A stretch of DNA of 64,000 nucleotides, from positions 7,172-71,171 of the forward strand of contig JBQTGV010000072.1 in NCBI GenBank assembly GCA_052390515.1, in the 5' to 3' direction. Source of the DNA: Candidatus Eiseniibacteriota bacterium (GTDB lineage Bacteria > ARS69). The first letter of the stretch is position 1. Every line of letters starts with the position of its first letter. Under the pieces are notes generated by a model. It made no database searches and was not told the DNA's origin. It was given only the letters and a program-made list of their open reading frames with translations. Below are positions 1 through 64,000 of the stretch, piece by piece. The translations under genes and the position numbers were made by a program.

Positions 1-677
1 CGTTCCCGAAGCCCTGGATGGCCGCGGTCGTATTCCGGCAAGGCAGGTTCATCTCCCGCAGCGCCTCCCGGATGGTGAACACGGTTCCGTATCCCGTCGC
101 CTCGGCGCGCCCCAGCGAGCCGCCCATCCCCACCGGCTTCCCGGTGATGAACCCGGGGAACCTGCCGCCGTGGATCGCCTCGAACTCGTCCAGCATCCAC
201 AGCATGTGCTGCGCGGAAGTCATCACGTCGGGAGCGGGGACGTCCGTCGTCGGGCCGACGTCCCTCGCCACCTGTCGCACCCAGCCGCGGCAGATCTGTT
301 CCTGCTCCCGCGGACTCAGGCTGTGCGGATCGCAGATGACCCCGCCCTTCGCGCCGCCGAGCGGGATGTCCACGAGCGCGCACTTCCAGGTCATCCACAT
401 GGCCAGGGCCCGCACCGTGTCCAGGGTCTCGTTGGGGTGGAAGCGGATTCCTCCCTTGCAGGGACCTCTGGCGTCGTTGTGCTGGACGCGATACCCGCGG
501 AACACCTGCACGGTACCGTCGTCCATCCTCACCGGAATCGCGAAGGAGTACTCGCGCAGCGGCTCTCGCAGCAGCGCGCGGGTCGCCGCATCCAGGTCGA
601 GGATCTCCGCGGCGTGATCGAACTGCGCCTGTGCCATCTCGAACGAACTGAACGGTCTCTTCGCGATCTCGAGCATG
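1..677 (-). CDS. gdhA: Glutamate dehydrogenase (Glu/Leu/Phe/Val dehydrogenase family), 5'-partial at window edge
   Basis: My translation of the reverse strand gives MLEIAKRPFSSFEMAQAQFDHAAEILDLD...GYRVQHNDARGPCKGGIRFHP...DIPLGGAKGGV, including the catalytic GGAKGG Lys motif. ATG at 675-677; the ORF continues off the window, so it is absent from the ORF track. Confidence 0.8.
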
Positions 678-684
678 ATCCGCC

Positions 685-3006
685 TCACCGTGAGGGCGCC
701 ACCAACTCCCGAACGTCACCCGAGTCTACACCGGCGGGCTTCGCCGAGGCGGCCTCTCTCGCCTGAGCGTCCACCGCCGCGATCGCCGTCATGTTCACGA
801 TGTCCCGCACGGTCATGCCGTGCTGGAGCACGTGCACCGACTTGCGCATGCCCATCAGAATGGGCCCGATGGCCTCCGCCCCTCCCAGCCGCTGCAGCAG
901 CTTGTAGGCCGCGTTCGCGGACTGCAGGTCCGGGAAGATCAACACGTTAGCGCCTTCCTTGATCCGGCAGAAGGGGAAGTTCTCCTCCACCAGCTGCGGT
1001 GTCACCGCCGTGTCCGCCTGCATCTCCCCGTCGATCTCCAGGTGGGGAGCCCGGCGCCGGACGATCTCCACCGCCTCCTTCACCTTGTCGACCAGCGGGT
1101 GCCGGACGCTCCCGAAGTTGGAGAACGAGATCATCGCCACGCGCGGCGTGACATGGAAGCGACGGGCCACCTCCGCGCCCAGCTCGGCGATCTCGGCGAG
1201 CTGCTCCGCCGTCGGCTCGATGTTGACGGTCGTGTCCGCCAGGAAGTACAGGCGGTCCTTCAGGATGATCAGGAACATGCCGGACACTCGAGACACCCCC
1301 TCCCGCATCTCGATGATGGAGAGCGCCGGGCGCAACGTGTCCGGATAGTGCTGGCTGACCCCGGCCACGAGCGCGTCCGCGTCCCCACGACGCACCATCA
1401 TCGCCCCGTAGGCCGTGGGGTTCTTCAGCATCTGCCGCGCCTCCTGCAGAGTGACGCCCTTTCTCTGGCGCAGCTCGAACAGCTGCCGGACGTACTCGTC
1501 GATCTGGGGAGCGGTCGCGGGATCCACGATCTCAGCCCCGCGCAGATCGACCTCCAGCTCCCTCGCCATCGCCTCGATGGCCCGCTTGTCCCCCAGCAGC
1601 ACCGGGCGGGCGATGCCCTCGTCGAGGACGATCTGTGTCGCACGCAGGACCTTCTCGTGCGTCCCCTCCGGGAACACGACCTTTCGCGGCTGCCGCTTCG
1701 CCTGGTTGATGACGATGCGCAGGACCTCGCGGGACTTGCCCAGCCTGCTCTCCAGTTGATCCCGGTACTCGTCGAGGTCCACCGGAATGCGTGCCACGCC
1801 GGTCTTCATCGCCGCTTCGGCCACCGCCGACGCCTCCCACAGCAGCACGCGGTGATCGAAGGGCTTGGGAATCAGGTAATCCGGTCCGAAGCGGAGGCGC
1901 TTCAGGCCGTACGCGTTCGTCACCGACTCCGGAACGTCCTCCTTGGTCAGCGCGGCGAGCGCGCGGGTCGCGGCCAGCTTCATCTCCTCGTTGATCGTGC
2001 TGGCGCGCACGTCGAGCGCGCCGCGGAAGATGAACGGGAAGCCGAGCACGTTGTTCACCTGGTTCGGATAGTCGGACCGGCCGGTGGCGATGATCACGTC
2101 CTTCCGTGCCTTGGTGGCCTCCTCGTAGGTGATCTCCGGGTCGGGGTTGGCCATGGCGAAAACGATGGGGCGGTTCGCCATGCGACGGAGCATGTCTCCG
2201 GTCACACAGTCGGCCACCGACAGACCAACGAAGACGTCCGCGTCGGCCAAGGCCTCGGCGAGCGTCCGCGCCGGCGTGTCGGACGCCAGCTTCTCCTTGA
2301 ACGGGTTCATTCCGTCCTTGCGGCCGCGCCAGACGACACCCTTGGTGTCGCAGAGGATGAGGTTCTCGCGCTTCACGCCGAGGCTGACGTAGTAATTCGC
2401 GCAGGCGATACCGCTCGCGCCGGCCCCGTTGAAGACCACGCGTACTTCCTCGATCCGCTTGTTCACCACCTCCAGCGCGTTGAGCAAAGCGGCGCCGGAG
2501 ATGATCGCGGTGCCGTGCTGATCGTCGTGGAACACGGGGATGCCGAGTTCGCGCCGCAGCGTGTCCTCGATCAGGAAGCACTCCGGCGCCTTGATATCCT
2601 CGAGGTTGATGCCGCCGAAAGTCGGCTCCAGAAGCTTGACCACCCGGATGAACTCCTCCGGGTCCTCCGTCGCCACCTCGATGTCGAACACGTCGATATC
2701 GGCGAAGCGCTTGAACAGGACGCCCTTGCCCTCCATCACCGGCTTGCCGGCGAGCGCCCCGATGTTCCCGAGGCCGAGCACCGCGGTGCCGTTGGATATC
2801 ACCGCGACGAGGTTCCCCTTCGACGTGTACTCGTACGCGTCGGCCGGATCGTCCTGGATGCGCCGGCACGGCTCGGCCACGCCGGGTGTGTAGGCCAGCG
2901 CGAGGTCGCGCTGGGTGACGCAGGGCTTGCTCGGAACCACCTCCACCTTGCCGCGCGGGCGACGGGAGTGGTACTCGAGAGCCTCCTTCCTCAGGATCAT
3001 CGACAT
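685..3006 (-). CDS. maeB: NADP-dependent malic enzyme (malic enzyme + C-terminal phosphotransacetylase-like domain)
   Basis: Within ORF 685..3603 the conserved protein begins at [19 protein letters not shown] (ATG at 3004-3006). Malic-enzyme motifs ([15 protein letters not shown]) and a C-terminal PTA-like domain are present; the upstream 199 aa of the ORF are low-complexity R/P-rich translation artefact. Confidence 0.9.
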
Positions 3007-4376
3007 GATGCCCCCACCTCGACTTTCGGTGCGTGGAGCGCGACCTTCGCCGCCATCCACTCGGTAGTCACGGACTTCGGGCGCTCGATCGGAGCGCCGA
3101 CGGCGCGGTCGACGATCATCTGGGCGCACATGCCCAGGACGCGCGACACGGAGAAGAGTACGGTGTAGTAGGACAGCTCGCGCAGCCCGTAGTGGTACAG
3201 GAGCGCGCCGGACGCGGCGTCGACGTTGGGCCACGGGTTCTTCGCCCTGCCGTGCTCCCGGAGCACATCCGGCACGACGCGGAACACGCGGTCCACCGTC
3301 CGCATCACGGGGTCGTCGGGGAAGCGGTTCATTCCGAACTCGCGGAGCGCCGTGAAGCGCGGGTCGGTGATGCGCAGCACGGCGTGCCCGTAGCCGGGAA
3401 TGACGCGGCCGGACCGGAGCGTCTCCCAGGAGAACTCGCGGAGTTCCTTCTCGCTGGGCGTTCCGCCGAAGCGCTCTTGGACTTGCAGGATCCAGCCCAG
3501 GCACTCCTGGTTGGCCAGGCCGTGTAGCGGTCCGGAGAGGCCGTTCAGCCCCGCCGACACCGCGTAGTAGACGTCGGAGAGCGCCGACGCGACGAGATGG
3601 CACGCGTGCGCCGAGACGTTGCCGCCCTCGTGGTCGCTGTGCAGGACGAGGTAGAGACGCACACAGTCCGCGAACTCGCCGTCCGGATCGTCGATCCCCA
3701 GCATCCGCGCGTAGCTCGTGGCCCAGTCAGCATCCTGGGGCGGGACGAGCCGCGGCCCCTTGTCGAAGCGCATGCGGTAGATGCCCGCGGCGATCGCCGG
3801 GAGCTTGGCGATGAGGTCCAGCGCGTCTTCCAGAGTCGGAACCCACCAGGTCTCCCGATCCGAACCCTCGGTGTACGCCGCGCGGAACTTCGACTCGTTC
3901 TCCATGACGAGGATCGCGGTATCGAGCATGCACATGGGGTGGGACGTCTTCGGCATCGCCTCCAGGACCTTCCACACGTAGGCGGGCACGTCCGCACGCC
4001 GGGCGAGGTCCTCGCGCAGCCCCGCGAGCGCGTCACGGTCCGGGAGCTCACCGGTGCACAGCAGGTAGAACAGCTCCTCCGGCGTTTTCCCGGCCAGCTC
4101 GGCGATCGATCTCCCCCGGATGAGCAAACCTCGATCGGGGGGCACTTCCGACGTGTCGCAGACCATGCAGCGAATGCCGCGCATGCCCCCGTACACCTGC
4201 TTCAATGTCACCTGATCCACCTGCTGGTCGGCGTGCTCGGCGACCAGGCGCTGGATCTCGCGCCGCCACTCGGGGATCTTGCGATCCAAGGCGGCCCGCA
4301 ATCGCGCCATGACGGGCCTCCTCTCTCGGACGAACGAACCTATTCCGGGAGCCGGCTCGGGGGTATGCGGACTCAT
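2997..4376 (-). CDS. gltA: Citrate synthase
   Basis: 459-aa ORF with the citrate synthase signature GYGHAVLRITDPRF and HSDHEGGNVS. Overlaps the maeB start by 10 nt. The start may instead be the internal MARLRA (4310). Confidence 0.85.
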   Translation of the reverse strand: MSPHTPEPAPGIGSFVRERRPVMARLRAALDRKIPEWRREIQRLVAEHADQQVDQVTLKQVYGGMRGIRCMVCDTSEVPPDRGLLIRGRSIAELAGKTPEELFYLLCTGELPDRDALAGLREDLARRADVPAYVWKVLEAMPKTSHPMCMLDTAILVMENESKFRAAYTEGSDRETWWVPTLEDALDLIAKLPAIAAGIYRMRFDKGPRLVPPQDADWATSYARMLGIDDPDGEFADCVRLYLVLHSDHEGGNVSAHACHLVASALSDVYYAVSAGLNGLSGPLHGLANQECLGWILQVQERFGGTPSEKELREFSWETLRSGRVIPGYGHAVLRITDPRFTALREFGMNRFPDDPVMRTVDRVFRVVPDVLREHGRAKNPWPNVDAASGALLYHYGLRELSYYTVLFSVSRVLGMCAQMIVDRAVGAPIERPKSVTTEWMAAKVALHAPKVEVGASCR

Positions 4377-4395
4377 GACGCGGATCAGGAGCGCA

Positions 4396-4444
4396 CGTGA
4401 TGTCGGTCAAAGAGCGCAGGTGACGTCGGTCGCGTGACGTCGGT
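4396..4444. repeat. Three direct copies of 12-mer GTGAyGTCGGTC in gltA upstream / korB downstream spacer
   Basis: gtgatgtcggtc at 4396-4407, gtgacgtcggtc at 4419-4430 and 4433-4444. On the gltA (minus) strand the copies read GACCGACGTCAC, two of them preceded by TT to give TTGACC -35-like hexamers. Confidence 0.6.
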
Positions 4445-4489
4445 CAACGCGGGCTCGGCCGTCGCCGGGCCGGCGGCCGCTCGGCTCGG

Positions 4490-5941
4490 TCAGCCGTCGA
4501 GCCGGGCGATCCCCTCGCGCACCGACTTCGCGCCCCAGCGGAACGCTTCCTCGTTCAGGGGGATCATCGCGCACTTGTCGCGGAGGTTCTCGCGGATGGC
4601 CGCCTCCAGGGACTCCGGGGCGAGCAGCCTGGTCGCCTCCTGCATCGCACCGAGCGCGACGACGTTCTTCACGACGGATTTCCCCAGATGGAGCGCGATC
4701 TCCGCGAACGGGACGGGGATGGCGCGGACACCGGGGCGAAGGTCGGGCACGTCGGAGATTACGCCGGAGTCGTACACGACGACACCGTTCCCGACGACGG
4801 CCGGCCCGAACTTGGCGAGGCTCGGCGCATTGAAGGCGACGAGGACGTTCGGCTCCGGAGACGCCGGCGAGAGCACTTCGTCCCTCGCGACGTGGACGTC
4901 GGCGTAGGACGTGCCACCGCGGGACTCGGGCCCGTAGCTGGGGATGTGCGTCGCGTCGAAGCCTTCGTGGATGGCCGCCTTGGTGAGCAGCATGGCGGCG
5001 GTCTGCGCCCCGTCACCTCCCGCGCCGGCGAACTTGACGGAGACGTCACGGGCGTCGAGATGCTCCGGGAAGCGCTCGCAGAAGCGGGGCGGCGCTTCGC
5101 GGTCCAGCCCCAGCAGCTCGGCCATGCGGTCCGCGGCGAAGCTCGGGCTCTTCCATTCCGGCCACGGCTCGCGAGCTTCGTCCTTCAGGATCCCGAGGGG
5201 GAACACCGGGACCATCTTGTCGCGCACCCAGGCCTCCGACTCCGACGGGGTCATCTTGAGATGAGTCGGACACTCCGCGAGCACCTCGACGAAACCGAAG
5301 CCGCGTCGCTCGATCTGCAACGTCAGGATCTTCTCGACCGCCTTCTTCGTGCGGCGCCGGCTCTTCTGATCGAAGAGCGCCGTCCGCTCCACGTAGATCG
5401 GTCCGTCCAGCCCGGCGATCATCTCCGCCACCTTGAGCGGCGCGCCCTGGAAGAGCCCACGCCCCTCCGGCGTGGTCGTCGACACCTGCCCGAGCAGGGT
5501 GGTGGGCGCCATCTGTCCGCCGGTCATGCCGTAGATGGCGTTGTTCACGAAGACGACACTCAGGGGGATGCCCAGCTGCGCCGCGTGCAAGATCTCGGCG
5601 AGGCCGATCGACGCCAGATCCCCGTCTCCCTGGTAGCTGACGACGACGGCCTCGGGGTTGGCCAGCTTGTGGCCGAGCGCCACCGCCGGCGCGCGGCCGT
5701 GCGGCGCCTGCGAGTTGCCGACGTCGAAGTAGTAGTAGAGGAACACGGCGCAGCCCACGGGCGAGATGGCCACGGTGCGGTCCTGGATGCCGAGATCCGC
5801 CATGCACTCCGCCAGGTACTTGTGGATCAGGCCGTGGCCGCATCCCGGGCAGTAGTGCGTGGATGCGCCCTTGAGCCCCTTGCCGTGCGCGTGGCGGTCG
5901 AAGTGGTGGAAGAACGCCGTTCCGTGTCCGTTGCCGCTCAT
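4490..5941 (-). CDS. korB: 2-oxoglutarate/2-oxoacid:ferredoxin oxidoreductase beta subunit fused to gamma domain (TPP-binding)
   Basis: 483 aa. Contains GDGD...N TPP-binding region (SYQGDGDLASIG, VFVNNAIYGMTGGQ) and a C-terminal OFOR gamma-like domain (SYGPESRGGTSYADV). Confidence 0.9.
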   Translation of the reverse strand: MSGNGHGTAFFHHFDRHAHGKGLKGASTHYCPGCGHGLIHKYLAECMADLGIQDRTVAISPVGCAVFLYYYFDVGNSQAPHGRAPAVALGHKLANPEAVVVSYQGDGDLASIGLAEILHAAQLGIPLSVVFVNNAIYGMTGGQMAPTTLLGQVSTTTPEGRGLFQGAPLKVAEMIAGLDGPIYVERTALFDQKSRRRTKKAVEKILTLQIERRGFGFVEVLAECPTHLKMTPSESEAWVRDKMVPVFPLGILKDEAREPWPEWKSPSFAADRMAELLGLDREAPPRFCERFPEHLDARDVSVKFAGAGGDGAQTAAMLLTKAAIHEGFDATHIPSYGPESRGGTSYADVHVARDEVLSPASPEPNVLVAFNAPSLAKFGPAVVGNGVVVYDSGVISDVPDLRPGVRAIPVPFAEIALHLGKSVVKNVVALGAMQEATRLLAPESLEAAIRENLRDKCAMIPLNEEAFRWGAKSVREGIARLDG

Positions 5942-7323
5942 GCCCGGACCTCCTCCAGGCGGCGCACGGCCGCGGCGATCTCCTGCACCTGCGGCAGCAT
6001 GCCCCCCATGCGCCGCACCGAGTGCAGGCGCGGAGTCGGCGCGACGCTACGTGACAGCGCGAGCCGAACCTCGTCCTCGAGCTGTCCGGCGCTCGCCTCG
6101 ACGATCACGAGGTCACCGACGCGGGAGAGCAGCGGCTCGAGCAGCCGGATCGGGAAGGGCCAGAGCGTGACCGGGTGGAAGAGCCCGACCAGCCTGCCCT
6201 CGCGGCGGAGCGTCTCCACCGCCCCCTTGGCCATGCGCGCGGGAGTGTTGCAGGCCACGACCAAGATCCGCGCGTCGTCGGTGCGGAACAGGTTCGCCCG
6301 CTGCTCGCGGGCGGCCATGAGCTCGTACTTGGCTTCGAGCCGCTGGTTGTGCTCCTCGAGCTCCGTTTCTGCCAGGTAGATCGAGTTGATCAGGTTGTGC
6401 CGGTGACCGGCATCGCCCCAGACCGCCCACGCCGGGAGCCCGGGCCGGATCATGCGGTCGGGAAGACGCACCTTCCCCGTCATCTGCCCGAGGTAGCCGT
6501 CCGCCACCACCACGACCGGGTTGCGGTACTCGAAAGCGATGCGGAACGCGTCCCTGGTGAGGTCCAGCATCTCCTGCGGCGTCGCCGGAGCGAGCACGAC
6601 CGCGTGCGTGTTCCCGTGACCCAGCCCGCGGCAGGCCAGCTTGATGTCGCCTTGCTCGGGACCGATGTTGCCGAGCCCGGGGCCGCCGCGCATCACGTCG
6701 ACGAACACGGCCGGCACTTCCGCGCCGATCATGTAAGAGATGCCCTCGAGCATGAGGCTGAAGCCGGGCGAACTGGTGAACGTCATGCAGGGCAGCCCGG
6801 CGCCGCCGCAGCCGTACATGTGGTTCACCGTCGCGACCTCGCTGACCGCCTGCAGGAACACGCCGTCCAGCTTGGGGAGAACCGACGCCAGCAGCTCCGC
6901 CCCCTCGGTCGACGGAGTGATGGGGTAGCCGAACACGTGGCGGCACCCGGCGAGCAGCGCACCCACGGCTGCTGCGTGATTCCCCTTCATCACCAGGGGC
7001 TCGCTGCGCGGCAGCGCAATCTCCGTCGGCGGGACGGCCGCAGCCGGCGCCGACACCTTCGCGCGGCCACCGAACAGGTGGCGCGGGTCCTCGAGCTCGT
7101 AGTCGTCCACGGAGAGACCGTACGGCTCGGGGCAGGCCGAGAGGCACACGCCGCAGGCGTTGCACACTTCGAAGTCGATGACGACCGGAACGAGCCCCGA
7201 TTCCTGGTTGATCTCGCGGCCCATCGAGATGCAGTGGCGCGGACACGCCTCGATGCAACGTCCGCAACCTTTGCAGAGAGCGGGCAGGACTACGGGTTTC
7301 GGGCGCTCGACGGCTGGGCACAC
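5938..7323 (-). CDS. korA: 2-oxoacid:ferredoxin oxidoreductase alpha subunit with N-terminal 2x[4Fe-4S] ferredoxin (delta) domain
   Basis: N-terminal CKGCGRCIEACP and CNACGVCLSACP ferredoxin motifs, then the OFOR alpha domain. ATGA overlap with korB indicates translational coupling. Confidence 0.9.
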   Translation of the reverse strand: MCPAVERPKPVVLPALCKGCGRCIEACPRHCISMGREINQESGLVPVVIDFEVCNACGVCLSACPEPYGLSVDDYELEDPRHLFGGRAKVSAPAAAVPPTEIALPRSEPLVMKGNHAAAVGALLAGCRHVFGYPITPSTEGAELLASVLPKLDGVFLQAVSEVATVNHMYGCGGAGLPCMTFTSSPGFSLMLEGISYMIGAEVPAVFVDVMRGGPGLGNIGPEQGDIKLACRGLGHGNTHAVVLAPATPQEMLDLTRDAFRIAFEYRNPVVVVADGYLGQMTGKVRLPDRMIRPGLPAWAVWGDAGHRHNLINSIYLAETELEEHNQRLEAKYELMAAREQRANLFRTDDARILVVACNTPARMAKGAVETLRREGRLVGLFHPVTLWPFPIRLLEPLLSRVGDLVIVEASAGQLEDEVRLALSRSVAPTPRLHSVRRMGGMLPQVQEIAAAVRRLEEVRA

Positions 7324-7502
7324 GGCAGTGCTCGCCCCTTCCGTTCCACGATACGCCGCGCGACCATCGGGTCAAGCCGCCACGGCCGGATCCTGATCAC
7401 CGAAGCACGGTGGCGGGGCGTGGCTCCGCCAGCCGGTGTACGATGGCGGCCGAGCGCCAGGGCGGCCCCCGCCGTCACCACTCTCGAGCAGAGGATTCCC
7501 GT

Positions 7503-8402
7503 TTGAACGCGACGATCGTCTCCGGGGCGAACTCGCGCTACTTCTCCCTGCTCTCGGATCTCGTTCGCTCGATCCGCGACCGGGAGGAGTCCCGCGGGGT
7601 CGCGCTCTCCATCCTCGATCTCGGCCTGGAGGAGCCGGAGCGGCTCTGGCTCGAAGGCTGCGGGGCCAAGGTCGTCCGACCCGGCTGGGATCTGGAAATC
7701 CCCGAGAGCCGCCGGCCGCCCGAGCACGTCAAGGGACTGACCGCGCGGCCGTTCCTGCGCGACCACTTCCCGGGCCACGACATCTACGTGTGGCTCGACT
7801 CCGACACCTGGGTGCAGGAGTGGGCGGCGGTCGAGCTGCTGATGCGCGCAGCCGATTCGGGAGCGCTCGGGGTCGTGGCCGAGACGGACCGTGCGTATCC
7901 CACCGTGGACGAGCAGCTGCGCATCGACCGTGTGCTGGGGATCCCGTACCGCGTCTCGTCGTACAACTACCGGAAGTTCCGGGACGCCTACGGGGACGAG
8001 GTGGCGCTCCGGCTCGCGCAGCAGCCGATCGTCAACGCCGGCGTCTTCGCCCTGCGACGCGACGCGCCGCACTGGAGCATCTGGGGCGAGTGCTACCAGC
8101 GCACCCTGGATCGCTCCCGCCGCGACGGCGCCGATCAGGTGTCGCTGAACCGGGTCTGCCGCGCGGGCCACCTGTCCGTCGAGCTGCTCCCGGCGACGTG
8201 CAACTGGATCACGTCCAAGGCTCTCCCGCGATGGGATCCCGTCTCCGGACGGCTCGTCGAGCCGTACCTTCCGCACGCGCCGATCGGCATCTTGCATCTC
8301 ACCGGTGCGGCCAAGGACGCCGAGCTCGACCTCTCGTCACTGGACGGCGGCCTCATCAGGCGCACGCTGCGCTACGCCGGTGCGGAACGTCAGAACGACT
8401 GA
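7503..8402 (+). CDS. Putative GT-A fold glycosyltransferase / nucleotide-diphospho-sugar transferase (DxD motif)
   Basis: ORF 7410..8402. The conserved part starts at an in-frame TTG at 7503 (MNATIVSGANSRYF) with GAGGA 10 nt upstream. DXD-like motif VWLDSDTWV. Transcribed divergently from korA. Confidence 0.55.
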   Translation: MNATIVSGANSRYFSLLSDLVRSIRDREESRGVALSILDLGLEEPERLWLEGCGAKVVRPGWDLEIPESRRPPEHVKGLTARPFLRDHFPGHDIYVWLDSDTWVQEWAAVELLMRAADSGALGVVAETDRAYPTVDEQLRIDRVLGIPYRVSSYNYRKFRDAYGDEVALRLAQQPIVNAGVFALRRDAPHWSIWGECYQRTLDRSRRDGADQVSLNRVCRAGHLSVELLPATCNWITSKALPRWDPVSGRLVEPYLPHAPIGILHLTGAAKDAELDLSSLDGGLIRRTLRYAGAERQND

Positions 8403-10003
8403 TCAGCGATCCGCGCGGCGTTGGCCATCAACGTCAACGTGAGGTTCTTCGCGGGCAGGAACGGGAACGTCGATCCGTCCACGATCCAGAGGTTCTCGAA
8501 GTCACGGCTCCGCCCCTCCGGCGTCGTCGTCAGAGGGCGCTCCTCGCGCGTCATCGGTAGCGTCCCGGCGTAGTGCACACTCGCTCCCATGGGCCGCACG
8601 TGGGACATGCCGGGCGGGACGACGCAGCCGAGCTTCCGGAGCGCACCACGGAACCGCCGCAGCGTGCTGCTGATCCGCGCCCGCTCGCCGGGAGGAGGCT
8701 CGTAGTGCACGCGGAGCGGCGGGGCCTCGCTCTCCGGCCCTCCCGTGTCCCGTGCGTCGAGCGTGAGGAAGCAGTCGTCCCGCCGCCGATCCCAGAAGTT
8801 CACGTTCACGAGGCCAAGCGCGGCGTGCACGTTGCGGAACACGTGCAGCGCGGTGCGCAGGTCGAAGGGCACGCTCTGCACGATGGGGTGGATCTGTGCG
8901 GTCTTCAAAGTCGTCACGATCCCGTGGACGTACTCGCGCGGATCGTCGGCGGTCATTCCGATGAGCAGCTGGTGGTACTGGTACGTGCGCGGATCGTGCG
9001 GGCGGCGGATCATCCCCAGATTCAGGAAGGGCATCAGCACCTGGCGGTTGTCCATGAGGCCGGTCAGGCGGATCACCTCTCCCCGTTCGCGGCGCCACGA
9101 CTCCAGAAAGATCCGGCTCGACGCCAGCGTCCCCGCACCGAGAACGAGGGCGTCGGCCGGGATCTCCTCGACGCCCGTTCCGTCCACTCGCGCGGCGATC
9201 ACCGACGTGACCCGTCCCGCGTGCGTGCGGAAGCGGAGCACGTGCAGGCCCGGCCGGTAGCGGAAGCGCGGCTCCCGGAGACACTCGCCGAGCGTGGCCA
9301 GCGGCGTGTACAGCGAGTCGATCGGACAGCCCATGAGGCAGCGGCCGAGGTAGTCGCAGGCGGGGCGGCCGTGCAGCTCCCGGGTGAGCGTGGCCACGCG
9401 GGAGCGGCCGACGACGAACCCTCGGCCGCGGACCGCGCTCCGCTTCGCCGCGTACCGCTCGAGCAGGACGCGGGAGTGCTCGTCCATGGTGAGCGCGGGC
9501 TGCAACGACTTCGGCGCGGGCATGTGCTCGGTGATGTCGTCCACCGCCCCGGAGACCCCGATGCGCTCGGCGACGAGCTCATAGTACGGCGCCAGGTCGT
9601 CGTACGTGAACGGGAAGTCGGCGAGCTCGCCCGCGTTGAATGGGAAGACGCCCGCGGTCCACGCCTCCGCCAGTCCCCCGCGGGCGAAGGAAACGAGCGG
9701 CGAGAATCCGGTGGCGCGCACATCGAAGGCGTCTACCCCTTCGAAGACGTAGCTCTTGTTCGGCGGAAACCCGTAGTACTCGCTCTCGGCGCCCGGATAG
9801 ATCACCGACTCGAAGCGTGATCCCAGGAAGTGCGCGACGGGATCCTCCAGGTTCTTCTTCAAGTCCTCGAAGCCGTCCCCGGGCCGCACGGGCTGGGGCC
9901 GCTCGCGGCCGACGTCGAGCAGTACGACCTCGTGTCCGCGGGAGAGCGCGGACCTGGCGAAGTGGACCGCGCTCGCTCCGGAGCCGACGACGACGATGTT
10001 CAT
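8390..10003 (-). CDS. GMC-family FAD-dependent oxidoreductase
   Basis: Within ORF 8390..10780 the real start is MNIVVVGSGASAVHFARS (Rossmann GxGxxG), ATG at 10001-10003. The C-terminal GMC region (HYAGTLPM...) is present; the upstream 259 aa are R/P-rich artefact. ATGA overlap with the upstream SDR gene. Confidence 0.85.
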   Translation of the reverse strand: MNIVVVGSGASAVHFARSALSRGHEVVLLDVGRERPQPVRPGDGFEDLKKNLEDPVAHFLGSRFESVIYPGAESEYYGFPPNKSYVFEGVDAFDVRATGFSPLVSFARGGLAEAWTAGVFPFNAGELADFPFTYDDLAPYYELVAERIGVSGAVDDITEHMPAPKSLQPALTMDEHSRVLLERYAAKRSAVRGRGFVVGRSRVATLTRELHGRPACDYLGRCLMGCPIDSLYTPLATLGECLREPRFRYRPGLHVLRFRTHAGRVTSVIAARVDGTGVEEIPADALVLGAGTLASSRIFLESWRRERGEVIRLTGLMDNRQVLMPFLNLGMIRRPHDPRTYQYHQLLIGMTADDPREYVHGIVTTLKTAQIHPIVQSVPFDLRTALHVFRNVHAALGLVNVNFWDRRRDDCFLTLDARDTGGPESEAPPLRVHYEPPPGERARISSTLRRFRGALRKLGCVVPPGMSHVRPMGASVHYAGTLPMTREERPLTTTPEGRSRDFENLWIVDGSTFPFLPAKNLTLTLMANAARIADQSF

Positions 10004-11349
10004 GCGCCACGCCGCGGAGCGATTCGGTCGACGATCCCGAACAGGGGGACCACGACGAGAGAAACGGCGAAGGTCGCCGCGAAGAGCATGACCCGCCCGA
10101 CGAGCCCCGCCACGAAACCGAGACTCGTCCCCCGATCGGGCGCGTCCACCTTCGCCGACGTCTCGCCCGTGCTCTCCAGGATGGCGAGCAGCAGCACGAG
10201 TTTGCGGCGCAGCGTGCCGTTGCGCGCGAGCACGCCGGCCCACGCGTCCGCCAGGCGCGCGAAGGCCGGTCCTCGCCGGGCGACGGCGGTGAGCACGTCG
10301 TCGCCGGATCTCATCGGACCGTGTGCGCCAGGACGGTGAGCCGCTCGATAGGCGTGCCGCACCGAGTCCGGGGGCTCCGCGCCGATCAAGTGGCGGCACA
10401 GGACGGAGCACTCCCGGTCGAGGACCGCGTCGGTCGGCACCGCCGCCGCCTCGAGCTCCAGGTGCTCGAGGACGATCTCGTCGACGCCCCGGCGCTGGGA
10501 GAGCGGCGGGGAAACGCCCTCGGCGGGCTCGGCGCTCGAGTCGTGGGCGAAGAAGTAGAACTGGCCCGCGGTGACCGGGAGCACGGAGAAGAACATCGGC
10601 TCCATCCACGACAGCAAGCGGATGATCAGGCCGACCGGAAGATGCATCGCGGGACCTTCGCGTCCGCGGATACGGCGGCGGATGTGCCGGAGAAACTCCT
10701 CCAGCGACAGCGTGTCCCGGCCGCCCAGCTCCAGCGTGCGCCCTCCGAGAGGCCCGCCGGCGGCCAGGTCGGCCAGGCAACGGGCGACGTCATCCACGTG
10801 CACGGGCTGGACGGCATTACGGCCGCTGCCGAAGACCGGCATCACCGGAGCCGCGGCCAGCGCGCGGAACTTGTCCCACAGCGGCGATCCCGGCCCCAGC
10901 ACGGCGGTCGGCCGCACGACGGCCCAGTCCAGACCGCTCGCCCTGACGAGCGCTTCGGCCTCTTCCTTCGCCTGCGCGTAGGGGTAGGCATGTCTGTCGG
11001 GGTACTTCACCGCGATCGTGCTGACGAAGAGGAATCGGCGGACACCGGCGGACTTCGCGCGGTCGAGCAGACGCGCGGTCTCCACGCGGTTCACGCGCGC
11101 ATGCTCCTCCGCCCTCGCCTTGCCGGTCAGCGCGGCGAGATGGACCACGGTCTCGATCCCGCGCAGGGTGGACTCGTACGTCGCCGGGGCCTCGAGCATC
11201 CCGCGGACGACGCGGACGTTCGGTCCCGGATCGGGGAGCCGGCTCGGGTCGCGGACCAGGCAGACGACCTCCCGGCCCTTCGCCGTCAGGCAGCGGAGGA
11301 CCCGGCCGCCGATGAACCCGGTCGCGCCGGTGAGGAAGATGCCGCTCAT
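10000..11349 (-). CDS. NAD-dependent epimerase/dehydratase (SDR) fused to a ~150-aa C-terminal domain with a predicted TM helix
   Basis: Starts at MSGIFLTGATGFIGGRVL (ATG 11347-11349). Extended-SDR motifs are present (VVHLAAL, Y...K in YPYAQAKEE). The C-terminal extension ends in the hydrophobic LGFVAGLVGRVMLFAATFAVSLVVVPLFGIV. Confidence 0.8.
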   Translation of the reverse strand: MSGIFLTGATGFIGGRVLRCLTAKGREVVCLVRDPSRLPDPGPNVRVVRGMLEAPATYESTLRGIETVVHLAALTGKARAEEHARVNRVETARLLDRAKSAGVRRFLFVSTIAVKYPDRHAYPYAQAKEEAEALVRASGLDWAVVRPTAVLGPGSPLWDKFRALAAAPVMPVFGSGRNAVQPVHVDDVARCLADLAAGGPLGGRTLELGGRDTLSLEEFLRHIRRRIRGREGPAMHLPVGLIIRLLSWMEPMFFSVLPVTAGQFYFFAHDSSAEPAEGVSPPLSQRRGVDEIVLEHLELEAAAVPTDAVLDRECSVLCRHLIGAEPPDSVRHAYRAAHRPGAHGPMRSGDDVLTAVARRGPAFARLADAWAGVLARNGTLRRKLVLLLAILESTGETSAKVDAPDRGTSLGFVAGLVGRVMLFAATFAVSLVVVPLFGIVDRIAPRRGA

Positions 11350-11381
11350 CGAGTCGTCGCGGAGCTCGGCACGAGCACGGG

Positions 11382-11831
11382 TCAGCGGGCGGTGCGGACG
11401 ACCGTCTCGGCGTCGTCCTCGATCTCGACCACGAGATCCTTGCGCTTGACCGCGGAGAGGGCCAGGGACGACCAGGCGGCGAGCCAGAGCACGCCGCCGA
11501 TCGGAGTCACGGCGCCGAACGTACGCACGCCGGTGAACGCCAGCAGATACAGCGAGCCGCAGAACACGACCGTGCCGAGGGCGAAGAGCCAGCCGGCCGC
11601 CGGGGCGAAGCGGCCGTAGCGCCGGCCGGACACGAGCCCCGCGCCGATCATGGCGAGCGCGTGCAGGCCCTGCCAGCGCACCGCGGTGTGGAACCACTCG
11701 AGCTGCTCGTCGGACAGCCTTCCGTCGAGCGCGTGCGCGCCGAACGCACCCAGCGCAACGGTGAGGAGCCCGGACACCGCGCCGAGGAGCACGAAGTGCC
11801 GCTCGCGATCGGATGAGGAGTCCAGGATCAA
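11382..11831 (-). CDS. DUF423-family small membrane protein
   Basis: Hydrophobic protein (…HFVLLGAVSGLLTVALGAFGAHAL…WQGLHALAMIGAGLV…). TTG start at 11829-11831 chosen because the longer ORF would overlap the upstream gene; 7 nt downstream of the mqn stop. Confidence 0.55.
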   Translation of the reverse strand: MILDSSSDRERHFVLLGAVSGLLTVALGAFGAHALDGRLSDEQLEWFHTAVRWQGLHALAMIGAGLVSGRRYGRFAPAAGWLFALGTVVFCGSLYLLAFTGVRTFGAVTPIGGVLWLAAWSSLALSAVKRKDLVVEIEDDAETVVRTAR

Positions 11832-11838
11832 GGCCGCC

Positions 11839-12966
11839 TCACCACTCCCGCACGTGCTCGTAGAGCGTCGTGCGTTGCATGGCCCGGAAGCCCGCCTCCT
11901 TGATGATCGCCACGCACTCCTCGGTGGTCGTCGTGTTGCGGTGGTTCGCCAAGCGAAGCACATTCTCCTCGATGAGCGTGCCCCCGAAGTCGTCGCCGCC
12001 GGCGTGCAGCGCGACCTGCCCGGTCTTCTTACCCTCGGAGAACCAGCTCGCCTGGACGTGCTCGAAGCAGTCCAGGTAGATGCGGGCCAGCGCGATGATG
12101 CGCAGGTACTTCGGCGGTCCGGGGCTCTCCGGCACCCACTTCTCCAGCAGGGTGTTCCCCGGCTTGAAGCTCCAGGGCACGAACGCGGTGAACCCGCCGG
12201 TCTCGTCCTGCAGCTCGCGGATGCGTCGCAGGTGCTCGACGATCTCCTCGTCGCGCTCGGCGTGGCCGTACATCATCGTCGCCGTCGACCGATAGCCGAT
12301 CTCGTGCGCGGTACGCATCACTTCCAGCCAGTTCTCCGCGGAGGGCTTCTTCGGGCTGATGCGCTTGCGCACCCGATCCACCAGGATCTCCGCGCCTCCT
12401 CCGGGAATCGTGCGCTGCCCCGCGTTCCACAGCTCCTGCAGGACTTCGCGGATGGAAAGGCCCGAGACCTCCGCCATCGTGGCGATCTCCGACGGGCTCC
12501 ACAGGTGCACGCACAGATCCGGGTAGGCCTTCTTCAAAGCTCGCACCACGTCCACGTAGTACGAGAAGGGGATCTCCGGATTGTGCCCGCCCTGCAGCAG
12601 CGAAGTCGTCGCGCCCTTGGTCACGCCGCGGCCCACCATCTCCACGACTTCGTCGACCGAGTGCCAGTAGCCCTCGGGGTGGCCCGGCTTGCGGTAGAAC
12701 GCGCAGAAGAGGCAGTCAGTGACGCACACGTTCGTGTAGTTGGGGTTGGTGTCGATCACGAAGGTGACGAAGTCGCCGGGGGCGCGTCTCCGGCGCATCT
12801 CGGCACCGAGCGCACACAGATCCGAGAGGTGTGCGTCGCGGAGCAGGAACAGCGCGTCCTGCTCGTCGATCCGCTCGCCGTCGAGGACGCGTTCGGAGAG
12901 CTCCACGAAGCGGGCCGGATCGCCGGCCGGCCGGTGCAGGTCCTGCCAGGCGAAGGTCGTCGCCAT
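11839..12966 (-). CDS. Radical SAM enzyme of the MqnC/MqnE family (futalosine-pathway menaquinone biosynthesis)
   Basis: Starts MATTFAWQDL (ATG 12964-12966). Radical-SAM Cys triad CVTDCLFCAF; strong MqnC/MqnE-like conservation (…YWHSVDEVVE…GGDDFGGTLIEENV…). MqnC cannot be told from MqnE by eye. Confidence 0.85.
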   Translation of the reverse strand: MATTFAWQDLHRPAGDPARFVELSERVLDGERIDEQDALFLLRDAHLSDLCALGAEMRRRRAPGDFVTFVIDTNPNYTNVCVTDCLFCAFYRKPGHPEGYWHSVDEVVEMVGRGVTKGATTSLLQGGHNPEIPFSYYVDVVRALKKAYPDLCVHLWSPSEIATMAEVSGLSIREVLQELWNAGQRTIPGGGAEILVDRVRKRISPKKPSAENWLEVMRTAHEIGYRSTATMMYGHAERDEEIVEHLRRIRELQDETGGFTAFVPWSFKPGNTLLEKWVPESPGPPKYLRIIALARIYLDCFEHVQASWFSEGKKTGQVALHAGGDDFGGTLIEENVLRLANHRNTTTTEECVAIIKEAGFRAMQRTTLYEHVREW

Positions 12967-13748
12967 CAGCGCGCCTCCTCCGCTAGCATCGCCTCGAAAG
13001 CCTGCTCGCCGAACGTCTCCACCGGCCCGATCCGGTAGCGGAAGGTCTCCAGGTACTGCCGGATGCTCTCGGCGTCGAGGTCGAACTCCGGCCCTCGGCG
13101 CGCGGCGATCTCCGGAACACGCTCCTCCCACGTCTCCAGCGACCGCTCGAGGCTCGTCCGGATACGCTCCCGGTCCTCCTCCGGGACGTCGCGGGAAACC
13201 ACCCACCGCGCGAAAACGAAGGGCAGCGCCTGCCAGGAGTGCCACTCTTCGCCCAGGTCGTAGACGAAGGGGAATCCTTCCAGCCCTTCGCAGGCGGCGC
13301 GCAACGCGCTGTCACCGATCAGCAGGCGCGCCTCGTCGTTGGGCAGGTCGCCGCGCTCCAGCGTCACGTGCCGCGCTTCGTAGCGGCGGCGCAGGATGAC
13401 CTCCAGCAGCCGCACTGACGTGGAGCTCTCGCCGGTGAGTCCCACGCGACAGCCGGAGAGCCGGTCGATCCCACAGCGGGCGAAGAGCAGCACGGAGTGC
13501 GCCGGACCCTCGCACGCGATCCCGAAGTCGCCGAGCGGCTCGTAACGGTCCCGCAGCCGGAACCAGTCGACCACCGCCATCGGCCCGCAAGTGGCCGCGC
13601 CGGCGTCGGCCAGGCGACCGAGCTCGCGGGGGACCTCCCGGACGACGTCGTACCCGAGCTCGCTCAGCCCCTCGTAGAACGGCTCACAGTTGAGGTACGG
13701 GATGAGCGCGAGCGTCGTCGCGTTCCGCGTCGTGGACTTCGAGTACAT
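12966..13748 (-). CDS. mqnA: Chorismate dehydratase MqnA (futalosine pathway)
   Basis: 260 aa beginning …TLALIPYLNCEPFYEGL, the typical MqnA N-terminus (periplasmic-binding-protein-like fold). 1-nt start/stop overlap with the downstream mqn gene. Confidence 0.8.
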   Translation of the reverse strand: MYSKSTTRNATTLALIPYLNCEPFYEGLSELGYDVVREVPRELGRLADAGAATCGPMAVVDWFRLRDRYEPLGDFGIACEGPAHSVLLFARCGIDRLSGCRVGLTGESSTSVRLLEVILRRRYEARHVTLERGDLPNDEARLLIGDSALRAACEGLEGFPFVYDLGEEWHSWQALPFVFARWVVSRDVPEEDRERIRTSLERSLETWEERVPEIAARRGPEFDLDAESIRQYLETFRYRIGPVETFGEQAFEAMLAEEAR

Positions 13749-14823
13749 GGTAGAGAGCGTTCCTCCGGACGGGTACCTTGCCCGCCTCGCGAATCATCTT
13801 GAGAATGCGGCTCTGGGTGAGCCCCACCGGGCTCGGCGCCAGCGCGAAGTGCGCGATCTTCTCCTCCACGATCGTGCCGTCCACGTCGTCCGCGCCGAAG
13901 TTCAGCGCCACGGACGCGGTCTCCTCGCCGAGCATGACCCAGTACGCCTTGATGTGGTCGAAGTTGTCGAGCAGCAGGCGTGCCGTGGCGATCGTCCGCA
14001 GCCCGTCGTCGGCCGATGCCGGCCGGTCCACCAGCAGGGTCGTACCCAGCTGGTACTCGAGCGGGATGAACGAGAAGAAGCCGCCGGTCTCGTCCTGCAG
14101 GGAGCGCACCTGGATCATGTGGTCCACGCGCTCTTCCAGTGTCTCGATGTGACCGAACAGCAGCGTACAGTTGGAGCGGATGCCCATCCCGTGCGCGATG
14201 CGGTGGATCTCGAACCAGCGCTCGTGCCCCATCTTGTTGTGGTAGAGCTCGCGGCGGATTCGCTCGGAGAAGACTTCCGCCCCGCCGCCGGGCATCGCCA
14301 CCATCCCGGCGTCGCGCAGCGTGCCGAGCACGTCCTCCACGCTCCTCTTGGAGATCCGCGTGAACCAGTCGATCTCGACGGCGGTCCAGGCCTTGATGGG
14401 CAGCCGCGGATAGGCCTCGTGCAGGCGCCGGACGATCTCCACGTAGTCGTCGAACTTCCACCTGGGATGCAGGCCGCCGACGATGTGGATCTCGTCGATC
14501 TCCTCGCTCCCGTGAGCGAGGATCTGCTCCATGGTCATCTCGTAGGCGTGCTCGTCGCCCTTGCGCGCGGCGAAGTCGCAGAACTTGCAGGTGAGCACGC
14601 ACAGGTTCGTCGGGTTGAGCTGGCGATTGAGCACATAGAGCACGCGATCGCCGGTCCTGCGCCGTTTCGCGGCGTCGGCCAGGCGCCCCAGCGCGAAGAG
14701 ATCCGGCGTCGTCAGGCAGGCCATGCCGTCGGCGAAGTCCAGGCGTTCGCCCGCCTCGATTTTCCCGGCGACGCGACGGAGCGCTTCGTCCCGGATCAGC
14801 GTGCAGTCCACGGTGGCGGCCAT
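13684..14823 (-). CDS. Second radical SAM enzyme of the MqnC/MqnE family
   Basis: Conserved part starts MAATVDCTLIRDEAL (ATG 14821-14823) with GGGAGGT 3 nt upstream. Cys triad CVLTCKFCDF. Paralogue of the 11839..12966 gene (…GADDVDGTIVEEKI…). Confidence 0.8.
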   Translation of the reverse strand: MAATVDCTLIRDEALRRVAGKIEAGERLDFADGMACLTTPDLFALGRLADAAKRRRTGDRVLYVLNRQLNPTNLCVLTCKFCDFAARKGDEHAYEMTMEQILAHGSEEIDEIHIVGGLHPRWKFDDYVEIVRRLHEAYPRLPIKAWTAVEIDWFTRISKRSVEDVLGTLRDAGMVAMPGGGAEVFSERIRRELYHNKMGHERWFEIHRIAHGMGIRSNCTLLFGHIETLEERVDHMIQVRSLQDETGGFFSFIPLEYQLGTTLLVDRPASADDGLRTIATARLLLDNFDHIKAYWVMLGEETASVALNFGADDVDGTIVEEKIAHFALAPSPVGLTQSRILKMIREAGKVPVRRNALYHVLEVHDAERDDARAHPVPQL

Positions 14824-14909
14824 GACCTCCCCGGCGGCAAGGGCGCCCATGATGGGGCCAGGGGGCGGGATGATCAAGGCCGTCGGAGCGAGCGCCCGCC
14901 GGGAGCGGG

Positions 14910-15458
14910 TCAAGCCGACCCGCCCCCCAGCGACCTGCGGAGCTCCTCGAGGTCTTCGGCGCCGAGCCCCGAGAAGTGCCGGACGCGCCCGGTCACGTCC
15001 GTGGTCCCGAAGTACTCCATCGAGCACTTCGCGTGCACGTAGCCCGACGGCTCGAAGCGGCCGTCCTGAAAGTAGACGAGCGAGATCCGCCAGTCGCCGC
15101 GCGGAATCGCCTCGCGGCAGCCGCGGCAGCGGGCGCGGCCGTTCGGCGATCGTTCCGCTCCGTCGACGCGCGGGAGGCGCCGGTGCGCGATGCCCGCGCG
15201 GGCCAGCTCGGAGAGGCGCGCCGCGTCGTCGACGGCCGGCTCGCCCTGCGCCAGCACCTCCAGGAAGGGCTCGGGGCGCTTGAGCGCCGCGCACTCGGGG
15301 TGGAACCACAGCGTCATCTCCCCGTCGGCGAACGGGTTCGGCAGACGTTCGCCGAAGCGGAGCTCGCCCTTGGCGATGGCCTGACCGCAGCCCCGGCACT
15401 TCGCCCGGCCGGTCGGCGCGGTCTCGAAGACGTGCGCCAAGGCTAGTCCGTCCCCCAC
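14910..15458 (-). CDS. Protein with two PARP-type zinc-finger-like modules
   Basis: Two repeats: CRGCGQAIAKGELRFG…WFHPEC and CRGCREAIPRGDWRIS…YVHAKC. GTG start at 15458 (alternative TTG at 15440). Overlaps the end of the upstream AhpD-like gene. Confidence 0.6.
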   Translation of the reverse strand: MGDGLALAHVFETAPTGRAKCRGCGQAIAKGELRFGERLPNPFADGEMTLWFHPECAALKRPEPFLEVLAQGEPAVDDAARLSELARAGIAHRRLPRVDGAERSPNGRARCRGCREAIPRGDWRISLVYFQDGRFEPSGYVHAKCSMEYFGTTDVTGRVRHFSGLGAEDLEELRRSLGGGSA

Positions 15459-16024
15459 CGCGCCACGAAGCTCTCCGGCTCCACCCCGAGGGCGTGCGCC
15501 ACGCGGGTGATGTAGTTGAAGTAGGCGATCACCTGCACCGCGTCGTGCAGGGCGACGTCGTCGAGCCCGTGGCGGCGAAGCGTGTCCAGATCCGCCGGAG
15601 CCATCTCGTGCTGGCGGCGCGTCAGCTTCTCGGCGAAGGCGCAGAGCGCCGCGTCCGCCCGCTCGAGTTCGGCCTCCCGCCAGTCCCGGGCGACCGCGTG
15701 CACGAACCGGTCCGCGCGATCGTCGTCCCAGCCGAGCTTGGCGACCTCCGCCCGGAGGTCGTGCGCGTGCGCACGCGTTCAGTACTCGCAGGTCACGGCC
15801 GCGGACGAGACGACGGCCAGCATCTCGCGCTGCACGCGCGTCAGCGCCGACGCACCGTGCATCAGCGCCGCGTAGTGCCGCAGGCTCGCGTCCATGACCG
15901 GCGGGTTCAGCGACATGACGTGGACGATGTTCCAGACGCGTCCGGCGCGCGCGATGGCGTCATCGAACTGCTTCTTGAGGAAGCCGGTCGCCTCCCCCAC
16001 GCCGATCTGACGGATCCACGGCAA
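15443..16024 (-). CDS. AhpD-like / carboxymuconolactone-decarboxylase-family peroxidase-related protein with in-frame UGA (candidate selenocysteine: C-x-x-U-x3-H in place of the family's CxxC-x3-H)
   Basis: ORFs 15779..16024 and 15443..15703 are in the same frame, separated by a single TGA (15779-15781) and 25 sense codons. The joined product MPWIRQIGVGE…AAVTCEY[U]TRAHAHDL…QVIAYFNYITRVAHALG is a full-length carboxymuconolactone-decarboxylase-family protein (~194 aa). TTG start with GGAAGGAGGG Shine-Dalgarno. Confidence 0.7.
15740..15778 (-). promoter_or_regulatory. Candidate bacterial SECIS-like stem-loop immediately 3' of the in-frame UGA
   Basis: mRNA reads UGA-ACGCGUGCGCACGCGCAC-GACCUCC-GGGC-GGAGGUC. 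A perfect 7-bp stem with a G-rich 4-nt apical loop starts 19 nt after UGA; the spacer is itself palindromic (GCGUGCGCACGC). Confidence 0.5.
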
Positions 16025-16173
16025 AGCGGGCCCTCCTTCCGCGGCGGGACGGACCGGGGAAGTTCTACCCCCGCGCGCCGCGCCCGCGCAATGACCCGAC
16101 CAGGGCGCTGAATCCGGCGGGCCGACCGGCCGAAGACAGGAGGGTCCTGCCCACTCCTCCCGAGGACCGCCTG

Positions 16174-17316
16174 ATGGCTCGTATCCTCGTCGCCGACGAC
16201 GTCCCCTTCATCGCGGCGATGATCGGCTCCGTGTTCGAGAGGGAGGGCCACGAGGTGGCCATCGCAGCCGACGGCGCGGAGGCCGTCCGCAAGGCGAAGG
16301 ATCTGCTCCCCGATCTCATCCTGCTGGACCTCGTGATGCCGGGGACCGACGGCCTCGAGGCTGCCACGCGGATCAAGAGCGACAGCTCCACCCACCACAT
16401 CCCCATCATGATGATCAGCGCTTTGGGCGACTTGCGCACGATTTCGGACGCGTTCGCCGCGGACGTCGCCGAGTTCGTGACCAAGCCGTTCGAGGCCGAC
16501 GAGCTGCTGGAGAAGGCCTCGATGCTCCTCGGCAGCTTCCGCATGACCTACTCCATCAGCGACGAGAAGCGCATCCCCACCGTCACCGTCCTGCACGACG
16601 AGCTCGCGCTGGAGACGTTCGACCTGCTGCTGCACGCGCTGCGCACCGCCCAGGGCAGCGGCGCGCGCCCGATCGTGCTGGACCTGTCCCGCGTGAGGCG
16701 GCTCGCCGCGGAGACCGAGGCCGAGATCGGCGCCTTCGCGACGAAGATCCGCGAGCTGGGCGAGGACCTGCACATCGTTCGCCCGGAGGCGGGCACGCGC
16801 GCGAGCCAGATCTTGCCGGGCGTCACCGGCGAGCTGAGCCTGCACGACAGCAAGAGCCGTGCGGTGAGCGCGGCCCGTCGCACTGCCCGGGCGCAGGGCT
16901 TCCTCTCCGGTGTGATGACGCCGCTCCCGTCGGCGCCGGCCCAGCGGCCACCCTCCGGGGGCGAAGCGATCCGCTTCGACGTGCTGGACACCCTGGCCAT
17001 GGTCCGCCTGCCCGGTCCGGAGGTCCGCGCCGAGGAGCTCGTCGCCATCGAAGAGGGGCTTCCCCGTTCCGCCCACGTGCTCCTGCTCGACCTTTCCGAG
17101 ATCCGGGAGCTGTCCGCCGCGCGCATTCGGGAGCTCGGGGAGCTCGTCGACCGGATCAGCCTGACCGGGCGGCGCGTGAAGCTGGTCAATCCGTGCCCAG
17201 CGGCCGCGGATGCCCTCCGAGAGGGTGGGCAGGCAGCGAACCTGTTCACCTTGAAGGGTCGACCGCGCGGGTTCCGCCCGGCCGGAGCTGATCCGCAACG
17301 ACCGGGACCGAGGTAG
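16174..17316 (+). CDS. Response-regulator receiver domain protein with C-terminal STAS (anti-sigma-factor-antagonist-like) domains
   Basis: N-terminal CheY-like REC (MARILVADDVPFIAAMI…DLILLDLVMPGTDGLEA…KPFEADEL), followed by two STAS-like segments. Confidence 0.8.
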   Translation: MARILVADDVPFIAAMIGSVFEREGHEVAIAADGAEAVRKAKDLLPDLILLDLVMPGTDGLEAATRIKSDSSTHHIPIMMISALGDLRTISDAFAADVAEFVTKPFEADELLEKASMLLGSFRMTYSISDEKRIPTVTVLHDELALETFDLLLHALRTAQGSGARPIVLDLSRVRRLAAETEAEIGAFATKIRELGEDLHIVRPEAGTRASQILPGVTGELSLHDSKSRAVSAARRTARAQGFLSGVMTPLPSAPAQRPPSGGEAIRFDVLDTLAMVRLPGPEVRAEELVAIEEGLPRSAHVLLLDLSEIRELSAARIRELGELVDRISLTGRRVKLVNPCPAAADALREGGQAANLFTLKGRPRGFRPAGADPQRPGPR

Positions 17317-17465
17317 CAGCGTCCGCCTAGCCTGGCTTAAGCCGGGCGGAAAACGACGGCCCGATCAGGAAGCCCGCCTGTGCCCGGCCGATGTCGCGTT
17401 TCGCACGATCGAAGAGAGCCGGTACTCGGTTTCCGAGAATGACCGACCATCCGGGGTTCCTGGAG

Positions 17466-17495
17466 GTTGAGGTCGGCCGGCCGGATTCGTTATAC
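17466..17495 (+). promoter_or_regulatory. Possible sigma70-type promoter for the B12-rSAM operon
   Basis: TTGAGG-N18-TATACT in the only AT-richer patch of the 290-bp intergenic region, ~110 nt upstream of the ATG at 17607. Confidence 0.35.
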
Positions 17496-17606
17496 TCTCT
17501 CCCATATCGCAACCGCCCGCTGTTGCCCTGCCCCGCGCTTCTCAGGCCCTGGCTGTTCCCACGTTCCCCGGGCCGCGAAGCGTCCGCCGATCAGAAGGGC
17601 TGACCG

Positions 17607-19163
17607 ATGCGAGTCCTGCTCTGCTACCCGTCCCTGCTTCCCGGACAGAAGTCGAAGTACGGGCTGCAGCCTCTCGGAGTGCTGTACATCGCCGCCTTGC
17701 TGCGCCAGCACGGAACCGACGTGCGCGTCCTCGACGCGGACATCGACGGGCTGACCGTCGACGAGATCGTCGACGACATCCTCGGCTGGGAGCCGGATCT
17801 CGTGGGCTTCAGCATGATGACCCCGCAGCTGATCACCGGCCTGGAAGCCTCCGCGCGTCTCAAGCAGGCCCGGCCGGACCTGCGGATCGTGCTGGGCGGT
17901 GCACACCTGGATTCGACTCACGCCGACGTCTTCTCCATGGACGACTGCTTCGACTTCGCGATCTACGGCGAGGGCGAGTTCCCCCTGCTCGAGGTCGTGC
18001 AGAACATGGAGAAGCACGGCACGGCCGACCTCCGCGAGTCGCTGGAGGGAGTCGGTAACGTCATCTGGCGGAACGACGCCGGCGAAGTGGTGGAGAACCC
18101 CTCGCGGCCGTTCCTCACCGACCTCGACGTCCTGCCGCCGGTGGACTACGAGATGGTGGACGTCTCCAAGTACAGCATTCCCACGATGGCCGGAGACTAC
18201 GTGATCTCGATGATGCTCTCGCGGGGGTGCCCCTTCCGGTGCACGTTCTGCGATGCTCCGCAGGTCATGGGAAAGAAGTTCCGCTATTTCTCGATGGACC
18301 GCATCATGCGGGACATCCGGTACTACTCGGAGAAGTACGACTGCAAGAACTTCGTCTTCAAGGACAGCACGTTCACGCCCAACAAGAAGTGGGCGGCGGA
18401 GCTGTGCGACCGGCTGATCGAGTCGGGCCTCGACATCAAGTGGCGGTGCAACACGAGGGTTCACCTCGTGCCTCAACCGCTGCTGGAGAAGATGAAGCAG
18501 GCCGGCTGCTACGTGATCAACTTCGGCGTGGAGTCCGGAGATCCGCAGATCCTCAAGAACATCAAGAAGGAAGTGAAGATCGAGGACATCTACGACGCGC
18601 ACAAGCGGTCCCGGAAACTCGGCATCCGCACGTACGCGACGTTCCTGATGGGCAACCCCGGCGAGACCGACGAGACGGCCCAGAGGACGATCGACGTGGC
18701 CTGCGGTATCCGGCCCAACCTGGCGATGTTCTTCGTCTCCACCGCCTATCCGGGAACGCCCATGTACGAGGATGCGGTGCGGGACGGGATGGTGCAGCCG
18801 CGCTGGTGGGCGACGCCGTACTGGGAGTCGAAGAAGAGCTCGGCCTTCGAGCTCCGTTGGGGCTGGACGGCGAAGGGCGCGCTCAAGATCCCCGGCTTCG
18901 ATTCGGAGAAGTGGCAGAAGAAGGCGACGCGAGCCTTCTATCTTCGCCCGTACTTCATCTGGGACACGATCACGTTCACGCTCCGCAACCCGTACTTCCT
19001 GCGCCACCTCGTGAATCTGGGGTCGGAGCTCCTGCCCTTCTACAAGATTCCTTGGCCGTGGAAGAAGTCTCGCGTGAACGAGCTGCACCGGCGTTACTCG
19101 AGATGCCCGTCCGCACCGAACTGGGACTACGAACAGCGGAGCGCCGTCCAGGCCAGCGAGTGA
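17607..19163 (+). CDS. Cobalamin-binding (class B) radical SAM protein
   Basis: N-terminal B12-binding domain (MRVLLCYPSL…DLVGFSMMTPQ…IVLGGAHLD), radical SAM CxxxCxxC (SRGCPFRCTFCDAP). Confidence 0.85.
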   Translation: MRVLLCYPSLLPGQKSKYGLQPLGVLYIAALLRQHGTDVRVLDADIDGLTVDEIVDDILGWEPDLVGFSMMTPQLITGLEASARLKQARPDLRIVLGGAHLDSTHADVFSMDDCFDFAIYGEGEFPLLEVVQNMEKHGTADLRESLEGVGNVIWRNDAGEVVENPSRPFLTDLDVLPPVDYEMVDVSKYSIPTMAGDYVISMMLSRGCPFRCTFCDAPQVMGKKFRYFSMDRIMRDIRYYSEKYDCKNFVFKDSTFTPNKKWAAELCDRLIESGLDIKWRCNTRVHLVPQPLLEKMKQAGCYVINFGVESGDPQILKNIKKEVKIEDIYDAHKRSRKLGIRTYATFLMGNPGETDETAQRTIDVACGIRPNLAMFFVSTAYPGTPMYEDAVRDGMVQPRWWATPYWESKKSSAFELRWGWTAKGALKIPGFDSEKWQKKATRAFYLRPYFIWDTITFTLRNPYFLRHLVNLGSELLPFYKIPWPWKKSRVNELHRRYSRCPSAPNWDYEQRSAVQASE

Positions 19164-19185
19164 CGGGTCCGCCGGGCGAACACGC

Positions 19186-20859
19186 ATGAACGTCGTCGTC
19201 GCGCTCGGAGCCGCCGGTGCGCTCCTCGTCGTCGCGGCCATCGCCCTACCCTCCTCCGCGCTCGTCGCTTGCCTCCGTCCCGAGCTGCCCGGCCCCGACG
19301 CGCCGCTGCTGCAGGGGGCCGCGCTCTTCCGCGCCGGGCTCGCCGTGCTGGGCCTCGTCCTGGCCGGAGGCGCGCTGCTGGGCAGGCGCCCCGCCCGGGC
19401 GGTCGTCGCACCGGCAGCGGCCCGCCCCTTCGGAAGGCGGGAAGCCGCGCTGCTCGCCCTCCTGCTTCTCACCGCCACCGCGCTCCGCCTCTACGGACTC
19501 GGAGCGGGACTCTGGTACGACGAGATCCTGACCTTCTCGAAGTTCGCGCGCATGCCCTACGGCGAGATCGTCTCCACCTACGACTCGCAGAACAACCACT
19601 TTGTCTACTCGCTCGCCGCGCACGCCTCCTTCTCGCTCCTCGGCGAGAGCGCGTCGTCGGTACGACTGCCGGCGGTGCTCTTTGGCGTCGGGAGCATCGC
19701 CGCGCTGTGGTTGCTCGCCCGCCGCCTCACCGGCCCGCGGGAGTCCTTGCTGGCCTGCGCGCTGCTGACCTTCTCGTATCACCACATCTGGTTCAGCCAG
19801 AACGCGCGCGGCTACTCCGCCCTGCTGCTCTGGACGAACCTGTCGAGCTGGCTGCTGGTCCGCGCTTGCCGCGAGAGGCGCGAAGGGCTCTGGCTGCTCT
19901 ACGGCGTGACCGTCTCGCTCGGGGTCTGGACGCACATGACCATGCTGTTCGTGATCCTCGGACACTTCGTCATCTTCGCCGTCCACGCCTTGCGGAAGCG
20001 ACACGAGCGTCCGTCCCCGTGGATCGGGATGCTGGGCTTCGTGTTCAGCGGACTCCTCGTCTTCCAGCTGCACGCGCTCGTGCTGCCGCAGCTCTTCGGG
20101 GGAACGCTGTGGCAGGGCGTGCAGAGCACCGTCGGCGACTGGAAGAATCCGGTCTGGACCGTGCTCGAGATGCTGCGGGGCCTCGCCGGGGCGAACCTCG
20201 GCGGCATCGTGGCCCTCACCGGCTTCCTCGTCCTGGGCGTGGGCGTCTCGAGCTACGCGCGCGAGGAGCCGGTCGTCGTGCAGCTGCTGTTCCTGCCGGC
20301 CGCCCTCGGCGGCCTGCTCACCATGGCTCTCGGGCACCCGCTCTGGCCGCGGTTCTTCTTCTTCGCCGCGGGGTTCGCCGTGCTCGTCGTCGTCCGTGCC
20401 ACGACCGTGCTGGGGCGATGGGCTGCGCGGCTCCTCCGCCGAACCCCCCGCACCGGTGAGATCCTCGGAACCGCGTTCGCCATCCTCGGCATCCTGCTCA
20501 TGCTCCCTTCGCTCCGCCATGTGTACGCGCCGAAGCAGGACTTCGGCGGCGCGTTCGCGTACGTGCGGGAGCATCAGCAGCCGGGCGATGTCGTCGTGAC
20601 GGTGGGCATCGCCACCGACGCGTTCCGGAAGCTCCACGGCGTCGACTGGCCCGCGGTGGAGAGTCCGGCCGCGCTGGACGCCGTCCGGGCGAGCGCGCGC
20701 CGGACCTGGATGGTCTACACGCTTCCCCTGCACGTCGAATCGGTGTATCCGGAGCTCATGGCGAAGGTGCGGGAGGATTTCGCGGTCGAGACGAAGTTCT
20801 GGGGCACGCTCGGGGGCGGCACGATCTTCGTCTGCCGGGCCGACGGGGGCGCCGCGTGA
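19186..20859 (+). CDS. GT-C fold membrane glycosyltransferase (GT39/GT83, ArnT/PMT-like)
   Basis: 557 aa, polytopic. Conserved DE loop motif near the N-terminus (LYGLGAGLWYDEILTFSKF). Confidence 0.75.
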   Translation: MNVVVALGAAGALLVVAAIALPSSALVACLRPELPGPDAPLLQGAALFRAGLAVLGLVLAGGALLGRRPARAVVAPAAARPFGRREAALLALLLLTATALRLYGLGAGLWYDEILTFSKFARMPYGEIVSTYDSQNNHFVYSLAAHASFSLLGESASSVRLPAVLFGVGSIAALWLLARRLTGPRESLLACALLTFSYHHIWFSQNARGYSALLLWTNLSSWLLVRACRERREGLWLLYGVTVSLGVWTHMTMLFVILGHFVIFAVHALRKRHERPSPWIGMLGFVFSGLLVFQLHALVLPQLFGGTLWQGVQSTVGDWKNPVWTVLEMLRGLAGANLGGIVALTGFLVLGVGVSSYAREEPVVVQLLFLPAALGGLLTMALGHPLWPRFFFFAAGFAVLVVVRATTVLGRWAARLLRRTPRTGEILGTAFAILGILLMLPSLRHVYAPKQDFGGAFAYVREHQQPGDVVVTVGIATDAFRKLHGVDWPAVESPAALDAVRASARRTWMVYTLPLHVESVYPELMAKVREDFAVETKFWGTLGGGTIFVCRADGGAA

Positions 20860-21413
20860 CGCTGCTGCGGGTCTTCTTGTTCGTCGGACTGCTGGTACGG
20901 CGCCTCAATCTGGAGGCGATGAAGCGCGCGCAGGCGCGCCCCGAGACGCGTGCTCCGCAGGTCACGCTCGTCAAGGTGATCAAGGGCGGCGTGCAGCTCT
21001 TCCTCGCCGCGCAGGCGCTCTTCCTGGACGTGTGGCCGATAGCCGATGCGCCGGTCTCCCTCCGCGCGGGCGGCGTCGTGCTCTTCGCCCTCGGCCTCGC
21101 GACGACGATCGCGAGCCGCCGCCGCCTCGGCAGGAACTGGGTGGACCTGGAGGAGGCGCAGATCCTCCGCGAGCACGAGCTGGTGACGGACGGCCTCTAC
21201 CGGTACATTCGGCACCCGATCTACACCGCGGACCTTCTGCTCTTCGCCGGGATGCAGGTCGCGCTGGCGTCCTGGCTCGTCGTCGCGGTGCTGCCGCTCG
21301 TCGTCATCCTGGTGCGCCAGAGCACGCGGGAGGAGGAGCAGCTCGTACAGGCGTTTCCGGGGTACGTCGAGTACCGCCTGCGGACGAAGCGGTTCATTCC
21401 GTTCGTCATCTAG
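20856..21413 (+). CDS. ICMT / phospholipid-methyltransferase-family membrane methyltransferase
   Basis: GTG start overlapping the upstream stop (GTGA). Carries the ICMT/PEMT C-terminal signature (…DGLYRYIRHPIYTADLLLFAGMQ…EEEQLVQAFPGYVEYRLRTKRFIPFV). Confidence 0.75.
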   Translation: MTLLRVFLFVGLLVRRLNLEAMKRAQARPETRAPQVTLVKVIKGGVQLFLAAQALFLDVWPIADAPVSLRAGGVVLFALGLATTIASRRRLGRNWVDLEEAQILREHELVTDGLYRYIRHPIYTADLLLFAGMQVALASWLVVAVLPLVVILVRQSTREEEQLVQAFPGYVEYRLRTKRFIPFVI

Positions 21414-21525
21414 GACACCCCAAGGGCAGTCGGCCGCCCCTGCCGCGACCGGGGGCAACCCGCTCCGCCGGGCGGCCGTACCTCGCAACGAAGGCCGGCC
21501 GCGCCCGGCCCCTGGAGGAGAATCG

Positions 21526-22860
21526 ATGAAGTCCACGATCGGGTTCGCGGCCGTGCTCACCCTTACCGTCGTGCCCGCTCACCTCGTGCGTGCCGTTCCC
21601 ATCGAGGCGTCCGACCGCCAGGCGGTCGTCGAAGAGCTGGCCAAGGCCCTCTCCGAGATCTACGTCTTCGCCGAAGCCGGCGAGAAGTACGCCGCCGACA
21701 TCCGCACCCGGGCGGCGGCCGGCGAGTACGCATCCATCGAGGACGACGCCGCGCTCGCCGACCGGCTCACCCGCGACCTGCAGGCCGTACACGCCGACAA
21801 GCACCTACGCGTCGTCACCGCGGCGGACCCCCGCGCGGAGCGTTTCCGCCCGCCGCCGCCGCCCGACCCGGGTTCGCCGGCCGTCGATCCGCGCGCCGAG
21901 CGCGTCGCCCGCGAGCGCCGCGCCAACTTCGGCTTCACGCGGCTCGAAGTCCTTCCCGGAAACGTCGGGGTGCTGGAGCTGCGCGGGTTCGTCCCCGCGG
22001 AGATCGCCGGGGAGACCGGCACGGCCGCCATGCGCTTCCTGGCGAACTGCGACGCGATCATCTTCGACCTGCGCAAGAACGGCGGCGGGAGTCCGTCCAT
22101 GATCCAGCTCCTCACCAGCTACCTCGTTCCGGAGCATCCGCAACACATCAACAGCTTCTACATGCGCGAGGGCGACGAGACCATCCAGTTCCACACGCTG
22201 CCCTACGTGCCGGGCACGCGGCTGCCCGACGCGGAGGTCTTCGTGCTCACCAGCTCGATCACGTTCTCGGCGGCGGAGGAGTTCACGTACAACCTGCAGG
22301 CCATGGAGCGCGCCACGGTCGTCGGGGACACGACCGGCGGCGGTGCGCATCCCGTCCGGCCGGCCCCGCTCGGCGCGGGGATGATCGCGGTGATCCCCTT
22401 CGGGCGCGCGGTGAATCCCGTGACCGGAACGAACTGGGAGGGCACGGGCGTGGTGCCGCACATCGCCTGCGAAGCCGACGAGGCGCTGGACGTCGCCTAC
22501 GCCGAGGCGCTGCGGCGGCTCGCCGACCGCGCGCCGGACGAGCTTCGCAAGACCGAGCTCGCCTGGACGCTTGAGGAGGCTGCCGCGCGGCGGAGTCCCG
22601 CGGCTCTCGGGGCGAAGGCGGTGGCGTCGCTCACCGGAACCTACGGCGCGCGCACCGTGAAGTCGGAACGCGGTCGGCTCTGGCTGCAGCCCGAGACAGG
22701 CCCCACGCTCGAGCTGCTGCCCCTCCGCGAAGACGTCTTCACGCTGCTGGACTCTCAGACCCCGACCCGGGTCACGTTCGTCCGGAGCCGGGGTGGAAGG
22801 GCATCCGAGATCGTGATCTCGGGTCCGGCCGGGGAGATCGCCCGCTTCCCGAGGAGCTAG
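21526..22860 (+). CDS. S41-family peptidase (C-terminal processing / tail-specific protease-like), secreted
   Basis: Signal peptide MKSTIGFAAVLTLTVVPAHL; S41 catalytic region (LTSSITFSAAEEF). GGAGGAG Shine-Dalgarno. Confidence 0.8.
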   Translation: MKSTIGFAAVLTLTVVPAHLVRAVPIEASDRQAVVEELAKALSEIYVFAEAGEKYAADIRTRAAAGEYASIEDDAALADRLTRDLQAVHADKHLRVVTAADPRAERFRPPPPPDPGSPAVDPRAERVARERRANFGFTRLEVLPGNVGVLELRGFVPAEIAGETGTAAMRFLANCDAIIFDLRKNGGGSPSMIQLLTSYLVPEHPQHINSFYMREGDETIQFHTLPYVPGTRLPDAEVFVLTSSITFSAAEEFTYNLQAMERATVVGDTTGGGAHPVRPAPLGAGMIAVIPFGRAVNPVTGTNWEGTGVVPHIACEADEALDVAYAEALRRLADRAPDELRKTELAWTLEEAAARRSPAALGAKAVASLTGTYGARTVKSERGRLWLQPETGPTLELLPLREDVFTLLDSQTPTRVTFVRSRGGRASEIVISGPAGEIARFPRS

Positions 22861-22861
22861 T

Positions 22862-22886
22862 CCGCACCCCTTCGGGGCGGTTCCCC
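22862..22886 (+). terminator. Possible intrinsic terminator-like hairpin (UUCG tetraloop) after the S41 peptidase gene
   Basis: CCGC(A)CCCC-TTCG-GGGGCGG followed by TTCCCC. The U-tract is weak. Confidence 0.3.
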
Positions 22887-23004
22887 GGGCCCCGCGGCGA
22901 CCGTCCTCCACCGCCTGCCCGTGGCGGCTTCGACCCCGTGTCCGGTCGGGGCCGCCGTTCGCGTTTCCCTGGGTGACTGACCTCACCGACCCCAGGAGAC
23001 CGCC

Positions 23005-24519
23005 ATGAGACGCGACCGACCCCCGCACGGAATCACAGTCACCGCCGTCGCCGCCCTCGCCCTGGCGCCGGCCGTCGCCACGGCACAGCTCATCGACGAC
23101 TTCGAGGCCGGGCCGTTCAGCTTCGGCTGCGGGTACCCGGGCTGCACGTACGTCCAGAACATCGGAAGTCACGGGATCGAACCGACACGCTCGGTGACTC
23201 TGTGGAGCAACAGCGCCGACGCCCAGGTGACGGCCAACCTGGCCACGACGAGCTTCGACGATGCGGCCGTGTTCGGCTTCTACGCGGGCACCACTTCCTA
23301 CGCGAACGTGTCGTACGACCCGCCGGGCGACGTGGATCTGACGGGAGGCGGGACGTACGAGTACATCGCCATCCGCGCGAGCGCCGTCGCCGGGACGAAG
23401 GTCGACGTCGAGGTCACGCTCGACAACGGGTTCTACGCGGTGGCGACCGCCGACATCGACCCGTCGGGCACCACCTACGTGGGCTGGACGGACTTCGGAG
23501 TCCTGACCGAGCAGGACTTCGAGGCGGTCGACCGCTTCAACTTCACCTTCCGCAACGACACCTGGTTCGGCTGGGTCGACGTGACGGTCTGGGACATCCG
23601 CCTCGGGCGCTGGGAGTTCGGCCTGTGGGACGGCGTAGTGACCGACATCGTATGGTGCCCGACCTGTCCGATCCAGGCGCTCATCTACGACGGGTACACC
23701 AGCGGTCTGTCCGCGGCCTACCACATGGACTTCGGACCCGCGTCGGTCATGGGCATCGATCCCCAGCCCTTCGTCACCATGACGGGCTTCGACTCGGGAG
23801 GTGGCCGCGGCATGAACGGCGCCTCCGCCGGAAGCGCGCTCTACTGGGGCCCTCAGTCCTACGACACCTCGACCTTCGAGTTCCTCGTCGAGTACACCGC
23901 CGGTGCCGGGAACCTGTGGTACCACTCGCCGGATCCGGTCATCGTGCTGAACGACGGTACGTCCTTCGAGCTCCTCACCGTGTTGACGGTCGGTGGTCGC
24001 TACCCCGCTCCGGTCGACAACGTCCTCGAGTCCTTCCGGTTCGACATCGATCCCGCGCAGCCGCTGCTCTTCGAAGACGTGGCGGTGACCCCCCTCACCC
24101 CCGGGCCGGGAGTGGACGGCGCGTGGCGGGTCTCCTTCAAGCTCTCCGCCGACGGCACCGCCGACGTGGCCCTGCCGCTGTTCACCACCATGATGACCGC
24201 CGACTGGGCGCCGGCTGGGACGCCGACGGACGCGCCGCTCGTCGCCGCGCCGACGCCTGCGGCTCTCTCGGCGCAGCCCAGCGTCACCGCCGGTCCAACC
24301 CGGCTCGTGCTCTCCCGGCCCGCGGACGCCCGGGGCGAAGTCTCCGTCCTCGACGTCAGCGGCCGGCTCGTGCGGCGGCTGGGCATCGGAGCGGGTGCGA
24401 GCTCGGTCGACTGGGACGGGCGCGGCGAAGCCGGCCGCCTCCTTCCTCCCGGCGTCTACTTCGCCACGCTACCCGGTGGGATCGGGGAGCGGACGGCGCG
24501 CATCACCGTCGTGCGATGA
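23005..24519 (+). CDS. Secreted hypothetical protein with C-terminal FlgD-Ig-like / CTD sorting-type domain
   Basis: Signal peptide (…VAALALAPAVATAQ). C-terminus …VLDVSGRLVRRLGIGAGASSVDWDGRGEAGRLLPPGVYFATL. Its stop overlaps the sigma-factor start (ATGA). Confidence 0.7.
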   Translation: MRRDRPPHGITVTAVAALALAPAVATAQLIDDFEAGPFSFGCGYPGCTYVQNIGSHGIEPTRSVTLWSNSADAQVTANLATTSFDDAAVFGFYAGTTSYANVSYDPPGDVDLTGGGTYEYIAIRASAVAGTKVDVEVTLDNGFYAVATADIDPSGTTYVGWTDFGVLTEQDFEAVDRFNFTFRNDTWFGWVDVTVWDIRLGRWEFGLWDGVVTDIVWCPTCPIQALIYDGYTSGLSAAYHMDFGPASVMGIDPQPFVTMTGFDSGGGRGMNGASAGSALYWGPQSYDTSTFEFLVEYTAGAGNLWYHSPDPVIVLNDGTSFELLTVLTVGGRYPAPVDNVLESFRFDIDPAQPLLFEDVAVTPLTPGPGVDGAWRVSFKLSADGTADVALPLFTTMMTADWAPAGTPTDAPLVAAPTPAALSAQPSVTAGPTRLVLSRPADARGEVSVLDVSGRLVRRLGIGAGASSVDWDGRGEAGRLLPPGVYFATLPGGIGERTARITVVR

Positions 24520-25157
24520 GATTCCCGGCAGCCTCCGACCGCGTTCTGCTACCCTGGCTCGGGCCGGCGCGGAGGCTGCCCTTGTCGACCACGGAGCAAG
24601 TCCGCGGGCTCCTCGACGGGATGCGGGCGGGGAACGCCGAGGCCCGGGACCGTCTGTTCTCCATCGTGTACCACGACCTCCGTCGCATCGCCCGGAGCCA
24701 CCTCCGCGGCCGGTCCACCGGCACGCTCGGCACGACGGCGATGGTCAACGAAGCCTACTTGCGCCTCGCCGGACCGAACGTCGGCCCCTGGCAGGACCGC
24801 GCGCACTTCTTCGCCGTGGCCTCTCGCGCCATGCGGCAGATCCTCGTCGACCAGGCACGGCGGAAGCTCGCGCAGAAGCGAGGAGGCGGCGCGCCCGTCA
24901 CCAGCTTCGAGTCGCGGGACGCGGGCGAGGAGCCGCGCTTCCTCGAGCTGATCGAGCTGGACGACGCGCTGGGACGTCTCGCCGCGCTCAACGAGCGCCT
25001 GGCGCGCATCGTCGAGCTTCGCTTCTTCGGTGATCTCTCCGAGCAGGAGACGGCCGAAGCGCTCGGCGTCAACGAACGCACCGTGCGCCGCGACTGGCGC
25101 AAGGCGCGCGCGTTCCTGCATCACGTCCTCCGCGAGCCGAAGGCGGGCGGCGAGTGA
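24516..25157 (+). CDS. ECF-type sigma-70 family RNA polymerase sigma factor (kinase-associated subgroup)
   Basis: In-frame tail of ORF 23202..25157. Region 2 and region 4 helices are present (…VYHDLRRIARSHL… …LSEQETAEALGVNERTVRRDWRKARAFL). ATGA overlap on both sides. Confidence 0.8.
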   Translation: MRFPAASDRVLLPWLGPARRLPLSTTEQVRGLLDGMRAGNAEARDRLFSIVYHDLRRIARSHLRGRSTGTLGTTAMVNEAYLRLAGPNVGPWQDRAHFFAVASRAMRQILVDQARRKLAQKRGGGAPVTSFESRDAGEEPRFLELIELDDALGRLAALNERLARIVELRFFGDLSEQETAEALGVNERTVRRDWRKARAFLHHVLREPKAGGE

Positions 25158-27964
25158 CCTCCGGCGACCGCTGGGCGGCCATCGAGGCGATCCTCGACGA
25201 GTTGTTGGAGCTGGCTCCGGGAGAGCGCAGCGTGCGCCTCGTGCAGCTCGCCGCGGGGGACGAGGAGCTCCGCGCGGAGATCGAGGCGCTGCTGGCCGAG
25301 GACCAGGGCGAGAACGGTCCGCTCGATCGCCGCCTCGACTCCGTCGCGGCTGCGCTGCTGGACGACACGGACACGCCCTCCCAGGAGGGGCGCCTCATCG
25401 GACCGTATCGGGTGGTCCGGGAGCTCGGCCGCGGGGGAATGGGCGAGGTCCTGCTCGCCGAGCGCGCGGACGGGCAGTTCGAGCAGCAGGTGGCGCTGAA
25501 GATCGTTCGTGGCGGACTGAACCGCGAGGACATCCTCCGGCGATTCCGCCACGAGCGGACCATCCTCGCCCGGCTGCGCCATCCCAACATCGCCTTGCTG
25601 CACGACGGCGGTATCGCGGCGGACGGCGTGCCCTACTTTGCCATGGAGTACGTGCAGGGCGAGCCCATCACGGACTACTGCGACCGCCGGACCCTGGGCA
25701 TCCCGGAGCGGATCGCGCTCTTCGAGTCGGTGTGCCGCGCGGTGCAGTACGCGCACCGCAACCTGGTGATCCACCGCGACCTGAAGCCGAGCAACGTGCT
25801 GGTCACCGCCGACGGAGTGCCGAAGCTGCTCGACTTCGGCATCGCCAAGGTCATCAACCCGGGAGTGGACGATCCCACCCAAGCCACCCGCGGCTTCCTC
25901 ACCCCCGCGTACGCGGCTCCCGAGCAGATCCGCGGCGAGCCGACGTCCACCGCGACGGACGTCTTCTCGCTGGGCGTGCTCCTCTACGTCCTGCTCGCCG
26001 GGCATCACCCCCACGGCGACACGTCCAGCTCCGTCACCGTGGCGCGCGCGATCGTGGAAGAGGATCCGGTGGAGCCCAGCACCGTTGCCGGCAGGAGCAG
26101 CGACGCCGCCCGCCTGCGACGTGCCGACCCCGCCGAGCTCAGGCGCGCGCTGCGCGGCGATCTCGACAACATCGTGGCCAAGGCGCTGCGTAAGAACGCC
26201 GATGACCGCTACGCGTCCGTCGACGATCTGCGCACCGATCTCGAGCGCCACCGCGGCTCGCTCCCGGTGTCCGCGCGTCCGGCCACCGCGCGCTACCGGA
26301 TGCACAAGTTCGTGCGGCGACATCGCGTCGGTGTCGCGGCGGCGGCCGCCGCCGCTCTCGCCCTCGCGGCCGGTGTCGCGGGGATCGCGTGGCAGGCGAA
26401 CGTCGCCGCCCGCGAGCGGGACCGCGCTCGCGCCGTGAAGGACTACTTGCTGGAAGTGTTCTCCGGAGCCGACCCGGCGATCGAATCCGGCGAGACCCTC
26501 ACGGCGCTGGAGCTCGTGGAGCGCGGGGCCGCGCGCGTGTCGGATCGTTTCGCTCACAGCCCGGGGATCCGCGCCGAGGTCATGCAGACGCTCGGCGCCG
26601 TTCTCACCAGCCTGGGGCGGTATGAACGTGGAGACTCGCTGCTCTCCACCGCCCTGGTGGAGCTTCGGCACGAAGGGCGCGAGGAAGCGGTGGTGGAGAC
26701 GCTTCATCGCCTGGGCGGCAACGCCCGCGCACGCGGCGACTTCGACCTGGCTGCGGCGCGCTACGAAGAAGCCGTACGCATCGCCCGCGAGGCGTTCGGC
26801 GAGCGGGACTCGCTGGCCGCGAGCGCGCTCGGCGAGCTCGGCATGGTGCTCACGGACCAGGCGAAGTACGACGAGGCCGAGGCCGTGCTCGGCGAGGCGC
26901 TGGCGGCCGCGAGGGCGGGACGCCATCGCCGGCTTCCCCACCACCTGTCCAACCTGGCGAACCTCGAGCAGAAGCGCGGGCGGCTGGAGGCGGCGGAGGC
27001 CCTCTACCGCGAGTCGATCGAGCTGCACCGCGCGTCGGCGCCGCACGGAGACGTGGCCACGGCGCGGGCGATGAGCGAGCTCGCCTCCGTGCTCCTCCAG
27101 CTAGGCCGGGTGAGCGAAGGGGAGAGTCTGAACCGAGAGGCCCTGGCGATGCTCCGCCGCGAATACGGAGAAGCCGGGCATCCCGAGGTCGCCACCGCCC
27201 TCAACAACCTCGCCGGGGCCGTCCTGATGAGCAGGCGGTGGGCGGAGGCCGAGCCCCTGCTGCTCGAGGCGCTGGCCATGCACCGGCGGTTCCTCGACGA
27301 CAGCGGGGCCATCTCCAGCACGTTGTCGAACCTCGCCGTGGCGCGGGGCGAGCAGGGTGATCTCGAAGGCGCCGAGCGGTACATCGGCGAAGCGATCGAG
27401 TCGATTCGGCGAGCGCTGGGTGACCGACACCCTGAGCTCGTCATTCCCCTCTTGAACCGCGGCTCCGTTCTCCGGAACCTGCGTCGGTTCGATGAAGCCG
27501 AACCGGTCCTGCAGGAAGCCTTGGCGATCGCCCGAGAAACGCTCGGTGAGCATCATCGCGACACGTGCACCGCGATGCTACATCTCGCGGCGCTGTACCG
27601 CGACAGCAAGAGGCTGGAGGACTCGGAGCGCGCGTATCGCGAGGCCGCTTCGGCTTATCGGGGTGCGCTCGGGGAGGGTCATCCCGAGGAGATCGACGCA
27701 CGCATCGAGTGGGCGCGCATCGTGGCGAAGCTCCGGAGAACCAGGGAGTCGCAGCAGATGCTGGACCGCACCATCGCCGATGCACGCGCGGGTGGGGCGG
27801 AGGCGCGGTTTGTCCTGTCCCGAGCCCTCTTGGAGCGCGCCATGGTCGGAGGCGACGACGTGCTGGTGAGCGAGGCCTACGAGATCCGCCGCGCGGAGCT
27901 CGGCGAGCAGCATCCGATGACCGTCGCGGCAAGGTCCGAGCTGGAGCGGAGAGGCGGTCTCTAG
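25154..27964 (+). CDS. Serine/threonine protein kinase with TM helix and C-terminal TPR repeats
   Basis: Hanks-kinase motifs (GRGGMGEV, VALK, HRDLKPSNVL, DFGIAK, APE). One TM segment (VGVAAAAAAALALAAGVAGIAW), then ~550 aa of TPR-like repeats. Confidence 0.9.
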   Translation: MTSGDRWAAIEAILDELLELAPGERSVRLVQLAAGDEELRAEIEALLAEDQGENGPLDRRLDSVAAALLDDTDTPSQEGRLIGPYRVVRELGRGGMGEVLLAERADGQFEQQVALKIVRGGLNREDILRRFRHERTILARLRHPNIALLHDGGIAADGVPYFAMEYVQGEPITDYCDRRTLGIPERIALFESVCRAVQYAHRNLVIHRDLKPSNVLVTADGVPKLLDFGIAKVINPGVDDPTQATRGFLTPAYAAPEQIRGEPTSTATDVFSLGVLLYVLLAGHHPHGDTSSSVTVARAIVEEDPVEPSTVAGRSSDAARLRRADPAELRRALRGDLDNIVAKALRKNADDRYASVDDLRTDLERHRGSLPVSARPATARYRMHKFVRRHRVGVAAAAAAALALAAGVAGIAWQANVAARERDRARAVKDYLLEVFSGADPAIESGETLTALELVERGAARVSDRFAHSPGIRAEVMQTLGAVLTSLGRYERGDSLLSTALVELRHEGREEAVVETLHRLGGNARARGDFDLAAARYEEAVRIAREAFGERDSLAASALGELGMVLTDQAKYDEAEAVLGEALAAARAGRHRRLPHHLSNLANLEQKRGRLEAAEALYRESIELHRASAPHGDVATARAMSELASVLLQLGRVSEGESLNREALAMLRREYGEAGHPEVATALNNLAGAVLMSRRWAEAEPLLLEALAMHRRFLDDSGAISSTLSNLAVARGEQGDLEGAERYIGEAIESIRRALGDRHPELVIPLLNRGSVLRNLRRFDEAEPVLQEALAIARETLGEHHRDTCTAMLHLAALYRDSKRLEDSERAYREAASAYRGALGEGHPEEIDARIEWARIVAKLRRTRESQQMLDRTIADARAGGAEARFVLSRALLERAMVGGDDVLVSEAYEIRRAELGEQHPMTVAARSELERRGGL

Positions 27965-27985
27965 CCTCGCAGCGGTTCGCGCCGC

Positions 27986-28768
27986 TCAGCGTTTGGCTCT
28001 TCGCGCGAACTGCAGCCCGGACCAGGTCGCATCGACGGCCGCGATCTTGTAGTCCACGAAGCCGCGGTCCATCCCGTAGCGGCGGACCACCGCCTCGTCG
28101 AGATCCTTCGCCAGACCCGAGGCCTTCTTCGGCCACACGATCCACAGGCCGCCCTTCTCGTCGAGCGTGCGCGTGGCGGTTGCGAACCGCTTCGCCAGCT
28201 CCGCGCGGGTCTTCACGAAGAGCAGTACGCGGTCGGCGCGGCCCCGAGCCTGCCGGATGGTCCGCACGCCGTCCGGAAGCGGCGCCAGCGCACGCTCGAA
28301 GCCGACCGGCGCACCCAGCAGCGCGACGGTCGTCCCCGGTTTGATGCCGAGCTTCTTGGGAAGCGGCGTCCCCGAGTAGCCTTGCATGGTACCCGGTACG
28401 GCGGGCTTCTCCGGCTGCATGCGAGCCGCCGCACGCAATGCGCTCCGGATGCGTGACCAACTCGTGTAGGTCGCGTCGGGGAGCAGCGCCCGGGTGGCAG
28501 CCACCTTCTGCTTGTCGCCGCCGACGAACACGAGGGGTACGCCGCGCGTCGCTCTGTGCTGCCGGAAAGAGACGCCGCAGGCTCGCCCGTGGGACGGAAT
28601 CCGCCCGAGATCGATGACGATCGCCTCCGGTGGCTTCTTCACCCAGCGGCGCAGCCCCGGCCCGTCCTCCGGATCCCAGTGCAGGTCGGCGTCTTGCCCG
28701 GACGCCCGGAGGCGCGCGAGCCGCTCTTCGCCCTCGGCGCGGTTCCAGTGGATGAGAAGGAGCCTCAT
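27986..28768 (-). CDS. Hypothetical protein with C-terminal DUF3052-like domain
   Basis: 260 aa. The C-terminal half resembles DUF3052 (…GGLWIVWPKKASGLAKDLDEAVVRRYGMDRGFVDYKIAAVDATWSGLQF). 35 nt downstream of the UbiD-like gene, same strand. Confidence 0.6.
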   Translation of the reverse strand: MRLLLIHWNRAEGEERLARLRASGQDADLHWDPEDGPGLRRWVKKPPEAIVIDLGRIPSHGRACGVSFRQHRATRGVPLVFVGGDKQKVAATRALLPDATYTSWSRIRSALRAAARMQPEKPAVPGTMQGYSGTPLPKKLGIKPGTTVALLGAPVGFERALAPLPDGVRTIRQARGRADRVLLFVKTRAELAKRFATATRTLDEKGGLWIVWPKKASGLAKDLDEAVVRRYGMDRGFVDYKIAAVDATWSGLQFARRAKR

Positions 28769-28802
28769 GGACGACGGGCGCCGTCTCGGAGGAACGGCGA
28801 CA

Positions 28803-30566
28803 CTAGATCGCGTACTCCTTCCACCGCCGGTCGACCTTGGCCACGATCTCCGGATCCATCACCAGCGGCTCGGGATAGCCCTGCTTGAACGTCGCGTCGA
28901 TGGCCATGCGGCCGCGGTGCACGGGCCAGGCGCCGTGCAGCTCCGACTGCTCGAAGAACACGTCGCGGGCGGGATCGAAGCGCGTGAAGATGCCCCACAT
29001 CAATTGAGTGCGGTCGTCGAGCGGCACGTCCGGGGAGACTGCCGCGACGATGCGGGGCAGTGCCGCCTGCGGGAGCGCGCGCATCGCCGCGGCCAGAGCC
29101 CCTCGCGGCGACTCCTCCACGTGAATTGCCAGCAGCGTGCGCCCGAACAGCGCCTGTCCCCGGATGCGCCGGTCGACGAGCGACAGGTCGGGAACGGCCG
29201 GCAGCTCCGCTGGCGTGGCTCGGGTCCGCGGCGTCGCGTCGACGATCATCTTGCTGCCGAGGTTCGGAGTGAAGCTGGTGAAGTCCAGCGTGTCGAACGG
29301 CACGCGCGGCAGCAGCAGGAAGTCCTCCTCCGGATCGAAGTTCCTGGCGATGGCCTCGAGAACCTCGTCGAGGTTCCGCGGATTCACCGTGCGACCCACC
29401 ATCACGACGACCTTGGTCAGCCCGAGCTGGCCCTGCCCCAGGAGCCCGAACGCCGTGCGCATCGCCTCCTTGGCGAACCGCTGCTCCACCGACGCGACCA
29501 GCAGGTGGTGGAACCCCGTCTCCTCGAACGCCCACACGTCGCGCACCTCGGGATGCGGCAGCCGGATGAGCGGCCCGATCAGTTCCTGCACGAGGTTGCC
29601 CATGAAGCCGTCCTCCTGCGGCGGCTTGCCGACGACGATCGCGGGGTAGATCGCGTCCTTCCGGCGAAAGACCTTGCGCGCGCGGAACACCGGGAAGGGC
29701 GCCGCCGCGGAGTAGTGGCCGAAGTGATCGCCGAAGGGCCCCTCGCGCCGGCGCTCGCCCGCGGCCACGCTGCCTTCGATGACGAACTCCGCGCCCCGCG
29801 GCACCGGTAGATCCACGGTGACGCCGCGGGAGAGCTCCACTCCCCTACCGCGGAGCAGCCCGACGAAGGCGGTCTCGGGCAGTCCCTCGGGGAGCGGCAT
29901 CATCGCGGCGAGCATGAGCAGAGGGTCCCCTCCCAGCGCCACCGCGACCGGCAGCGATTTGCGCTCCTCCTCCGCCTCGAAGTGGTGGTAGCCGCCGCCC
30001 TTCCCGATCTGGAAGTGCATTCCCGTCTCGGTCGAGTCGTAGACGTGCATGCGGTAGATGCCGACGTTCAGCGAGGCATCGCGCGGGCTGCGCGTGAAAA
30101 CCATCGGGAACGTGAGGAAGGGGCCGCCGTCACCCGGCCAGCAGGTGAGCGCCGGCAGCTGGGTCAGGTCGGGATCCTCCTCGACCTCGCGGACCGGGCC
30201 GCCGGAGGAGATTCGCGGCTTCATGCCGCGGAAGCGCATCAGGTCGGGCAGGTGCCTGAGCAGCAGGCCCGCGCTGGGCGGGTTCAGGTCCTTGGCCAGC
30301 TTCACCAGGGACTCGCCGATCTCAGCCGCCGGCCGGCCGAGCACCAGCTCGATGCGCCGGCGCGAGCCGAACAGGTTGATCGCCAGCGGGAAGGTGCTGC
30401 CTTCGACGCGCTCGAAGAGGAGAGCCGGGCCTTCGCCCCGGACGACGCGTTGCACGATCTCGGTGATCTCGAGCCGCGGGTCGACGGGGACTTTCACCCG
30501 GCGAAGCTCACCCGCCGCCTCGATGGCACGGAGGAATGCGCGAAGGTCGGTGATCGGGCTCGGCAA
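28803..30566 (-). CDS. ubiD: UbiD-family prFMN-dependent decarboxylase (candidate menaquinone/futalosine-pathway decarboxylase)
   Basis: 587 aa. Typical UbiD N-terminus MPSPITDLRAFLRAIEAAGELRRVKVPVDPRLEITEI and conserved core. Confidence 0.85.
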   Translation of the reverse strand: MPSPITDLRAFLRAIEAAGELRRVKVPVDPRLEITEIVQRVVRGEGPALLFERVEGSTFPLAINLFGSRRRIELVLGRPAAEIGESLVKLAKDLNPPSAGLLLRHLPDLMRFRGMKPRISSGGPVREVEEDPDLTQLPALTCWPGDGGPFLTFPMVFTRSPRDASLNVGIYRMHVYDSTETGMHFQIGKGGGYHHFEAEEERKSLPVAVALGGDPLLMLAAMMPLPEGLPETAFVGLLRGRGVELSRGVTVDLPVPRGAEFVIEGSVAAGERRREGPFGDHFGHYSAAAPFPVFRARKVFRRKDAIYPAIVVGKPPQEDGFMGNLVQELIGPLIRLPHPEVRDVWAFEETGFHHLLVASVEQRFAKEAMRTAFGLLGQGQLGLTKVVVMVGRTVNPRNLDEVLEAIARNFDPEEDFLLLPRVPFDTLDFTSFTPNLGSKMIVDATPRTRATPAELPAVPDLSLVDRRIRGQALFGRTLLAIHVEESPRGALAAAMRALPQAALPRIVAAVSPDVPLDDRTQLMWGIFTRFDPARDVFFEQSELHGAWPVHRGRMAIDATFKQGYPEPLVMDPEIVAKVDRRWKEYAI

Positions 30567-30612
30567 CGGGGGGCTCTCCGGACGACGCCAGTCGGGTGGT
30601 CGACGCTAGCAG

Positions 30613-30641
30613 CGGCCCCCCAGGCCGTCAACGAGGGGACT
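30613..30641 (-). promoter_or_regulatory. Putative promoter of UbiD-like gene: TTGACG-N17-TAGCGTCG
   Basis: On the minus strand: cgTTGACGgcctggggggccgctgcTAGCGTcg, ~47 nt upstream of the ATG. The extended -10 region ctgcTAGCGTcg is identical to the UbiX-like promoter at 36884-36913. Confidence 0.45.
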
Positions 30642-30707
30642 GAAACGGGAAGGCCGGCCTTCCGATGGACGAAGGGAGGTCCGAACCCCTTTCCCGGCGG
30701 CTACCCG

Positions 30708-32741
30708 ATGGCGACCCAGTTTCGCGGCTACACCATCCTCGAGACCCTCGGAATCGGCGGCATGGCCTCCGTGTTCCTCGGGGTCCAGGAGAACCTCAAG
30801 CGCCACGTGGCCATCAAGCTGCTGGACAAGCGCCTGGCCCTCTCCGAGGACTTCGTGCGGCGCTTCGAGCGCGAAGCGCGCGCCGCCTCCGAACTGAACC
30901 ACCGTAACATCATCACCATCCACGAGTTCGGCAACGAGGGCGGCGACTACTTCATCGTCATGGAGCACGTGAAGGGATCGGATCTGCAGGCCGTGCTCGA
31001 CCGCGTCACCCGCTTTCCGCCGGAGATCGCGCTGGTGATCCTCGAGGAAGTGGCCACCGGCCTCGCCGCCGCGCACGAGAAGGACATCGTGCATCGGGAC
31101 ATCAAGCCGGCGAACGTGCTGCTCTCCCACAACGGCGACGTGAAGATCACCGACTTCGGTCTGGCGCGGGACTACAGCCTGGATGCGAGCCGGCTCTTCG
31201 ACAGCCTGACTGTCGGCGGCACGGTGCTGGGTACGCCGTCGTACATGTCGCCGGAGCAGGCGTCGGGGCTGTCGCTCGATCACAAGACCGACACGTTCGC
31301 GCTGGGTGTGATGGCCTACGAGATGTTCACCGGGCAGAAGCCCTTCCCGGGCGAGACCTACTCGGCCATCCGCGAGGCGATCCTGGAAGGCGAGCCGCGT
31401 CCGCTCACGCTGCAGCGCCCGCTGGCCACCCCGCAGATCGAGGACATGGTCCGGCGGATGCTGGCGAAGGCGCCGGAGCACCGACCGGACATGCGCCAGC
31501 TCCTGCACATGGTCGAGGCCTGCATGGAGACGGTGGACCCCTCGGGGATGCTGCTGCGCCATCGCCGCCGCTTCCTCGAGAAGTTCGCCGCGGATCCTGA
31601 GAGTTTCTCCTCCCGGCTCGAGCAGGTCGTCGTGCAGAAGAGCCTCGGCCGCGGCCTCTACGCGAAGGCGCTGGGCCTGGAGCGGCTGGACGTCGCGCTG
31701 GAGCATCTGGAGTACGTGCAGCAGAAGGACCCGCAGAACAGCAAGGCGAAGCGCGCGATCGCCGAGATCGTCGACTACGGGAGCGGGACCACCCGGGACC
31801 GCCGATCGAAGGCACCGGCTCGGCCGGAGCGGACCCAGATCGATCGGGCGCCGCGGAAGCCGCGCGTGCGCGTGCCGGAGATCTCGCTCGGGATCGTGAT
31901 CCTCGCCGCGGCGTCCTTCGGCGTCGTCCGCTCCGGGCTGGTGGATCGACTCACCGCGCGAACCGAGCTGGCGGTAGCCGCTCCGACCACGCCCTCGGCG
32001 AGTCCGCCCCCCGCGGTGACGTCGGCCGCGACGACGGCGCTGCCGCCCGCACTCGCCCTTCCGTCCGATCCTCAGCCCGCGGGAACGCCGCCGGCCGATC
32101 TGCCGTCCGCCGAGCCCGCGCCTGCCCAGAAGCCGGCACCGGCCGTCGCGTCCCGGCAGGAGTCGGAGCCGGTTCGCGCCGTCGAGGATGGGGCGCCCGA
32201 GGTCGAGGCCCCGAAGCCTGCACCGCCCAAGGACAGCTGGGTGCGCGTGCGCACGGAACCGGCCGGGAACATCCTCCTGAACGGGAAGCTGCTGGAGTCC
32301 GGTTCCACCGGGCTCGTCTCGCGGGTCGCGCCCGGCGAGACCGTCACGCTGGAGGTGCGGCATCCGGAGCTCTTCGGCTCCAAGACCTGGACGCGGAAGG
32401 TCGCGCCCGGCGACACGCTCGATCTGGGGAAGTACGCCGTGAAGACGGGCACCCTTCGCGTGTCGACCCGCCCGCCGACTCCGGTCGAGGTGCTGATCGA
32501 CGGGCGGGAGACGCGCAAGGAGACCCCCCTGGCCCTGACCGTGACGAGCCGGCAGCAGGTCGTCTCCATCCAGGCACCGGGCTGGATCGTCGAGAAGGCG
32601 GTGGTGAGCGAGCGCAGCGGCGAGGGCACCGCGCGGGAGATCGTGCCCGAGGATCCCGCGCGATTCGCCGGCGTGCCGGTCGACGTCGGCGAGGGACAGG
32701 ACCTCAAGGTCGTCTTTCACCTGGCCAAGGCCGGGGGCTGA
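30708..32741 (+). CDS. Serine/threonine protein kinase with C-terminal PEGA domains
   Basis: The kinase domain starts at MATQFRGYTILETLGIGGMASV (ATG 30708), with HRDIKPANVLL, DFGLAR, SPEQ. One TM helix, an A/P-rich linker, then PEGA repeats (VRTEPAGNILLNGK…, VSTRPPTPVEVLIDGRE…). The upstream 242 aa of the track ORF are artefact. Confidence 0.85.
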   Translation: MATQFRGYTILETLGIGGMASVFLGVQENLKRHVAIKLLDKRLALSEDFVRRFEREARAASELNHRNIITIHEFGNEGGDYFIVMEHVKGSDLQAVLDRVTRFPPEIALVILEEVATGLAAAHEKDIVHRDIKPANVLLSHNGDVKITDFGLARDYSLDASRLFDSLTVGGTVLGTPSYMSPEQASGLSLDHKTDTFALGVMAYEMFTGQKPFPGETYSAIREAILEGEPRPLTLQRPLATPQIEDMVRRMLAKAPEHRPDMRQLLHMVEACMETVDPSGMLLRHRRRFLEKFAADPESFSSRLEQVVVQKSLGRGLYAKALGLERLDVALEHLEYVQQKDPQNSKAKRAIAEIVDYGSGTTRDRRSKAPARPERTQIDRAPRKPRVRVPEISLGIVILAAASFGVVRSGLVDRLTARTELAVAAPTTPSASPPPAVTSAATTALPPALALPSDPQPAGTPPADLPSAEPAPAQKPAPAVASRQESEPVRAVEDGAPEVEAPKPAPPKDSWVRVRTEPAGNILLNGKLLESGSTGLVSRVAPGETVTLEVRHPELFGSKTWTRKVAPGDTLDLGKYAVKTGTLRVSTRPPTPVEVLIDGRETRKETPLALTVTSRQQVVSIQAPGWIVEKAVVSERSGEGTAREIVPEDPARFAGVPVDVGEGQDLKVVFHLAKAGG

Positions 32742-32840
32742 GTCGGCCCGGAGATTGCCACTTTAGATCTCCGCAGGACCTTCCGAACACTTCCGGCAGA
32801 TGCTCGAACGACCCCGTCAGCCCGGAGACCCGGCGAGACC

Positions 32841-33443
32841 TTGCGAAGGAACTCCGTTCTTCTGATGTGTCACGTGCTCGCGGCCGCGGTGCTCCTCGCC
32901 GCTCCCGTGCACGCCGCCGACGCCGACCTCGCCACGGCGTGGGAGTACTTCTACGACGCCGACTTCGAGCTCGCGCTGGGCGAGGTCGACCGCTTCCTGG
33001 GCGCCGTCGTGCTGGATGCCCCGCGACTGCGCGAGGCGCACGCGCTCGCCGGGCAGTGTCACGCCCGGCTCGGCGACGAGGTCGCCGCGGTCGAGTCGTT
33101 CTGCAGCGCGCTCGCGGTGGACGCCGCGTGGTCGCCGGATCCGACGGTGTTCTCTCTCGAGGAGCTCGCGCTCTTCCGCCGCGCACACTCCGAGTGCCCG
33201 CAGGTCGCGTCACCCGAGCCGGTGACGCCGGACCCGATGCCCGGCGGCGTTCCGGACGAGGTCGCGGCGGCGGCGCTCGCAGGAAGCCCCTGGTACCACA
33301 AGAAGAGCTTCTGGATCGGCACCGGGGCCTTGCTGACGGCGCTCGTCATCGCCGGGAGCAGCTCCGACGACGGCGCACCGACCGGCGATCAGGTCCCCGG
33401 CTTCCCCGACCCGCCTGGGCCGGCGCCGGCGTGGACGCCATGA
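32841..33443 (+). CDS. Secreted/membrane hypothetical protein
   Basis: Signal peptide (MCHVLAAAVLLAAPVHA) and a C-terminal hydrophobic segment. ATGA overlap with the downstream large gene. Confidence 0.55.
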   Translation: MRRNSVLLMCHVLAAAVLLAAPVHAADADLATAWEYFYDADFELALGEVDRFLGAVVLDAPRLREAHALAGQCHARLGDEVAAVESFCSALAVDAAWSPDPTVFSLEELALFRRAHSECPQVASPEPVTPDPMPGGVPDEVAAAALAGSPWYHKKSFWIGTGALLTALVIAGSSSDDGAPTGDQVPGFPDPPGPAPAWTP

Positions 33444-36298
33444 CCGCGCGCCCCGTCCGCGTCGCGCTCTCGGTCCTGTCGGTGACGGCGGTGGTGCTCG
33501 CGCCGGCTCCGGGCCGCTGCGTGAACCTCTACGGATGGTCGATCAGCGAGAGCAACACGGATCCGTTCGTGAACTCCGGCTCGGGGTTCCTGGGGAGCCG
33601 GACGGTCTATCTGTGGTACGTGTGCAACTCCTCGGAGGGTCTCGCCGGGGCGGAGTTCAACCTCGCCGCGAGCGGCTTCTCTTTCGCGGGCTTCACGCCG
33701 ACGCCCGCGTTCACCGACGGCGGCTCCGGTGCGTCCCTTCGCCTCACCAGCAACGTGAGCTGCGCGACGGGCCCGATGCTCGCCGGCGCGATCCAGCTCT
33801 CCAGCCTGCTCGTCATCCCCGGGCAGATCTGCATCGTGCCGAACTCGGGCAGCGGCGAGAACGTCTCCTACGACTGCTCCTTCGGCCGGCACTGGCCGAA
33901 CCAGACGATCGGCTACTCCACCGGAGGCGCCATCAGCTGCGTCGAGCTGCTGTGCGATCCACCCGACGCGGATCTGGGTGTCATCAAGAGCGTGAACGAC
34001 AGCAAGCCGAAGGAGGGCAGTCCGGCCCAGTACACCATGCAGGTGACGAACGACGGCCCGCAGACGGTGTGCGACGCGCTCGTCACCGATACATGGCCGC
34101 TTGGCCTGGCCTACGACTCGTCCGCCGCCACCCACGGCTGGTACGACCCGACGTTCGGATCGTGGTCGATCGGCACGCTCGCCCCGGGCGACACGGCCAC
34201 GCTCTGGATCGACTTCCACCCGGAGCCCGGCAGCGCGAACCAGACGATCTGGAACGGCGCCGCCGTGTCCGCCACCGCGGACGACGCGAACAATGCGAAC
34301 AACGCCTCCTGGGTGTCCATCGACGTCGCTCCTCCGGGCACCGCGGATCTCGCCGTGGTCAAGACGGTGGACGATCCCGCGCCCGGCGAAGGCGTCGGCG
34401 CGCTCTACGCCTTGACGGTCGCGAACCAAGGTCCCGACGACGTCTTCGACGCCCTCGTCACCGACTGGATGCCGCTCGGCGTCGTCCACGACTCCTCTGC
34501 AGCGACGCACGGCTCGTACGACGACTTCACGGGGTCGTGGTCGATCGGATTTCTTGCCGCCGGTGATTCGGCGACGCTGTGGATCCACTTCCATCCGGGA
34601 ACGGGATCGGCGGGCCAGACGATCTGGAACACCGCGAACGTCTCCGCCACCGCGTCCGACCCGGACGCTTCCGACAACTCGTCGTCGGTCTCCATCGACG
34701 TCGGCCCGCCCGTGATCAGCGCCACGCTGCCGCAGGTCACGACGGGCGACGGGCTGGACGTGCTCGTTCCGGCCACGATCACGAACGACGTCTACGTGAG
34801 CGCCACGACGCTCCACTACCGGGAAGGCGGCAGCCCGGCCTTCTCGCAGCTTGGCATGACGCGCAGCGCGGAAGGCCAGTGGGAGGCGACGGTGCCCGCG
34901 AGCTCCGTCACCATCCGCGGCGTGCAGTACTTCATCGAGGTGACGCACACCTCGCCGAACGCGCCGGGACTCCGCGCGGTGTCCTACTTCCCGGAGACGA
35001 ACTACCGCAGCATGAACGTGATCGTCCCGTCGCAGTCCATCTCCCTGCCGCCGGCGTCCTACGCGCTGCTCGGCGTCCCGTTCCGCGCGGAGCGCGCCGG
35101 CGACCCTCTCGGCGTCTTCGACGAGCTCGCTCCCTACGACACCAAGCGTTGGCGCTACGGCGTGTGGAACGGCACCGGATACCTCGACGGCCCGGCCGCC
35201 GCCGGGGCGGTCACCCCGGGAAAGAGCTTCTGGATCTACGACAAGAACGGGGCGACCGTCGGAATCGGCGGTCTCTCCGCGGATCTCACCTCCGACCACT
35301 CCGTGGTGCTGCACGCCGGCTGGAACATGGTCGCGAGTCCCTTTGCGTTCGCCGTGCCGGCCGACCAGGTGGTGCGGGACCCCGGCGTGCCGCTGGACTT
35401 CGTGAGCTGGAACGGCTCGGGGTACGACCACTTCAACGCGACGATCGTCCCCGGCCGCGGCTATTGGGTGCTGAACACCACCGCCGCACCACGCACGGTG
35501 ACCTTCCCCGTCGGCGTACTGCCCACGGCGCGGATGCCTCTCGCCGGCGATCCCTGGCTGCCGTCGGGGGACGGCTGGGCTGTCGACGTGCACGCCGCGT
35601 CCGGCCGCGCGGCGGACCGCGTGAACCGCTTCGGCATGCGCGACGGCGCGACCGACTCGTTGGACGAGCTCGACCTGCCGGAGGCGCCCGCGCCGCCCGC
35701 GGACTACCTGGTCGTCGCGTTCCTGGACGGCTCCGGCGCGCTGCTGCAGGTGGATTACCGGAGCCGCCGCGACCAAGGCGCGGCGTGGACGATCGCGGTC
35801 GAGAGTGATGCGTCGCCGCACGTGGTCCGGCTCGACTTCGAGGGCGTCGACGCGGCGCCCGCGGAGTGGGAGGTCTTCGCGCTGATCGGCGAGGCGCGGC
35901 AGGACCTTCGCGCCGATCCTTCGCTCGAGACGTTGACCGGTTTCGGGGCGACGTCGCGCCGCATCCATGTCGTCGCCGGACCGCCGGCCTTCGTTCGCGC
36001 CTTCACCGTTCCGGCCGAGCCCATGCAGCTCGTGGTCGGGCCGAACCCGTTCCTCGCGCCGTCCTCGACGACGCTCTCGCTGCTCGTGCCGTCGCCCGGG
36101 CCGGCCAGCCTCGCCGTCTACGACGTCGCCGGGCGGACGGTGCGCGTGCTGCACCGCGGGCCGCTCGACGCGGGACTCCGCGCGTTCTCGTGGAACGGCC
36201 GCGACGAATCCGGCCGCGACGTCGCCGCGGGAGTGTACTTCGTGCGCGCGCAGTCGATGGCGGCGAGCGAGGTCAAGAAGATCCTCGTGCTTCGCTAG
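33440..36298 (+). CDS. Large secreted protein with tandem DUF11 ('conserved repeat domain') modules and C-terminal FlgD-Ig-like/CTD domain
   Basis: Start MTARPVRVALSVLSVTAVVLAPAPG (ATG 33440). Repeated DUF11-like units (VTDTWPLGLAYDSSAATHGWYDPTFGSWSIGTLAPGDTATLWIDF, VTDWMPLGVVHDSSAATHGSYDDFTGSWSIGFLAAGDSATLWIHF). C-terminus …VYDVAGRTVRVLHRGPLDAGLRAFSWNGRDESGRDVAAGVYFVRA. Confidence 0.8.
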   Translation: MTARPVRVALSVLSVTAVVLAPAPGRCVNLYGWSISESNTDPFVNSGSGFLGSRTVYLWYVCNSSEGLAGAEFNLAASGFSFAGFTPTPAFTDGGSGASLRLTSNVSCATGPMLAGAIQLSSLLVIPGQICIVPNSGSGENVSYDCSFGRHWPNQTIGYSTGGAISCVELLCDPPDADLGVIKSVNDSKPKEGSPAQYTMQVTNDGPQTVCDALVTDTWPLGLAYDSSAATHGWYDPTFGSWSIGTLAPGDTATLWIDFHPEPGSANQTIWNGAAVSATADDANNANNASWVSIDVAPPGTADLAVVKTVDDPAPGEGVGALYALTVANQGPDDVFDALVTDWMPLGVVHDSSAATHGSYDDFTGSWSIGFLAAGDSATLWIHFHPGTGSAGQTIWNTANVSATASDPDASDNSSSVSIDVGPPVISATLPQVTTGDGLDVLVPATITNDVYVSATTLHYREGGSPAFSQLGMTRSAEGQWEATVPASSVTIRGVQYFIEVTHTSPNAPGLRAVSYFPETNYRSMNVIVPSQSISLPPASYALLGVPFRAERAGDPLGVFDELAPYDTKRWRYGVWNGTGYLDGPAAAGAVTPGKSFWIYDKNGATVGIGGLSADLTSDHSVVLHAGWNMVASPFAFAVPADQVVRDPGVPLDFVSWNGSGYDHFNATIVPGRGYWVLNTTAAPRTVTFPVGVLPTARMPLAGDPWLPSGDGWAVDVHAASGRAADRVNRFGMRDGATDSLDELDLPEAPAPPADYLVVAFLDGSGALLQVDYRSRRDQGAAWTIAVESDASPHVVRLDFEGVDAAPAEWEVFALIGEARQDLRADPSLETLTGFGATSRRIHVVAGPPAFVRAFTVPAEPMQLVVGPNPFLAPSSTTLSLLVPSPGPASLAVYDVAGRTVRVLHRGPLDAGLRAFSWNGRDESGRDVAAGVYFVRAQSMAASEVKKILVLR

Positions 36299-36849
36299 GG
36301 CAGCTCCTCCCGCCGCCACCCGCGCTCCTGCGGAGTGCCGGTCAGGCTCTGCACGACGCGGTCCACGAAGTCGCCGACGAGGCGCTCCATCGAGTCCGGC
36401 TTCAGGTAGAAGAAAGGCGACACCGGCATGATGAGGCCGCCCTCGCGGGACACGCGCAGCGCGTTCTCCAGCGCGATGCCGGTGAGCGGGCTTTCCCGCA
36501 GACCGATGACGAGGCGACGGCGCTCTTTCAGGGCGATGTGGCAGACCCGCGTGCCCAGCGTGTCCCCGAGCCCGGCCGCGACCTTCGCCAGGAAGCTCGC
36601 GCTGGCGGGCAGCACGGCCACGGCATCGAACGGGTTCGAGCCGGAGGAGAGCGGCGAGGCGAGGTCGTCGTCCGCGAACACGGCGTCCGCCCGACCCTCC
36701 AAGTCCTTGGGAGACAGCCCGGTCTCGTCCTTGAGGACGACCTTGCCCCACCTGGTGAGGATGGCGAGGCGCTCTCCGGGGAGGCGCTTCAGCAGCTCCA
36801 GACCGAAGATCGATCCGGAAGCGCCGGTGATCACGACGATGGTCCGCAC
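36295..36849 (-). CDS. ubiX: UbiX-family flavin prenyltransferase (prFMN synthase)
   Basis: MRTIVVITGASGSIFGLELLKRL… typical UbiX/Pad1. 184 aa. Confidence 0.85.
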   Translation of the reverse strand: MRTIVVITGASGSIFGLELLKRLPGERLAILTRWGKVVLKDETGLSPKDLEGRADAVFADDDLASPLSSGSNPFDAVAVLPASASFLAKVAAGLGDTLGTRVCHIALKERRRLVIGLRESPLTGIALENALRVSREGGLIMPVSPFFYLKPDSMERLVGDFVDRVVQSLTGTPQERGWRREELP

Positions 36850-36883
36850 GGGCGCTCTCCCTGGGCTCGGGCTGCGGCCGACG

Positions 36884-36913
36884 ACGCTAGCAGGGCCGTT
36901 CCGGAAGCGTCAA
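36884..36913 (-). promoter_or_regulatory. Putative promoter of UbiX-like gene: TTGACG-N18-TAGCGTCG
   Basis: On the minus strand: cgTTGACGcttccggaacggccctgcTAGCGTcgtcg, ~35 nt upstream of the ATG. Shares the TTGACG hexamer and the ctgcTAGCGTcg extended -10 with the UbiD-like promoter. Confidence 0.45.
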
Positions 36914-37076
36914 CGGGGCGGCCCCGCAGGAAGGGCGCATGCCGCTTCGACGGCTGTGGCGACGAGCCCCTGGAATCGGGGCGGCGCGGTGGTGTACGAT
37001 CGACTCGTTCTCCCCCGAGCCTCGGGTCCAGCCCGGCACCGCGGGGGCCTTCGCACCGAGCCACAAGGGGCGGCCC

Positions 37077-37580
37077 ATGAAGTCTTTCGCTACGATCTCG
37101 CTCTGGTCGACCTGTGCGGTCGCCGTTCTGGTCACCGGCGCCTCCGCGGCGCCTTCCCGGGACCATGCCGGCATCGGCATCAGCGCCGCTGCGGCAGGAC
37201 CTTTTCCACCGACCCTGCCGGACATCCAGGCGAACGTGTTCACGCCGAGCTGCGCCGTGAGCTTCTGTCACGGAGCGGGAATGTCGGCGAATCTCGATCT
37301 GCGCGACGGCAACTCGTTCTCGAGCCTCGTGAACGTGCCGTCCCTCGTGTCGCCGGGATCGACGCGCGTCGTTCCCTTCGACGCGAACGGCAGCTTCCTC
37401 GTCTGCAAGCTGGAGGCGTGCTCGTGGCTCGTGGGATCGCAGATGCCGCTGATCGGCGGGCCGCTCTCGCAGGACAAGATCAACGTGATCCGCGCCTGGA
37501 TCGGGCTCGGCGCGCCCGAGTTCCCCTCGGTCGGCGTCGAGGCGAACACCTGGGGCCGCGTGAAGACCATGTACCGGTAG
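37077..37580 (+). CDS. Small secreted PSCyt1-like (Planctomycete cytochrome c-type) domain protein with variant C-x4-CH motif
   Basis: Start MKSFATISLWSTCAVAVLVTGASA (ATG 37077, AAGGGG Shine-Dalgarno). …FTPSCAVSFCHGAG..LDLRDG…LV…PG…MP…PLS…I..I..WI..GAP matches the PSCyt1 layout, but with CAVSFCH (CX4CH) where CxxCH is expected. Confidence 0.6.
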   Translation: MKSFATISLWSTCAVAVLVTGASAAPSRDHAGIGISAAAAGPFPPTLPDIQANVFTPSCAVSFCHGAGMSANLDLRDGNSFSSLVNVPSLVSPGSTRVVPFDANGSFLVCKLEACSWLVGSQMPLIGGPLSQDKINVIRAWIGLGAPEFPSVGVEANTWGRVKTMYR

Positions 37581-37625
37581 CCGCTGTGCCGTGAGAGGGC
37601 TCGCGGAAGAGTCCTCGGAAGGGCC

Positions 37626-37645
37626 GAAGGGCGGGAGCCATGCTC
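37626..37645. repeat. Direct repeat copy 1 (cgaagggcgggagccatgct), embedded in the terminator hairpin
   Basis: Identical 20-mer recurs at 38721-38740. An upstream ggaagag (37606-37612) also recurs at 38713-38719. Confidence 0.7.
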
Positions 37646-37663
37646 CCGCCCTTTCGCTTTTGC
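37627..37663 (+). terminator. Rho-independent terminator
   Basis: GAAGGGCGGGAGC-CATG-GCTCCCGCCCTT (12-bp stem, 4-nt loop) followed by TCGCTTTTGCG, 46 nt after the stop at 37578-37580. Confidence 0.8.
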
Positions 37664-37680
37664 GCTGCACGCTCCGTGCC

Positions 37681-38337
37681 TCAGCGTGGTGGATTCCCAC
37701 CCGGGCGCGCGACGCGCGCAAGTCGTCGCTCGAGATCCGAGGCGAAGTCCTGAAGGTCCGCGGGCGAAACGTCGCCGGGAATCCTGGCGTCCGCGGCGAT
37801 CTCGATCTGCGAGAGGATCCACGCGAGCTGCGCTGCGGACATCGCTCCGTCCTTCCTCTCCGCGAGCGCAAGGGCCTCCTCCACGCGAAGACCGGCTCGC
37901 TCGAGGAAGAGGACGTCCACGAGATCACGGATCTCCGCACGGGAAAGCAGCGCACAGAGTTTGTTGGCCAGGATCTCCTCGGGCGCGTCGAGGACGACCA
38001 CCCCCTGCCGGCGCTTCTCCGTGTCCCCCTGAGGTGCCGTATCGAAGACCAGATCCACGATCACCGCCTCATCGCTCCGCCGCACGAGGCGACGCCGGAA
38101 GCTGGGAGAGGTGCGGACGGCTTCCACGGCTGCTCCCAGCTCGCGCGCGACGTCCCGCAGGGCCGCTTCGCCCTCGTCAAGGATCTCCGACGTCGTGAAC
38201 AGATCGAGATCCTGCGTCGTACGATGCCCAAGGTAGAAGCCGGCGAGAGCTGCTCCACCGGTCAGAAAAAAGCGCGACTCCCGACGAAAGAAACTCTCGA
38301 GGATCTCCCGCTGCAGCCTACCGAGTCGGTCGGTCAA
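37681..38337 (-). CDS. AbiEii/AbiGii-family (DUF1814) nucleotidyltransferase toxin
   Basis: Polβ-type NTase motif FLTGGAALAGFYLGHRTTQDLDLF, with a C-terminal helical domain typical of AbiEii (…EEILANKLCALLSRAEIRDLVDVLFL…). Confidence 0.75.
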   Translation of the reverse strand: MTDRLGRLQREILESFFRRESRFFLTGGAALAGFYLGHRTTQDLDLFTTSEILDEGEAALRDVARELGAAVEAVRTSPSFRRRLVRRSDEAVIVDLVFDTAPQGDTEKRRQGVVVLDAPEEILANKLCALLSRAEIRDLVDVLFLERAGLRVEEALALAERKDGAMSAAQLAWILSQIEIAADARIPGDVSPADLQDFASDLERRLARVARPGGNPPR

Positions 38338-38611
38338 CGATCAGCCCCTCCTCGCGCCACCGCCCCAGGAGATACTGCCAGAAAGCCTTCTGCCGGCCGA
38401 GATGCTTGGAGAGCGCGTCCCAGCTGGCCACCACCTCCTCGACCGTCGTGAACCTCCACACGTCACGGTCACGTGCCTCGCGGAGGATCTTGCCGAGAAG
38501 CCGCACACGCTCGGCTTCCGACGCGGTTTGCAGCCGCCGCCGCAGCTCCCCCACCGTCATGGGGTCGTCCCAGAGGAAGTAGGGAACCGCGTCTTCGCGG
38601 TCGAGATCCAT
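38318..38611 (-). CDS. Small protein upstream of/overlapping the AbiEii-like gene (putative cognate antitoxin/partner)
   Basis: ~98 aa from MLSMDLDREDAVPYFLWDDPMTVGELRRRL…; stop overlaps the toxin start by 20 nt. Start ambiguous between ATG at 38611 and 38602. Confidence 0.5.
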   Translation of the reverse strand: MDLDREDAVPYFLWDDPMTVGELRRRLQTASEAERVRLLGKILREARDRDVWRFTTVEEVVASWDALSKHLGRQKAFWQYLLGRWREEGLIVDRPTR

Positions 38612-38720
38612 GGAGAGCATCGTCGCCTGGCCTCGCATTCCGTTGTCCAGTTCACAGGGTAGCGCGCGACGCCCCCGGCGTCTCGAACGTTCCGTCCGTG
38701 TGCGAGCGTGCTGGAAGAGA

Positions 38721-38740
38721 CGAAGGGCGGGAGCCATGCT
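38721..38740. repeat. Direct repeat copy 2 (cgaagggcgggagccatgct)
   Basis: Exact copy of 37626-37645 but lacking the right hairpin arm, so no terminator can form here. Lies in the upstream region of the TA partner gene. Confidence 0.7.
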
Positions 38741-38753
38741 TCCTGCGCGCGAT

Positions 38754-39391
38754 CTACAGGCCCCGTTCGCGCACCGGCCGAGACACTTCCCGATAGGATA
38801 CGTCGATCGTCGCATCCGCGACCGAAAGGTAGCGGCTCACCGACGTGGACCGGATCCCCTCGCCGGCGTACGGCGGGACGGTGAGCAGGAATCCGTCGGC
38901 GAACATCCCCTCCTCGACCTGTGCCTTCACCAGACTGGTGAGATCGATGCCGATGGTGTGGCCGCCTTGCGAGAGATCCACGTCGACGCGACTGTAGAGA
39001 TCCCGGATCGACGTCCCCGCCGGGCCGCTGCCAGCTTGTCCAAGTCGCCCGCTCCGGCGGTCCAGGCAGCCGTGACCGGATGAACCTGGATCTGCTCCCG
39101 GCAGGGAGTCCGGCTGGGCGTCGACGTCGAAGGTCAGCGTGACCCCGAAGGATGAGCGCGCTCTCGGGCAGCCCGAGATCCGGAAGGCGGAAAGAGGATC
39201 CGTTCCTCTCCGCGGCCGTTGGTGATGGTGCTCACGTCCCGGATGCCGGAGGTGATCTGCGTGGCGGTCGAGGGTTGTGCCGCTGCGAGGAGGACCGCGC
39301 TGATCGAATCTCGAATCGCCGGAGGTGCCATGGGGAAGACGGGCGCCTCGCCGACGACTTGATCGTAGACCCTTGCGGGCGGCCAGTTCAA
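38754..39391 (-). pseudogene. Frameshifted 3' remnant of a larger gene (no intact N-terminus)
   Basis: Protein-like translation in two minus-strand frames: …AVLLAAAQPSTATQITSGIRDVSTITNGRGEERILF (39134..39391) and …DLYSRVDVDLSQGGHTIGIDLTSLVKAQVEEGMFADGFLLTVPPYAGEGIRSTSVSRYLSVADATIDVSY (to the stop at 38754). No start or 5' part; the upstream space is occupied by the + strand NTase gene. Confidence 0.4.
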
Positions 39392-39446
39392 GCGGGTCGC
39401 CCACGAACCGCTTGCCGGGACTGCATCCGTCCCTTAAACCGACCCC

Positions 39447-39941
39447 ATGGCCGGTCCCATCGAGGAAGCCCTGCGCGCCTTGAACGCTGCCGAGGTGCGT
39501 TACCTCGTCACCGGCGGGGTGGCCGTCGTGCTGCACGGCTACCTCCGGACCACGGCCGACCTCGACCTCTGGGTGCAGCTCGAGCCCGAGAACCTGCGGC
39601 ACGCCACACGCGCGCTCGGGGCCCTTGGCTACCGGCCGCGCGCCCCGGTGAAGCTCGACGAGTTCGCCGATCCCGCGAAGCGGCGCGAGTGGATCGAAGA
39701 GAAGGGCCTCGTGGTATTCTCGCTCTGGAATCCGAGCGCGCCGCTGGAGATCGACCTCTTTGTGAAGGACCCGTTCGACTTCGGGGCGGCGTGGGCACGG
39801 GCCGTCCGCGCGCCGCTCGAGACCACGGACGCCATGGTCGTCGCGCTGGAGGACCTCATCGCCATGAAGCAGCGCGTCGGCCGGCCGCGCGATCTCGAGG
39901 ACGTCGAGGCGCTGCGAGCGCTGCGCGATGCCTCAGGGTAG
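39447..39941 (+). CDS. Nucleotidyltransferase-fold protein (second NTase module)
   Basis: MAGPIEEALRALNAAEVRYLVTGGVAVVLHGYLRTTADLDLWV shows the same GG…G..R.T.DLDL Polβ-NTase signature as the AbiEii-like protein. Confidence 0.6.
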   Translation: MAGPIEEALRALNAAEVRYLVTGGVAVVLHGYLRTTADLDLWVQLEPENLRHATRALGALGYRPRAPVKLDEFADPAKRREWIEEKGLVVFSLWNPSAPLEIDLFVKDPFDFGAAWARAVRAPLETTDAMVVALEDLIAMKQRVGRPRDLEDVEALRALRDASG

Positions 39942-39950
39942 TGGCAAGCA

Positions 39951-40193
39951 ATGACCGAGCCGAGGATCGATGGCGTGGACGCGCCGTTCCCCGACACGAG
40001 CTGGGAGGCTCACCGGCGTCGCCGCGCCGTCCAGGGTCTGGATCTCACGCCCGCCGAGCGTCTCCGCTGGCTCGAGTCGACGATGGCGACGATGCGCGAG
40101 TGGCGGGGGCGTGCCCACGCACTACCCGACTCCGAACCCCACCAGCGCCAGCACGACGAACCCCAGCCACGCGTTGATCCGGAAGAACGCTAG
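39951..40193 (+). CDS. Small hypothetical ORF downstream of the NTase (possible partner); overlaps 3' end of ubiA-like gene
   Basis: 80 aa, no recognisable domain. Its 3' end overlaps the convergent UbiA-like gene by ~70 nt, so it may be spurious. Confidence 0.25.
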   Translation: MTEPRIDGVDAPFPDTSWEAHRRRRAVQGLDLTPAERLRWLESTMATMREWRGRAHALPDSEPHQRQHDEPQPRVDPEER

Positions 40194-40958
40194 ATCCACC
40201 TTGCGCGCCAGCAGGTGCTCGGCCAGGAGCAGCGCGCCGACCGCGCCGGCGAGCGGCACGACGAACGGCCCTTTCAGGTGCCGTACCGCCATCGCCAGAA
40301 GCAGGGCGAAGGCCACCGAGTGCACGCCAGCCGCGACGGCCAGCGCGCGCCGGCTCCCCAGCGCGGTCGGCAGCGAACGCAGCCCCGCCTTCCGGTCGAA
40401 GTCCTCGTCGAGCGTCGCGTAGATGACGTCGAACCCCGCGACCCACAGCCAGGTGAACCCGACGAGCAGATGCACGGCACCGAGCGGCAGCACCCGCCCG
40501 GTCACCGCCGCATACGCCGCCAGTGGCCCGAAGGCGAGCGCTGCCCCAACCCCAAAGTGCGCGAGCGGCGTCCATCGCTTCAGGAACGGATACAGGGCGA
40601 AGAGCGCGAGTGGCACCGGCGAGAGGCGAAGGCAGATCGGCGGCAGGTTCGCGACGCCGAGATAGAAGAGCGCGGTCCCCGCCGCGGCCACGGCCCACGC
40701 CACCCCGAGGCTCATCCGGCCGGCCGGCAGCTCCCGCGCGGCGGTCCGCGGATTCCGCGCGTCGATCCGCCGGTCGATGATGCGGTTCAGCGCCATGGCA
40801 AGCGTCCGAGCCCCCGTCCCGGCGACGAGGATCCAGAGCAGGGGCTTCGCGTCCGGCCAGCCTCCCGCGCCGAGCATGGCTCCGGCGAGCAGCAACGGCA
40901 GCGAGAACAGCGTGTGCTCGAACTTGACGAACTCGAGCAGCGTGCGGACCCGGATCAC
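40122..40958 (-). CDS. ubiA: UbiA-family polyprenyltransferase (candidate menaquinone prenyltransferase)
   Basis: Polytopic, with UbiA motifs (…NRIIDRRIDARNPRTAARELP… …VAGFDVIYATLDEDFDRKAGLRSL). No in-frame ATG precedes the conserved VIRVRTLLEFVKFEH, so a GTG start at 40956-40958 is inferred. Confidence 0.7.
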   Translation of the reverse strand: MIRVRTLLEFVKFEHTLFSLPLLLAGAMLGAGGWPDAKPLLWILVAGTGARTLAMALNRIIDRRIDARNPRTAARELPAGRMSLGVAWAVAAAGTALFYLGVANLPPICLRLSPVPLALFALYPFLKRWTPLAHFGVGAALAFGPLAAYAAVTGRVLPLGAVHLLVGFTWLWVAGFDVIYATLDEDFDRKAGLRSLPTALGSRRALAVAAGVHSVAFALLLAMAVRHLKGPFVVPLAGAVGALLLAEHLLARKVDLAFFRINAWLGFVVLALVGFGVG

Positions 40959-40965
40959 CGCACGC

Positions 40966-43494
40966 TCATCCGTCGAGCAGCGGCACGGCGAGGTGATCCT
41001 TGGCGACGAACAAGCTGCCCTCGGTGGTCCCGCCCGGGGCGGCCTCCGCGAGCACCTTGCCCAGCGCCGCGCATGAACCGCCGCACGCCAGCGCGGTGAC
41101 GAATGCGCCGGTGATCCTCGCCACGTCCTCCGCGGACTCGTGCGCGAACTCGAGCCGGAAGTGCCGGACTCCCGCCGCACGCCAGCGGCCCAGGTGCCGG
41201 CTCGCCTCCTGCGCCTGCGCGCCGAACACCGTGTTGCGGCAGCCCACGTCCGCCATCACCGGGTGCGCGCGCCCGTTCGTGTCCCGCAGCAGGACGCGAT
41301 GGCGCTCGCAGGGCTTGCCGCAGTCGCGGAAGCTCGTGCCCGTGGAGAGGAACCGGCAGAACACGCAGTGTTCGGTGTGGAATACGGGCAGGTGATGGTA
41401 GGCGACGACCTCGATCCGCTCCGCGCCGACGGAGCGCGCCAGCGCGGCGACTTGCGCCGCGTTCAGGTCGTGCGCCGGAGTGATCCGTCGCAGCCCGAGC
41501 GCGAGCAGCGTCTCCGCCGACACTGCGTTCGCCGCGTTCAGGCTGAAGTCGCCGGTGAGCGGCGGCGGCTCCTCCTGAGAGAGCGGGCCTTGGGAGAGCG
41601 CGTGCAGCAGACCGATCGAGCGCACCAGGATCTCGCAGTCGAGCCGCGCCAGGAACGTGACGATGCGCTCCTCGGCGGGCTTCAGGATCCGGGGGCTGGC
41701 CACGCGCGCGGTGACGCCCGCAGCCCGCACGCGCTCGACCGAGGGGCGAAGCCCATAGAGGTCCAGGTAGTCCAGGGTGATGCTGGAAGGAGCGGCTTGC
41801 AGCGCGGCCTCCAGCTGCTCCGGGGTGCGCACCAGCAAGTGGATCTCGGGCGCCGCCGCCCACTCGGCCGATGCCGCCGACGCGGCCAATGCTGCATCCC
41901 GCCCCGCCCTCACCGCAGTCAGCGCCGCCGTCGCCTCCGCGACCTCACGGGCCGGCACCGCGCCCTGCCGCTCCTGTAACGCCACGACCGCCGCGCGCCG
42001 CAGGTCGTTCAGCCACGACACCGGCGCGAAGGCACTGCCCGTCGTCTCCAGCTTCACTTCCACCAGTTCGTAGGGCGAACCTCCGAGGCGCCCGAGCTGC
42101 GCGGTGAGCAACGACTCGTCGAGCGGCCTCTTCGCCGCCGTCTCGAGCGGCAGCGGCGAGACGACCTCGACGCGGATCTCGGGCGAAGACTCGAGGCTCC
42201 ACTCCAGCACCAGAGGCTCGCCGGCGCGCGCCGTCGCGTGCGCGCGGACCGGCTGCCGCCGCACCGGGGCGGCCGGCCGGGTGAGCTCGCCGGCCACGCG
42301 GTCGATCTCGGGATCGTGCGTCCGCCACAGGAGATCGCCGGCGGCCATCCGGGCGAAGTCCACCGCGCCGTTCGCGAAGAGCAGCTCGACGGTGCCCCCC
42401 GCGGCCTTCCGCACCGACCAGACGCGACCACCTTCCTCGCGTTCCTCGGGGCTGCGCCGGTGCGCGGCGTCGAACACGATGCCGTCGCCGGCCTCGAGGG
42501 GCGCCGTCCCGTTCGCCTCCGACGGAGCGATGGTCACGCGGTCCGCGCCCACGCGCGTCACACGCCCCATCAGCACGCCCCGGTGCCGCGGCGATCGCCC
42601 CCGCACCACCGTCTGATGATTCACGCCGGTGACGAAGAACGGCCCGGACCCGCGCGAGTACACCTGCTCCAGGCGAAGCGCCTCGAGCGGATCGAGCGCC
42701 ACCGGCCTCCCCGCGCAGACCGCGTCCACGGCGCGCCGGTACGCCCGCGTCGTCAACGCGACATAGTTCTCGTCCTTGTAGCGCCCCTCGATCTTGAGCG
42801 CGTCGAGCCCGGCCCGCACGATCTCCGGAACCTGCGCCACCGTGGAAAGATCACCGGGCGAGAGCAGGTACCGGGCATCGCCCAGCGGCTTCGCCTTTCC
42901 GTCCACGAGCAGCTCGTAGGGCAGCCGGCACGCCTGCGCGCACTGCCCGCGGTTCGCGCTGCGCCCGCCCCAGGCCTCCGACGACAGACACTGCCCGGAG
43001 TAGGACACGCACAACGCGCCGTGCACGAACATCTCCAGCTCGCAATCGGTGGCGGCGCGGACCATGCGGATCTCTTCCAGAGAGAGCTCGCGGGCCAGGA
43101 TGACGCGCGTCACGCCGAGGGACTGCGCCAGCCGAACGCCCTCCGCGCTGGTGAAGGTCAGCTGCGTGCTGGCGTGCACCGGCAGCTCCGGTGCGACGCG
43201 GCGCGCCACCCGCACCGCACCCACGTCCTGCACGATGACCGCATCCGCGCCGGCCGCAGCGATGGCGCCGACGGCGCGCGCCGCTTCCTCCAGCTCGTGG
43301 TCGAAGACCAGCGTGTTGAAGGCGACGTAGCCCTTCACGCCGCGGCGGTGCAGCGTGCCGATCACGTCGGATAGCTCGGCCAGGGCGAAGCCCACCTTGG
43401 CCCGCGCCGAGAAATGCCGGAGCCCGAAGTAGACCGCGTCCGCGCCGGCCTCGACGGCGGCGGCGAGCTCCGGCCAGCCTCCCGCCGGGCTCAT
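40966..43494 (-). CDS. Peptidase U32-family protein, long form with C-terminal extension (DUF3656-like)
   Basis: Conserved U32 N-terminus MSPAGGWPELAAAVEAGADAVYFGL (ATG 43492-43494, GGAG 5 nt upstream). Cys-rich U32 core (HGALCVSYSGQCL…CAQACRLPY) and C-terminal 4-Cys cluster. 8 nt upstream of the UbiA-like gene. Confidence 0.8.
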   Translation of the reverse strand: MSPAGGWPELAAAVEAGADAVYFGLRHFSARAKVGFALAELSDVIGTLHRRGVKGYVAFNTLVFDHELEEAARAVGAIAAAGADAVIVQDVGAVRVARRVAPELPVHASTQLTFTSAEGVRLAQSLGVTRVILARELSLEEIRMVRAATDCELEMFVHGALCVSYSGQCLSSEAWGGRSANRGQCAQACRLPYELLVDGKAKPLGDARYLLSPGDLSTVAQVPEIVRAGLDALKIEGRYKDENYVALTTRAYRRAVDAVCAGRPVALDPLEALRLEQVYSRGSGPFFVTGVNHQTVVRGRSPRHRGVLMGRVTRVGADRVTIAPSEANGTAPLEAGDGIVFDAAHRRSPEEREEGGRVWSVRKAAGGTVELLFANGAVDFARMAAGDLLWRTHDPEIDRVAGELTRPAAPVRRQPVRAHATARAGEPLVLEWSLESSPEIRVEVVSPLPLETAAKRPLDESLLTAQLGRLGGSPYELVEVKLETTGSAFAPVSWLNDLRRAAVVALQERQGAVPAREVAEATAALTAVRAGRDAALAASAASAEWAAAPEIHLLVRTPEQLEAALQAAPSSITLDYLDLYGLRPSVERVRAAGVTARVASPRILKPAEERIVTFLARLDCEILVRSIGLLHALSQGPLSQEEPPPLTGDFSLNAANAVSAETLLALGLRRITPAHDLNAAQVAALARSVGAERIEVVAYHHLPVFHTEHCVFCRFLSTGTSFRDCGKPCERHRVLLRDTNGRAHPVMADVGCRNTVFGAQAQEASRHLGRWRAAGVRHFRLEFAHESAEDVARITGAFVTALACGGSCAALGKVLAEAAPGGTTEGSLFVAKDHLAVPLLDG

Positions 43495-43639
43495 GATCTC
43501 CGGTTTCGATGGCTGGACGCGCTCGATCATCCCGGCTCCACGTCGACGAAGGGCCGCGATTCTACCAGAGCGCCCGCGGCCTTGGTGCTATGCTGCACCG
43601 TCTCCCCAGAGGGAGTTTCTCTTGGTCGTCCTTCCGGAA

Positions 43640-44599
43640 ATGGCCGTCCTCCTCGACCAGGTCACGAAGCGCTTCGGCGAGCACGCCGCCGTCCACGAGC
43701 TCTCGTTCACCGTGCCGCGCGGCTCGGTGTACGGGCTGCTCGGCCCGAACGGGGCGGGCAAGACCACGTCCATCCGCATGATCATGGCCATCCTGCTGCC
43801 GGACTCCGGTCGCGTCCGCGTGCTGGGACAGGAGCCGACGGTCGCGCTGCAGTCCCGCGTCGGCTACCTGCCGGAGGAGCGGGGCCTCTACAAGAGCATG
43901 AAGGTGCTCGACAACCTGGTGTTCTTCGCCGGGCTCCGCGGTCTGTCCGCTTCCGATGCGCGCCGGCGCGCGCACGCCTGGCTCGAGCGGATGGGAATGT
44001 CCGCCGACGCGAACCGCAAGCTGCAGGATCTCTCCAAGGGCAACCAGCAGAAGATCCAGTTCATCGCCACGGTGGTGCACGAACCGGAGCTGATCGTGCT
44101 GGACGAGCCCTTTTCCGGGCTCGACCCGGTGAACCAGGAGACCGTTCGCGAGACGATCCTCGACCTCGCCGGGCGTGGCACGACGATCGTCCTGTCGACG
44201 CACTTGATGGACGAGGTGGAGCGTCTGTGCACGCACCTGACGCTGATCGACTCCGGCCGCGCGCTCGTGGACGGAACGCTCGACGAGGTCAAGCGGCGTC
44301 ACGGGACGGACACGCTCCGGATCGACGTGCAGGACGACCCCGCGCTGGTGGAAGCGCTCCCCGAGGTCGCCGAGAGCCGGCGGATCGGGCGTACGCTCGA
44401 GATCCGGCTTCGCGACGGAGCCGACCCGTCGGAGTTCCTCTCCCGCGCCGCCTCGCTTGCGAGGATCCGCCGCTTCGAGGTCCGCGCCCCGAGCCTGCAC
44501 TCCATCTTCGTGCAGTTGGTCGGCGGCAAGGGCGGCGCGGACGCCTCGAAGGCCGACGCCACGGAGACTCTCCCCTCCGCGGTCGGAGGCGTACGATGA
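43640..44599 (+). CDS. ABC transporter ATP-binding protein
   Basis: Walker A GPNGAGKTT, signature LSKGNQQK, Walker B LIVLDEPFSGLD. Start MAVLLDQVTKRFG. Confidence 0.9.
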   Translation: MAVLLDQVTKRFGEHAAVHELSFTVPRGSVYGLLGPNGAGKTTSIRMIMAILLPDSGRVRVLGQEPTVALQSRVGYLPEERGLYKSMKVLDNLVFFAGLRGLSASDARRRAHAWLERMGMSADANRKLQDLSKGNQQKIQFIATVVHEPELIVLDEPFSGLDPVNQETVRETILDLAGRGTTIVLSTHLMDEVERLCTHLTLIDSGRALVDGTLDEVKRRHGTDTLRIDVQDDPALVEALPEVAESRRIGRTLEIRLRDGADPSEFLSRAASLARIRRFEVRAPSLHSIFVQLVGGKGGADASKADATETLPSAVGGVR

Positions 44600-45837
44600 A
44601 CCGGGCGAAGGTGTGGCTCATCATCCGCCGCGAGTACCTGGAGAGCGTGCGGAAGAAGTCCTTCCTCTTCGGACTCGTGGCGACGCCGCTGATCTTCGTG
44701 ACGGTGATGTTCGTGCCCATCCTGGCCACGGGACTGCTGGCCGACGGCGAGGTCCAACTCTCCGTGGTCGACGAGACCGGGGTCTACGGCGAGAAGCTGC
44801 GGGCTGCGCTCGAGGGAGGGGAGGCGGGAACCGCCGGCTTCCGCCCTACGGTCACGGTGTGGAGCGCGGGCGAGGGGCCGGAAGCGGCCGAGCTGGATGA
44901 CGCGGTGGCGCGCGGCGAGTTGTCCGGCTGGATCCGCCTGCCCGCGGACTTCGAGCAGACCGGCGCACTCGAGCTGCACGCGCAGTCCGTCCTGGATCTG
45001 GCCGCCCTGGAAGCCATCGAGAACCGCGCGACCTCCATCCTCTCCGAGAAGAAGGCGGCGGATCTTGGTCTCGAGTCGGAGCAGGTTCGCCAGCTGCTGC
45101 AGCGGGCGGACCTCAAGGTGTTCCGCGCGGGGGACGCGGCGAAGGAGACGGACCCCGAGCAGCTCTACCTGCGCGCCGTGATCCTGGTCATGATGCTCTT
45201 CTTCGCCCTGCTCCCGACCGGACAGATCCTGATGCGCAGCGTGATCGAGGAGAAGGCGAACCGCGTGGTGGAGGTGCTGGTTTCCAGCGTCACGCCGCGG
45301 GAGATCATGGTGGGCAAGATCCTCGGCCTGGGCGCGGTCGGCCTGACCCTGATCGGCGCCTGGGCGGCGGCCGGTGGACTTCTCGCCTGGCGGTCCGGCA
45401 GCGCCACCCTCCCCGTCGGCGGGGGCGAGATCGGCATCTTCCTGCTCTACTTCTTCCCGGGCTACTTCCTGTACGCCGCGCTCCTCGGCGCCATCGGCTC
45501 GGTGTGCAGCTCCGAGCGGGACGCGCAGCCCTTCCTGACGCCGATCTCGCTGCTCCTCGTGCTGCCGGTGATGGCCGGTTTCGCCATCGCGCAGAATCCC
45601 GATCACCTGGCGGCGCGCGTGCTCTCGTTCGTGCCGCTGGTGACGCCGAGCCTCATGGTGTTCCGGTACACCATCCAGCCGCCACCGGCCTGGGAGATCG
45701 CCGCGACCTGGCTCGTCCTCGTCGCGTCGACTGTGGGCATGTTCTGGATCTCGGCCAGGGTGTTCCGCACCGGGATCCTGATGATCGGGAAGCGCCCGAC
45801 CCTCCCCGAGATCGCGCGGTGGGTGTGGGCGCGGTAG
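44596..45837 (+). CDS. ABC-2 type transporter permease
   Basis: ATGA overlap with the ATPase gene. N-terminal TM helix, large extracytoplasmic loop, five C-terminal TM helices (…IEEKANRVVEVLVSSVTPREIMVGKILGLGAVGL…). Confidence 0.85.
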   Translation: MNRAKVWLIIRREYLESVRKKSFLFGLVATPLIFVTVMFVPILATGLLADGEVQLSVVDETGVYGEKLRAALEGGEAGTAGFRPTVTVWSAGEGPEAAELDDAVARGELSGWIRLPADFEQTGALELHAQSVLDLAALEAIENRATSILSEKKAADLGLESEQVRQLLQRADLKVFRAGDAAKETDPEQLYLRAVILVMMLFFALLPTGQILMRSVIEEKANRVVEVLVSSVTPREIMVGKILGLGAVGLTLIGAWAAAGGLLAWRSGSATLPVGGGEIGIFLLYFFPGYFLYAALLGAIGSVCSSERDAQPFLTPISLLLVLPVMAGFAIAQNPDHLAARVLSFVPLVTPSLMVFRYTIQPPPAWEIAATWLVLVASTVGMFWISARVFRTGILMIGKRPTLPEIARWVWAR

Positions 45838-45889
45838 GCCGCTCCCGCTCCGGCGGAGCTCCGGCAGCGAACACAGGTGGAGCCGCTCG

Positions 45890-46885
45890 ATGAGGATCGT
45901 CAGGGAGTCGCGGATCCGCGCGCCCGAGCTCGTCGCCGCGGGCTGGGCCACGAGCGATTCGCGCCTCATCGGAGCGATGCGTGGCAGCGTCGTCCTGCTG
46001 GACTTCTTCTCCTTCGCCGATCCGGCGGGCGTCCGCGAGATCGCCCACGTCCGCCGACTGGCCGAGCATTACGCCGCGTCCGGTCTCGTCGTCGTCGGGG
46101 TCCACGTTCCCGCGTACGACTTCGAGCGCCCGCTGGAAGCCGCCCGCCGCGAGATCTGGCGCCTCGGGATCCCGTATCCGGTGGCGCTCGATCAGGCGCT
46201 CTCGCTCTTCCAGGCCTACGAATGCCGCAACCTTCCCGCGCGGTACGTGATCGACGCCCAGGGCTTCGTCCGCGCCTGGCACCACGGAGCGGGCGGCTTG
46301 GCCGAGGCGGAGCGGGTCGTCCGCACGCTCCTGCGGGAGGCTCGCCCGGACCGGCGCCTCCCGCCCCTCGCGGAGCGGACCGAGGGGGTCGCGCTGGCCG
46401 GTCGCGTGACCTGGTACTCCACGCCGGAGATCCTCTTCGGCACCCGCGGAGCGGGCTTCGGCCCGCCGGACTCCTCCGGGCCCGCCCCCGCCGACGGCGA
46501 GACGCGTACCTTCGGGGAGCTCCCCGATCTCCGGGCGCCGGGCGTCGCGCAGCTCGAGGGCGAATGGACCGTGCGTGCCGACCGGATCGTCTCGCAGAGC
46601 GAAGAGGGAGCGGTGGCGGTCGTGTTCGAGGGCTCTTCCGTGCTCGGCGTCCTGTCCCCCGAGGGACGCGACGACCGGGAGGAAGATCCCCACGTCCAGG
46701 TGATCCTGGACGGCGACCCCGCGGCGGGCATCCCGGATCCGCTCCCCGTCGGCGAAGGACGCCTCTACGAATTGGTCTCGTCGGCGGACTTCGGGATCCA
46801 TAATCTCCACCTGCGAGTGCGGGGTCGCGGCCTTTCGCTGCACCTGCTGCACTTCGGCAGCACCGAAGTGCCCGAGGAGGCCTGA
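45890..46885 (+). CDS. Thioredoxin-fold (TlpA/redoxin-like) protein lacking the CxxC cysteines, with C-terminal extension
   Basis: VVLLDFFSFADPAGVREIAHVRRLAEHYAASGLVVVGVHVP…IPYPVALDQ aligns to TlpA/ResA-type redoxins, but the active-site position reads SFAD rather than CxxC. Confidence 0.6.
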   Translation: MRIVRESRIRAPELVAAGWATSDSRLIGAMRGSVVLLDFFSFADPAGVREIAHVRRLAEHYAASGLVVVGVHVPAYDFERPLEAARREIWRLGIPYPVALDQALSLFQAYECRNLPARYVIDAQGFVRAWHHGAGGLAEAERVVRTLLREARPDRRLPPLAERTEGVALAGRVTWYSTPEILFGTRGAGFGPPDSSGPAPADGETRTFGELPDLRAPGVAQLEGEWTVRADRIVSQSEEGAVAVVFEGSSVLGVLSPEGRDDREEDPHVQVILDGDPAAGIPDPLPVGEGRLYELVSSADFGIHNLHLRVRGRGLSLHLLHFGSTEVPEEA

Positions 46886-46893
46886 CCGTCACC

Positions 46894-48609
46894 ATGGCGG
46901 ATTTCTTCCGGACGTTCTTCGCGGTGATCTTCGCCATCCTCTTCCTGGTCTTCGTGCCGGTCGGAGTGTTCGTGGTCGCGGCGCTCTTCGCCGACACGGG
47001 TCCACGCCCCGATTCGTGGCTCACGATCGGCCTCGAAGGGCCGCTGCTCGAGCATTACGGACCGACGACGCTGCGTGAGTTCTTCGAGGATCCTCCACCC
47101 TGCCTGATGGAGATCACCGAAAATCTGGAGAAGGCCGCGTCGGACGAACGCATCCGCGGGGTGCTCTTCCGTATCGAGGAGTTCAGCGCGGGCCCGGGCA
47201 AGATCGACGAGATCCGTGCCGGGATCCGCGCGGTGCAGGAAGCGGGCAAGCCGGTGTACGCGTACGCGTCCTGGCTGCTCGACTCCGGCCTGCACCTGAC
47301 CAGCGCGTGCGACTCCACCTTCCTCTTCCCCCAGGGGCGCGTGTTCCTGCTCGGCAGGGGCGCGACGCTGGAGCACGTGAAGGGCACGCTGGAGAAGCTC
47401 GGCGTGCGCGAGCAGTTCCTCGCCACGGGCGACTACAAGAGCGCCGTGGAGCTGTTCACGGCGGACACCTCCTCGGCGGCTTCGCTCGCGAACATCCGCT
47501 GGGTGCTGGAGGACCTGGAGGCATCGTTCGACTCCACCATCGGCGCCGACCGCTCCCTGGAGGACGGAGCCCTGGTCGGACTTCGCCAGCGCGCCATCCT
47601 GCGTGCCGACGAAGCCGTCGCGGAGGGGCTGGTCGACGAAGCCCTGTGGTTCGACGAGCTGCGCGACCGGTTGCGCGGACATCATCGCCACTGGCGCACG
47701 ATCTCCTCGCAGGAGTATGCGAAGGTGGATCGCGCGGCGGCGGGCCTCGGCGGCGGGGCGAAGATCGCCGTGGTGCACGCACAGGGATTCGTCGCGGTGG
47801 ACGGTGACGACCGCTGGGACGGTGTCAACGGACTGACCATGGGCCCCGACCGCGTGGTCGACGACCTTCGCCAGGTCTGGGAGGACGACGACGTGCGCGC
47901 AGTGATCCTGCGCTGGGACACGGGCGGCGGATCGACCGACGGTTCGATGCGCATCACCCGCGCGGTCGCTCGGGCCCGCGACGAGAAGCCGGTGGTGGTG
48001 TCCATCGCCGACGTCGCCGCCTCCGGCGGGTACATGATGAGCTACCCGGCCAACCGGATCGTCTGCCCGGCGAGCGGGATCACCGGATCGATCGGCCAAC
48101 TGATCGGCAAGTTCAACGTGCGCGGGCTCTGGGAGAAGCTCGGCGTCACGTTCGATGACGTCGCGCTGGCGCCGAATGCGTTCCTGTTCTCGCCGCTGCA
48201 CGACTGGAGCGAGGAACAGCTCGCCCGGATCGCCGAGGACAACTGGCGGACCTACCGCGATTGGGTGGAGGACATCGCCGCGTCGCGGGGCCTGTCGTTC
48301 GACGACGTCGACTCGGTCGCCCAGGGCCGCGTCTGGACCGGGCGCCAGGCCGCCGAGCGACGCCTCGTGGACGCAACCGGGGGGTTTGCCGAAGCCCTGG
48401 CCGAGGCCCGTCGCCTGGCCGACCTGGGCGAGGGCGAATCCGTCACGCTCGTGCACTACCCGGCGAGGAAGTCGCCGCTGGAGCTGCTGGTGGAGGGCGA
48501 GCTCGACCTGGCGGTGACTTCGCATTTCGCACGGGTCGTCCGCGAGGCCCTTTCGCCCGGTTTCTCGGCCCGGGGAAGCCTGGCTTTCCAGCCGTTCCGG
48601 CCGCACTGA
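46894..48609 (+). CDS. sppA: Signal peptide peptidase SppA (67K type, protease IV)
   Basis: N-terminal TM helix; two ClpP/crotonase-like halves; catalytic-Ser motif region ADVAASGGYMMS. Confidence 0.85.
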   Translation: MADFFRTFFAVIFAILFLVFVPVGVFVVAALFADTGPRPDSWLTIGLEGPLLEHYGPTTLREFFEDPPPCLMEITENLEKAASDERIRGVLFRIEEFSAGPGKIDEIRAGIRAVQEAGKPVYAYASWLLDSGLHLTSACDSTFLFPQGRVFLLGRGATLEHVKGTLEKLGVREQFLATGDYKSAVELFTADTSSAASLANIRWVLEDLEASFDSTIGADRSLEDGALVGLRQRAILRADEAVAEGLVDEALWFDELRDRLRGHHRHWRTISSQEYAKVDRAAAGLGGGAKIAVVHAQGFVAVDGDDRWDGVNGLTMGPDRVVDDLRQVWEDDDVRAVILRWDTGGGSTDGSMRITRAVARARDEKPVVVSIADVAASGGYMMSYPANRIVCPASGITGSIGQLIGKFNVRGLWEKLGVTFDDVALAPNAFLFSPLHDWSEEQLARIAEDNWRTYRDWVEDIAASRGLSFDDVDSVAQGRVWTGRQAAERRLVDATGGFAEALAEARRLADLGEGESVTLVHYPARKSPLELLVEGELDLAVTSHFARVVREALSPGFSARGSLAFQPFRPH

Positions 48610-48681
48610 GGCGGTCGGCTTGACGCCCGCGGTGGGCGTCCGATACGCTTCTCGGGCTTTCATCCCCCTCCCGGAGTCAGC

Positions 48682-50610
48682 ATGCCTGCGCAGTTTCGCG
48701 TGGGGATCGCGGTCTCTCTGCTCTTCACGTCCATCTTCTCTCTGGGGATCCTGCTCCTCAATCCCCGGTTCGTCGACGACGGGAAGCTCGGCGCTGCCGT
48801 CCTCCTGGGCGTTCCGTTGCTCGCCGGCGTGGTCCTCGGCCTGACCGTGGACCGCTGGCTCCTCGCGGTCGCCCGCCTGGGCTCGAGCGAAGACACGTTC
48901 CGGGCGCGGGCCCTGCTGTGGGTCGCTCTGGCGGGGCTCGGCGCGTTCTTCGTGACTCTGGCTCTCCTGCCGCCGTTCCTCGGCCTCTACGGCGATTCGG
49001 AGAGTTTCCGGTTCGGGGGCGGCCTCGTCCTCTCGCTCGCGTTCGCCTGGATCGCGGTGCGCATCCTGCGGGACGTAGCTCTCCACGGGCGAGTCTGGTG
49101 GCTCCCCGTCCTCGCCGTGCTCCCGGCGGCGCTCGTCGTGACCGGAGGAACGTCGTGGGGACGCGGCGTCGGACCGGGCTCTCGGCTCCTGATGCTCGCC
49201 TTCCCGGGGCTCTCCTGGAACGTGGCCGAGGATCTCATCGACCGCGGGGAGATGCCCCACCTGGCGAGCCTCCGGCGGTCCGGTTCGTGGGGCAGCCTGC
49301 ACTCGGTGAAGGGGATGAGCACGCCCGCGGTGTGGACCTCGATCGCCACGGGGAAGACCTCCGAGGCTCACGGCATCTCCGCGTTCAACGCCACCGCCGA
49401 CGAGCTCACCGCGCGCCGCCTGTGGGAGATCCTGGAGGAGCGCGGGTGGTCGGTCGGGCTCTTCGGATGGCCGGTGACCTGGCCGCCGCGGCCGGTCGAA
49501 GGGTTCGTCGTGCCGGCGGTCTCGGACATGGGCTCCGACACGTACCCCAAGGACCTGCGCTTCATCCGCGAGCTGGCCATGCGCGAGAAGACCGGACAGG
49601 ACCGCGCGTGGGGGATCTACTGCCGATTCACTTTCCTGAGCATCCGTTACGGCGCGAGCCTCTCCACGTTGCTGCAGGCGGCCGGCGAGCTCGTGGCGGA
49701 TCCCTGGCGCGGCCGGGAGCTGGACGCGGCGAGACTGTTCGAGCGGCGCAAGCTCCGGGCGAAGCTCTCCTGCGACTACTTCGCCGAGCTCAGACGCCAG
49801 AGGCCGGTCGACTTCGCCGCGTTCCACACCAACATCGTGCACGTCGCGCAGGCGTACTTCTGGAAGTACCACGAGCCCGGCGCGTTCGAGGACATCTCCT
49901 CACGGGACGTCGAGCAGTACGGCGACAGCGTGCACGACGCGTATCGCATCGTCGACGAGTTCATCGGACGGATCCTCGCCGAGACGGAGGAGAACGACCT
50001 GATCGTGGTGGTTTCCGACCACGGTGCGGAGGCGCTGGCGGAGCCGTACCCGCGTCTCACGCTGCGCGTCGAACCGATGCTCGAGCGCATGCGGCTGGCC
50101 GGTGCGGTCGAGGCGACGAACGTCGCGGCGCGCACGTACCTGAGGATGAGCCGCGGCCACGAGGGCAACGAGGACCGCGTCTGCCGGCTCTTCGAGGCGG
50201 CGCGCCTGGACCACTCCGGGCTGCAGCCGTTCGATGCGCGCGTCGACGAGTGGGGCAACGTGGAGGTCACCGTCGTCGCGGGGGCGGCGGAGGCGCTCGA
50301 CGAGTTCGTGCTCTTCCAGGGCGGCCGATGTCGCGTGCGCGACGTGATCCGCCCTCTGGAGCTGCAGGAGAGCTCGAGAGTCCGCGAGACGGGCGCCCTC
50401 GTCCTCGCCGGAGACGGCATCCGCCCGGGCCGCGAGTTCGATGACTGCAGCCTGTTCGACGTCGTCCCCACCCTGCTGGTGCTGACCGGACACGACCTGG
50501 CCGCCGACCTGTCCGGGGACGTGATCACCGGAGCTCTGGAGCCCCCTCTGCTCGATCGAGTCCCGGGCATGGTCGCCACCTACGACGCGGAGCCGCTCTC
50601 CGCGAACTGA
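48682..50610 (+). CDS. Membrane-anchored alkaline-phosphatase-superfamily protein (type I phosphodiesterase/nucleotide pyrophosphatase-like)
   Basis: ~190-aa N-terminal polytopic region, then a PF01663-like domain (…LMLAFPGLSWNVAEDLIDRGEMPHLASL…GSLHSVKGMSTPAVWTSIATGKTSEAHGI… VVVSDHGAE). Confidence 0.8.
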   Translation: MPAQFRVGIAVSLLFTSIFSLGILLLNPRFVDDGKLGAAVLLGVPLLAGVVLGLTVDRWLLAVARLGSSEDTFRARALLWVALAGLGAFFVTLALLPPFLGLYGDSESFRFGGGLVLSLAFAWIAVRILRDVALHGRVWWLPVLAVLPAALVVTGGTSWGRGVGPGSRLLMLAFPGLSWNVAEDLIDRGEMPHLASLRRSGSWGSLHSVKGMSTPAVWTSIATGKTSEAHGISAFNATADELTARRLWEILEERGWSVGLFGWPVTWPPRPVEGFVVPAVSDMGSDTYPKDLRFIRELAMREKTGQDRAWGIYCRFTFLSIRYGASLSTLLQAAGELVADPWRGRELDAARLFERRKLRAKLSCDYFAELRRQRPVDFAAFHTNIVHVAQAYFWKYHEPGAFEDISSRDVEQYGDSVHDAYRIVDEFIGRILAETEENDLIVVVSDHGAEALAEPYPRLTLRVEPMLERMRLAGAVEATNVAARTYLRMSRGHEGNEDRVCRLFEAARLDHSGLQPFDARVDEWGNVEVTVVAGAAEALDEFVLFQGGRCRVRDVIRPLELQESSRVRETGALVLAGDGIRPGREFDDCSLFDVVPTLLVLTGHDLAADLSGDVITGALEPPLLDRVPGMVATYDAEPLSAN

Positions 50611-50616
50611 GGCGCC

Positions 50617-52026
50617 TTGGTCCGGAGCAGGTCCGCGCCGCCCACCCGGCCTCCCGTGGGCGCACCCCGCGCTCCCCTCTTCGCCCTCGCCGCGCTGGTT
50701 CTCCTCGGCGGCATCGCCCTGTGGGTCCTGCGCGGTCCGTCCGCCCCGCCCACCACCATCGTCGTCGTGCTGATCGACACGCTCCGCCAGGACGCGCTCG
50801 GCGCGTACGGCGAGCCCCGCGGCGCAAGCCCGTGCCTCGACGCGCTGGCCGCGGAGAGCGTCTGCTTCCGCAACGCGCTCTCGACTTCGGGATGGACGCT
50901 GCCGGCGGTGGGCTCGCTGCTCACCGGGACCTGGCCGACGCTTCACGGCGGCTTCGGCCGCGAGGCCCTGCTCCATCCGATCCGGCCCGAGGTGGCCACG
51001 GCCGCGGAAGTCCTGCGCGACGCCGGCTTCCGCACCACGGCGATCGCGAACGCGGCGTTCCTGAGCCCGCTCCTGCACCTCGACCGCGGCTTCGACGAGT
51101 TCGACCACCGCTATGCCTACAACTCCTTCGTGCGGCGCGCCGACGAGACCGTGGACGTGGCGCTGGATCGGATCCAGCGCCACCGGAGAGACCGGCACTT
51201 CGTGCTCGTCCACCTGTTCGACCCGCATCTCAACTACGATCCGCCGGCGCCGTGGACGCGGCGTTTCACCGCGGGGCGAAGTTCGCCCGCGCCTCCGCTC
51301 GACCTGAACGGCAGCAGGGGGCTGGGCGGAGACGCCGCCGGCGCCGCCTACGTCCGGGACGTGCACCTCGGCGAGCTCGGCTTCGTGGACCGCGAGGTCG
51401 GCCGGCTGGTGCGCGGGCTCCGCGACCTGCGCCTCTGGGAGAGCTGCACGTTCGTGGTGCTCTCCGATCACGGCGAGGAGTTCTGGGACCACGGCGACTT
51501 CGAGCACGGCCACTCGCTGTACGCCGAGCTGCTGCGCATCCCGCTGATCCTCAAGCCCCCGATCGGCACGGGATCCTTCGCCGGAATCGTCGACGCGCAA
51601 GTTCGCATCCTCGACGTGCTTCCGACCGTCTTCGAGCTCGCCGGGGTGCAGCCGCCGCCCTCCTTCGTCGGCGAGTCGCTGGTATCTCGCATTGCCGGAC
51701 GCGAGCGCGCGGACCTCTTCGCCTTCGCCGAGGGTCTGCTGTACGGAGAGAGCCAGCTGGCCTGGAGCGACGGCCGGCACAAGATCGTCGTGGACCTCGA
51801 GACAGGGCTTTCTCCACAGGTCGAGCTGTACGATCTCGGGCAGGATCCCGGCGAACGGCGCGACCGGGCGGGCGAGTCCCCCGAGCTGGCCGAGGCGCTC
51901 GGCTCGGATCTCACCGCGTTCGTCGGCCGCCTCACCGACGAGGCCCTCACGCTCTCCCGACCGGAGCCGGTCTCGCTGGCCCCGGAGGACGTGGCCACGC
52001 TGCGGAGCCTCGGGTACATCCGTTGA
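50617..52026 (+). CDS. Sulfatase-family (alkaline-phosphatase superfamily) protein with signal anchor; ends …LRSLGYIR
   Basis: TTG start at 50617 (alternative in-frame GTG ~50657). …TIVVVLIDTLRQDALGAYG…SGWTLPAVGSLLTG…; metal-site region VVLSDHGEEFWDHGDFEHGHSLY. Confidence 0.8.
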   Translation: MVRSRSAPPTRPPVGAPRAPLFALAALVLLGGIALWVLRGPSAPPTTIVVVLIDTLRQDALGAYGEPRGASPCLDALAAESVCFRNALSTSGWTLPAVGSLLTGTWPTLHGGFGREALLHPIRPEVATAAEVLRDAGFRTTAIANAAFLSPLLHLDRGFDEFDHRYAYNSFVRRADETVDVALDRIQRHRRDRHFVLVHLFDPHLNYDPPAPWTRRFTAGRSSPAPPLDLNGSRGLGGDAAGAAYVRDVHLGELGFVDREVGRLVRGLRDLRLWESCTFVVLSDHGEEFWDHGDFEHGHSLYAELLRIPLILKPPIGTGSFAGIVDAQVRILDVLPTVFELAGVQPPPSFVGESLVSRIAGRERADLFAFAEGLLYGESQLAWSDGRHKIVVDLETGLSPQVELYDLGQDPGERRDRAGESPELAEALGSDLTAFVGRLTDEALTLSRPEPVSLAPEDVATLRSLGYIR

Positions 52027-52121
52027 CCGCGGGCGAACGGAGCGCGCTTGAGCGGGCCCCGCAGCGAGGTTAGGATGCCCTCCCTCTCATCGACCGACTG
52101 CGGGAACATCCGAGGAGCGCC

Positions 52122-53186
52122 ATGAACCTGAAACTATTGAGCGAGCTCTGCCGGACGGGGGGCGGCCCCGGCCGCGAGGAGCGGATCCGCAAGATCGTGA
52201 TCCGCGAGCTCGCGCCGATCGTCGACGGCATCGAGGTGGATCGGCTGGGCAACGTGATCGCGCGGCGGGCGCCGCGGGGCGCAGGCCGGCCGAAGACGAA
52301 GGCGACGCCGCGCAAGCTGATGATCTCCGCGCACATGGACGAGATCTGCCTCATGGTGACCCACATCGAGGAGTCCGGCTTCCTCCGCTTCGCCACCCTC
52401 GGCGGTTTCGACCCCAAGACGCTGGCCGCGCAGCGCGTGATCGTGCACGGGCGCAAGGACGTCCTCGGGTTGATCGGCACGAAGCCGGCTCACATCATGA
52501 CCGACGAGGAGAAACAGAAGGTCCCGGCGCTGGAGACGTTCTTCATCGACCTCGGACTGCCGCGCTCCCGGGTGGAGAAGCTCGTGCGGATCGGCGACCT
52601 GTGCACGCGCGAGCGCGACTTCGTCGAGGTCGGCGAGGCGGTCTCCACGAAGTCGCTCGACGACCGCGTCGGCGTGTTCGTGATGATCGAGGGCATGAAG
52701 AAGGCGAAGGTGCACGGGGTCGAGGTGCTCGCCGTGGCGACGACGCAGGAGGAAGTGGGCATTCGCGGCGCCCAGGTGGCCGCTCAGCAGCTTCTTCCCG
52801 ACCTCGGGTTGGCGCTGGACGTGACGCTGGCCAACGACGTGCCCGGATCCTCGGACCGGGACGCGGTCACCCGGCTCGGGGACGGCGCCGCGATCAAGAT
52901 CATGGATTCGAGCGTCGTGTGCGATTTCCGCGTCGTGGACGCGCTGCGGGAGACGGCGGAGAAGCGGCGTATCGAGTACCAGATGGAGGTGCTCACCAAG
53001 GGCGGCACGGACACCGCGGCGATCCAGCGCGCCGGACGCGGTGTCCCCGCCGGCTGCATCTCGATTCCCTGCCGGTACGTCCACTCCGTCATCGAGATGT
53101 GCCACAAGAAGGACATCCAGGCGGCGATCGACCTCCTGGCCGCATTCCTGGCCGTGGCTCACCGGGTGCCGCTCGACTACGATTGA
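52122..53186 (+). CDS. M42-family aminopeptidase (FrvX/YsdC/glutamyl aminopeptidase-like)
   Basis: 354 aa; …LMISAHMDEICLMVTHIEESGFLRF… …STKSLDDRVGVFVMIEG…; GAGGAG Shine-Dalgarno. Confidence 0.8.
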   Translation: MNLKLLSELCRTGGGPGREERIRKIVIRELAPIVDGIEVDRLGNVIARRAPRGAGRPKTKATPRKLMISAHMDEICLMVTHIEESGFLRFATLGGFDPKTLAAQRVIVHGRKDVLGLIGTKPAHIMTDEEKQKVPALETFFIDLGLPRSRVEKLVRIGDLCTRERDFVEVGEAVSTKSLDDRVGVFVMIEGMKKAKVHGVEVLAVATTQEEVGIRGAQVAAQQLLPDLGLALDVTLANDVPGSSDRDAVTRLGDGAAIKIMDSSVVCDFRVVDALRETAEKRRIEYQMEVLTKGGTDTAAIQRAGRGVPAGCISIPCRYVHSVIEMCHKKDIQAAIDLLAAFLAVAHRVPLDYD

Positions 53187-53228
53187 CGGTGGGTGGGGCG
53201 CTCCCTACGCTTGGTTCGCAGGGGACCG

Positions 53229-53924
53229 ATGATGAAGCAGGAGCTACCGAGGGACCCGACGGTTCTCCAGCCCGCGCACGTCGCGCTGCATCAGCTCGCG
53301 ACGTTCGTTCCCGATCATCACGGGACCATCGAGGCGCTGGAGCGCAGCCCCTTCTTTCGCCTGCGGCTGGTCGAGCACGGCGCCGTCGCGGAGTGGGTCC
53401 GCACGTCGGCGGAGCGGGATCCGTTCTGGTTCCCGCTCGGGCGCATTTCGATCCATCCCTCGGGGCTGTTGCTCGAGACCTTCTCCGAGCGGCGCCTGGA
53501 CCTGATGGGGAGCGCCGCCTTCGAGTCCGGGCTCGGGCGTGTCCGCGCCGACCAGCTGCGCGTCTTCCCCGTCGCGGAGGCCCTCGCGAACCCGCGCCAC
53601 CTGTCGCAGCCCCTGCACGACCTGACCGACGAGGAGCTGACGTCCCGCGAGGTGGCGACGCTGTACCTGCGCATGGCCTGGCCGTTCCTGCCCCGGGAGG
53701 ATCTCCGCGGGCGGACGCCGGAGTCGGTCATGCACGGCGGCCGCGGGCGGGCGGAGCTCGAGACGGTCATCGAGGCGCTGCCACGAGAGCTGCGCTCGGA
53801 GTTCCCTTCCTTCCCGGCGTTCTCGGGCGACGAGCTCCTGGACCTGCTCGTTCCGGAGGAGCCGGTGCCGGCCCCGATCCCGGCGAGACGACCCCGCTCC
53901 GCGACTCCGCGGAGGAAGGACTGA
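53229..53924 (+). CDS. Hypothetical protein
   Basis: Start taken at MMKQEL (GGGGA Shine-Dalgarno); no recognisable domain. Confidence 0.45.
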   Translation: MMKQELPRDPTVLQPAHVALHQLATFVPDHHGTIEALERSPFFRLRLVEHGAVAEWVRTSAERDPFWFPLGRISIHPSGLLLETFSERRLDLMGSAAFESGLGRVRADQLRVFPVAEALANPRHLSQPLHDLTDEELTSREVATLYLRMAWPFLPREDLRGRTPESVMHGGRGRAELETVIEALPRELRSEFPSFPAFSGDELLDLLVPEEPVPAPIPARRPRSATPRRKD

Positions 53925-53934
53925 TCCGACTCCA

Positions 53935-56094
53935 TTGAACCAGCGATCCGACTCCGGCGCGCGAACCGTGCTGGAGGGGCTCACCGGCGGCGCGGCATCC
54001 GGCGCGTTCCTCCTCGCCATGGAGCGCTCGCCGACGTTCAACATCTTCGCCGACGTGCTCAACGCGGTGTTCCGCGTGCTGGCGACGAAGCTGCCCGAGG
54101 CCCTGGTCGTTCGCCTCGACTCGGAGCCCGTCGCGGTCTGCGCGTACATGGGAGGTGCCGGCCTCCTGGGCGCCGCCGTCGGGGCGGCGGTCAGCTGCGG
54201 TGGACCGCTCGTGCGGGCGCTTCTGATCGGCCTGCTGCTCGCCGCTGCGGAGGCGGCGGTGCTCGGCTCGGTCTGGCGGCACCGTGCGCTCTCGCCGGTC
54301 GTGGGCGCCGGGCTCGTGGCGCTGGCGGGGCTCGTCGCCGCGTTCTCGGCGTGGCTCGTGGGTGCGCTCGTCGTCCGCCGCCTCGGCGCACGCGCCGTTT
54401 CGTGGCTCGCCGTCGCAGCGCCGGCGGCCGTGGCGGTCTCGGTGATCGCAACGGTGGTGGTCGCGAGCGGCGGTCCCCGCCGGCCGGCGGGAATCGTGGT
54501 GGACGCACCGCTCCGCGACGACAGCGGGGTCAAGCTAGCCATCGTGGGGATCGACGGCCTGGACTGGGCGCTGGTAGACCGCGCCGTCACCGAGGGGCGA
54601 ATGCCGCATCTCGCACGACTCCTGGGGAGCGGCGTGCGCGGCCCGCTGCGATCCATCCGGCCGCCGAAGTCGCCCGTGGTCTGGACCTCCGTCGCGACCG
54701 GCATGCTGCCGTCGGTCCACGGCATCGTCGACTTCGTCGTGCGGCGCGAAGGGCAGCGCATTCCCGTCTCGGGCAACCTCCGGCGCGCGCCGGCGCTCTG
54801 GAATCTGGCCGAAGCGTGCGGGTTCCGCGTCGCGTTCGTGAACTGGTACGTCACTTGGCCCGCCGAGGATGTCGCCGGGACGGTGGTCTCGGACCGCGCC
54901 GACTACGAGGGGTTGGAACGACGCGTGACGCCGGAGTCGCTCACCGCGGCGGTCGACTCGACGCGCGCGGCCCTCGACGCCCGCGAGGACCGCGACATCG
55001 CGCGCTTCACGCAGGTCCCCGGCTCCTTCGCGCAGTGGCGCGAGGGGCAATGGGGCCAGGTGGATCGCGCGCTGCGCATCCTCGACGACGTCGTTCGCCA
55101 TGACCTCCTGACGCTGGAGGCGGCGCGCGTTTCGCTTCGCGGTGGTCAGCCCGATCTCACGGCTCTCTACTTCCGTGGGAACGACAACACCCAGCATCTC
55201 TTCTGGAAGCACCGCTTCGCGAACGGCTCCGGTGGACCGCTCTCTGGGCTCTTGTGGCGGGACCTGGATCCAGAGGAGGTTCACGCGCTCGCCACGGTGG
55301 TCGACCGCTACTACGACTTCGCCGACGAGCTGCTCGGCGAGACGCTGGCGATGCTGGAACCGGACACGGCCGTCCTGCTGCTCTCCGACCATGGCTTCCT
55401 GACCAACAACGAGCGCAGCCGCTGGTTTCACGCGAACCGCGTGCTGGTCGCCGCGGGACTCGCCGTGGCGTCGGCGAGCGAGGCCGGCGAGGTCGACCGC
55501 GCCGCGAGCCTGCTGGCGGATCCCGAGCCGCCGTCGATCGTGGCGCGCCGCGTCCTGCGACCCGGTGGCGCGGCCGGTGACACCGCCGCGACGCTCGCGC
55601 GCGCGAGGGATCTCCTGGCGGCAGCACGCACCGACGCGGGGGATCCGCTGTTCGACTCGGTCGTGATCGGGGCGGACGGCGAGGGTCCGCTCCTCGAGGT
55701 GGTGTTCCGTTCCCCGCTCTCCGGAGAGAGCGCACGACTCGGCGGGACGGACCTTCCCGTCGCCGACTTCACCGTTCCCGAGGGACACTCGGGCAATCAC
55801 CGCATGAATGGCCTCCTCGTGGCGGCCGGCCCTCCGTTCCGCCGCGAAGGGCGCATCCACGGGGCGCGCGTCGTCGACGTCGCCCCGACCGTGCTGCACG
55901 CTTTGGGCGCGCCGGCCGCCCGCGACATGGAAGGCGTCGTCCTGACCGATCTGTTCGACAAGGAGTGGCTCGCACGGCGGCCGGTGCGCTATGTCGAGTC
56001 GTTCGGTCTCCGCACCGCGGAGGGCGACGCGATTCCCACGGAAGCGGATGAGCGCATCCGCGAAGAGCTCGAGGCGCTCGGGTACATCCGCTGA
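53935..56094 (+). CDS. Membrane-anchored alkaline-phosphatase-superfamily protein, paralogue of 48682..50610; ends …LEALGYIR
   Basis: TTG start (alternative ATG at 54019). ~190-aa hydrophobic N-terminus, then …LAIVGIDGLDWALVDRAVTEGRMPHLARLL…SIRPPKSPVVWTSVATGMLPSVHGI… LLLSDHGF. Confidence 0.75.
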   Translation: MNQRSDSGARTVLEGLTGGAASGAFLLAMERSPTFNIFADVLNAVFRVLATKLPEALVVRLDSEPVAVCAYMGGAGLLGAAVGAAVSCGGPLVRALLIGLLLAAAEAAVLGSVWRHRALSPVVGAGLVALAGLVAAFSAWLVGALVVRRLGARAVSWLAVAAPAAVAVSVIATVVVASGGPRRPAGIVVDAPLRDDSGVKLAIVGIDGLDWALVDRAVTEGRMPHLARLLGSGVRGPLRSIRPPKSPVVWTSVATGMLPSVHGIVDFVVRREGQRIPVSGNLRRAPALWNLAEACGFRVAFVNWYVTWPAEDVAGTVVSDRADYEGLERRVTPESLTAAVDSTRAALDAREDRDIARFTQVPGSFAQWREGQWGQVDRALRILDDVVRHDLLTLEAARVSLRGGQPDLTALYFRGNDNTQHLFWKHRFANGSGGPLSGLLWRDLDPEEVHALATVVDRYYDFADELLGETLAMLEPDTAVLLLSDHGFLTNNERSRWFHANRVLVAAGLAVASASEAGEVDRAASLLADPEPPSIVARRVLRPGGAAGDTAATLARARDLLAAARTDAGDPLFDSVVIGADGEGPLLEVVFRSPLSGESARLGGTDLPVADFTVPEGHSGNHRMNGLLVAAGPPFRREGRIHGARVVDVAPTVLHALGAPAARDMEGVVLTDLFDKEWLARRPVRYVESFGLRTAEGDAIPTEADERIREELEALGYIR

Positions 56095-56169
56095 CCGCTC
56101 GACCGCCGCGCCGCGCCCCCGCCCGCCGTCTCAGCACCAGGCCGCCGCCTCACCGCCCGGTCGTCCGCG

Positions 56170-56712
56170 TCACCCTTCCTCGGCTTCGCCTTCCCGGTCC
56201 TCGCCCTCGTCCTCCCGATGGCGGGCCAGCTCGTCCTCGAATCCGATCCGGGAGAGATCCGGCATTCGCCGGAAGAAGAAGATTCCGTCGAGGTGGTCGG
56301 TTTCGTGCTGACCGACCGCAGCGGCCAGACCGCGAAGGAACAGCGTCTGCGGGGCGCCGTGTCGGTCGAGGCCCTCGACGTGGACCTCCGCGCGGCGGCA
56401 CGTGAGGCCCCGAATCCCCGGGATCGAGAGGCAGCCCTCCCACAGCTCCTGCGTGTCGTCCGAGGGAAAGGAGAGGACGGGATTCGCGACGACGTGGAGG
56501 CTTCCCTCGCCGTCCGGCTCCATCACGAAGAGCCGCAGCGACTCGTGAACCTGCGGTGCGGCGAGGCCGACGCCGCGTGCCGCGCGCATCGTGTCCACCA
56601 TGTCGTCGATGAGCTGCTGCACGCGGCCCCCGCTCAGCTCCGCCGGCATCACCGGCGCGGCCGTGCGGATGAGCACGGGATGCCCCATGCGCGCGATCTC
56701 GAGAACGGCCAT
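56170..56712 (-). CDS. def: Peptide deformylase with acidic C-terminal tail
   Basis: Starts MAVLEIARMGHPVL (ATG 56710-56712) with GGAAGGAGG Shine-Dalgarno. Motifs GVGLAAPQV, EGCLSIPG, QHETDHLDG. Confidence 0.9.
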   Translation of the reverse strand: MAVLEIARMGHPVLIRTAAPVMPAELSGGRVQQLIDDMVDTMRAARGVGLAAPQVHESLRLFVMEPDGEGSLHVVANPVLSFPSDDTQELWEGCLSIPGIRGLTCRRAEVHVEGLDRHGAPQTLFLRGLAAAVGQHETDHLDGIFFFRRMPDLSRIGFEDELARHREDEGEDREGEAEEG

Positions 56713-56845
56713 CGAACCTCCTTCCGGTCGGGGAGTGTACCCCGAACCGACTGCCGGGAAAGGAGTTCCGGTGCCCTGGACATTGCCGGCCGGTTTTGCT
56801 AATGGTGGGGTTCGCGTCCTCCCTCCCACCACTCCGGAGCCACCC

Positions 56846-57742
56846 ATGCGCTTCGCCTCGCGTCTCGGCCGGCGGCTCGTGGCAGCGGGTGTCTGCCTCG
56901 CCGCGCTCGCCGCTCCCGGCTGCGAGGACGACCGCGAGTCGGCGATCGGCCCGACGACCGGGTTCCTGGGAGGTGGGGAGCTGTTCGGCACCGCAGTGGT
57001 CACCACCTCGATCCTGCGGTACCAGAACGACGTGGCCCTCCGGATCCTCGAGATCTTGGAGAACAACCTCTCGACGCCGATCTTCGAGACCGGCTGCGCA
57101 GGCTCCGGCCAGCGCGTCATCACCGAGGATGCGCAGAACCCCAACCGCTTCCGCATCCAGCACGGGACGGCCGCGGGCAGCTACGTCGTCGACTGCGCGA
57201 GCGACCTGCGGCTCAGCCTGAACGGCGACATGTTCATCGAGTGGCTGGAGACTTCGCCCGGCCTGCACTTCACGGTCGAGATGCCGTTCAACCACCTCAC
57301 CGGGGATCCGGAGGGCATGATCTACGCGCTCCCCTCGGACTTCGGCGGCGCGATCCTCGACGTCACCACCCCAGGCCACACGTCGAATCCCCTCCTCGAT
57401 CCGTACGGGGTGAACGGAGTCCTCGACTGTGTGCTGGGCGCGGGATTCGTGCACGAGACGGGGACCGTGCGGATCGAGGAACGAATCCAGAGCATCCTGC
57501 TGATCGAGGAGATGGAGATCGAGTACGCGTTCGACGAGAGCATCTCGCCGCCGTTCAGCCCGTGGCCGACCGGCCGCTACGAAATCGCTTCCTTCTCCGT
57601 GCAGGGTTTCTTCGGCGGCGGCGTCGTCTCCGCGCCCGTGGACGTGACGTTCGACGGATTCGGCGGCGCCGTGTTTCCGCTGGGGGACCGGACCTGCCAG
57701 GTCAATCTGCGGGACGGGACGAATCCCTGCGAGGGTCTCTGA
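56846..57742 (+). CDS. Putative lipoprotein (hypothetical)
   Basis: MRFASRLGRRLVAAGVCLAALAAPGCEDD – signal peptide with a Cys lipobox-like site. Divergent from def. Confidence 0.6.
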   Translation: MRFASRLGRRLVAAGVCLAALAAPGCEDDRESAIGPTTGFLGGGELFGTAVVTTSILRYQNDVALRILEILENNLSTPIFETGCAGSGQRVITEDAQNPNRFRIQHGTAAGSYVVDCASDLRLSLNGDMFIEWLETSPGLHFTVEMPFNHLTGDPEGMIYALPSDFGGAILDVTTPGHTSNPLLDPYGVNGVLDCVLGAGFVHETGTVRIEERIQSILLIEEMEIEYAFDESISPPFSPWPTGRYEIASFSVQGFFGGGVVSAPVDVTFDGFGGAVFPLGDRTCQVNLRDGTNPCEGL

Positions 57743-57902
57743 CCGGCGGTTCTCCGGACGTCCCCCGCCGCTCCCGAACCGCGCGGCGGAGCAGGTACTC
57801 GATGTGCCCGTTCACGCTGCGGAACTCGTCGGCCGCCCACCCCGCGAGTTCCTCCCAGAGCTCCGGCTGGATCCGCAGCAGGAACGTCTTCTTCTTCGGC
57901 AC
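57702..57902 (-). CDS. Small Arc/MetJ-type ribbon-helix-helix DNA-binding protein
   Basis: MPKKKTFLLRIQPELWEELAGWAADEFRSVNGHIEYLLRRAVRERR – conserved small-protein family. Its 3' end overlaps the convergent lipoprotein gene by ~40 nt. Confidence 0.6.
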   Translation of the reverse strand: MPKKKTFLLRIQPELWEELAGWAADEFRSVNGHIEYLLRRAVRERRGTSGEPPVRDPRRDSSRPAD

Positions 57903-57938
57903 CGGAGTCCCTTCCCCGCCGGGGCTTGAGCGCGGCCG

Positions 57939-58802
57939 CTAGTAGAGGGAGCCGGTGTTCACAACCGGGTGCGCTTCCTCCTGTCCGCAGAGCACGACGA
58001 GCAGGTTCGAGACCATCGCTGCCTTCCGCTCGTCGTCGAGCTCCACGATCTTTCGCTCGCCCAGGGCCTGCAACGCGTTCTCCACCATGCTGACCGCGCC
58101 TTCGACGATCTTGAAGCGCGCGGCGATGATCGCGTCGGCCTGCTGGCGGCGAAGCATCGCACCGGCGATCTCCTGGGCGTAAGCCAGGTGCGAGAGCCTA
58201 GCCTCGATCACGCGCACGCCGGCACGGCCGAGGCGCTGGGCCAGCTCGCCCTCCAGCTTCTCGCTCACCGTCTCGATGTCGCCGCGTAGCGAGAGCTCGC
58301 GCTCGTCGGAGTCGTAGGGGTACGACGTCGCCAAGTGGCGCACGGCCGACTCGCTCTGCGTCTTCACGTACTCCTCGTAGTTGTCCACGTCGAACAGCGA
58401 CTCGGCGGTGTTGGACACCTCCCACACGACGACCGCGGCGATCTCGATCGGGTTTCCGGCCTTGTCGTTCACCTTGAGCCGGTCGCCGTTCAGGTTGCGG
58501 GCGCGCAGCGAGATCTTCTTCCGGATGGTGAAGGGGTTCACCCACCAGAAGCCGTTCGTCTTGACCGAGCCGGTGTACCGCCCGAAGAAGATCAGCACCG
58601 CAGCTTGATTCGGGTGGACGACGAAGAAGCCCGCGGTGAGGAAGATCGAGAACAGCAAGAGGACCACGCCGGCGATCACCGTCGGCGCGATGCCGGCCAC
58701 CGCCCCGGTGATCAGCGTGACGATGGCGAAGGCGAAGAGCACGACGACCAGGAGGAGCATCAGGCTCCCCGCGGCGGGTTTTCGTACGATTTCCTGGGTC
58801 AT
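57939..58802 (-). CDS. SPFH/band-7 (stomatin/prohibitin-like) membrane protein
   Basis: Start MTQEIVRKP (ATG 58800-58802) with CAGGAGGGG Shine-Dalgarno. N-terminal TM helices then the SPFH domain (…[23 protein letters not shown]…). Confidence 0.8.
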
Positions 58803-58866
58803 GGCGGATCCCCTCCTGTAATGGCGAAACAACAAACGGGCGAAACTGATGCCATAGTGATATCAT

Positions 58867-58895
58867 TCAGGTATCGGCCCGTCAAGGGGAGGGCG
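58867..58895 (-). promoter_or_regulatory. Putative promoter of SPFH gene: TTGACG-N17-TATCAC (with TGn extended -10)
   Basis: Minus strand reads cTTGACGggccgatacctgaaTGaTATCACtatggcatcag, in the only AT-rich intergenic patch. ~65 nt upstream of the ATG. Confidence 0.4.
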
Positions 58896-58939
58896 ATCCG
58901 GCTTTCGCCCGGGCGGACCCTCCAGGGGGCGGCACCGGG

Positions 58940-60085
58940 CTAGTAGCGGGGGACCTGCGGATCGACCTCGAGGGACCAAGCATCGATCCCGCCCCGGAGG
59001 TTCAGCACCCGGCGGAATCCCACGGACCGGAGGAACTGCACGGCCTGGGCCGCGCGCATTCCGTGGTGGCAGTGGACGACGACGGTCTTGGAGTCGTCCA
59101 GTCGGTGGATGGAGTCGGGGAGCTCGCGGAGCGGGATGAGCTGGGCCCCCTGGATTCGGCAGATGACGTTCTCGTCCGGGTTGCGCACGTCGACCAGCAG
59201 GAAGTCTTCGCCCCCGTCCATGCGGCGCTTCAGGTCGAGCGGCTCGATCTCGAGTGCGTCATCCATGCTTCGCTCCTCCGGGCCGGCGACGCCGCAGAAA
59301 GCTTCGTAGTCGACGAGCGCCGTGATCGTGGGGTTCGCACCGCAAACCGGGCAGGCCGGGTCCTTTCGAACCCGAAGCTCCCGGAACGTCATCGCCAGGG
59401 CATCGTACATCAGGAGGCGCCCGACGAGCGATTCCCCGATCCCCACGAGCAGCTTCACCGCCTCGGTCGCCTGGATGAGCCCGACGACACCGGGCAGGAT
59501 CCCGAGCACCCCGCCTTCCGCGCAGCTCGGCACGAGCCCGGGAGGAGGCGGCTCCGGATACAGGCAGCGGTAACACGGCCCCTCCGCGTGCGCGAACACC
59601 GAGGCCTGCCCTTCGAATCGGAAGACCGATCCGTAGACGTTCGGCTTCCCCAGCAGCACGCACGCGTCGTTCACGAGATACCGAGTGGCGAAGTTGTCCG
59701 TACCGTCGGCGACGAGGTCGTACGGCGCCAGGATCTCCAGGGCGTTCGCGGACGTGAGCCGCGTCTCGTGCAGGACCACGTTCACGTGGGGGTTGAGGTC
59801 GGCGAGCGTCTCGCGCGCGGACTCGACCTTGCGGCGGCCGACGTCGCCCGTTCCGTGCAGGATCTGCCGGTGGAGGTTGGACGCGTCCACCACGTCGAAA
59901 TCGACGACGCCGATCGTGCCCACGCCCGCCGCCGCGAGGTACATCGCGAGGGGGGAGCCCAGGCCGCCCGCCCCGACGCACAGCGCCTTCGCCTCCTTCA
60001 GCCGCTTCTGGCCGGCGAGGCCCACGTCCGGGAGGATCAGGTGACGCGAATAGCGGAGGACTTCCTCGCGGGAGAGCTCGGTCAT
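58940..60085 (-). CDS. MoeB/ThiF-family adenylyltransferase fused to C-terminal rhodanese domain (MoeZ-like)
   Basis: GAGGLGSPLAMYLAAAGVG nucleotide-binding motif, Zn motifs CYRC…CPVC, C-terminal rhodanese (VVVHCHHGMRAAQAVQFLR). Confidence 0.85.
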   Translation of the reverse strand: MTELSREEVLRYSRHLILPDVGLAGQKRLKEAKALCVGAGGLGSPLAMYLAAAGVGTIGVVDFDVVDASNLHRQILHGTGDVGRRKVESARETLADLNPHVNVVLHETRLTSANALEILAPYDLVADGTDNFATRYLVNDACVLLGKPNVYGSVFRFEGQASVFAHAEGPCYRCLYPEPPPPGLVPSCAEGGVLGILPGVVGLIQATEAVKLLVGIGESLVGRLLMYDALAMTFRELRVRKDPACPVCGANPTITALVDYEAFCGVAGPEERSMDDALEIEPLDLKRRMDGGEDFLLVDVRNPDENVICRIQGAQLIPLRELPDSIHRLDDSKTVVVHCHHGMRAAQAVQFLRSVGFRRVLNLRGGIDAWSLEVDPQVPRY

Positions 60086-60122
60086 GGCCTTCGCAAGATA
60101 CCCGGGCCCGAGCCCGCGTGGG

Positions 60123-60467
60123 TCAGGCGGAGAAGGACGAACCGCAGCCGCAGCTCCCGGTGGCGTTCGGGTTGGAGATCTTGAAGCCGGATCCCTCGAT
60201 CGAGTCCACGAAGTCCACGGTGGCGCCGCGCAGGTAGTTCATGCTGAACGTGTCCACCAGCACGTCGAAGCCCTCGGGCATCGTCAGGCGGAAGTCGGTG
60301 TCGCGTGCCTCGTCGAAGGCGAACCCGTACTGGAACCCGGCGCATCCCCCGCCCTCGACGTAGATCCGGACTCCCTTCCCGGCCATCGCCTCCTGCTCGA
60401 TGATCTCGTGCATCTTCTTGGATGCGACCGTCGTGACGTCGAGCATCCCTGCGATCTGACTTTCCAT
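60123..60467 (-). CDS. Fe-S cluster insertion/A-type carrier protein (ErpA/IscA/HesB family)
   Basis: 114 aa from MESQIAGMLDVTTVASKK… with CAGFQYGF and the C-terminal GSCGCG motif. GAGGGGG Shine-Dalgarno. Confidence 0.85.
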   Translation of the reverse strand: MESQIAGMLDVTTVASKKMHEIIEQEAMAGKGVRIYVEGGGCAGFQYGFAFDEARDTDFRLTMPEGFDVLVDTFSMNYLRGATVDFVDSIEGSGFKISNPNATGSCGCGSSFSA

Positions 60468-60475
60468 GACCCCCT

Positions 60476-60919
60476 CTACGAAGACGGTTCCGCCGGGAGA
60501 GTCCCGGCCGTGCGAAGAGCTTCCCGACAGGGCCCCCGGTTCTCCCGGTACACCCCGCAGTCCCGGCAGTACTCCGGAGCCGATCCGGCGTACGCACGGC
60601 GAACCCGCTCCAGCCGGGCCTCGATCGGCGGGGCGGCGCCGGCCGGCCCGGATCCGGCGTGCAGCTCGCTGCGGATGGCCCAGCACGGCACGAAGCGCAG
60701 CATCGTGCTGAGCCCCTGCAGGCTGATGCCACCCTCCCGGTTCAGCGTCTGGACACAGCCCAGCCAGCGCAGCTCGTCCGGGGAGTAGTGCCGCCGATTC
60801 GAGCGGCGAGCCGGCCGGACGAGCCCGATCCGCTCGTAGGCCATGAGGGTGCGAGGATGCACCCCGAGCGCCTCCGACGCGCGACCGATCGACTGCAGCG
60901 GGACTCCGGATCTCGACAT
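60476..60919 (-). CDS. MerR-family transcriptional regulator with Cys-rich C-terminus
   Basis: Start MSRSGVPLQSIGRASEALGVHPRTLMAYERIGLVRPARRSNRRHYSPDE (MerR HTH); ATG 60917-60919. C-terminal CRDCGVYRENRGPC. Confidence 0.75.
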   Translation of the reverse strand: MSRSGVPLQSIGRASEALGVHPRTLMAYERIGLVRPARRSNRRHYSPDELRWLGCVQTLNREGGISLQGLSTMLRFVPCWAIRSELHAGSGPAGAAPPIEARLERVRRAYAGSAPEYCRDCGVYRENRGPCREALRTAGTLPAEPSS

Positions 60920-60926
60920 CGGCTCC

Positions 60927-60955
60927 AAGCTACAGTTGATAGAAATCTCTGTCAA
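60927..60955 (-). promoter_or_regulatory. Putative MerR promoter (TTGACA-N17-TAGCTT) with embedded imperfect dyad TTGATAGA-N4-TCTGTCAA
   Basis: Perfect -35 TTGACA (revcomp of 60950-60955), -10 TAGCTT (60927-60932). The 7/8 inverted repeat 60936-60955 overlaps -35/spacer; the mRNA would be leaderless. Confidence 0.45.
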
Positions 60956-61103
60956 GTTGCACCTCGGGAGGTCTGGTGTCCTCTTCGAATGGCGGCCTTG
61001 CCGCGACCAGCGACCCCACGGAGAGCGGCGACCCCGACCGCGAAGGGCGATCCCACCGCCGCGGGGCAGGCCGGCGGCGAACCTGCTATTCTCGGTTCGC
61101 CCG

Positions 61104-62249
61104 ATGACCCCGCCTCGCCGCGAAGCGCGAAGACCGCTCCCCGTCCTCTTCCTGGTCACGCACCTCCCCACCGGAGGAGCCGAGCGCCAGCTCGCCTCCC
61201 TCGTCATGCGGATGGACCGTGCCCGCTTCCTGCCGATCGTGGTCTGCCAGAAGGACGGCGGGCCGTTCTACGAGCCCATCGCGGCCGCCGGATTGCCCGT
61301 GTATCGCCTCGGCTTCCATGGCAAGTGGGACCCGCGTTTCTTCGGCCGGCTCGCCTCGATCTGCCGGGAGCACGACGTCCAGGCGATGGTCATCCGCGGC
61401 TTCTCCACCGGGGTGGTCGGGCGGCTGGTCGGGCGCTTCCTCCGCATTCGCCCGCTCATCATGGCCGAACACTCCACCGGCCGGATCGACCCGGATCCGA
61501 AGAAGCGCCCGGTCGAGCGCCTCCTGGCGCCCTGGGCGGACGGAGTGATCGCCGTCGCCCGCGGCCAGGTGCCGTTCCTGCTCGAGGACATCGGCTACGA
61601 CGAGCGCCGGATCCGGGTCATCTACAACGGGATCGACCTCCGCGACTGGACTCCCGCGCCGCGCAACGAGGCGCTGATGCGCGAGCTGGAGATCCCGCCC
61701 GATGCGCCCGTCGCCGGGATCCTGGCGATGCTTCGCCCCGAGAAGGACCACGACACGTTCCTCGCTGCAGCCCGGATCGTTCGCGAGCGCCTCCCCCGCG
61801 CCCGCTTCCTCGTCGTGGGCGAAGGCAGCGAGCGGGAACGGTTGCAGCAACTCTCCGCTTCGCTCGGCCTGACCGACGCGGTCCGCTTTACGGGCCAACG
61901 CAGCGACGTGTCCCGTCTGCTCACCGTGTTCGACGTCAGCATCCTGTGCAGCGTGACGATCGAGACGTTCCCCATGTCCTTCCTCGAGGCGATGGCCATG
62001 GAGCGTCCGATCATCGGCACGAAGGTCGGCGGCGTACCCGAGATGATCGAGGAAGGCGAGAACGGCTTCGTCGTGCCGCTGCGCGATCCCGAGGCGCTCG
62101 CCGGGGCGATCGTGCGCGTGATCGCCGACCGGCGGACGGTCGAGGCGATGGGGCGCCGCTCCCGGCGGATCGTCGAGGAGCGCTTCTCCATCGAGAGAAT
62201 GGTGCGGGACACCGAGGACTACCTGGACTCGTTCTTCGTCGCCGGCTAG
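61104..62249 (+). CDS. GT4-family glycosyltransferase
   Basis: Start MTPPRREARRPLPVLFLVTHLPTGGAE. C-terminal GT4 motif region …ETFPMSFLEAMAMERPIIGTKVGGVPEMIEEGENGFVV. The upstream 87 aa of the track ORF are artefact. Confidence 0.8.
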   Translation: MTPPRREARRPLPVLFLVTHLPTGGAERQLASLVMRMDRARFLPIVVCQKDGGPFYEPIAAAGLPVYRLGFHGKWDPRFFGRLASICREHDVQAMVIRGFSTGVVGRLVGRFLRIRPLIMAEHSTGRIDPDPKKRPVERLLAPWADGVIAVARGQVPFLLEDIGYDERRIRVIYNGIDLRDWTPAPRNEALMRELEIPPDAPVAGILAMLRPEKDHDTFLAAARIVRERLPRARFLVVGEGSERERLQQLSASLGLTDAVRFTGQRSDVSRLLTVFDVSILCSVTIETFPMSFLEAMAMERPIIGTKVGGVPEMIEEGENGFVVPLRDPEALAGAIVRVIADRRTVEAMGRRSRRIVEERFSIERMVRDTEDYLDSFFVAG

Positions 62250-63280
62250 GCGCGGAAGATCCCGAAGGAGAGGGCGAGCCCGGGCCGTTCGCCCAGGGAG
62301 AACACGGAGTGCCAGGCCGCATCGTCGGGGCCGTGCGACGGGAGCAGCAGCACGTCCGCGGGCGACAGCGCCACGAAGGCTCCGCGCCCCACGAGTCTTC
62401 GCGCGAGGTGCGGCGTGCCATTCAGCAGCCGGTCGACCCGCAGGGAATCGTGCGCGTCCAGAAGGCGAAGGCCGGCGCGCTCCCCCGCGCGGCCCGTCAG
62501 CTCCGCCACCTCCACCGCGAGCCTCCGCTTCGAGACCGCGAGCCACCCCGTTCGCCCGGTGAGCTGCGCGTACGCGACGCCGAGCTGACCCTCCTCCGCG
62601 TCGTCGTGGAACGCCGCGCCCCCTCCCGGAGCGTTCCAGAAGACAATCCGCTCGGAGAGGCGGACCTTGCCGCCGGTCCATGTCTCGAGCGTCCTGTGCA
62701 GCGCGGTGTTCCGGTCCAGCAGCCGGCACTCCGGAAACACTGCCTCGGCGAAGTCGTCCGCCGCGCGGGCTCGACGCAGGTCCGACCGCCAGTCGTCCAG
62801 CCGCTCCGCCCCGAACGAGAAGCGGACGCGCAGGGACGCATCCCCGGGTCGGGCCGTGATCCAGGAGAGCTTCGCCCACACGTCCCGCGCGACGATCCTG
62901 CCGCCGCGGCGGAGGTCGGCGTGGACCTTCTCGATCTCGCGGACGTCGCCCAGGTCCGCAGAGACGCCCGCGGGGACGAACGGCCCGCGCACGGAGCAGC
63001 GCCGCCAGACCTCCGGCTCGAGCAGGCCGCCGTCCCGAAAGCGGCGAAACGCGCGCGCGGTCCGGGTGACGGCCGGGCGAAGGCTCGCGAAGCGCGGCGC
63101 CAACGCGCGACCCAGATGCACGGCCTCGGCGGCGTCCCAGCGTGCCCGCCCCGCCTCGGCGTCGAGCTGGCTCCGGCCGGTCCGCCGGACCCACCCGAAT
63201 GCCGTGCCGCGTCGCGTGAGGGGCAGCGCGCCCGCTCGACGGGAAGCCGACCAGCTCCAGCGATCCGCTCGAAACTCCAT
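62246..63280 (-). CDS. Hypothetical protein
   Basis: 344-aa ORF convergent with the GT4 gene (4-nt overlap). No domain recognised; moderate coding-like composition. Confidence 0.4.
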   Translation of the reverse strand: MEFRADRWSWSASRRAGALPLTRRGTAFGWVRRTGRSQLDAEAGRARWDAAEAVHLGRALAPRFASLRPAVTRTARAFRRFRDGGLLEPEVWRRCSVRGPFVPAGVSADLGDVREIEKVHADLRRGGRIVARDVWAKLSWITARPGDASLRVRFSFGAERLDDWRSDLRRARAADDFAEAVFPECRLLDRNTALHRTLETWTGGKVRLSERIVFWNAPGGGAAFHDDAEEGQLGVAYAQLTGRTGWLAVSKRRLAVEVAELTGRAGERAGLRLLDAHDSLRVDRLLNGTPHLARRLVGRGAFVALSPADVLLLPSHGPDDAAWHSVFSLGERPGLALSFGIFRA

Positions 63281-63322
63281 GGTCTGCTAATCTAGCCCGA
63301 CTCGCGGAGGACGTGACCAGGA

Positions 63323-64000
63323 ATGAGCGCTCGCGAGACGATCCGACCCGCGGTCGTCGTCGGCGCCGGCGCCGCGGGCCTCACGGCCGCGATCTTCGCC
63401 GGACGCGCCGGCGTTCCGGTCCTGGTGCTGGAGACGCGGCCTTCGCCGGGAGCGAAGATCCGGATCAGCGGCGGCGGCCGCTGCAACGTGCTGCCGTCCC
63501 GGGTCGACCTCTCCGACTTCCACACGTCGGGTTCGCGGAACACGCTCCGCAACATCCTCCTCTCCTGGCCGCTCGCGGACGTTCGCGCGTTCTTCGAGCG
63601 CGACCTGGGCGTGCCGCTGAAGGACGAACCGACCGGCAAGGTCTTCCCCCGGAGCGACGATGCCCGCGATGTCGTCGCGGCGCTCCTGCGGGAGGCCGCG
63701 CGATCCGGAGCGGAGATCCAGGGGGGCTTCCGGGTCGCGTCGGCTCGCCGGGTCGAGTCGGAAGGGGCGGCTCGCTTCATCCTCGCCGCGGACGACGGCC
63801 GCGAGGTCCACGCCCGGCGGGTTGTGCTCGCCACCGGGGGGCTCTCGCTCCCGAAGACCGGAAGCGACGGCGGCGGCCTGCGCATGGCGGAGCGGTTCGG
63901 ACACCGCATCGCGCCGACCTACCCGGCGCTCGTGCCGCTCCTCGGAGGGGATCCTGCCTTGCGCGAGCTCGCCGGCGTCTCCGTCCGGGTCGAGCTGACC
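63323..64000 (+). CDS. HI0933/BaiN-like NAD(FAD)-utilising flavoprotein, 3'-partial at window edge
   Basis: My translation from ATG 63323: MSARETIRPAVVVGAGAAGLTAAIFAGRAGVPVLVLETRPSPGAKIRISGGGRCNV… – FAD Rossmann motif plus the HI0933 hallmark ISGGGRCN. Runs off the window end. Confidence 0.75.
   Translation, partial: MSARETIRPAVVVGAGAAGLTAAIFAGRAGVPVLVLETRPSPGAKIRISGGGRCNVLPSRVDLSDFHTSGSRNTLRNILLSWPLADVRAFFERDLGVPLKDEPTGKVFPRSDDARDVVAALLREAARSGAEIQGGFRVASARRVESEGAARFILAADDGREVHARRVVLATGGLSLPKTGSDGGGLRMAERFGHRIAPTYPALVPLLGGDPALRELAGVSVRVELT

What the first reader, a model, noticed from the sequence alone, without database searches (positions are those of the whole stretch)
8390..16024. Long co-directional gene string coupling futalosine-pathway genes (MqnC/E-MqnA-MqnC/E) to the AhpD-like selenoprotein, a double PARP-type zinc-finger protein, DUF423, an SDR-membrane fusion and a GMC oxidoreductase
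Eight minus-strand genes run from 16024 to 8390 with tiny gaps or overlaps (ATGA couplings at 10000-10003; a 1-nt start/stop overlap at 12966; 7-nt and 32-nt gaps). An extended-SDR 'epimerase/dehydratase' with a C-terminal TM extension is translationally coupled to a GMC flavoprotein. An oxidase + reductase pair of this kind is a classic two-step epimerisation/oxidation unit acting on a lipid-linked or quinone-type substrate. Its tight linkage to mqnA and mqnC/E suggests unassigned tailoring or late steps of futalosine-pathway menaquinone biosynthesis, or a different isoprenoid-quinone modification.
Basis: inference. Interest (0 to 1): 0.6.

Follow-up and report, generated by a model that had tools for sequence, protein, structure and literature searches.

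The report
Menaquinone genes beside unrelated sugar-oxidoreductase module
The eight tightly packed genes are real, but the flavoprotein/reductase pair at the end is a self-contained, widespread and uncharacterised membrane module that elsewhere sits with lipid-linked sugar transferases, so it is probably not a missing step of vitamin K2 (menaquinone) synthesis.

Summary
Observation confirmed. Eight minus-strand genes run 16024→8390 with the stated overlaps and gaps: AhpD-like selenoprotein, double zf-PARP protein, MqnE, MqnA, MqnC, DUF423, SDR fusion, GMC flavoprotein. The menaquinone-tailoring reading is not supported. I examined 75 GMC-homologue loci from species-representative genomes of at least eight phyla. 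The SDR sits directly upstream in 65 and the small C-terminal domain in at least 64. The mqnE-mqnA-mqnC-DUF423 block is present in only 5, all among the window's nearest relatives. Within that clade, unrelated genes, including an opposite-strand gene, are inserted between the mqn genes and the SDR. In other phyla the recurrent neighbours are a PgfS/ArnC-like GT2, an unannotated polytopic membrane protein, PMT_2 GT-C enzymes, flippases and deacetylases. The module also occurs in Methylococcales MAGs. The "TM extension" of the SDR is a separate family of about 150 aa, usually a stand-alone gene next to the GMC. The GMC resembles FAD-glucose and fructose dehydrogenase catalytic subunits. It keeps their three 3Fe-4S cysteines and the His/Asn catalytic pair, but has no Tat partner and no cytochrome c. 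Best reading: a DprE1/DprE2-like oxidise-then-reduce unit acting on a membrane-bound sugar, joined to the futalosine operon in one lineage only. The substrate is unknown.

The parts
15443..16024 (-). AhpD-like (peroxidase-related, CMD family) selenoprotein. The in-frame TGA at 15779-15781 reads as Sec in a C-E-Y-U motif.
   Evidence: With U replaced by C, TIGR01926 scores 118.6 bits (cutoff 81.8) and Pfam CMD 32.8 bits. The TGA is at the same position in L081. This gene is present only in the window and L081; it is absent from the other clade members.
15742..15761 (-). Candidate SECIS hairpin CGACCUCC-GGGC-GGAGGUCG, starting 20 nt after the UGA.
   Evidence: An 8-bp stem with a G-rich tetraloop appears in local folds and is identical in L081. 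The whole-segment fold is no more stable than shuffles (z -0.24), so this is suggestive only.
14910..15440 (-). 176-aa protein made of two PARP-type zinc fingers, with no catalytic domain.
   Evidence: Pfam zf-PARP 80.3 bits (cutoff 39.3), two stretches. Present in L081 and absent from L083, L001-L004 and L008.
13684..14850 (-). mqnE, aminofutalosine synthase (radical SAM).
   Evidence: TIGR03700 444 bits, above the 434.55 cutoff. Radical_SAM and CofH_C domains.
12966..13748 (-). mqnA, chorismate dehydratase. Overlaps the 3' end of mqnE by 65 nt.
   Evidence: Pfam VitK2_biosynth 163.9 bits. The best solved relatives are chorismate dehydratase SCO4506 (7ahr/2nxo), E 5e-30. The 65-nt overlap recurs in L081 and L083.
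11839..12966 (-). mqnC, cyclic dehypoxanthinyl futalosine synthase (radical SAM).
   Evidence: TIGR03699 453.9 bits, above the 428.1 cutoff. TGATG start/stop overlap with mqnA.
11382..11831 (-). DUF423 small membrane protein (YgdD family), function unknown.
   Evidence: Pfam DUF423 99.2 bits. Follows mqnC in the window, L081, L083, L089, L001-L004 and L008, but not in L088 or L090.
10480..11349 (-). Extended-SDR domain (residues 1 to about 290) of the fusion protein, with an intact NAD(P)-binding motif and catalytic triad.
10000..10440 (-). C-terminal domain (residues about 304-449) of the fusion. It is an uncharacterised all-helical 'small subunit' ending in one TM helix (residues about 409-440).
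   Evidence: It occurs as a stand-alone 140-180 aa gene directly upstream of the GMC in many loci. The library holds 821 cluster representatives at E<=1e-3, and most of the top 150 are stand-alone. No Pfam or PDB match. Conserved RECxxFxRYL and LRRKLxLLLAILE motifs. TM prediction.
8390..10003 (-). GMC-fold FAD dehydrogenase, translationally coupled (ATGA) to the SDR fusion. No signal peptide and no TM helix.
   Evidence: Pfam GMC_oxred_C 43.6 bits. The closest solved relatives by sequence and by fold are the B. cepacia FAD-glucose dehydrogenase alpha subunit and the fructose dehydrogenase large subunit, then C-glycoside 3-oxidases and pyranose 2-oxidases. H477 and N520 align with catalytic His476 and Asn519.
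9326..9358 (-). Cys216-x5-Cys222-x3-Cys226 motif of the GMC, a predicted 3Fe-4S site.
   Evidence: The three cysteines align with Cys212, Cys218 and Cys222 of B. cepacia FAD-GDH. Those residues ligate its 3Fe-4S cluster (PMC6719666). They are invariant in 42 homologues.
19186..20859 (+). PMT_2-type GT-C membrane glycosyltransferase, 3.2 kb upstream of the string. A possible user of the module's product, but not part of the string.
   Evidence: Pfam PMT_2 67 bits. About 10 hydrophobic segments. 40% identical to the PMT_2 gene linked to the module in Nitrospirales locus L030. PMT_2 homologues lie within 10 kb of the GMC in 19 of 75 loci and also in L081.

Best explanation
The string is a lineage-specific concatenation of separate units that are probably transcribed together.

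(1) A genus-level add-on: an AhpD-like selenoprotein and a two-zinc-finger protein.

(2) The early futalosine genes mqnE-mqnA-mqnC, followed by DUF423.

(3) An autonomous three-part membrane module: an extended SDR, a small membrane-anchored subunit (fused to the SDR here), and a cytoplasmic GMC-fold FAD dehydrogenase with a 3Fe-4S site.

Proposed mechanism for unit 3 (inferred):
- The small subunit docks the GMC on the cytoplasmic face of the membrane.
- The GMC oxidises a secondary hydroxyl of a sugar carried on a membrane lipid to a ketone. The carrier is most likely a polyprenyl phosphate made by a PgfS/ArnC-type GT2.
- Electrons pass from FAD to the 3Fe-4S cluster and on to the quinone pool.
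- The SDR then reduces the ketone with NAD(P)H from the opposite face, giving an epimer.
- A GT-C enzyme transfers that epimer to an envelope acceptor.

This is what DprE1/DprE2 do, but the oxidase half has a different fold. Menaquinone would at most be the electron acceptor, not the substrate.

Shown: gene order, family assignments, conserved catalytic and cluster residues, and the synteny statistics. Inferred: one transcript, the substrate class, epimerisation as the outcome, and the electron path.
For: The string and its junctions are confirmed.

Family calls:
- MqnE and MqnC score above the NCBIfam equivalog cutoffs.
- MqnA matches chorismate dehydratase structures.

The module is autonomous:
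- 310 relatives were found among species-representative genomes.
- Of 75 loci with at least 1.5 kb upstream, the SDR is adjacent in 65 and the small domain in at least 64.
- mqn genes and DUF423 are present in only 5.

Glycan context:
- A GT2 at least 55% identical to the L022/L030 GT2 queries (about 60-71% in most loci) occurs in 21 of 75 loci. It is PgfS-like (303 bits) and ArnC-like (173 bits) and has two C-terminal TM helices.
- An unannotated polytopic membrane protein occurs in 31 of 75, and PMT_2 GT-C in 19 of 75. At least one of the three occurs in 36 of 75.
- Other recurrent neighbours are flippase, GT4, deacetylase, LPG_synthase_TM, GT87, sulfatase-type transferase and sulfotransferase genes.
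- A PMT_2 gene lies 3.2 kb from the string in the window and in L081.

GMC chemistry:
- The nearest solved relatives all oxidise sugars.
- The three 3Fe-4S cysteines and the His/Asn pair are conserved.

The SDR has an intact catalytic triad.

The mqn link is separable:
- L083 has a PPTase inserted between DUF423 and the SDR.
- L002 has an 845-aa secreted protein there.
- L003 and L004 have an opposite-strand gene there.
- L089 has two secreted proteins there.
- L088 and L090 mqn operons lack the module altogether.

Precedents:
- DprE1 (FAD) plus DprE2 (NAD(P)H) epimerise a decaprenyl-phosphate sugar, and menaquinone can reoxidise DprE1 (PMC11841060).
- Auxiliary epimerases act in polyprenyl-phosphate/GT-C three-component systems (PMC11127046).
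Against: - No substrate is known.
- About half of the loci show none of the three marker transferase families within reach at the tblastn thresholds used.
- The window's own clade has no GT2 or 510-aa membrane protein next to the pair.
- In ten loci, including four Gemmatimonadota ones (L040, L059, L066, L076), the GMC and small subunit occur without an adjacent SDR. Oxidation alone may therefore be the core function, and epimerisation only one outcome.
- The SDR's top fold matches are NDUFA9-type complex I subunits, which says nothing about sugars.
- Within the clade the mqn-module neighbourhood persists in nine loci, down to about 59% MqnA identity, despite insertions. That could reflect some selection for linkage.
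- The promoter and terminator scans use E. coli-type consensus patterns that may not apply to this phylum.
- The 3Fe-4S cluster, the FAD and the topology are all predicted, not measured.
Confidence: 0.55

Rival explanations
1. The SDR/GMC pair (with DUF423) performs an unassigned tailoring or late step of futalosine-pathway menaquinone biosynthesis, or another isoprenoid-quinone modification, at least in this lineage.
For: - The pair is tightly coupled and co-directional with mqnE-mqnA-mqnC.
- The neighbourhood is retained in nine loci of the clade: the window, L081, L083, L089, L001-L004 and L008.
- A membrane-docked redox pair could in principle act on a prenylated quinone.
Against: - 70 of 75 GMC loci carry no mqn gene.
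- The module is present in Methylococcales and Gammaproteobacteria MAGs.
- Futalosine operons in L088 and L090 lack it.
- Unrelated genes, including an opposite-strand gene, are inserted between mqn and the pair in clade members.
- The GMC's nearest relatives are sugar dehydrogenases and oxidases.
- As far as I know, all futalosine steps already have assigned enzyme families.
Confidence: 0.07
2. A cofactor-supply link. The pair has nothing to do with making menaquinone but uses it. The 3Fe-4S GMC dehydrogenase passes its electrons to the menaquinone pool, and in this clade it is co-expressed with the genes that make its acceptor.
For: - A 3Fe-4S site sits where FAD-GDH hands electrons to its partner, yet no cytochrome c gene was seen beside the module in the loci annotated gene by gene.
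- There is a membrane anchor.
- DprE1 can be reoxidised by menaquinone (PMC11841060).
- Clade-wide neighbourhood with the mqn genes.
- An NqrB/RnfD-like neighbour occurs in some Planctomycete loci.
Against: - This is inference only; no quinone site has been identified.
- The module also occurs in lineages that, as far as I know, use ubiquinone, so any acceptor link is not specific to menaquinone.
- Simple synteny inertia among related genomes explains the linkage equally well.
Confidence: 0.2
3. The pair acts on a polycyclic or long-chain membrane lipid such as a hopanoid, sterol-like triterpenoid or carotenoid hydroxyl, in a cholesterol-oxidase/3-beta-HSD-like manner, rather than on a sugar.
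For: - The SDR hits 3Beta_HSD (42 bits) and, well below cutoff, HpnA (88.7 bits), OleD and SdmB models.
- The GMC superfamily includes cholesterol oxidase (my knowledge).
- An HpnJ-like B12 radical SAM gene lies nearby, far below cutoff.
- Several host phyla make hopanoids (my knowledge).
Against: - The top 24 fold matches of the GMC are all sugar-oxidising enzymes, and no cholesterol oxidase appears among the 50 matches listed.
- No squalene-hopene cyclase or carotenoid gene was seen among recurrent neighbours. Those are glycosyltransferases, GT-C enzymes, flippases and deacetylases.
- All lipid-family NCBIfam hits are far below their cutoffs.
Confidence: 0.1
4. The string is not one functional or transcriptional unit. 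The genes are merely packed tightly in a compact genome, with independent internal promoters.
For: - The components have different phyletic ranges. The AhpD and zf-PARP genes occur only in the window and L081, the mqn genes are widespread, and the module is widespread but elsewhere.
- There is a 59-nt gap before mqnE.
- The promoter consensus for this phylum is unknown.
Against: - Four junctions are overlaps or gaps of 7 nt or less, and the largest gap downstream of mqnE is 32 nt.
- No terminator-like structure occurs at any junction.
- The order is identical in L081.
Confidence: 0.08

Closest known systems
DprE1/DprE2 decaprenylphosphoryl-ribose 2'-epimerase (Mycobacterium and Gram-negative homologues)
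   Same: - A two-protein unit: a flavoprotein oxidises a sugar hydroxyl and an NAD(P)H-dependent SDR reduces the ketone.
- Membrane-associated, with a lipid-phosphate-linked sugar as substrate.
- The product feeds GT-C transferases.
- The flavin can be reoxidised by menaquinone (PMC11841060, PMC11127046).
   Different: - The oxidase here has a GMC fold with a predicted 3Fe-4S cluster. DprE1 is a VAO/FAD_binding_4-type enzyme.
- The SDR here is an extended SDR fused to a membrane subunit.
- The usual partner transferase is a nucleotide-sugar-dependent GT2 (PgfS/ArnC type), not a PRPP-dependent phosphoribosyltransferase.
- The substrate and product are unknown.
Membrane-bound FAD-dependent sugar dehydrogenase complexes (B. 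cepacia FAD-glucose dehydrogenase gamma-alpha-beta; Gluconobacter fructose dehydrogenase)
   Same: - The catalytic subunit is the closest solved relative by sequence (profile E 3e-18) and by fold (E about 1e-29).
- The three 3Fe-4S cysteines have identical spacing.
- The His/Asn catalytic pair is conserved.
- A small partner gene lies directly upstream of the catalytic gene.
   Different: - These complexes are periplasmic. They are exported by a Tat-signal 'hitchhiker' small subunit and wired to a multihaem cytochrome c.
- Here there is no signal peptide, no twin-arginine motif and no cytochrome c gene.
- The small partner is unrelated in sequence and carries a C-terminal TM helix.
- The histidine that may covalently bind FAD in BcGDH (His105) is apparently not conserved.
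- An SDR is attached.
- Sequence identity is only about 17-20%.
Three-component extracytoplasmic glycosylation systems (GtrA/B/V, ArnC/ArnT, Streptococcus Pgf, pentofuranose systems with auxiliary epimerases)
   Same: In many phyla the module is flanked by a GT2 with two C-terminal TM helices (PgfS/ArnC-like), polytopic membrane proteins including PMT_2 GT-C enzymes, flippase-like proteins and deacetylases. An SDR epimerase acting on the lipid-linked sugar has a precedent (ORF13 in PMC11127046).
   Different: - No described system of this kind uses a GMC/3Fe-4S dehydrogenase.
- In the window's own clade only a PMT_2 gene is nearby; the GT2 and the 510-aa membrane protein are not.
- About half of the loci lack recognisable members within 10 kb.
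Futalosine-pathway operon (mqnP/UbiA - UbiX - UbiD - mqnE - mqnA - mqnC)
   Same: The window's mqnE-mqnA-mqnC block, including the mqnE/mqnA overlap, matches the core of operons seen in L088, L089 and L090. An MqnL-like UbiD lies elsewhere in the window.
   Different: In this genus the UbiA/UbiX/UbiD genes are not upstream of mqnE. Instead an AhpD-like selenoprotein and a zf-PARP protein precede it, and DUF423 plus the SDR/GMC module follow it.

Membership tests
MqnE (aminofutalosine synthase, TIGR03700) | Whole-protein score at or above the curated equivalog cutoff; radical SAM CxxxCxxC plus CofH_C domain. | tested here: met
   444 bits against a cutoff of 434.55. The MqnC model scores 321 bits, below its cutoff. 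Radical_SAM and CofH_C domains; C84-x3-C88-x2-C91 in the sequence.
MqnC (cyclic DHFL synthase, TIGR03699) | Whole-protein score at or above the curated equivalog cutoff. | tested here: met
   453.9 bits against a cutoff of 428.1. The MqnE model scores 342.6 bits, below its cutoff.
MqnA (chorismate dehydratase) | VitK2_biosynth fold, and closer to MqnA than to MqnD. | tested here: met
   Pfam PF02621 163.9 bits. All nine PDB hits are chorismate dehydratase (SCO4506) or unnamed proteins, and no MqnD entry reached E<=0.001. Activity not tested.
GMC oxidoreductase superfamily | N-terminal GxGxxG FAD-binding motif, GMC C-terminal domain, and a catalytic His with Asn/His partner. | tested here: met
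   G7-S-G9-A-S11 at the N-terminus. GMC_oxred_C 43.6 bits against a cutoff of 24.6. H477 and N520 align with His476 and Asn519 of BcGDH. TM-score 0.73-0.74 to 6a2u_B. The Pfam GMC_oxred_N model was not matched.
3Fe-4S FAD-dependent dehydrogenase complexes (FAD-GDH / FDH type) | Cysteine-rich loop whose three cysteines ligate a 3Fe-4S cluster. | tested here: met
   C216, C222 and C226 align with Cys212, Cys218 and Cys222 (PMC6719666). They are invariant in 42 sequences. The presence of a cluster was not measured.
3Fe-4S FAD-dependent dehydrogenase complexes (FAD-GDH / FDH type) | Tat-signal hitchhiker small subunit and periplasmic location. | tested here: not met
   The small partner domain has no Pfam or PDB match. 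Stand-alone versions start directly with the conserved (R)EC motif and have no twin-arginine leader. The GMC has no signal peptide.
3Fe-4S FAD-dependent dehydrogenase complexes (FAD-GDH / FDH type) | Multihaem cytochrome c electron-transfer subunit encoded alongside. | tested here: not met
   No cytochrome gene lies adjacent to the module in the window or in the annotated loci L081 and L085-L087. The cytochromes in L083 lie more than 7 kb away in a separate NrfD-type cluster.
DprE1/DprE2 epimerase | DprE1: VAO/PCMH-type FAD_binding_4 flavoenzyme. | tested here: not met
   The flavoprotein here has a GMC fold. It is an analogue, not a homologue.
DprE1/DprE2 epimerase | DprE2: NAD(P)H-dependent SDR that reduces the keto intermediate. 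| tested here: inconclusive
   An SDR with an intact TGxxGxxG motif and S/Y/K triad is present. It is of the extended type, and its substrate is untested.
DprE1/DprE2 epimerase | The substrate is a polyprenyl-phosphate sugar and the product is its epimer. | not testable with these tools
   The only support is gene context with PgfS/ArnC-like GT2 and GT-C genes.
Extended SDR (NAD-dependent epimerase/dehydratase) | TGxxGxxG Rossmann motif, catalytic Ser and YxxxK. | tested here: met
AhpD-like / peroxidase-related enzyme (TIGR01926), selenoprotein form | Family score above the cutoff, a CxxC/U redox motif with UGA at the second position, and a SECIS element downstream. | tested here: inconclusive
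   118.6 bits against a cutoff of 81.8 with U read as C. The C-E-Y-U motif and the TGA are conserved in L081. A conserved 8-bp hairpin starts 20 nt downstream, but it is not distinguishable from shuffles by energy. Sec insertion was not shown.
DUF423 (PF04241) | Pfam gathering score. | tested here: met
   99.2 bits against a cutoff of 25.

The most novel reading that the evidence does not exclude
The SDR, small membrane subunit and GMC (FAD/3Fe-4S) trio is an undescribed, widespread enzyme system. It has 310 relatives among species-representative genomes of Acidobacteriota, Planctomycetota, Gemmatimonadota, Nitrospirota, Aminicenantes, Methylococcales, Eisenbacteria and others. It would be a non-homologous counterpart of DprE1/DprE2. 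It epimerises or oxidises a polyprenyl-phosphate-linked sugar on the cytoplasmic face, passes the electrons into the quinone pool, and supplies an unknown sugar donor to GT-C enzymes that decorate the envelope of many uncultured Gram-negative lineages.
Probability: 0.3. Interest if true: 0.7.

Novelty: new variant of a known kind. Interest (0 to 1): 0.42.

Why it matters
For menaquinone biology the result is negative. It removes a tempting but unsupported candidate for 'missing' futalosine chemistry.

The value lies in the by-product, a conserved three-part module that has no Pfam or NCBIfam family for its small subunit and no literature I could find. It combines the catalytic core of biosensor-type FAD/3Fe-4S sugar dehydrogenases with an SDR and a membrane anchor, in a cytoplasmic setting, next to lipid-linked glycosylation genes.

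If it is a DprE1/E2 analogue, it points to an unknown lipid-linked sugar donor and envelope modification in several major environmental phyla. It would also be a second, independent evolutionary solution to epimerising sugars on a polyprenyl carrier.

Tried and rejected
Searches that found nothing:
- Rfam scan of 7000-17600 at E<=0.1: no match.
- Promoter and terminator scan: no sites above shuffle expectation, and none at junctions.
- Small C-terminal domain profile against PDB and Pfam: nothing.
- The 510-aa neighbour protein against Pfam, NCBIfam and PDB: nothing. Calling it GT-C-like is therefore a guess based on topology.
- Convergent ORF 7410-8402 against Pfam, NCBIfam and PDB: nothing.
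- Window PMT_2 protein against PDB sequences: nothing.
- Literature searches for futalosine+DUF423, GMC+polyprenyl/undecaprenyl phosphate+epimerase, and Eisenbacteria+menaquinone: nothing relevant to the module.

Analyses that were uninformative:
- The energy test of the SECIS-like region was not significant.

Readings considered and rejected:
- The GMC as MftG (mycofactocin): 38 bits against a cutoff of 400.
- The SDR as HpnA: 88.7 bits against a cutoff of 367.65.

A methodological caveat: the tblastn thresholds under-count divergent neighbours. The Aminicenantes PMT/GT2 genes were found only by Pfam, and small subunits in L016, L027, L028 and L078 were found only by reading ORFs. The context counts are therefore lower bounds.

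Full report
SOURCE AND OBSERVATION

The window's GMC, SDR and MqnA proteins are 100% identical to proteins of a 71-kb contig of a Candidatus Eiseniibacteriota MAG. G+C is about 70%.

Reading the minus strand from 16250 to 8300 and translating the models confirms eight co-directional genes:
- AhpD-like protein, 16024-15443. It has an in-frame TGA at 15781-15779 that turns a CxxC motif into C-E-Y-U.
- A 176-aa protein of two PARP-type zinc fingers, 15440-14910.
- mqnE, 14850-13684.
- mqnA, 13748-12966.
- mqnC, 12966-11839.
- DUF423, 11831-11382.
- An SDR fusion, 11349-10000.
- A GMC flavoprotein, 10003-8390.

The junctions are a 2-nt gap, a 59-nt gap, a 65-nt overlap, the TGATG overlap at 12966, 7-nt and 32-nt gaps, and the ATGA overlap at 10000-10003. 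A divergent response-regulator gene (16174-17316) and a convergent unknown ORF (7410-8402) bound the string.

No terminator-like or sigma-70-like site occurs inside the string above shuffle expectation, and there is no Rfam match. These consensus scans may not suit this phylum. A single transcript is therefore likely but only inferred.

FAMILY ASSIGNMENTS

Pfam and NCBIfam resolve the ambiguous 'MqnC/E' labels:
- The first radical SAM gene is MqnE (TIGR03700, 444 bits, cutoff 434.55).
- The second is MqnC (TIGR03699, 453.9 bits, cutoff 428.1).
- The gene between them matches solved chorismate dehydratases (SCO4506, E 5e-30), so it is MqnA and not MqnD.

The AhpD-like protein passes TIGR01926 when U is read as C. 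The same TGA and a conserved 8-bp hairpin 20 nt downstream occur in the nearest relative.

The SDR has an invariant TGxxGxxG motif and a Ser110/Tyr124/Lys128 triad.

SYNTENY FROM THE GMC SIDE

A profile of GMC homologues (A1) was scanned against one genome per GTDB species. It found 310 relatives, and 80 loci with up to 10 kb of flank were fetched. By record title they are:
- Acidobacteriota: 26
- Planctomycetota: 18
- Gemmatimonadota: 10, plus two labelled so among the close relatives
- Aminicenantes: 6
- Nitrospirota: 3
- Methylococcales: 2
- other Gammaproteobacteria: 1
- Calditrichota: 1
- a few unclassified or oddly labelled MAGs

tblastn with the window's eight proteins gave these counts among the 75 loci with at least 1.5 kb upstream of the GMC:
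- The SDR lies directly upstream in 65.
- The SDR's C-terminal domain lies directly upstream in at least 64. ORF inspection adds more.
- mqnE, mqnA, mqnC and DUF423 are present in only 5 (L001-L004, L008). These are among the closest GMC relatives (60-66% identity).
- The AhpD-like and zf-PARP genes are in none of the 80.

WHAT NORMALLY FLANKS THE PAIR

I clustered all ORFs of the 80 loci and annotated representatives. The recurrent neighbours are:
- A GT2 of about 320 aa with two C-terminal TM helices. It is at least 55% identical to the L022/L030 GT2 queries (about 60-71% in most loci). It is closest to Streptococcus PgfS (303 bits) and ArnC (173 bits), which as far as I know are polyprenyl-phosphate sugar synthases. 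Found in 21 of 75 loci.
- An unannotated polytopic membrane protein of about 510 aa. Found in 31 of 75.
- PMT_2-type GT-C transferases. Found in 19 of 75.
- At least one of these three occurs in 36 of 75.

Other repeated neighbours are Polysacc_synt flippases, GT4, further GT2s, polysaccharide deacetylase, LPG_synthase_TM, GT87, membrane sulfatase-type transferases, sulfotransferase and a GLF-like amine oxidase.

Loci scored negative by tblastn still showed a PMT GT-C and a GT2 by Pfam in Aminicenantes. In Planctomycetes they showed a large protein with a borderline 3-keto-disaccharide-hydrolase domain.

The window itself, and its 87% relative L081, carry a PMT_2 gene 3.2 kb upstream of the string, behind a B12 radical SAM gene.

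SYNTENY FROM THE mqn SIDE AND WITHIN THE CLADE

- L081 (GMC 87%) repeats the whole eight-gene string.
- L083 (76%) has mqnE-mqnA-mqnC-DUF423, then a 4'-phosphopantetheinyl transferase, then SDR-GMC. It has no AhpD or zf-PARP gene.
- L001, L002, L003, L004 and L008 have the same PPTase.
- L002 has in addition an 845-aa secreted protein before the SDR.
- L003 and L004 have an opposite-strand 241-aa gene before the SDR.
- L089 (MqnA 59%) has UbiA, UbiX, UbiD, mqnE, mqnA, mqnC, DUF423, PPTase, two secreted beta-helix-like paralogues, then SDR, small subunit and GMC.
- L088 (MqnA 66%) ends at mqnC-PPTase. L090 (44%) ends at mqnC with mqnD opposite. Neither has the pair.

The neighbourhood is therefore a trait of one clade. 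It tolerates insertions, including a strand switch, and it is absent from other futalosine operons.

ANATOMY OF THE MODULE: THE SMALL DOMAIN

- In many loci it is a stand-alone 140-180 aa gene between the SDR and the GMC, or next to the GMC with no SDR at all (L021, L027, L040, L053, L059, L062, L066, L071, L076, L078, L085, L087, L089).
- An exhaustive search with the window's residues 304-449 found 821 cluster representatives at E<=1e-3. Most of the top 150 are stand-alone, at about 140-165 aa.
- It is all-helical in the AF2 model (pLDDT 91.7) and ends in one TM helix.
- It carries RECxxFxRYL and LRRKLxLLLAILE motifs.
- It matches nothing in Pfam or the PDB.

ANATOMY OF THE MODULE: THE GMC

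- It has no signal peptide and no TM helix.
- Its closest solved relatives, by profile (E 3e-18) and by fold (E about 1e-29, TM 0.73-0.74), are the catalytic subunits of B. cepacia FAD-glucose dehydrogenase and Gluconobacter fructose dehydrogenase. C-glycoside 3-oxidases and pyranose 2-oxidases come next.
- Cys216, Cys222 and Cys226 align with Cys212, Cys218 and Cys222 of the glucose dehydrogenase. Those residues ligate its 3Fe-4S cluster (PMC6719666). They are invariant in 42 homologues.
- His477 and Asn520 match the catalytic His476/Asn519 pair.
- Unlike those periplasmic complexes, there is no Tat hitchhiker subunit and no cytochrome c gene.

MECHANISM (INFERRED)

A membrane-docked cytoplasmic FAD/3Fe-4S dehydrogenase of the sugar-oxidising branch is coupled one-to-one to an NAD(P)-dependent extended SDR. 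It lies beside a polyprenyl-phosphate sugar synthase and GT-C transferases. This is best explained as an oxidise-then-reduce unit acting on a lipid-linked sugar.

The net reaction would be epimerisation, with NAD(P)H consumed and a quinone reduced. This is the logic of DprE1/DprE2, in which menaquinone can reoxidise the flavin (PMC11841060). Auxiliary epimerases in polyprenyl-phosphate/GT-C systems have a precedent (PMC11127046).

The oxidase half is not homologous to DprE1. Loci without an SDR suggest that oxidation alone may be the core function. Substrate, product, cluster, topology and electron acceptor are all untested.

The 'redox pair on a lipid-linked substrate' part is reasonable. At most, menaquinone may be the electron acceptor. 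That would give a weak rationale for co-expression in this clade, but synteny inertia explains the linkage equally well.

The string is a lineage-specific concatenation. It has a genus-specific AhpD-Sec/zf-PARP front end, the mqnE-mqnA-mqnC core with DUF423, and the autonomous module at the end.

NOVELTY AND SCORE

The futalosine genes, AhpD-like selenoproteins, zf-PARP and DUF423 are known families. The SDR, small-subunit and GMC(3Fe-4S) module is uncharacterised as far as my searches reach. It is a new variant of two known kinds: FAD/3Fe-4S sugar dehydrogenase complexes and two-step lipid-linked sugar epimerases.

Interest is moderate.

Noticed in passing
window 28803-30566 (-): A UbiD-family decarboxylase scores 489.6 bits on the menaquinone-biosynthesis decarboxylase model TIGR03701, just under the 495.9 cutoff. 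It is a likely MqnL. In related operons (L088-L090) UbiA, UbiX and UbiD sit directly upstream of mqnE, but in this genome they are detached.
   Followed up: partly
L083 7867-8652; L001 3809-4564; L002 5213-5947; L008 7772-8644; L088 9921-10637; L089 10811-11503: A HetI/Sfp-type 4'-phosphopantetheinyl transferase follows mqnC or DUF423 in most relatives of this clade. It is missing from the window and L081. There is no obvious reason for a PPTase in a futalosine operon.
   Followed up: partly
window 13684-13748; L081 6242-6306; L083 5474-5538; L088 8001-8059: mqnA starts 59-65 nt inside the 3' end of mqnE in several relatives (11 nt in L090). This is a conserved, unusually long gene overlap. 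No alternative in-frame start exists for mqnA in the window.
   Followed up: partly
window 11382-11831 and clade loci: DUF423 (YgdD family, function unknown) follows mqnC in nine clade loci but not in L088 or L090. No paper in the library links DUF423 and futalosine.
   Followed up: partly
window 14910-16024; L081 3902-5039: An AhpD-like selenoprotein (C-E-Y-U) is followed after 2 nt by a stand-alone double PARP-type zinc-finger protein with no catalytic domain. The pair occurs only in the window and its 87% relative. What a nick-sensor-type zinc finger does in this setting is unexplained.
   Followed up: partly
window 7410-8402 (+); L081 11602-12531; L082 2308-3207: A conserved protein of about 300-330 aa converges on the GMC gene and overlaps its stop codon by 13 nt. 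It has no Pfam, NCBIfam or PDB match. A 'WLDSDT' stretch is reminiscent of a GT-A DxD motif, by eye only.
   Followed up: partly
window 17607-19163 (+) and 19186-20859 (+): A B12-binding radical SAM gene is followed by a PMT_2 GT-C glycosyltransferase. The radical SAM gene's best named model is HpnJ, at 217.8 bits against a cutoff of 577.6. The same pair occurs in L081.
   Followed up: partly
L022 5826-7361; L030 5972-7513 and about 30 other loci: A polytopic membrane protein family of about 510 aa has no Pfam, NCBIfam or PDB match. It reaches up to about 60-68% identity to the L022/L030 queries in several phyla and is tightly linked to the PgfS/ArnC-like GT2 and the SDR/GMC module. It is a candidate for a new GT-C-like transferase.
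   Followed up: partly
GMC residues 63-114 (window about 9662-9817): This segment is rich in invariant residues (E75, Y77, G78, P80, P81, F87, L103, S105, A107, G109, G110, L111) yet is modelled with pLDDT below 50. It covers the stretch that aligns to the long loop (Ala98-Ser109) lying over FAD in BcGDH. It may order only with a cofactor or partner bound.
   Followed up: no
small-subunit family (A4), window residues about 313-314 of the SDR fusion: A nearly invariant Glu-Cys pair opens the small domain. In BcGDH a small-subunit cysteine forms a disulfide next to the 3Fe-4S loop, but the matching GMC cysteine is absent here (Asp217). The role of this cysteine is open.
   Followed up: no
L056 5147-6139 (-); L087 11767-12708 (-): An NqrB/RnfD-like membrane protein is encoded just downstream of the GMC in several Planctomycete-type loci. 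It may be relevant to where the electrons go.
   Followed up: no
L027, L045, L067, L073, L079: MAG records labelled Halobacteria, Patescibacteria or Clostridia carry the module with neighbours typical of Gram-negative lineages. For example, L027 is 68-71% identical to the Methylococcaceae locus L022 for the GT2 and the 510-aa protein. This suggests mis-binned or mislabelled contigs.
   Followed up: no

Follow-up and report, generated by a model that had tools for sequence, protein, structure and literature searches.

A probable SECIS-directed selenocysteine codon in an AhpD-like gene of a Candidatus Eiseniibacteriota bacterium

RESULTS

Comparative sequence analysis strongly supports, with a probability that we put at roughly 0.9, reading the in-frame UGA at 15781..15779 on the minus strand as a selenocysteine (Sec) codon, guided by a SECIS element, in the gene for an AhpD-like protein. 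The gene lies in a 64-kb stretch of DNA (hereafter the window, at its full length), of which a sequence-only reading had previously proposed the same interpretation, naming a TGC>TGA pseudogene as the alternative. The complete coding sequence of this probable selenoprotein of the TIGR01926 family occupies 15443..16024 on the minus strand and comprises 193 codons, including Sec82. It opens with a TTG start codon (16024-16022), in agreement with homologues that start MPWI..., and closes with a TAG stop codon (15445-15443), while a Shine-Dalgarno-like AGGAGG, as read from the sequence, is found at 16032..16037, 7 nt 5' of the start. Codon 82, the TGA at 15779..15781, is the single internal stop of the frame, and the translation around it reads ...VTCEY*TRAHAHDLRAEV....

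The architecture described in the sequence-only reading was recovered in each of its parts. The open reading frame listing contains two same-frame ORFs on the minus strand, of 81 aa (15779..16024) and 86 aa (15443..15703), separated by one TGA and 25 sense codons, with 75 nt from the TGA to the GTG at 15703. Translation of the joined frame yields the motif C-E-Y-[UGA]-T-R-A-H, in which Cys79 (TGC, 15788..15790) opens the CxxU redox motif and His86 (CAC, 15767..15769) is the histidine of CxxU-x3-H. Both halves are conserved across the TGA, with 58-68% identity to the relatives found by tblastn over residues 1-193.

The proposed assignment of the joined ORFs to the carboxymuconolactone decarboxylase family was borne out by a match to Pfam PF02627 (CMD/AhpD superfamily) and by a score of 118.6 bits against NCBIfam TIGR01926, above the curated cutoff of 81.8 and covering residues 3-184 of 193. 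Judged by these sequence matches, the product, of about 21 kDa, is very probably an AhpD-like thiol/selenol oxidoreductase of the TIGR01926 "peroxidase-related enzyme" family. The similarity to canonical AhpD is slight: the score against TIGR00778, the model of the ahpD core domain, is only 33.3 bits, and the six NCBIfam families that match the joined protein include no AhpD equivalog. The protein also falls outside NF041238 (AhpD_rel_CFYUT (seleno)protein), with a score of 64.4 bits where the cutoff is 175, in a match limited to the C-terminal half of that 357-position model.

A search of the PDB returned matches spanning residues 16-184 with E values from 4e-27 to 4e-15. In the solved AhpD-like structures 6k40, 2oyo, and 2pfx, a C-x-Y-C-x-x-x-H motif stands in register with the UGA, and His86 aligns with the histidine of CxxCxxxH. 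At the nucleotide level, the cysteine homologues at loci L087 and L089 carry TGC where the window copy carries the UGA codon. Alignment with Cys-containing homologues, which the sequence-only reading had suggested as a check, thus places U opposite the second Cys of the motif.

Conservation of the TGA was examined in the 80 best genome loci from different species among the tblastn relatives, drawn from Gemmatimonadota, Chloroflexota, Acidobacteriota, and Actinomycetota, four phyla in all. At the aligned position, 80/80 of these best relatives have TGA and none has TGC or TGT. The Cys79 codon is TGC or TGT in 81/81 relatives, and His86 is invariant (CAC in 63 and CAT in 18). These observations bear on the possibility that an ancestral TGC or TGT cysteine codon was mutated, or miscalled, to TGA, leaving two nonfunctional fragments. 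A single nucleotide separates TGA from both TGC and TGT, the gene is divided in two by gene callers, and no Sec machinery was seen within the window, all of which such an event would accommodate; however, the same codon would then hardly be TGA in every one of the best 80 relatives from other species, nor would the frame past the TGA remain intact and coding-type (GC3 of 0.93), the protein be conserved to its last residue, and a SECIS-type hairpin be conserved with covariation. On the strength of this comparative conservation we treat a pseudogene and a sequencing error as excluded, their joint probability being negligible. Close relatives with TGC and no hairpin, which the sequence-only reading had named as grounds for refutation, gave way in the data to relatives with TGA in the best 80 of 80 and the hairpin kept.

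Misannotation at this codon recurs in public data. Dozens of proteins in the databases, each about 110 aa long, begin just past the TGA codon, indicating that gene calls were cut at the same TGA. In many other database entries a Trp stands at the UGA site, as would be seen if an alternative code or near-cognate read-through placed Trp, Gly, or Cys at the UGA, with the hairpin acting only as a stimulator. In the cases checked, loci L088 and L092, however, this "Trp" is a TGA that gene callers had translated with code 4. A Trp-containing subfamily or a code-4 organism was likewise considered and rejected: proteins P0012 and P0002 represent code-4 TGA, and only P0004 has a true TGG. Within the window, TGA is the commonest normal stop (20/31 ORFs), and a GC3-based scan of all six frames found only one coding-like in-frame TGA, no other gene containing one; together these two facts exclude a recoded genome. 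The site is, moreover, that of the family's redox-active Cys, at which Sec can function and Trp or Gly cannot. Recoding to an amino acid other than Sec is thus highly improbable.

The putative bacterial SECIS hairpin lies at 15742..15761 on the minus strand and starts 18-19 nt 3' of the UGA, as the sequence-only reading had placed it. Its 5' arm, GACCUCC (15760-15754), apical loop, GGGC (15753-15750), and 3' arm, GGAGGUC (15749-15743), are flanked by a further pair, C15761-G15742, that lengthens the stem to 8 bp, and the same bases encode D-L-R-A-E-V. The hairpin folded alone has a free energy of -14.0 kcal/mol (z = -4.1; 0/200 shuffles were as stable). The whole 76-nt region, in DNA of 70% G+C, folds no better than shuffles (z = 0.26), so the hairpin of this single sequence would be unconvincing alone. 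Comparative data lift the predicted element above chance. The core 6-bp stem is kept in 75/77 distinct relatives, 97% of stem cells in the 77-sequence alignment are paired against 22-45% in slid controls, and the covariation score of the stem was equalled in 0/500 shuffles. At pair 24-37, C-G occurs in 63 of the 77 distinct sequences, U-A in 12, and other combinations in 2; the U-A cases are all from Chloroflexota, and few evolutionary events may lie behind this single covarying pair.

Synonymous sites within the stem appear frozen: Leu is CTC in 81/81 and Glu is GAG in 81/81, and Arg uses only CGG or CGT, unlike the codons of the neighbouring His and Ala, which vary freely. The restriction on Arg follows from the clade loop, C-G-(G 41 / U 40)-G-N-N, in which the third position is G or U. 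Part of the nucleotide conservation of the stem could nonetheless arise at the protein level, where the conserved peptide DLRxEV constrains the same bases. The hairpin is present even in L088, from an AT-rich organism, and is broken in Cys homologues, where the corresponding segment, GAUCUCCACGCCGAGGCG, has no stem.

Two minor details of the structure first proposed needed adjustment. The 7-bp stem with a tetraloop holds for the window copy, whereas the core conserved across the clade has a stem of 6 bp and a loop of 6 nt, consensus GACCUC-CGKGNN-GAGGUC. The spacer between the UGA and the hairpin (15762..15778, minus strand; encoding T-R-A-H-A-H) does contain the palindrome reported, GCGTGCGCACGC, and a mini-helix folds there in the window copy, but the palindrome is not conserved and lies outside the element. 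As a candidate lower stem or second helix it was rejected, since only 41% of its cells are paired across the 77 sequences, no more than in slid controls, and compensatory changes are absent. No Rfam family matched the hairpin, either at the gathering threshold over the whole window or in a permissive search of 15650-15850, where only a chance hit (E = 9) appeared.

The published bacterial SECIS model (Zhang & Gladyshev 2005, outlined in PMC13188914) allows 3-9 nt in the apical loop and 4-16 bp in the upper stem, places a G among the first two nucleotides of the loop, mostly with G or U after it, sets a UGA-to-loop distance of 16-37 nt, and calls for a minimum free energy of -7.5 kcal/mol or lower. 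The window copy has a 4-nt loop, GGGC, on a stem of 7-8 bp, and the clade a 6-nt loop on 6 bp. The UGA-to-loop distance is 24-25 nt and is the same, with no indels, in all 77 distinct sequences. As for stability, the window hairpin (-14.0 kcal/mol) lies well below the published bound, the commonest clade variant reaches -8.0 kcal/mol, and a GAU/AUC variant folded alone reaches only -6.1 kcal/mol. The window hairpin thus falls within all four published ranges, and the earlier view that its geometry is compatible with a bacterial SECIS stands.

A tblastn search of the 64-kb window with the E. coli proteins SelA, SelB, and SelD found no homologue of selA, selB, or selD (all E >= 0.17), and ARAGORN detected no tRNA-Sec there. 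Likewise, tblastn gave no SelA, SelB, or SelD hits in 481 kb of related loci, including 3-kb flanks, and ARAGORN found no tRNA-Sec in 24 related loci. The absence of sel genes from the window and the related loci is uninformative about the whole genome. It would nevertheless be expected if the gene were a relic, with its SECIS and reading frame intact in a host that has lost selABCD, so that UGA terminates translation and only the 81-aa product is made. Rare relatives with one-step replacements of the TGA (TGG in L001-3, CGA in L090, and GGA in L091) likewise show the pattern expected of lineages abandoning Sec. Loss of Sec decoding, however, predicts a decayed frame or hairpin or a replaced TGA, whereas this gene retains an unbroken frame, every catalytic residue, and a perfect 8-bp hairpin, and a 64-kb window is a small part of a genome, so that missing sel genes there say little. 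We therefore consider a relic unlikely, if somewhat less so than a pseudogene or non-Sec recoding, and retain Sec insertion as the preferred reading.

The neighbourhood of the selenoprotein gene comprises menaquinone (futalosine pathway) genes, a zf-PARP protein, and a response regulator. Synteny of the zf-PARP, MqnD/E, response regulator, and B12-radical SAM genes with the related loci was absent beyond weak radical-SAM similarity, and the gene context thus gives no functional clue. No ahpC is adjacent, the only AhpC/TSA-domain gene in the window lying about 30 kb away at 45785-46882, and the genomic linkage to ahpC that marks M. tuberculosis-type AhpD is not seen here. Elsewhere in the window, an ARAGORN "tmRNA*" call at 30039-30755 was dismissed as spurious, being contained in a UbiD-family ORF and unsupported by Rfam, and two 977-codon ORFs (25034 and 29811) considered as a possible duplication are not one, a kinase domain being all that they have in common.

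DISCUSSION

A model of decoding and function is proposed for this gene. The UGA at codon 82 would not be read as a stop, and the hairpin 18-19 nt downstream would serve as the bacterial SECIS, recruiting SelB-GTP-Sec-tRNA(Sec) to the ribosome of the host organism. Sec would then be inserted, and translation would go on for 111 more codons. The resulting active site would read Cys79-x-x-Sec82-x-x-x-His86, with Sec standing where the AhpD CxxC has its second Cys. If characterised AhpD proteins are a guide, Cys79 and Sec82 may cycle as a pair between reduced and selenenylsulfide states and may reduce a peroxiredoxin-type partner or, alternatively, peroxide directly. The hairpin is dual-coded, its bases also specifying the conserved peptide D-L-R-x-E-V/I.

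In the relatives that carry the TGA, the putative minimal SECIS (6 bp, 6-nt loop) is almost identical at the nucleotide level and lies within an invariant HDLRxEV peptide, and reversion to Cys was seen in 0 of the 80 closest species, the only escapes being the rare one-step TGG, CGA, and GGA alleles. A tentative wider interpretation, possible though not the one that we would favour, is that the clade is obligately Sec-using and has spread over at least four phyla (the four represented among the best relatives). Were this true, Cys could not functionally replace Sec in these proteins, and SelB proteins that differ greatly from one another would recognise the element, making it a compact and portable SECIS.

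The gene also typifies a standard failure of annotation, being either split in two or given a Trp for its TGA, and the same misannotation is widespread across public protein databases. Correct annotation would add one selenoprotein to the organism and imply both the Sec-decoding trait and a need for selenium. Given the frozen synonymous sites, the one compensatory pair, and the loss of the hairpin in Cys homologues, the comparative signal is very clean, and the gene could be well suited to training or benchmarking models of bacterial SECIS elements.

With respect to known elements, the window hairpin shares with the bSECISearch consensus model its loop size, stem length, loop-start G(G/U), UGA-to-loop spacing, and minimum free energy, but has no conserved lower stem, since the spacer helix is not kept among the relatives. 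Its sequence does not resemble that of the SECIS of E. coli fdhF. Among proteins, Mycobacterium tuberculosis AhpD shares the superfamily fold and the CxxCxxxH motif, although the sequence relation is only distant (33 bits against TIGR00778). M. tuberculosis AhpD is a lipoamide-dependent reductase of AhpC. Its second Cys (Cys133) is the nucleophile, and Sec would take that position in the window protein.

The best solved-structure matches are Deinococcus radiodurans DR1765 (6k40) and 2oyo, 2pfx, 2prr, and 3c1l, all with CxxCxxxH in the same register; the latter four are structural-genomics "uncharacterized peroxidase-related proteins." They differ from the window protein in having Cys rather than Sec at the second position, in the absence of a SECIS, and in not having the HAHDLRxEV segment in its Sec-clade form. 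A DR1765 knockout is reported to be sensitive to H2O2, and complementation to require the CxxC cysteines (summary in PMC8945050).

The sequence-only reading was also right that AhpD-like CxxU selenoproteins exist in other bacteria, the family being well established (PMC1088965, PMC2398784, and PMC13188914). Its members first came to light in the selenoproteome of the Sargasso Sea (Zhang, Fomenko & Gladyshev 2005; PMC1088965), and "AhpD-like 1" was the fourth most abundant selenoprotein family of the GOS data set (PMC2398784). The family is also listed in BSepDB (PMC13326102), and a 2026 review places an "AhpD-like protein, TIGR01926, CxxU" among bacterial selenoprotein families (PMC13188914). 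The exact sequence of the 81-aa N-terminal product is not on record. The window protein is matched by the model of this family (TIGR01926 / COG2128) and has its CxxU motif, in which Sec replaces the second Cys; as in the family, a SECIS-type hairpin follows the UGA immediately on the 3' side and has G in the opening positions of its loop. Compared with the clade consensus (6-bp stem, 6-nt loop), the window hairpin has one or two additional closing pairs; there is otherwise no essential difference, the window copy being 58-68% identical to the nearest relatives found. The window gene is thus a member of a well-known selenoprotein family and is nothing new in kind.

Results

The AhpD-like gene at 16024..15443 (minus strand) translates as one 193-codon frame followed by a TAG stop, with a single interruption, a TGA at codon 82 (15781..15779) in the context V-T-C-E-Y-[TGA]-T-R-A-H-A-H-D-L-R-A-E-V. 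The ORF listing splits this gene, within one frame, into an 81-aa ORF (15779..16024) and an 86-aa ORF (15443..15703), just as the sequence-only reading had described. Its start codon is a TTG at 16024, with AGGAGG 7 nt upstream, and homologue N-termini (MPWI...) agree with this start. Searched with Cys put in at the UGA, the joined protein matched Pfam CMD (PF02627) and, more specifically, the NCBIfam family TIGR01926 "peroxidase-related enzyme" (118.6 bits versus a cutoff of 81.8, residues 3-184). The top solved structure was the Deinococcus radiodurans AhpD-like protein DR1765 (6k40, E = 4e-27), and the other best structure matches (2oyo, 2pfx, 2prr, and 3c1l) were structural-genomics "uncharacterized peroxidase-related proteins." All printed structure alignments placed the UGA codon on the second Cys of C-x-Y-C-x-x-x-H. 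Since the structure alignment covered residues 16-184 without a break at the UGA, the two ORFs are parts of one domain and not two genes.

Conservation of the TGA was assessed in relatives from a one-genome-per-species scan, which found 421, with DNA inspected for the best 80. These 80, metagenome-assembled genomes and genomes of Gemmatimonadota, Chloroflexota, Acidobacteriota, and Actinomycetota, were 58-68% identical to the window protein over residues 1-193; the aligned codon was TGA in 80/80 and TGC or TGT in none. The homologue search also returned dozens of ~110-aa database proteins starting right after the UGA position (MQAHAHDLR...), which gene callers therefore truncated at the same place. 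More distant homologous loci, L087 (CFYCTEAH) and L089 (CHYCISHH), carry TGC at the Sec position. In the window, TGA serves as the ordinary stop of 20/31 ORFs, more than any other codon, and a six-frame scan of the 64 kb found codon 82 to be the sole in-frame TGA with coding-type composition on both sides. Taken together, TGA conservation, stop usage, and the six-frame scan rule out a pseudogene or sequencing error as well as a genetic code in which TGA is reassigned.

The hairpin GACCUCC-GGGC-GGAGGUC (15760..15743, minus strand) begins 18 nt after the UGA and is lengthened to 8 bp by the flanking pair C15761-G15742. Folded alone, it reached -14.0 kcal/mol (z = -4.1). At the 70% G+C of this DNA, the wider 76-nt region showed no gain in stability over shuffled sequence, so single-sequence folding alone is not persuasive. 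In an alignment of 77 distinct relatives, there were no indels from the UGA to +39, and the hairpin held a constant position and the form GAC-CUC, CG(G/U)-GNN, GAG-GUC. Its 7-pair helix had standard pairs in 97% of cells, versus 22-45% with the 3' partner slid by 1-3 columns. One pair covaried (63 sequences with C-G, 12 with U-A, and just 2 with a mismatch), and neither the covariation score nor the number of double changes was matched in any of 500 column shuffles. The compensatory change joins a synonymous Asp substitution (GAC to GAU) with a Val-to-Ile substitution (GUC to AUC), a coupling hard to explain from protein selection alone. Synonymous sites in the stem were frozen (Leu CTC and Glu GAG, each 81/81), and the neighboring His and Ala codons used all synonyms. 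The Arg codon was CGG (41) or CGT (40) and never CGC, CGA, or AGR, precisely as predicted by the G(G/U) loop rule of the bacterial SECIS model. The hairpin persisted in an AT-rich, hydrothermal-vent relative (L088, GACCUC-CGUGUU-GAGGUU), was destroyed in the TGC homologue L087, where GAUCUCCACGCCGAGGCG forms no stem, and was absent from the TGC homologue L089. In its published form (PMC13188914), that model calls for a loop of 3-9 nt with a G at one of its first two positions (G or U usually coming next), an upper stem of 4-16 bp, a UGA-to-loop distance of 16-37 nt, and an MFE no higher than -7.5 kcal/mol; the window hairpin agrees with all four criteria of the model. The earlier proposal of a SECIS-like hairpin is thus upheld by conservation, covariation, fit to the model, and loss in TGC homologues. 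The "palindromic spacer" proposed to precede it does fold in the window copy but is not conserved, with only 41% of cells paired and no compensatory changes among relatives; it arises incidentally from the A-H-A-H codons.

Trp occupies the Sec position in many public protein entries of the AhpD-like family. For L088 (protein P0012) and L092 (P0002), this "Trp" codon is TGA, rendered by the gene caller with genetic code 4. A genuine TGG occurs in P0004 (L001-L003), on 12 contigs and with the SECIS hairpin kept, and the position is CGA (Arg) in P0016/L090 and GGA (Gly) in P0018/L091, the latter with a decaying hairpin. As all are one nucleotide from TGA, they may be Sec-loss alleles. Such rare one-step replacements show that escapes from Sec occur, and could suggest that the window organism, too, carries a relic gene. 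Consistent with this, searches of the 64-kb window and of the flanks of related loci found no homologue of selA, selB, or selD and no tRNA-Sec. The window samples only part of the genome, so this absence says little, and we consider a relic very improbable.

The gene directly 3' of the selenoprotein gene (14913-15458, minus strand) encodes a 182-aa bacterial protein in which two regions are PARP-type zinc fingers (Pfam zf-PARP, E = 2e-22). Its start abuts or overlaps the stop codon of the selenoprotein gene, so cotranscription of the pair is possible. Downstream on the same strand is a futalosine-pathway menaquinone cluster (11839-14850), with radical SAM enzymes of the CofH/MqnC/MqnE type at 11839-13308 and 13687-14850 and an MqnD-like VitK2_biosynth protein at 12969-13793. 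A divergently oriented gene (16174-17316, plus strand) encodes a response-regulator receiver domain joined to a pair of weak STAS-like regions, resembling an anti-sigma-antagonist-type architecture; a B12-radical SAM enzyme gene is also among the neighbors. None of these neighbors showed synteny with related loci, and they give no clue to the protein's physiological partner. The only AhpC/TSA-domain gene among the ORFs scanned (45785-46882, plus strand), fused to a C-terminal Thioredoxin_10 domain, is separated from the AhpD-like gene by ~30 kb, leaving no evident operon link to a peroxiredoxin partner.

Elsewhere, ARAGORN called a permuted 717-nt "tmRNA*" (30039-30755, minus strand; tag peptide AGAHLLAG), most likely a false positive inside a UbiD-family ORF (28806-30605, minus strand); Rfam detected no tmRNA in the window. 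Two plus-strand stop-to-stop ORFs of identical length (976-977 codons; 25034-27961 and 29811-32738) resemble each other solely in a Ser/Thr kinase domain (34% identity, 229 aa). The former bears long TPR arrays, and the 5' part of the latter is probably not coding because the UbiD-family ORF overlaps it on the opposite strand.

Discussion

Ordinary bacterial selenocysteine insertion at UGA82 is the best-supported reading, and we put the probability that the UGA encodes Sec through the hairpin at roughly 90%. The single reading frame, family assignment, alignment of U on Cys, TGA conservation, and covarying SECIS-type hairpin bear out the selenocysteine-containing, CxxU AhpD-like protein that had been proposed from the sequence alone. 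We infer that insertion depends on SelB and that the protein has a redox role. A ribosome stalled at UGA82 would receive Sec through hairpin-mediated recruitment of SelB-GTP-Sec-tRNA(Sec) and continue translation, with Sec taking the place of the second Cys in the CxxC motif of AhpD. In Mycobacterium tuberculosis AhpD, nucleophilic attack comes from this second Cys; here, Cys79 would be the resolving residue, giving a selenenylsulfide intermediate. Disruption of the closest characterized relative, DR1765, rendered cells H2O2 sensitive, and its CxxC cysteines matter for complementation, according to PMC8945050.

The selenoprotein family of AhpD-like CxxU proteins was first reported in 2005 from the Sargasso Sea selenoproteome, which contributed 27 sequences, a COG2128 assignment, and predicted SECIS elements (PMC1088965). 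In the GOS data, "AhpD-like 1" ranked fourth in abundance among selenoprotein families, with 299 Sec forms versus 902 Cys homologues (PMC2398784). A 2026 review lists "AhpD-like protein, TIGR01926, CxxU" (PMC13188914), and BSepDB has a family page for AhpD-like protein (PMC13326102). The window gene is a genuine, well-behaved member of this established family; it can aid annotation and offers a clean example of a SECIS but would not surprise a specialist. By sequence, it has every membership feature of the TIGR01926 CxxU selenoproteins. It scores below the cutoff of the related family NF041238 (64 bits versus 175) and, lacking AhpC linkage, is not a canonical AhpC-linked AhpD.

Follow-up and report, generated by a model that had tools for sequence, protein, structure and literature searches.

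A radical SAM and GT-C glycosyltransferase gene pair in a Candidatus Eiseniibacteriota genome and its possible place in an envelope-glycosylation cassette

Introduction

Aminosugar modification of lipid A is carried out by systems such as Arn (ArnC-ArnD-ArnT) and the Flm system of Francisella (FlmF-NaxD-FlmK). GT-C enzymes use lipid-phosphate-linked sugars as donors. In Bordetella, the addition of glucosamine to lipid A requires lgmA, lgmB, and lgmC, which between them encode a GT2 enzyme, a deacetylase, and a GT-C enzyme (PMC4993483). In the hopanoid side-chain module, a GT2 enzyme adds GlcNAc to bacteriohopanetetrol, a deacetylase yields the glucosamine form, and contraction of the ring to give the cyclitol ether has been attributed to the radical SAM (rSAM) enzyme HpnJ (PMC13459092). 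Another rSAM enzyme, AprD4, serves the apramycin pathway as a 1,2-diol dehydratase that targets the glucosamine ring of paromamine. To our knowledge, AprD4 neither uses nor carries cobalamin. Among membrane methyltransferases, the known ICMT relatives methylate a carboxylate, phosphate, amine, or thiol beside a lipid anchor, the classic ICMT substrate being the C-terminus of a prenylated protein, while LmtA of Leptospira is a lipid A phosphate methyltransferase.

Here, we describe a locus of Candidatus Eiseniibacteriota (GCA_052390515.1 JBQTGV010000072.1:7172-71171; the whole 64-kb stretch is referred to as the window) that shares features with each of these systems. Literature searches returned no description of this system.

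Results

The locus comprises three plus-strand genes, encoding an rSAM protein (17607..19163; ATG start, 518 aa), a GT-C glycosyltransferase (19186..20859; ATG start, 557 aa), and an ICMT/PEMT-family methyltransferase (20856..21413; GTG start, 185 aa). The first two are separated by 22 nt, and the last two share a 4-nt GTGA overlap through which the ICMT gene is predicted to be translationally coupled to the GT-C gene. Homologue alignments back the start codons of the rSAM and ICMT genes, 95-100% query coverage in homologues backs that of the GT-C gene, and the GC3 of all three ORFs (0.91-0.94) is like that of other real genes in this window of ~70% GC. A 290-nt spacer lies 5' of the rSAM gene, following a gene for a response regulator with a STAS-like C-terminal region (16174..17316, plus strand; Pfam). 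This gene has an equal position and orientation in two Eisenbacteria-like relatives and is not found beside the rSAM/GT-C pair in other phyla; we treat it as context and do not count it in the system. The spacer holds the sole sigma-70-like match between 17200 and 21700, TTGAGG-N18-TATACT (17467..17496, plus strand, ~110 nt 5' of the rSAM start codon), where 0.3 are expected in shuffled sequence. Both hexamers are kept in the close relative L171, though its spacer otherwise carries a 38-nt indel, which is suggestive, but not proof, of a real promoter. The leader has no Rfam match and an ordinary folding energy (z = -0.32). No terminator-like site was found on the plus strand 3' of the ICMT gene, and therefore the S41 peptidase gene lying 112 nt downstream could be co-transcribed with the three-gene set. 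A first-pass annotation of this DNA had proposed these coordinates, spacings, and promoter-like site, together with the operon-like packing, and all were confirmed; its domain calls (B12-binding/rSAM, GT-C, and ICMT/PEMT) agree with Pfam.

The rSAM protein combines an N-terminal B12-binding-type Rossmann domain (residues 15-130; PF02310, 78.6 bits), a CxxxCxxC core (Radical_SAM, residues 204-363; E = 1.6e-25), and a Trp-rich C-terminal helical domain. The cluster motif C208-x3-C212-x2-C215 is invariant in 24/24 aligned homologues, and this motif and the Rossmann domain place the protein in the radical SAM superfamily with class-B architecture. It reaches the cutoff of no curated family. The best NCBIfam scores, all far under cutoff, are those of HpnJ (TIGR03471; 217.8 bits, equivalog cutoff 577.6), the RiPP rSAM ApyD (197 bits, cutoff 750, covering only residues 1-390, the N-terminal domain and core), and BchE (TIGR02026; 190.9 vs 481.35 bits, residues 1-389). 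BchE is about as similar to the core as HpnJ is, and a firm clustering with BchE had been raised as a case against the first-pass reading; the protein does not cluster with BchE, which is distant in the tree, and the surroundings yielded no bch or puf genes. The suggested comparison with the HpnP and HpnR families also came out negative, with HpnR scoring 112 bits against a cutoff of 650 and HpnP absent among the 25 of 29 NCBIfam families listed. The best 120 database homologues share 55-96% identity, and beyond the orthologues identity drops to 36% or less; the protein belongs to an unnamed, sharply bounded family.

The predicted rSAM model (pLDDT 83.8) superposes on AprD4, MgmA, TsrM, TokK, CysS, and OxsB. 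AprD4 (PDB 6fd2) is the best solved-structure match both by sequence (E = 4e-31) and by fold (TM 0.65/0.74 for the model). Among curated models, HpnJ gives the best match and is the sole one to align through the C-terminal helical domain, with 30% identity over 451 aa, C-terminal helices included; the sister grouping of HpnJ with this rSAM in a neighbor-joining tree has a bootstrap of only 30%. The nearest relatives thus compared, HpnJ in sequence and AprD4 in structure, both modify amino sugars.

The second protein is PMT_2/GT39-like (Pfam PMT_2, 67 bits), with ~10 or more transmembrane helices and a small C-terminal alpha/beta domain. A W-x-D-E motif (W110, D112, E113) in the loop that follows TM3 is invariant in 35 homologues, and the loop preceding the motif loop (66-83) is rich in Arg, which fits a cytoplasmic location. 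The predicted model (pLDDT 84.9) matches PglB, STT3, ALG12, ArnT, EmbB, AftA, and Pmt4 with a probability of 1.0 and TM scores of 0.4-0.5, a generic GT-C similarity. These features identify the protein as a membrane glycosyltransferase of GT-C fold, whose first large, predicted outward-facing loop carries an acidic D/E motif. We rejected ArnT proper as an identity: no ArnT model is among the NCBIfam matches listed, which comprise only Agl23 and the MT1671 mannosyltransferase (29-35 bits). The protein has no PDB match by sequence, and no arn-like genes lie in the 64-kb window.

The third protein matches Pfam PEMT (52.4 bits, cutoff 25) and ICMT (38.5 bits, cutoff 24) and aligns over its whole length with 4a2n, the structure of the Methanosarcina ICMT (E = 6.6e-13). 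Its invariant residues form RHPxY (R119-H120-P121-x-Y123) and EE..L..Y..Y (E159-E160 ... Y170 ... Y173) motifs, and the profile matches and C-terminal SAM-binding motif indicate an integral-membrane SAM methyltransferase of the ICMT/PEMT family. It falls below every NCBIfam equivalog cutoff, including those for isoprenylcysteine methyltransferase (73.6 vs 160), LmtA (18.8 vs 325), and MddA (27.2 vs 270).

Across genomes, the conserved unit is the rSAM gene with the GT-C gene, not the triad. A GT-C orthologue lies within 10 kb of the rSAM gene at 24 of 54 non-redundant orthologous rSAM loci and at 12 of the 15 with at least 2 kb on each side. Around other class-B rSAMs, none of the 103 loci (1.47 Mb) has one (Fisher p = 1e-13). 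The GT-C gene is directly 3' of the rSAM orthologue on the same strand at 14 of the 27 loci with enough downstream sequence. The pairing is kept across at least nine bacterial lineages, and rSAM orthologues occur in Acidobacteriota, Planctomycetota, Myxococcota, Proteobacteria, Spirochaetes, and Acidimicrobiia. Because all relatives are MAGs or metagenome contigs, these counts are limited by taxon labels and contig ends; the labels include Vicinamibacterales, Pirellulales, Sedimentisphaerales, Myxococcota, 'Deltaproteobacteria', Alphaproteobacteria, Methylococcales, Spirochaetaceae, and Acidimicrobiia. Some orthologous rSAM genes have no glycosylation gene nearby (P0006, L006, L016, and L021). 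Conversely, L163 and L164 contain GT-C cassettes without this rSAM, so that the transferase does not strictly require it.

The first-pass annotation had asked whether the triad co-occurs elsewhere, which proved true in part. The rSAM/GT-C pair recurs in many phyla and the triad is syntenic in Eisenbacteria relatives, with the 4-nt overlap also seen in relatives, but the ICMT gene is present at only 1/54 orthologous rSAM loci from the collections. One close relative keeps the rSAM and GT-C genes without it, and in one further lineage (L079) the triad is loosened by a GT2 gene that separates the ICMT gene from the GT-C gene. The ICMT gene is found in Eisenbacteria relatives and three other cassettes, all without a flippase-like gene, and in four independent contexts it directly follows the GT-C family gene or its GT2 partner. 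It is a facultative add-on rather than a core member, and literature searches found no described context in which an ICMT-family gene follows a GT-C/GT2 pair.

In most relatives, the pair adjoins genes for a GT2, an LPG_synthase_TM protein, a deacetylase, an epimerase, and a UDP-galactopyranose-mutase-like flavoprotein. The recurring order is [Epim, deacetylase] rSAM, GT-C, GT2, LPG_synthase_TM, a ~520 aa protein, an FAD protein, and [sulfatase-like, Wzx], and among well-flanked loci the GT2 and LPG_synthase_TM genes are each present in 11/15. The best NCBIfam matches of the GT2 are a dolichyl-phosphate hexose transferase, ArnC, and AglJ, suggesting a polyprenyl-phosphate-hexose-synthase-like enzyme, and the LPG_synthase_TM protein is predicted to be flippase-like. 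The FAD protein matches UDP-galactopyranose mutases in the PDB, and the deacetylase is a Polysacc_deac_1 protein. At 22 orthologous genome loci, the labelled conserved neighbours are glycan-type genes, and no conserved precursor-peptide gene stood out among clustered neighbour ORFs of at least 80 aa.

The window itself is sparser. Relatives encode a GT2, a flippase-like protein, and a GT-C together, and of these the 64-kb window has the GT-C alone. It also has no deacetylase or UGM-like gene, so that for this organism the half of the pathway that makes the donor is an assumption. A survey of the window found no hopanoid genes (shc, hpnH, hpnI, hpnK), and no hopanoid, chlorophyll, or RiPP context was found. 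Futalosine-pathway menaquinone genes flank the locus on both sides, a synteny confined to close Eisenbacteria relatives, and no homologue of the window's MqnE lies near orthologues in other phyla. Secreted FlgD_ig-domain proteins are encoded near the locus along with the S41 peptidase, and these neighbours are not conserved beyond Eisenbacteria relatives.

Discussion

The HpnJ module offers the closest parallel for the rSAM gene. The relatives' cassette likewise joins an rSAM with a GT2, a deacetylase, and an LPG_synthase_TM protein, and both systems place the rSAM beside enzymes putting an amino sugar on a lipid. A trio of matching protein types is found in Paraburkholderia, where hpnJ adjoins the GT2 gene hpnI and a gene with an LPG_synthase domain. 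The differences are considerable, however: beyond the low identity, score, and bootstrap and the lack of hopanoid genes nearby, the cassette GT2 is of the polyprenyl-phosphate-hexose type rather than HpnI, HpnK belongs to a different deacetylase family than Polysacc_deac_1, and the hpn module has no GT-C, the tightest rSAM partner here. AprD4 shares the two-domain layout of Rossmann N-domain and rSAM core, and its substrate is also an amino sugar, but it is only 21% identical to the rSAM protein, with a sequence match limited to the core (residues 167-397), lacks the Trp-rich C-terminal domain, and belongs to a secondary-metabolite cluster, where its substrate is a soluble aminoglycoside.

For the glycosyltransferases, the Arn, Lgm, and Flm systems are the nearest analogues. 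The relatives' cassette has the same GT2 polyprenyl-phosphate sugar synthase, deacetylase, putative flippase, and outer-face GT-C, and by this analogy it appears to follow an Arn/Lgm-type logic of periplasmic glycosylation. None of these systems is known to include an rSAM, an ICMT-like methyltransferase, or a UGM-like flavoprotein, the present GT-C is without an ArnT-family match among those listed, and the GT2 and deacetylase are missing from the window. The cassette here also reaches MAGs labelled Chloroflexota and Acidimicrobiia, which are monoderm lineages, and this disfavours lipid A as a general target. The methyltransferase shares Pfam matches, the full-length 4a2n alignment, and invariant motifs with the ICMT family (Ste14/ICMT, Ma-ICMT, LmtA, and MddA) and departs from it in its sub-cutoff scores and its recurrent position after a GT-C/GT2 pair.

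We tentatively favour, at somewhat less than an even chance, the explanation that the locus is a trimmed form of a widespread, uncharacterised envelope-glycosylation cassette that tailors and attaches a lipid-carried sugar. A sugar, probably an amino sugar, would be loaded onto polyprenyl phosphate at the cytoplasmic face by a GT2 that in this genome must sit outside the window. The soluble rSAM would then tailor the lipid-linked sugar by 5'-deoxyadenosyl-radical chemistry. Candidate reactions are an HpnJ/AprD4-type dehydration or rearrangement and, provided that the protein does bind cobalamin, a C-methylation. After the carrier is flipped across the membrane, the GT-C, via its periplasm-facing D112/E113 loop, would move the tailored sugar to an envelope acceptor, and in lineages having it, the ICMT-family enzyme may methylate the lipid-linked intermediate or the acceptor.

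The first-pass annotation had instead proposed that a cobalamin-dependent rSAM C-methylates or otherwise alkylates a membrane lipid (a hopanoid, isoprenoid, quinone, or lipid-A-like molecule), which the GT-C glycosylates and the ICMT-family enzyme methylates. The B12-binding domain, the methylases TsrM, CysS, TokK, and MgmA among the good structural matches, and the menaquinone genes on both sides are consistent with this, as are the lipid-anchored substrates of ICMT-family enzymes, with LmtA and MddA among the weak NCBIfam matches. We nonetheless consider it unlikely. Cobalamin use and methylation by the rSAM are unproven, and B12-dependent C-methylation is not established when the best structural match is a diol dehydratase and HpnJ is assigned a ring contraction. 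The HpnR and HpnP results and the lineage-restricted mqn synteny argue against a hopanoid or quinone role, and the labelled neighbours in other phyla are all glycan-type, namely sugar-nucleotide and polyprenyl-phosphate-sugar enzymes. The lipid is more likely to be the carrier, because GT-C enzymes take lipid-phosphate-linked sugar donors, and the relatives' context points to a lipid-carried sugar passed to an envelope acceptor rather than to a methylated isoprenoid target.

The PMT_2 match, the presence of Pmt4 and oligosaccharyltransferases among the structural matches, the ApyD score, the prenylated-protein substrate of ICMT, and the secreted FlgD_ig-domain proteins and S41 peptidase nearby could instead suggest protein or peptide modification, in which one secreted or lipid-anchored protein would be the common target of a PMT-type protein O-glycosyltransferase, an ApyD-like, RiPP-type rSAM, and the ICMT-like enzyme. 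Glycosylation of a protein as the last step is compatible with our favoured cassette explanation, so that only a peptide-directed rSAM is a true rival, and an improbable one given the partial, sub-cutoff ApyD match, the lack of a conserved short precursor-peptide gene among neighbour ORFs of at least 80 aa, and the lack of conservation of the S41 and FlgD_ig neighbours outside Eisenbacteria relatives. Finally, since most orthologous loci lack the ICMT gene and the rSAM sometimes stands alone, the three genes might be neighbours without a shared pathway, their adjacency a lineage-specific accident. This seems very improbable, as many phyla share the same-strand rSAM-GT-C arrangement, which is not seen at the loci of other class-B rSAMs, the ICMT gene takes its place after the same partners in four independent contexts, and the 4-nt overlap is shared with relatives.

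Returning to the cassette, a bolder possibility, which we regard as doubtful but worth stating, is that the rSAM family is a new sugar-remodelling enzyme acting on a polyprenyl-phosphate-linked amino sugar, with the GT-C installing the exported product and the ICMT-like protein being a new methyltransferase. By analogy with HpnJ, Cds, or AprD4, the rSAM product would be ring-contracted, deoxygenated, or C-branched. The ICMT-like enzyme would methylate the polyprenyl-linked intermediate and could occupy the cassette position of the flippase-like protein. If true, this would be a previously unrecognised, radical-chemistry-dependent envelope modification common to many uncultured soil and sediment lineages.

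Organization of the locus

The three genes lie on the forward strand of a window with ~70% G+C. The radical SAM (rSAM) gene (17607-19163, +; 518 aa; Pfam B12-binding and Radical_SAM) is separated by 22 nt from the GT-C glycosyltransferase gene (19186-20859, +; 557 aa; PMT_2), which shares a GTGA overlap with the ICMT-family methyltransferase gene (20856-21413, +; 185 aa; PEMT/ICMT). Third-position G+C is 0.91-0.94 in all three reading frames, as in the window's other real genes. A response regulator gene with a STAS-like tail stops at 17316, leaving a 290-nt spacer upstream of the rSAM gene, and this region's sole sigma-70-like match is TTGAGG-N18-TATACT (17467-17496). Both hexamers are retained in L171, a close Eisenbacteria relative, the two spacers otherwise differing by a 38-nt indel. 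The first-pass annotation had reported the three plus-strand frames, their spacing and overlap, the promoter-like site, and the domain calls, all of which we confirmed.

The leader of ~110 nt (17497-17606; 8310-8421 in L171) is more conserved than the spacer 5' of the -35 hexamer. To look for a cobalamin or other riboswitch in the 290-nt spacer, the entire window was scanned with Rfam at gathering thresholds, and 17250-17700 at E <= 1; neither scan returned a match. The leader folded no better than its shuffles (z = -0.32). At the other end of the locus, an S41-family peptidase gene with a GGAGGAG ribosome-binding site (21526-22860, +) begins 112 nt 3' of the ICMT-family gene on the same strand, with no terminator-like site found between the two. 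S41-like genes also adjoin the GT-C/ICMT genes in three relatives; two of these genes are convergent (~755 aa), and the one in L171 is co-oriented.

A bounded radical SAM family

The rSAM protein has a Rossmann domain at its N-terminus and a Trp-rich helical region at its C-terminus. Its CxxxCxxC triad (C208, C212, and C215) is invariant among homologues; a search for an auxiliary Fe-S cluster found C301 as the sole further invariant cysteine, and no motif. Identity to the best 120 database matches is 55-96%, and across species-representative genomes it runs from 55 to 73% (22 loci) before dropping directly to 36% or less. By sequence comparison, the family is both large and sharply bounded, and its unusually strong conservation (at least 55% identity across phyla) together with this boundary implies one specific, selected reaction.

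The protein reaches no cutoff among curated NCBIfam models, scoring 218 bits for HpnJ (cutoff 578), 197 for ApyD (750), 191 for BchE (481), and 112 for HpnR (650), and the public labels "YgiQ", "BchE", and "Fe-S oxidoreductase" carried by family members are generic and uninformative or wrong. BLASTP gave 30% identity to Paraburkholderia HpnJ over 451 residues, covering the C-terminal helices, and 29% to BchE, limited to the first 396 residues. In a neighbor-joining tree, the family and a paralogous subclade were monophyletic with 100% bootstrap, BchE was distant, and the grouping with HpnJ received 30% bootstrap. Given this value and the similar BLASTP identities to HpnJ and BchE, we rejected a firm HpnJ placement and treat the apparent kinship with HpnJ as a lead. 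The predicted structure (pLDDT 83.8) matched AprD4 best (TM 0.65/0.74), followed by MgmA, TsrM, CysS, TokK, and OxsB. The closest characterized relatives, AprD4 and HpnJ, both dehydrate or rearrange amino-sugar rings, and neither reaction is known to be a cobalamin-dependent methylation. The enzyme has the class-B architecture of the proposed B12-dependent methylase, but cobalamin use and methylation are hypothetical.

The window has one rSAM copy. A second copy with ~55% identity to the first is frequent in related loci from MAGs and metagenome contigs, often in divergent orientation a few kb away (L003 20684-21577, L005 17839-19407, L007 16229-17884, and L010 11681-13357; also L088, L094, L095, and L101), and the second copies group as a separate clade (100% bootstrap). 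The rSAM orthologues of two long-contig Acidobacteriota MAGs (L019 10001-11676 and L022 10001-11659) are broken across several reading frames, probably through long-read indel errors rather than as pseudogenes.

Pairing with a GT-C glycosyltransferase

Co-occurrence was assessed in 54 non-redundant loci with an rSAM orthologue, queried with the window proteins and with neighbor proteins from relatives. A GT-C orthologue (34-55% identity) was present in 24 of them, and in 12 of the 15 with at least 2 kb on both sides. In 14 of the 27 loci whose downstream sequence was long enough, it directly followed the rSAM gene in the same orientation. Among 103 loci around other class-B rSAMs (1.47 Mb), not one had it (Fisher p = 1e-13), a difference that contradicts chance adjacency of the genes. 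GT-C cassettes of the same family without this rSAM were also found. The ICMT-family gene, by comparison, was present in 1/54 rSAM-orthologue loci and had no match among the 22 genome loci, and one close relative keeps the rSAM and GT-C genes with no room for it. Since the pair is kept in many loci and the ICMT-family gene is rare or absent, the conserved core consists of the rSAM and GT-C genes, with the methyltransferase as a facultative addition. Chromosome-level or multi-megabase MAG assemblies that carry the pair include OZ245002.1, OZ252216.1, and CAVYRS010000001.1. Of the three-gene unit originally described, it is this pair that recurs widely; the full triad is found in Eisenbacteria-like relatives, where the ICMT-family gene has the same position as in the window.

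The GT-C model (pLDDT 84.9) matches PglB, STT3, ALG12, ArnT, Emb, AftA, and Pmt4, a generic GT-C similarity that assigns no subfamily, and a sequence search of the PDB with the protein gave no match. An invariant W110-x-D112-E113 lies in the loop after an Arg-rich loop that is presumably cytoplasmic.

The ICMT-family protein is 100% identical to one that NCBI attributes to a Candidatus Eiseniibacteriota MAG, which identifies the source phylum. It aligns over its full length to Ma-ICMT, and its RHPxY and EE..L..Y..Y motifs are invariant. Known members of the family place methyl groups on a carboxylate, phosphate, amine, or thiol adjoining a lipid anchor, and here the enzyme could plausibly act on a polyprenyl-phosphate-linked sugar or on the acceptor. 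In some relatives the gene sits one position further on, in the order GT-C, GT2, ICMT (L079 14621-15118, L162 6521-7078, and the Chloroflexota-labeled MAG L164 9012-9584). After the GT-C-GT2 pair, it and an LPG_synthase_TM gene (L004 14267-15253; also L009, L011, L163, and L165) are alternatives never found together, in a small sample of 3-4 versus at least 12 loci.

A larger cassette in other phyla

Beyond this phylum, the pair belongs to a recurrent gene order that runs rSAM, GT-C, GT2, LPG_synthase_TM, an unknown ~520-aa membrane protein, and an FAD protein; in some cases an epimerase and a Polysacc_deac_1 deacetylase precede it, and a sulfatase-like protein and Wzx follow it. L004, for example, has the deacetylase and then all six genes from rSAM to the FAD protein. 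The GT2 shows similarity to dolichyl-phosphate hexose transferase, ArnC, and AglJ; the sole match of the LPG_synthase_TM protein is a generic "flippase-like domain" model, and the ~520-aa protein has a weak match to a putative Leptospira glycosyltransferase family. The FAD protein (L004 16976-18412; L079 6663-8090; L164 1051-2490 and 9788-11230) matches long-type UDP-galactopyranose mutases of ~480-520 residues (Trypanosoma 4dsg; entries such as 3ute), a resemblance that hints at a possible furanose as the sugar transferred.

None of the GT2, flippase-like, deacetylase, UDP-galactopyranose mutase-like, Wzx, or epimerase partners was found within the 64-kb window, the search returning only an unrelated sulfatase (27% identity) and a GT4 (23%). 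A plus-strand run at 48682-56094 encodes Phosphodiest, Sulfatase, and Phosphodiest proteins of the alkaline-phosphatase superfamily; a gene for an M42 peptidase and one unannotated ORF lie within the run. In L079 and L131, members of similar families adjoin the rSAM cassette, and the window's copies are only 23-30% identical to them; at this identity, the window's Phosphodiest genes (48.7-56.1 kb) were rejected as orthologues of the L079 neighbors.

Proposed role and alternatives

By analogy, the gene set fits the logic of three-component periplasmic glycosylation, in which GT2 would place a sugar on polyprenyl phosphate, the lipid carrier would be flipped across the membrane, and GT-C would transfer the sugar outside the cytoplasmic membrane. 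The rSAM protein is predicted to be soluble, without a hydrophobic segment. Because it depends on SAM and a reductant, its site of action must be the cytoplasm, ahead of the GT-C step. Most economically, its role would be to tailor the lipid-linked sugar donor there, before transfer. Arn and Flm are lipid A aminosugar systems whose three-component logic includes a deacetylase. Once its deacetylase is counted, the cassette would follow the pattern of these two and of Lgm, a third such system, for which the requirement for lgmA/B/C is documented (PMC4993483). There is also a notable parallel, based on weak homology, with the hopanoid module, in which HpnI (a GT2), a deacetylase, HpnJ, and an LPG_synthase-domain protein act on lipid-bound glucosamine.

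The first-pass annotation instead favored C-methylation of a lipid by the rSAM enzyme. Cobalamin methylases are indeed structural neighbors of the rSAM model, but we consider this reading improbable: the flanking menaquinone genes are syntenic in close relatives only, no MqnE homologue was found near rSAM orthologues in other phyla, and the labeled neighbors there are all of glycan type. The first two of these observations also led us to reject a link to menaquinone through the flanking mqn and ubiD/X/A genes, whose synteny is confined to close Eisenbacteria relatives. Lipid A as acceptor is likewise unlikely as a general answer, since cassettes occur in MAGs labeled Chloroflexota and Acidimicrobiia, and a peptide-directed (RiPP-like) role is a weak candidate, with slight ApyD similarity as the sole point in its favor. 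Tailoring of a lipid-linked sugar is preferred, and we classify the locus, by analogy, as a putative lipid-carrier periplasmic glycosylation system with an added rSAM tailoring enzyme and a facultative ICMT-like methyltransferase.

Genomic neighborhood

Futalosine-route menaquinone genes are dispersed on either side of the locus (11839-15399, 28803-30566, 36295-36849, and 40122-41180, all on the minus strand), encoding an MqnA-like VitK2_biosynth protein, two CofH/MqnC/MqnE-type rSAMs, UbiD, a UbiX-like flavoprotein, and a UbiA prenyltransferase. The two MqnC/E-type ORFs, called mechanically, exceed the called genes of relatives by ~80-200 aa and thus probably start internally. FlgD_ig domains form the C-termini of two large, probably secreted proteins (23005-24519, + and 32867-36298, +), one of them also with DUF11 repeats; FlgD_ig-tailed genes flank the triad in relatives too, and this C-terminal domain may serve for sorting or anchoring in a way typical of the lineage. 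Two neighboring genes encode Ser/Thr protein kinases (25154-27964, + and 29982-32741, +), one of which (936 aa) is fused to a long TPR array.

Significance

Neither this rSAM family nor the cassette was described in the literature found by combining radical SAM with GT-C, ArnT, undecaprenyl phosphate, Eisenbacteria, or brGDGT. GT-C transferases normally take their donors from ordinary nucleotide-sugar enzymes, and rSAM tailoring tied to a GT-C and a polyprenyl-phosphate sugar synthase is absent from the searched literature and curated family models. A 2026 review of lipid-modifying rSAMs lists only Tes, Mss, Gms, Grs, Gmm, Cds, HpnH, HpnJ, HpnP/R, Jaw5, and the ladderane enzymes. For annotation, the "BchE" and "YgiQ" labels that this family bears in public data are wrong or uninformative. 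Identification of the reaction would bring to light a new envelope sugar or headgroup and would test whether chemistry of the type assigned to HpnJ and Cds reaches beyond hopanoids and archaeal lipids. It could also provide Acidobacteriota, Planctomycetota, Myxococcota, and candidate phyla with a biomarker, either lipid or glycan.
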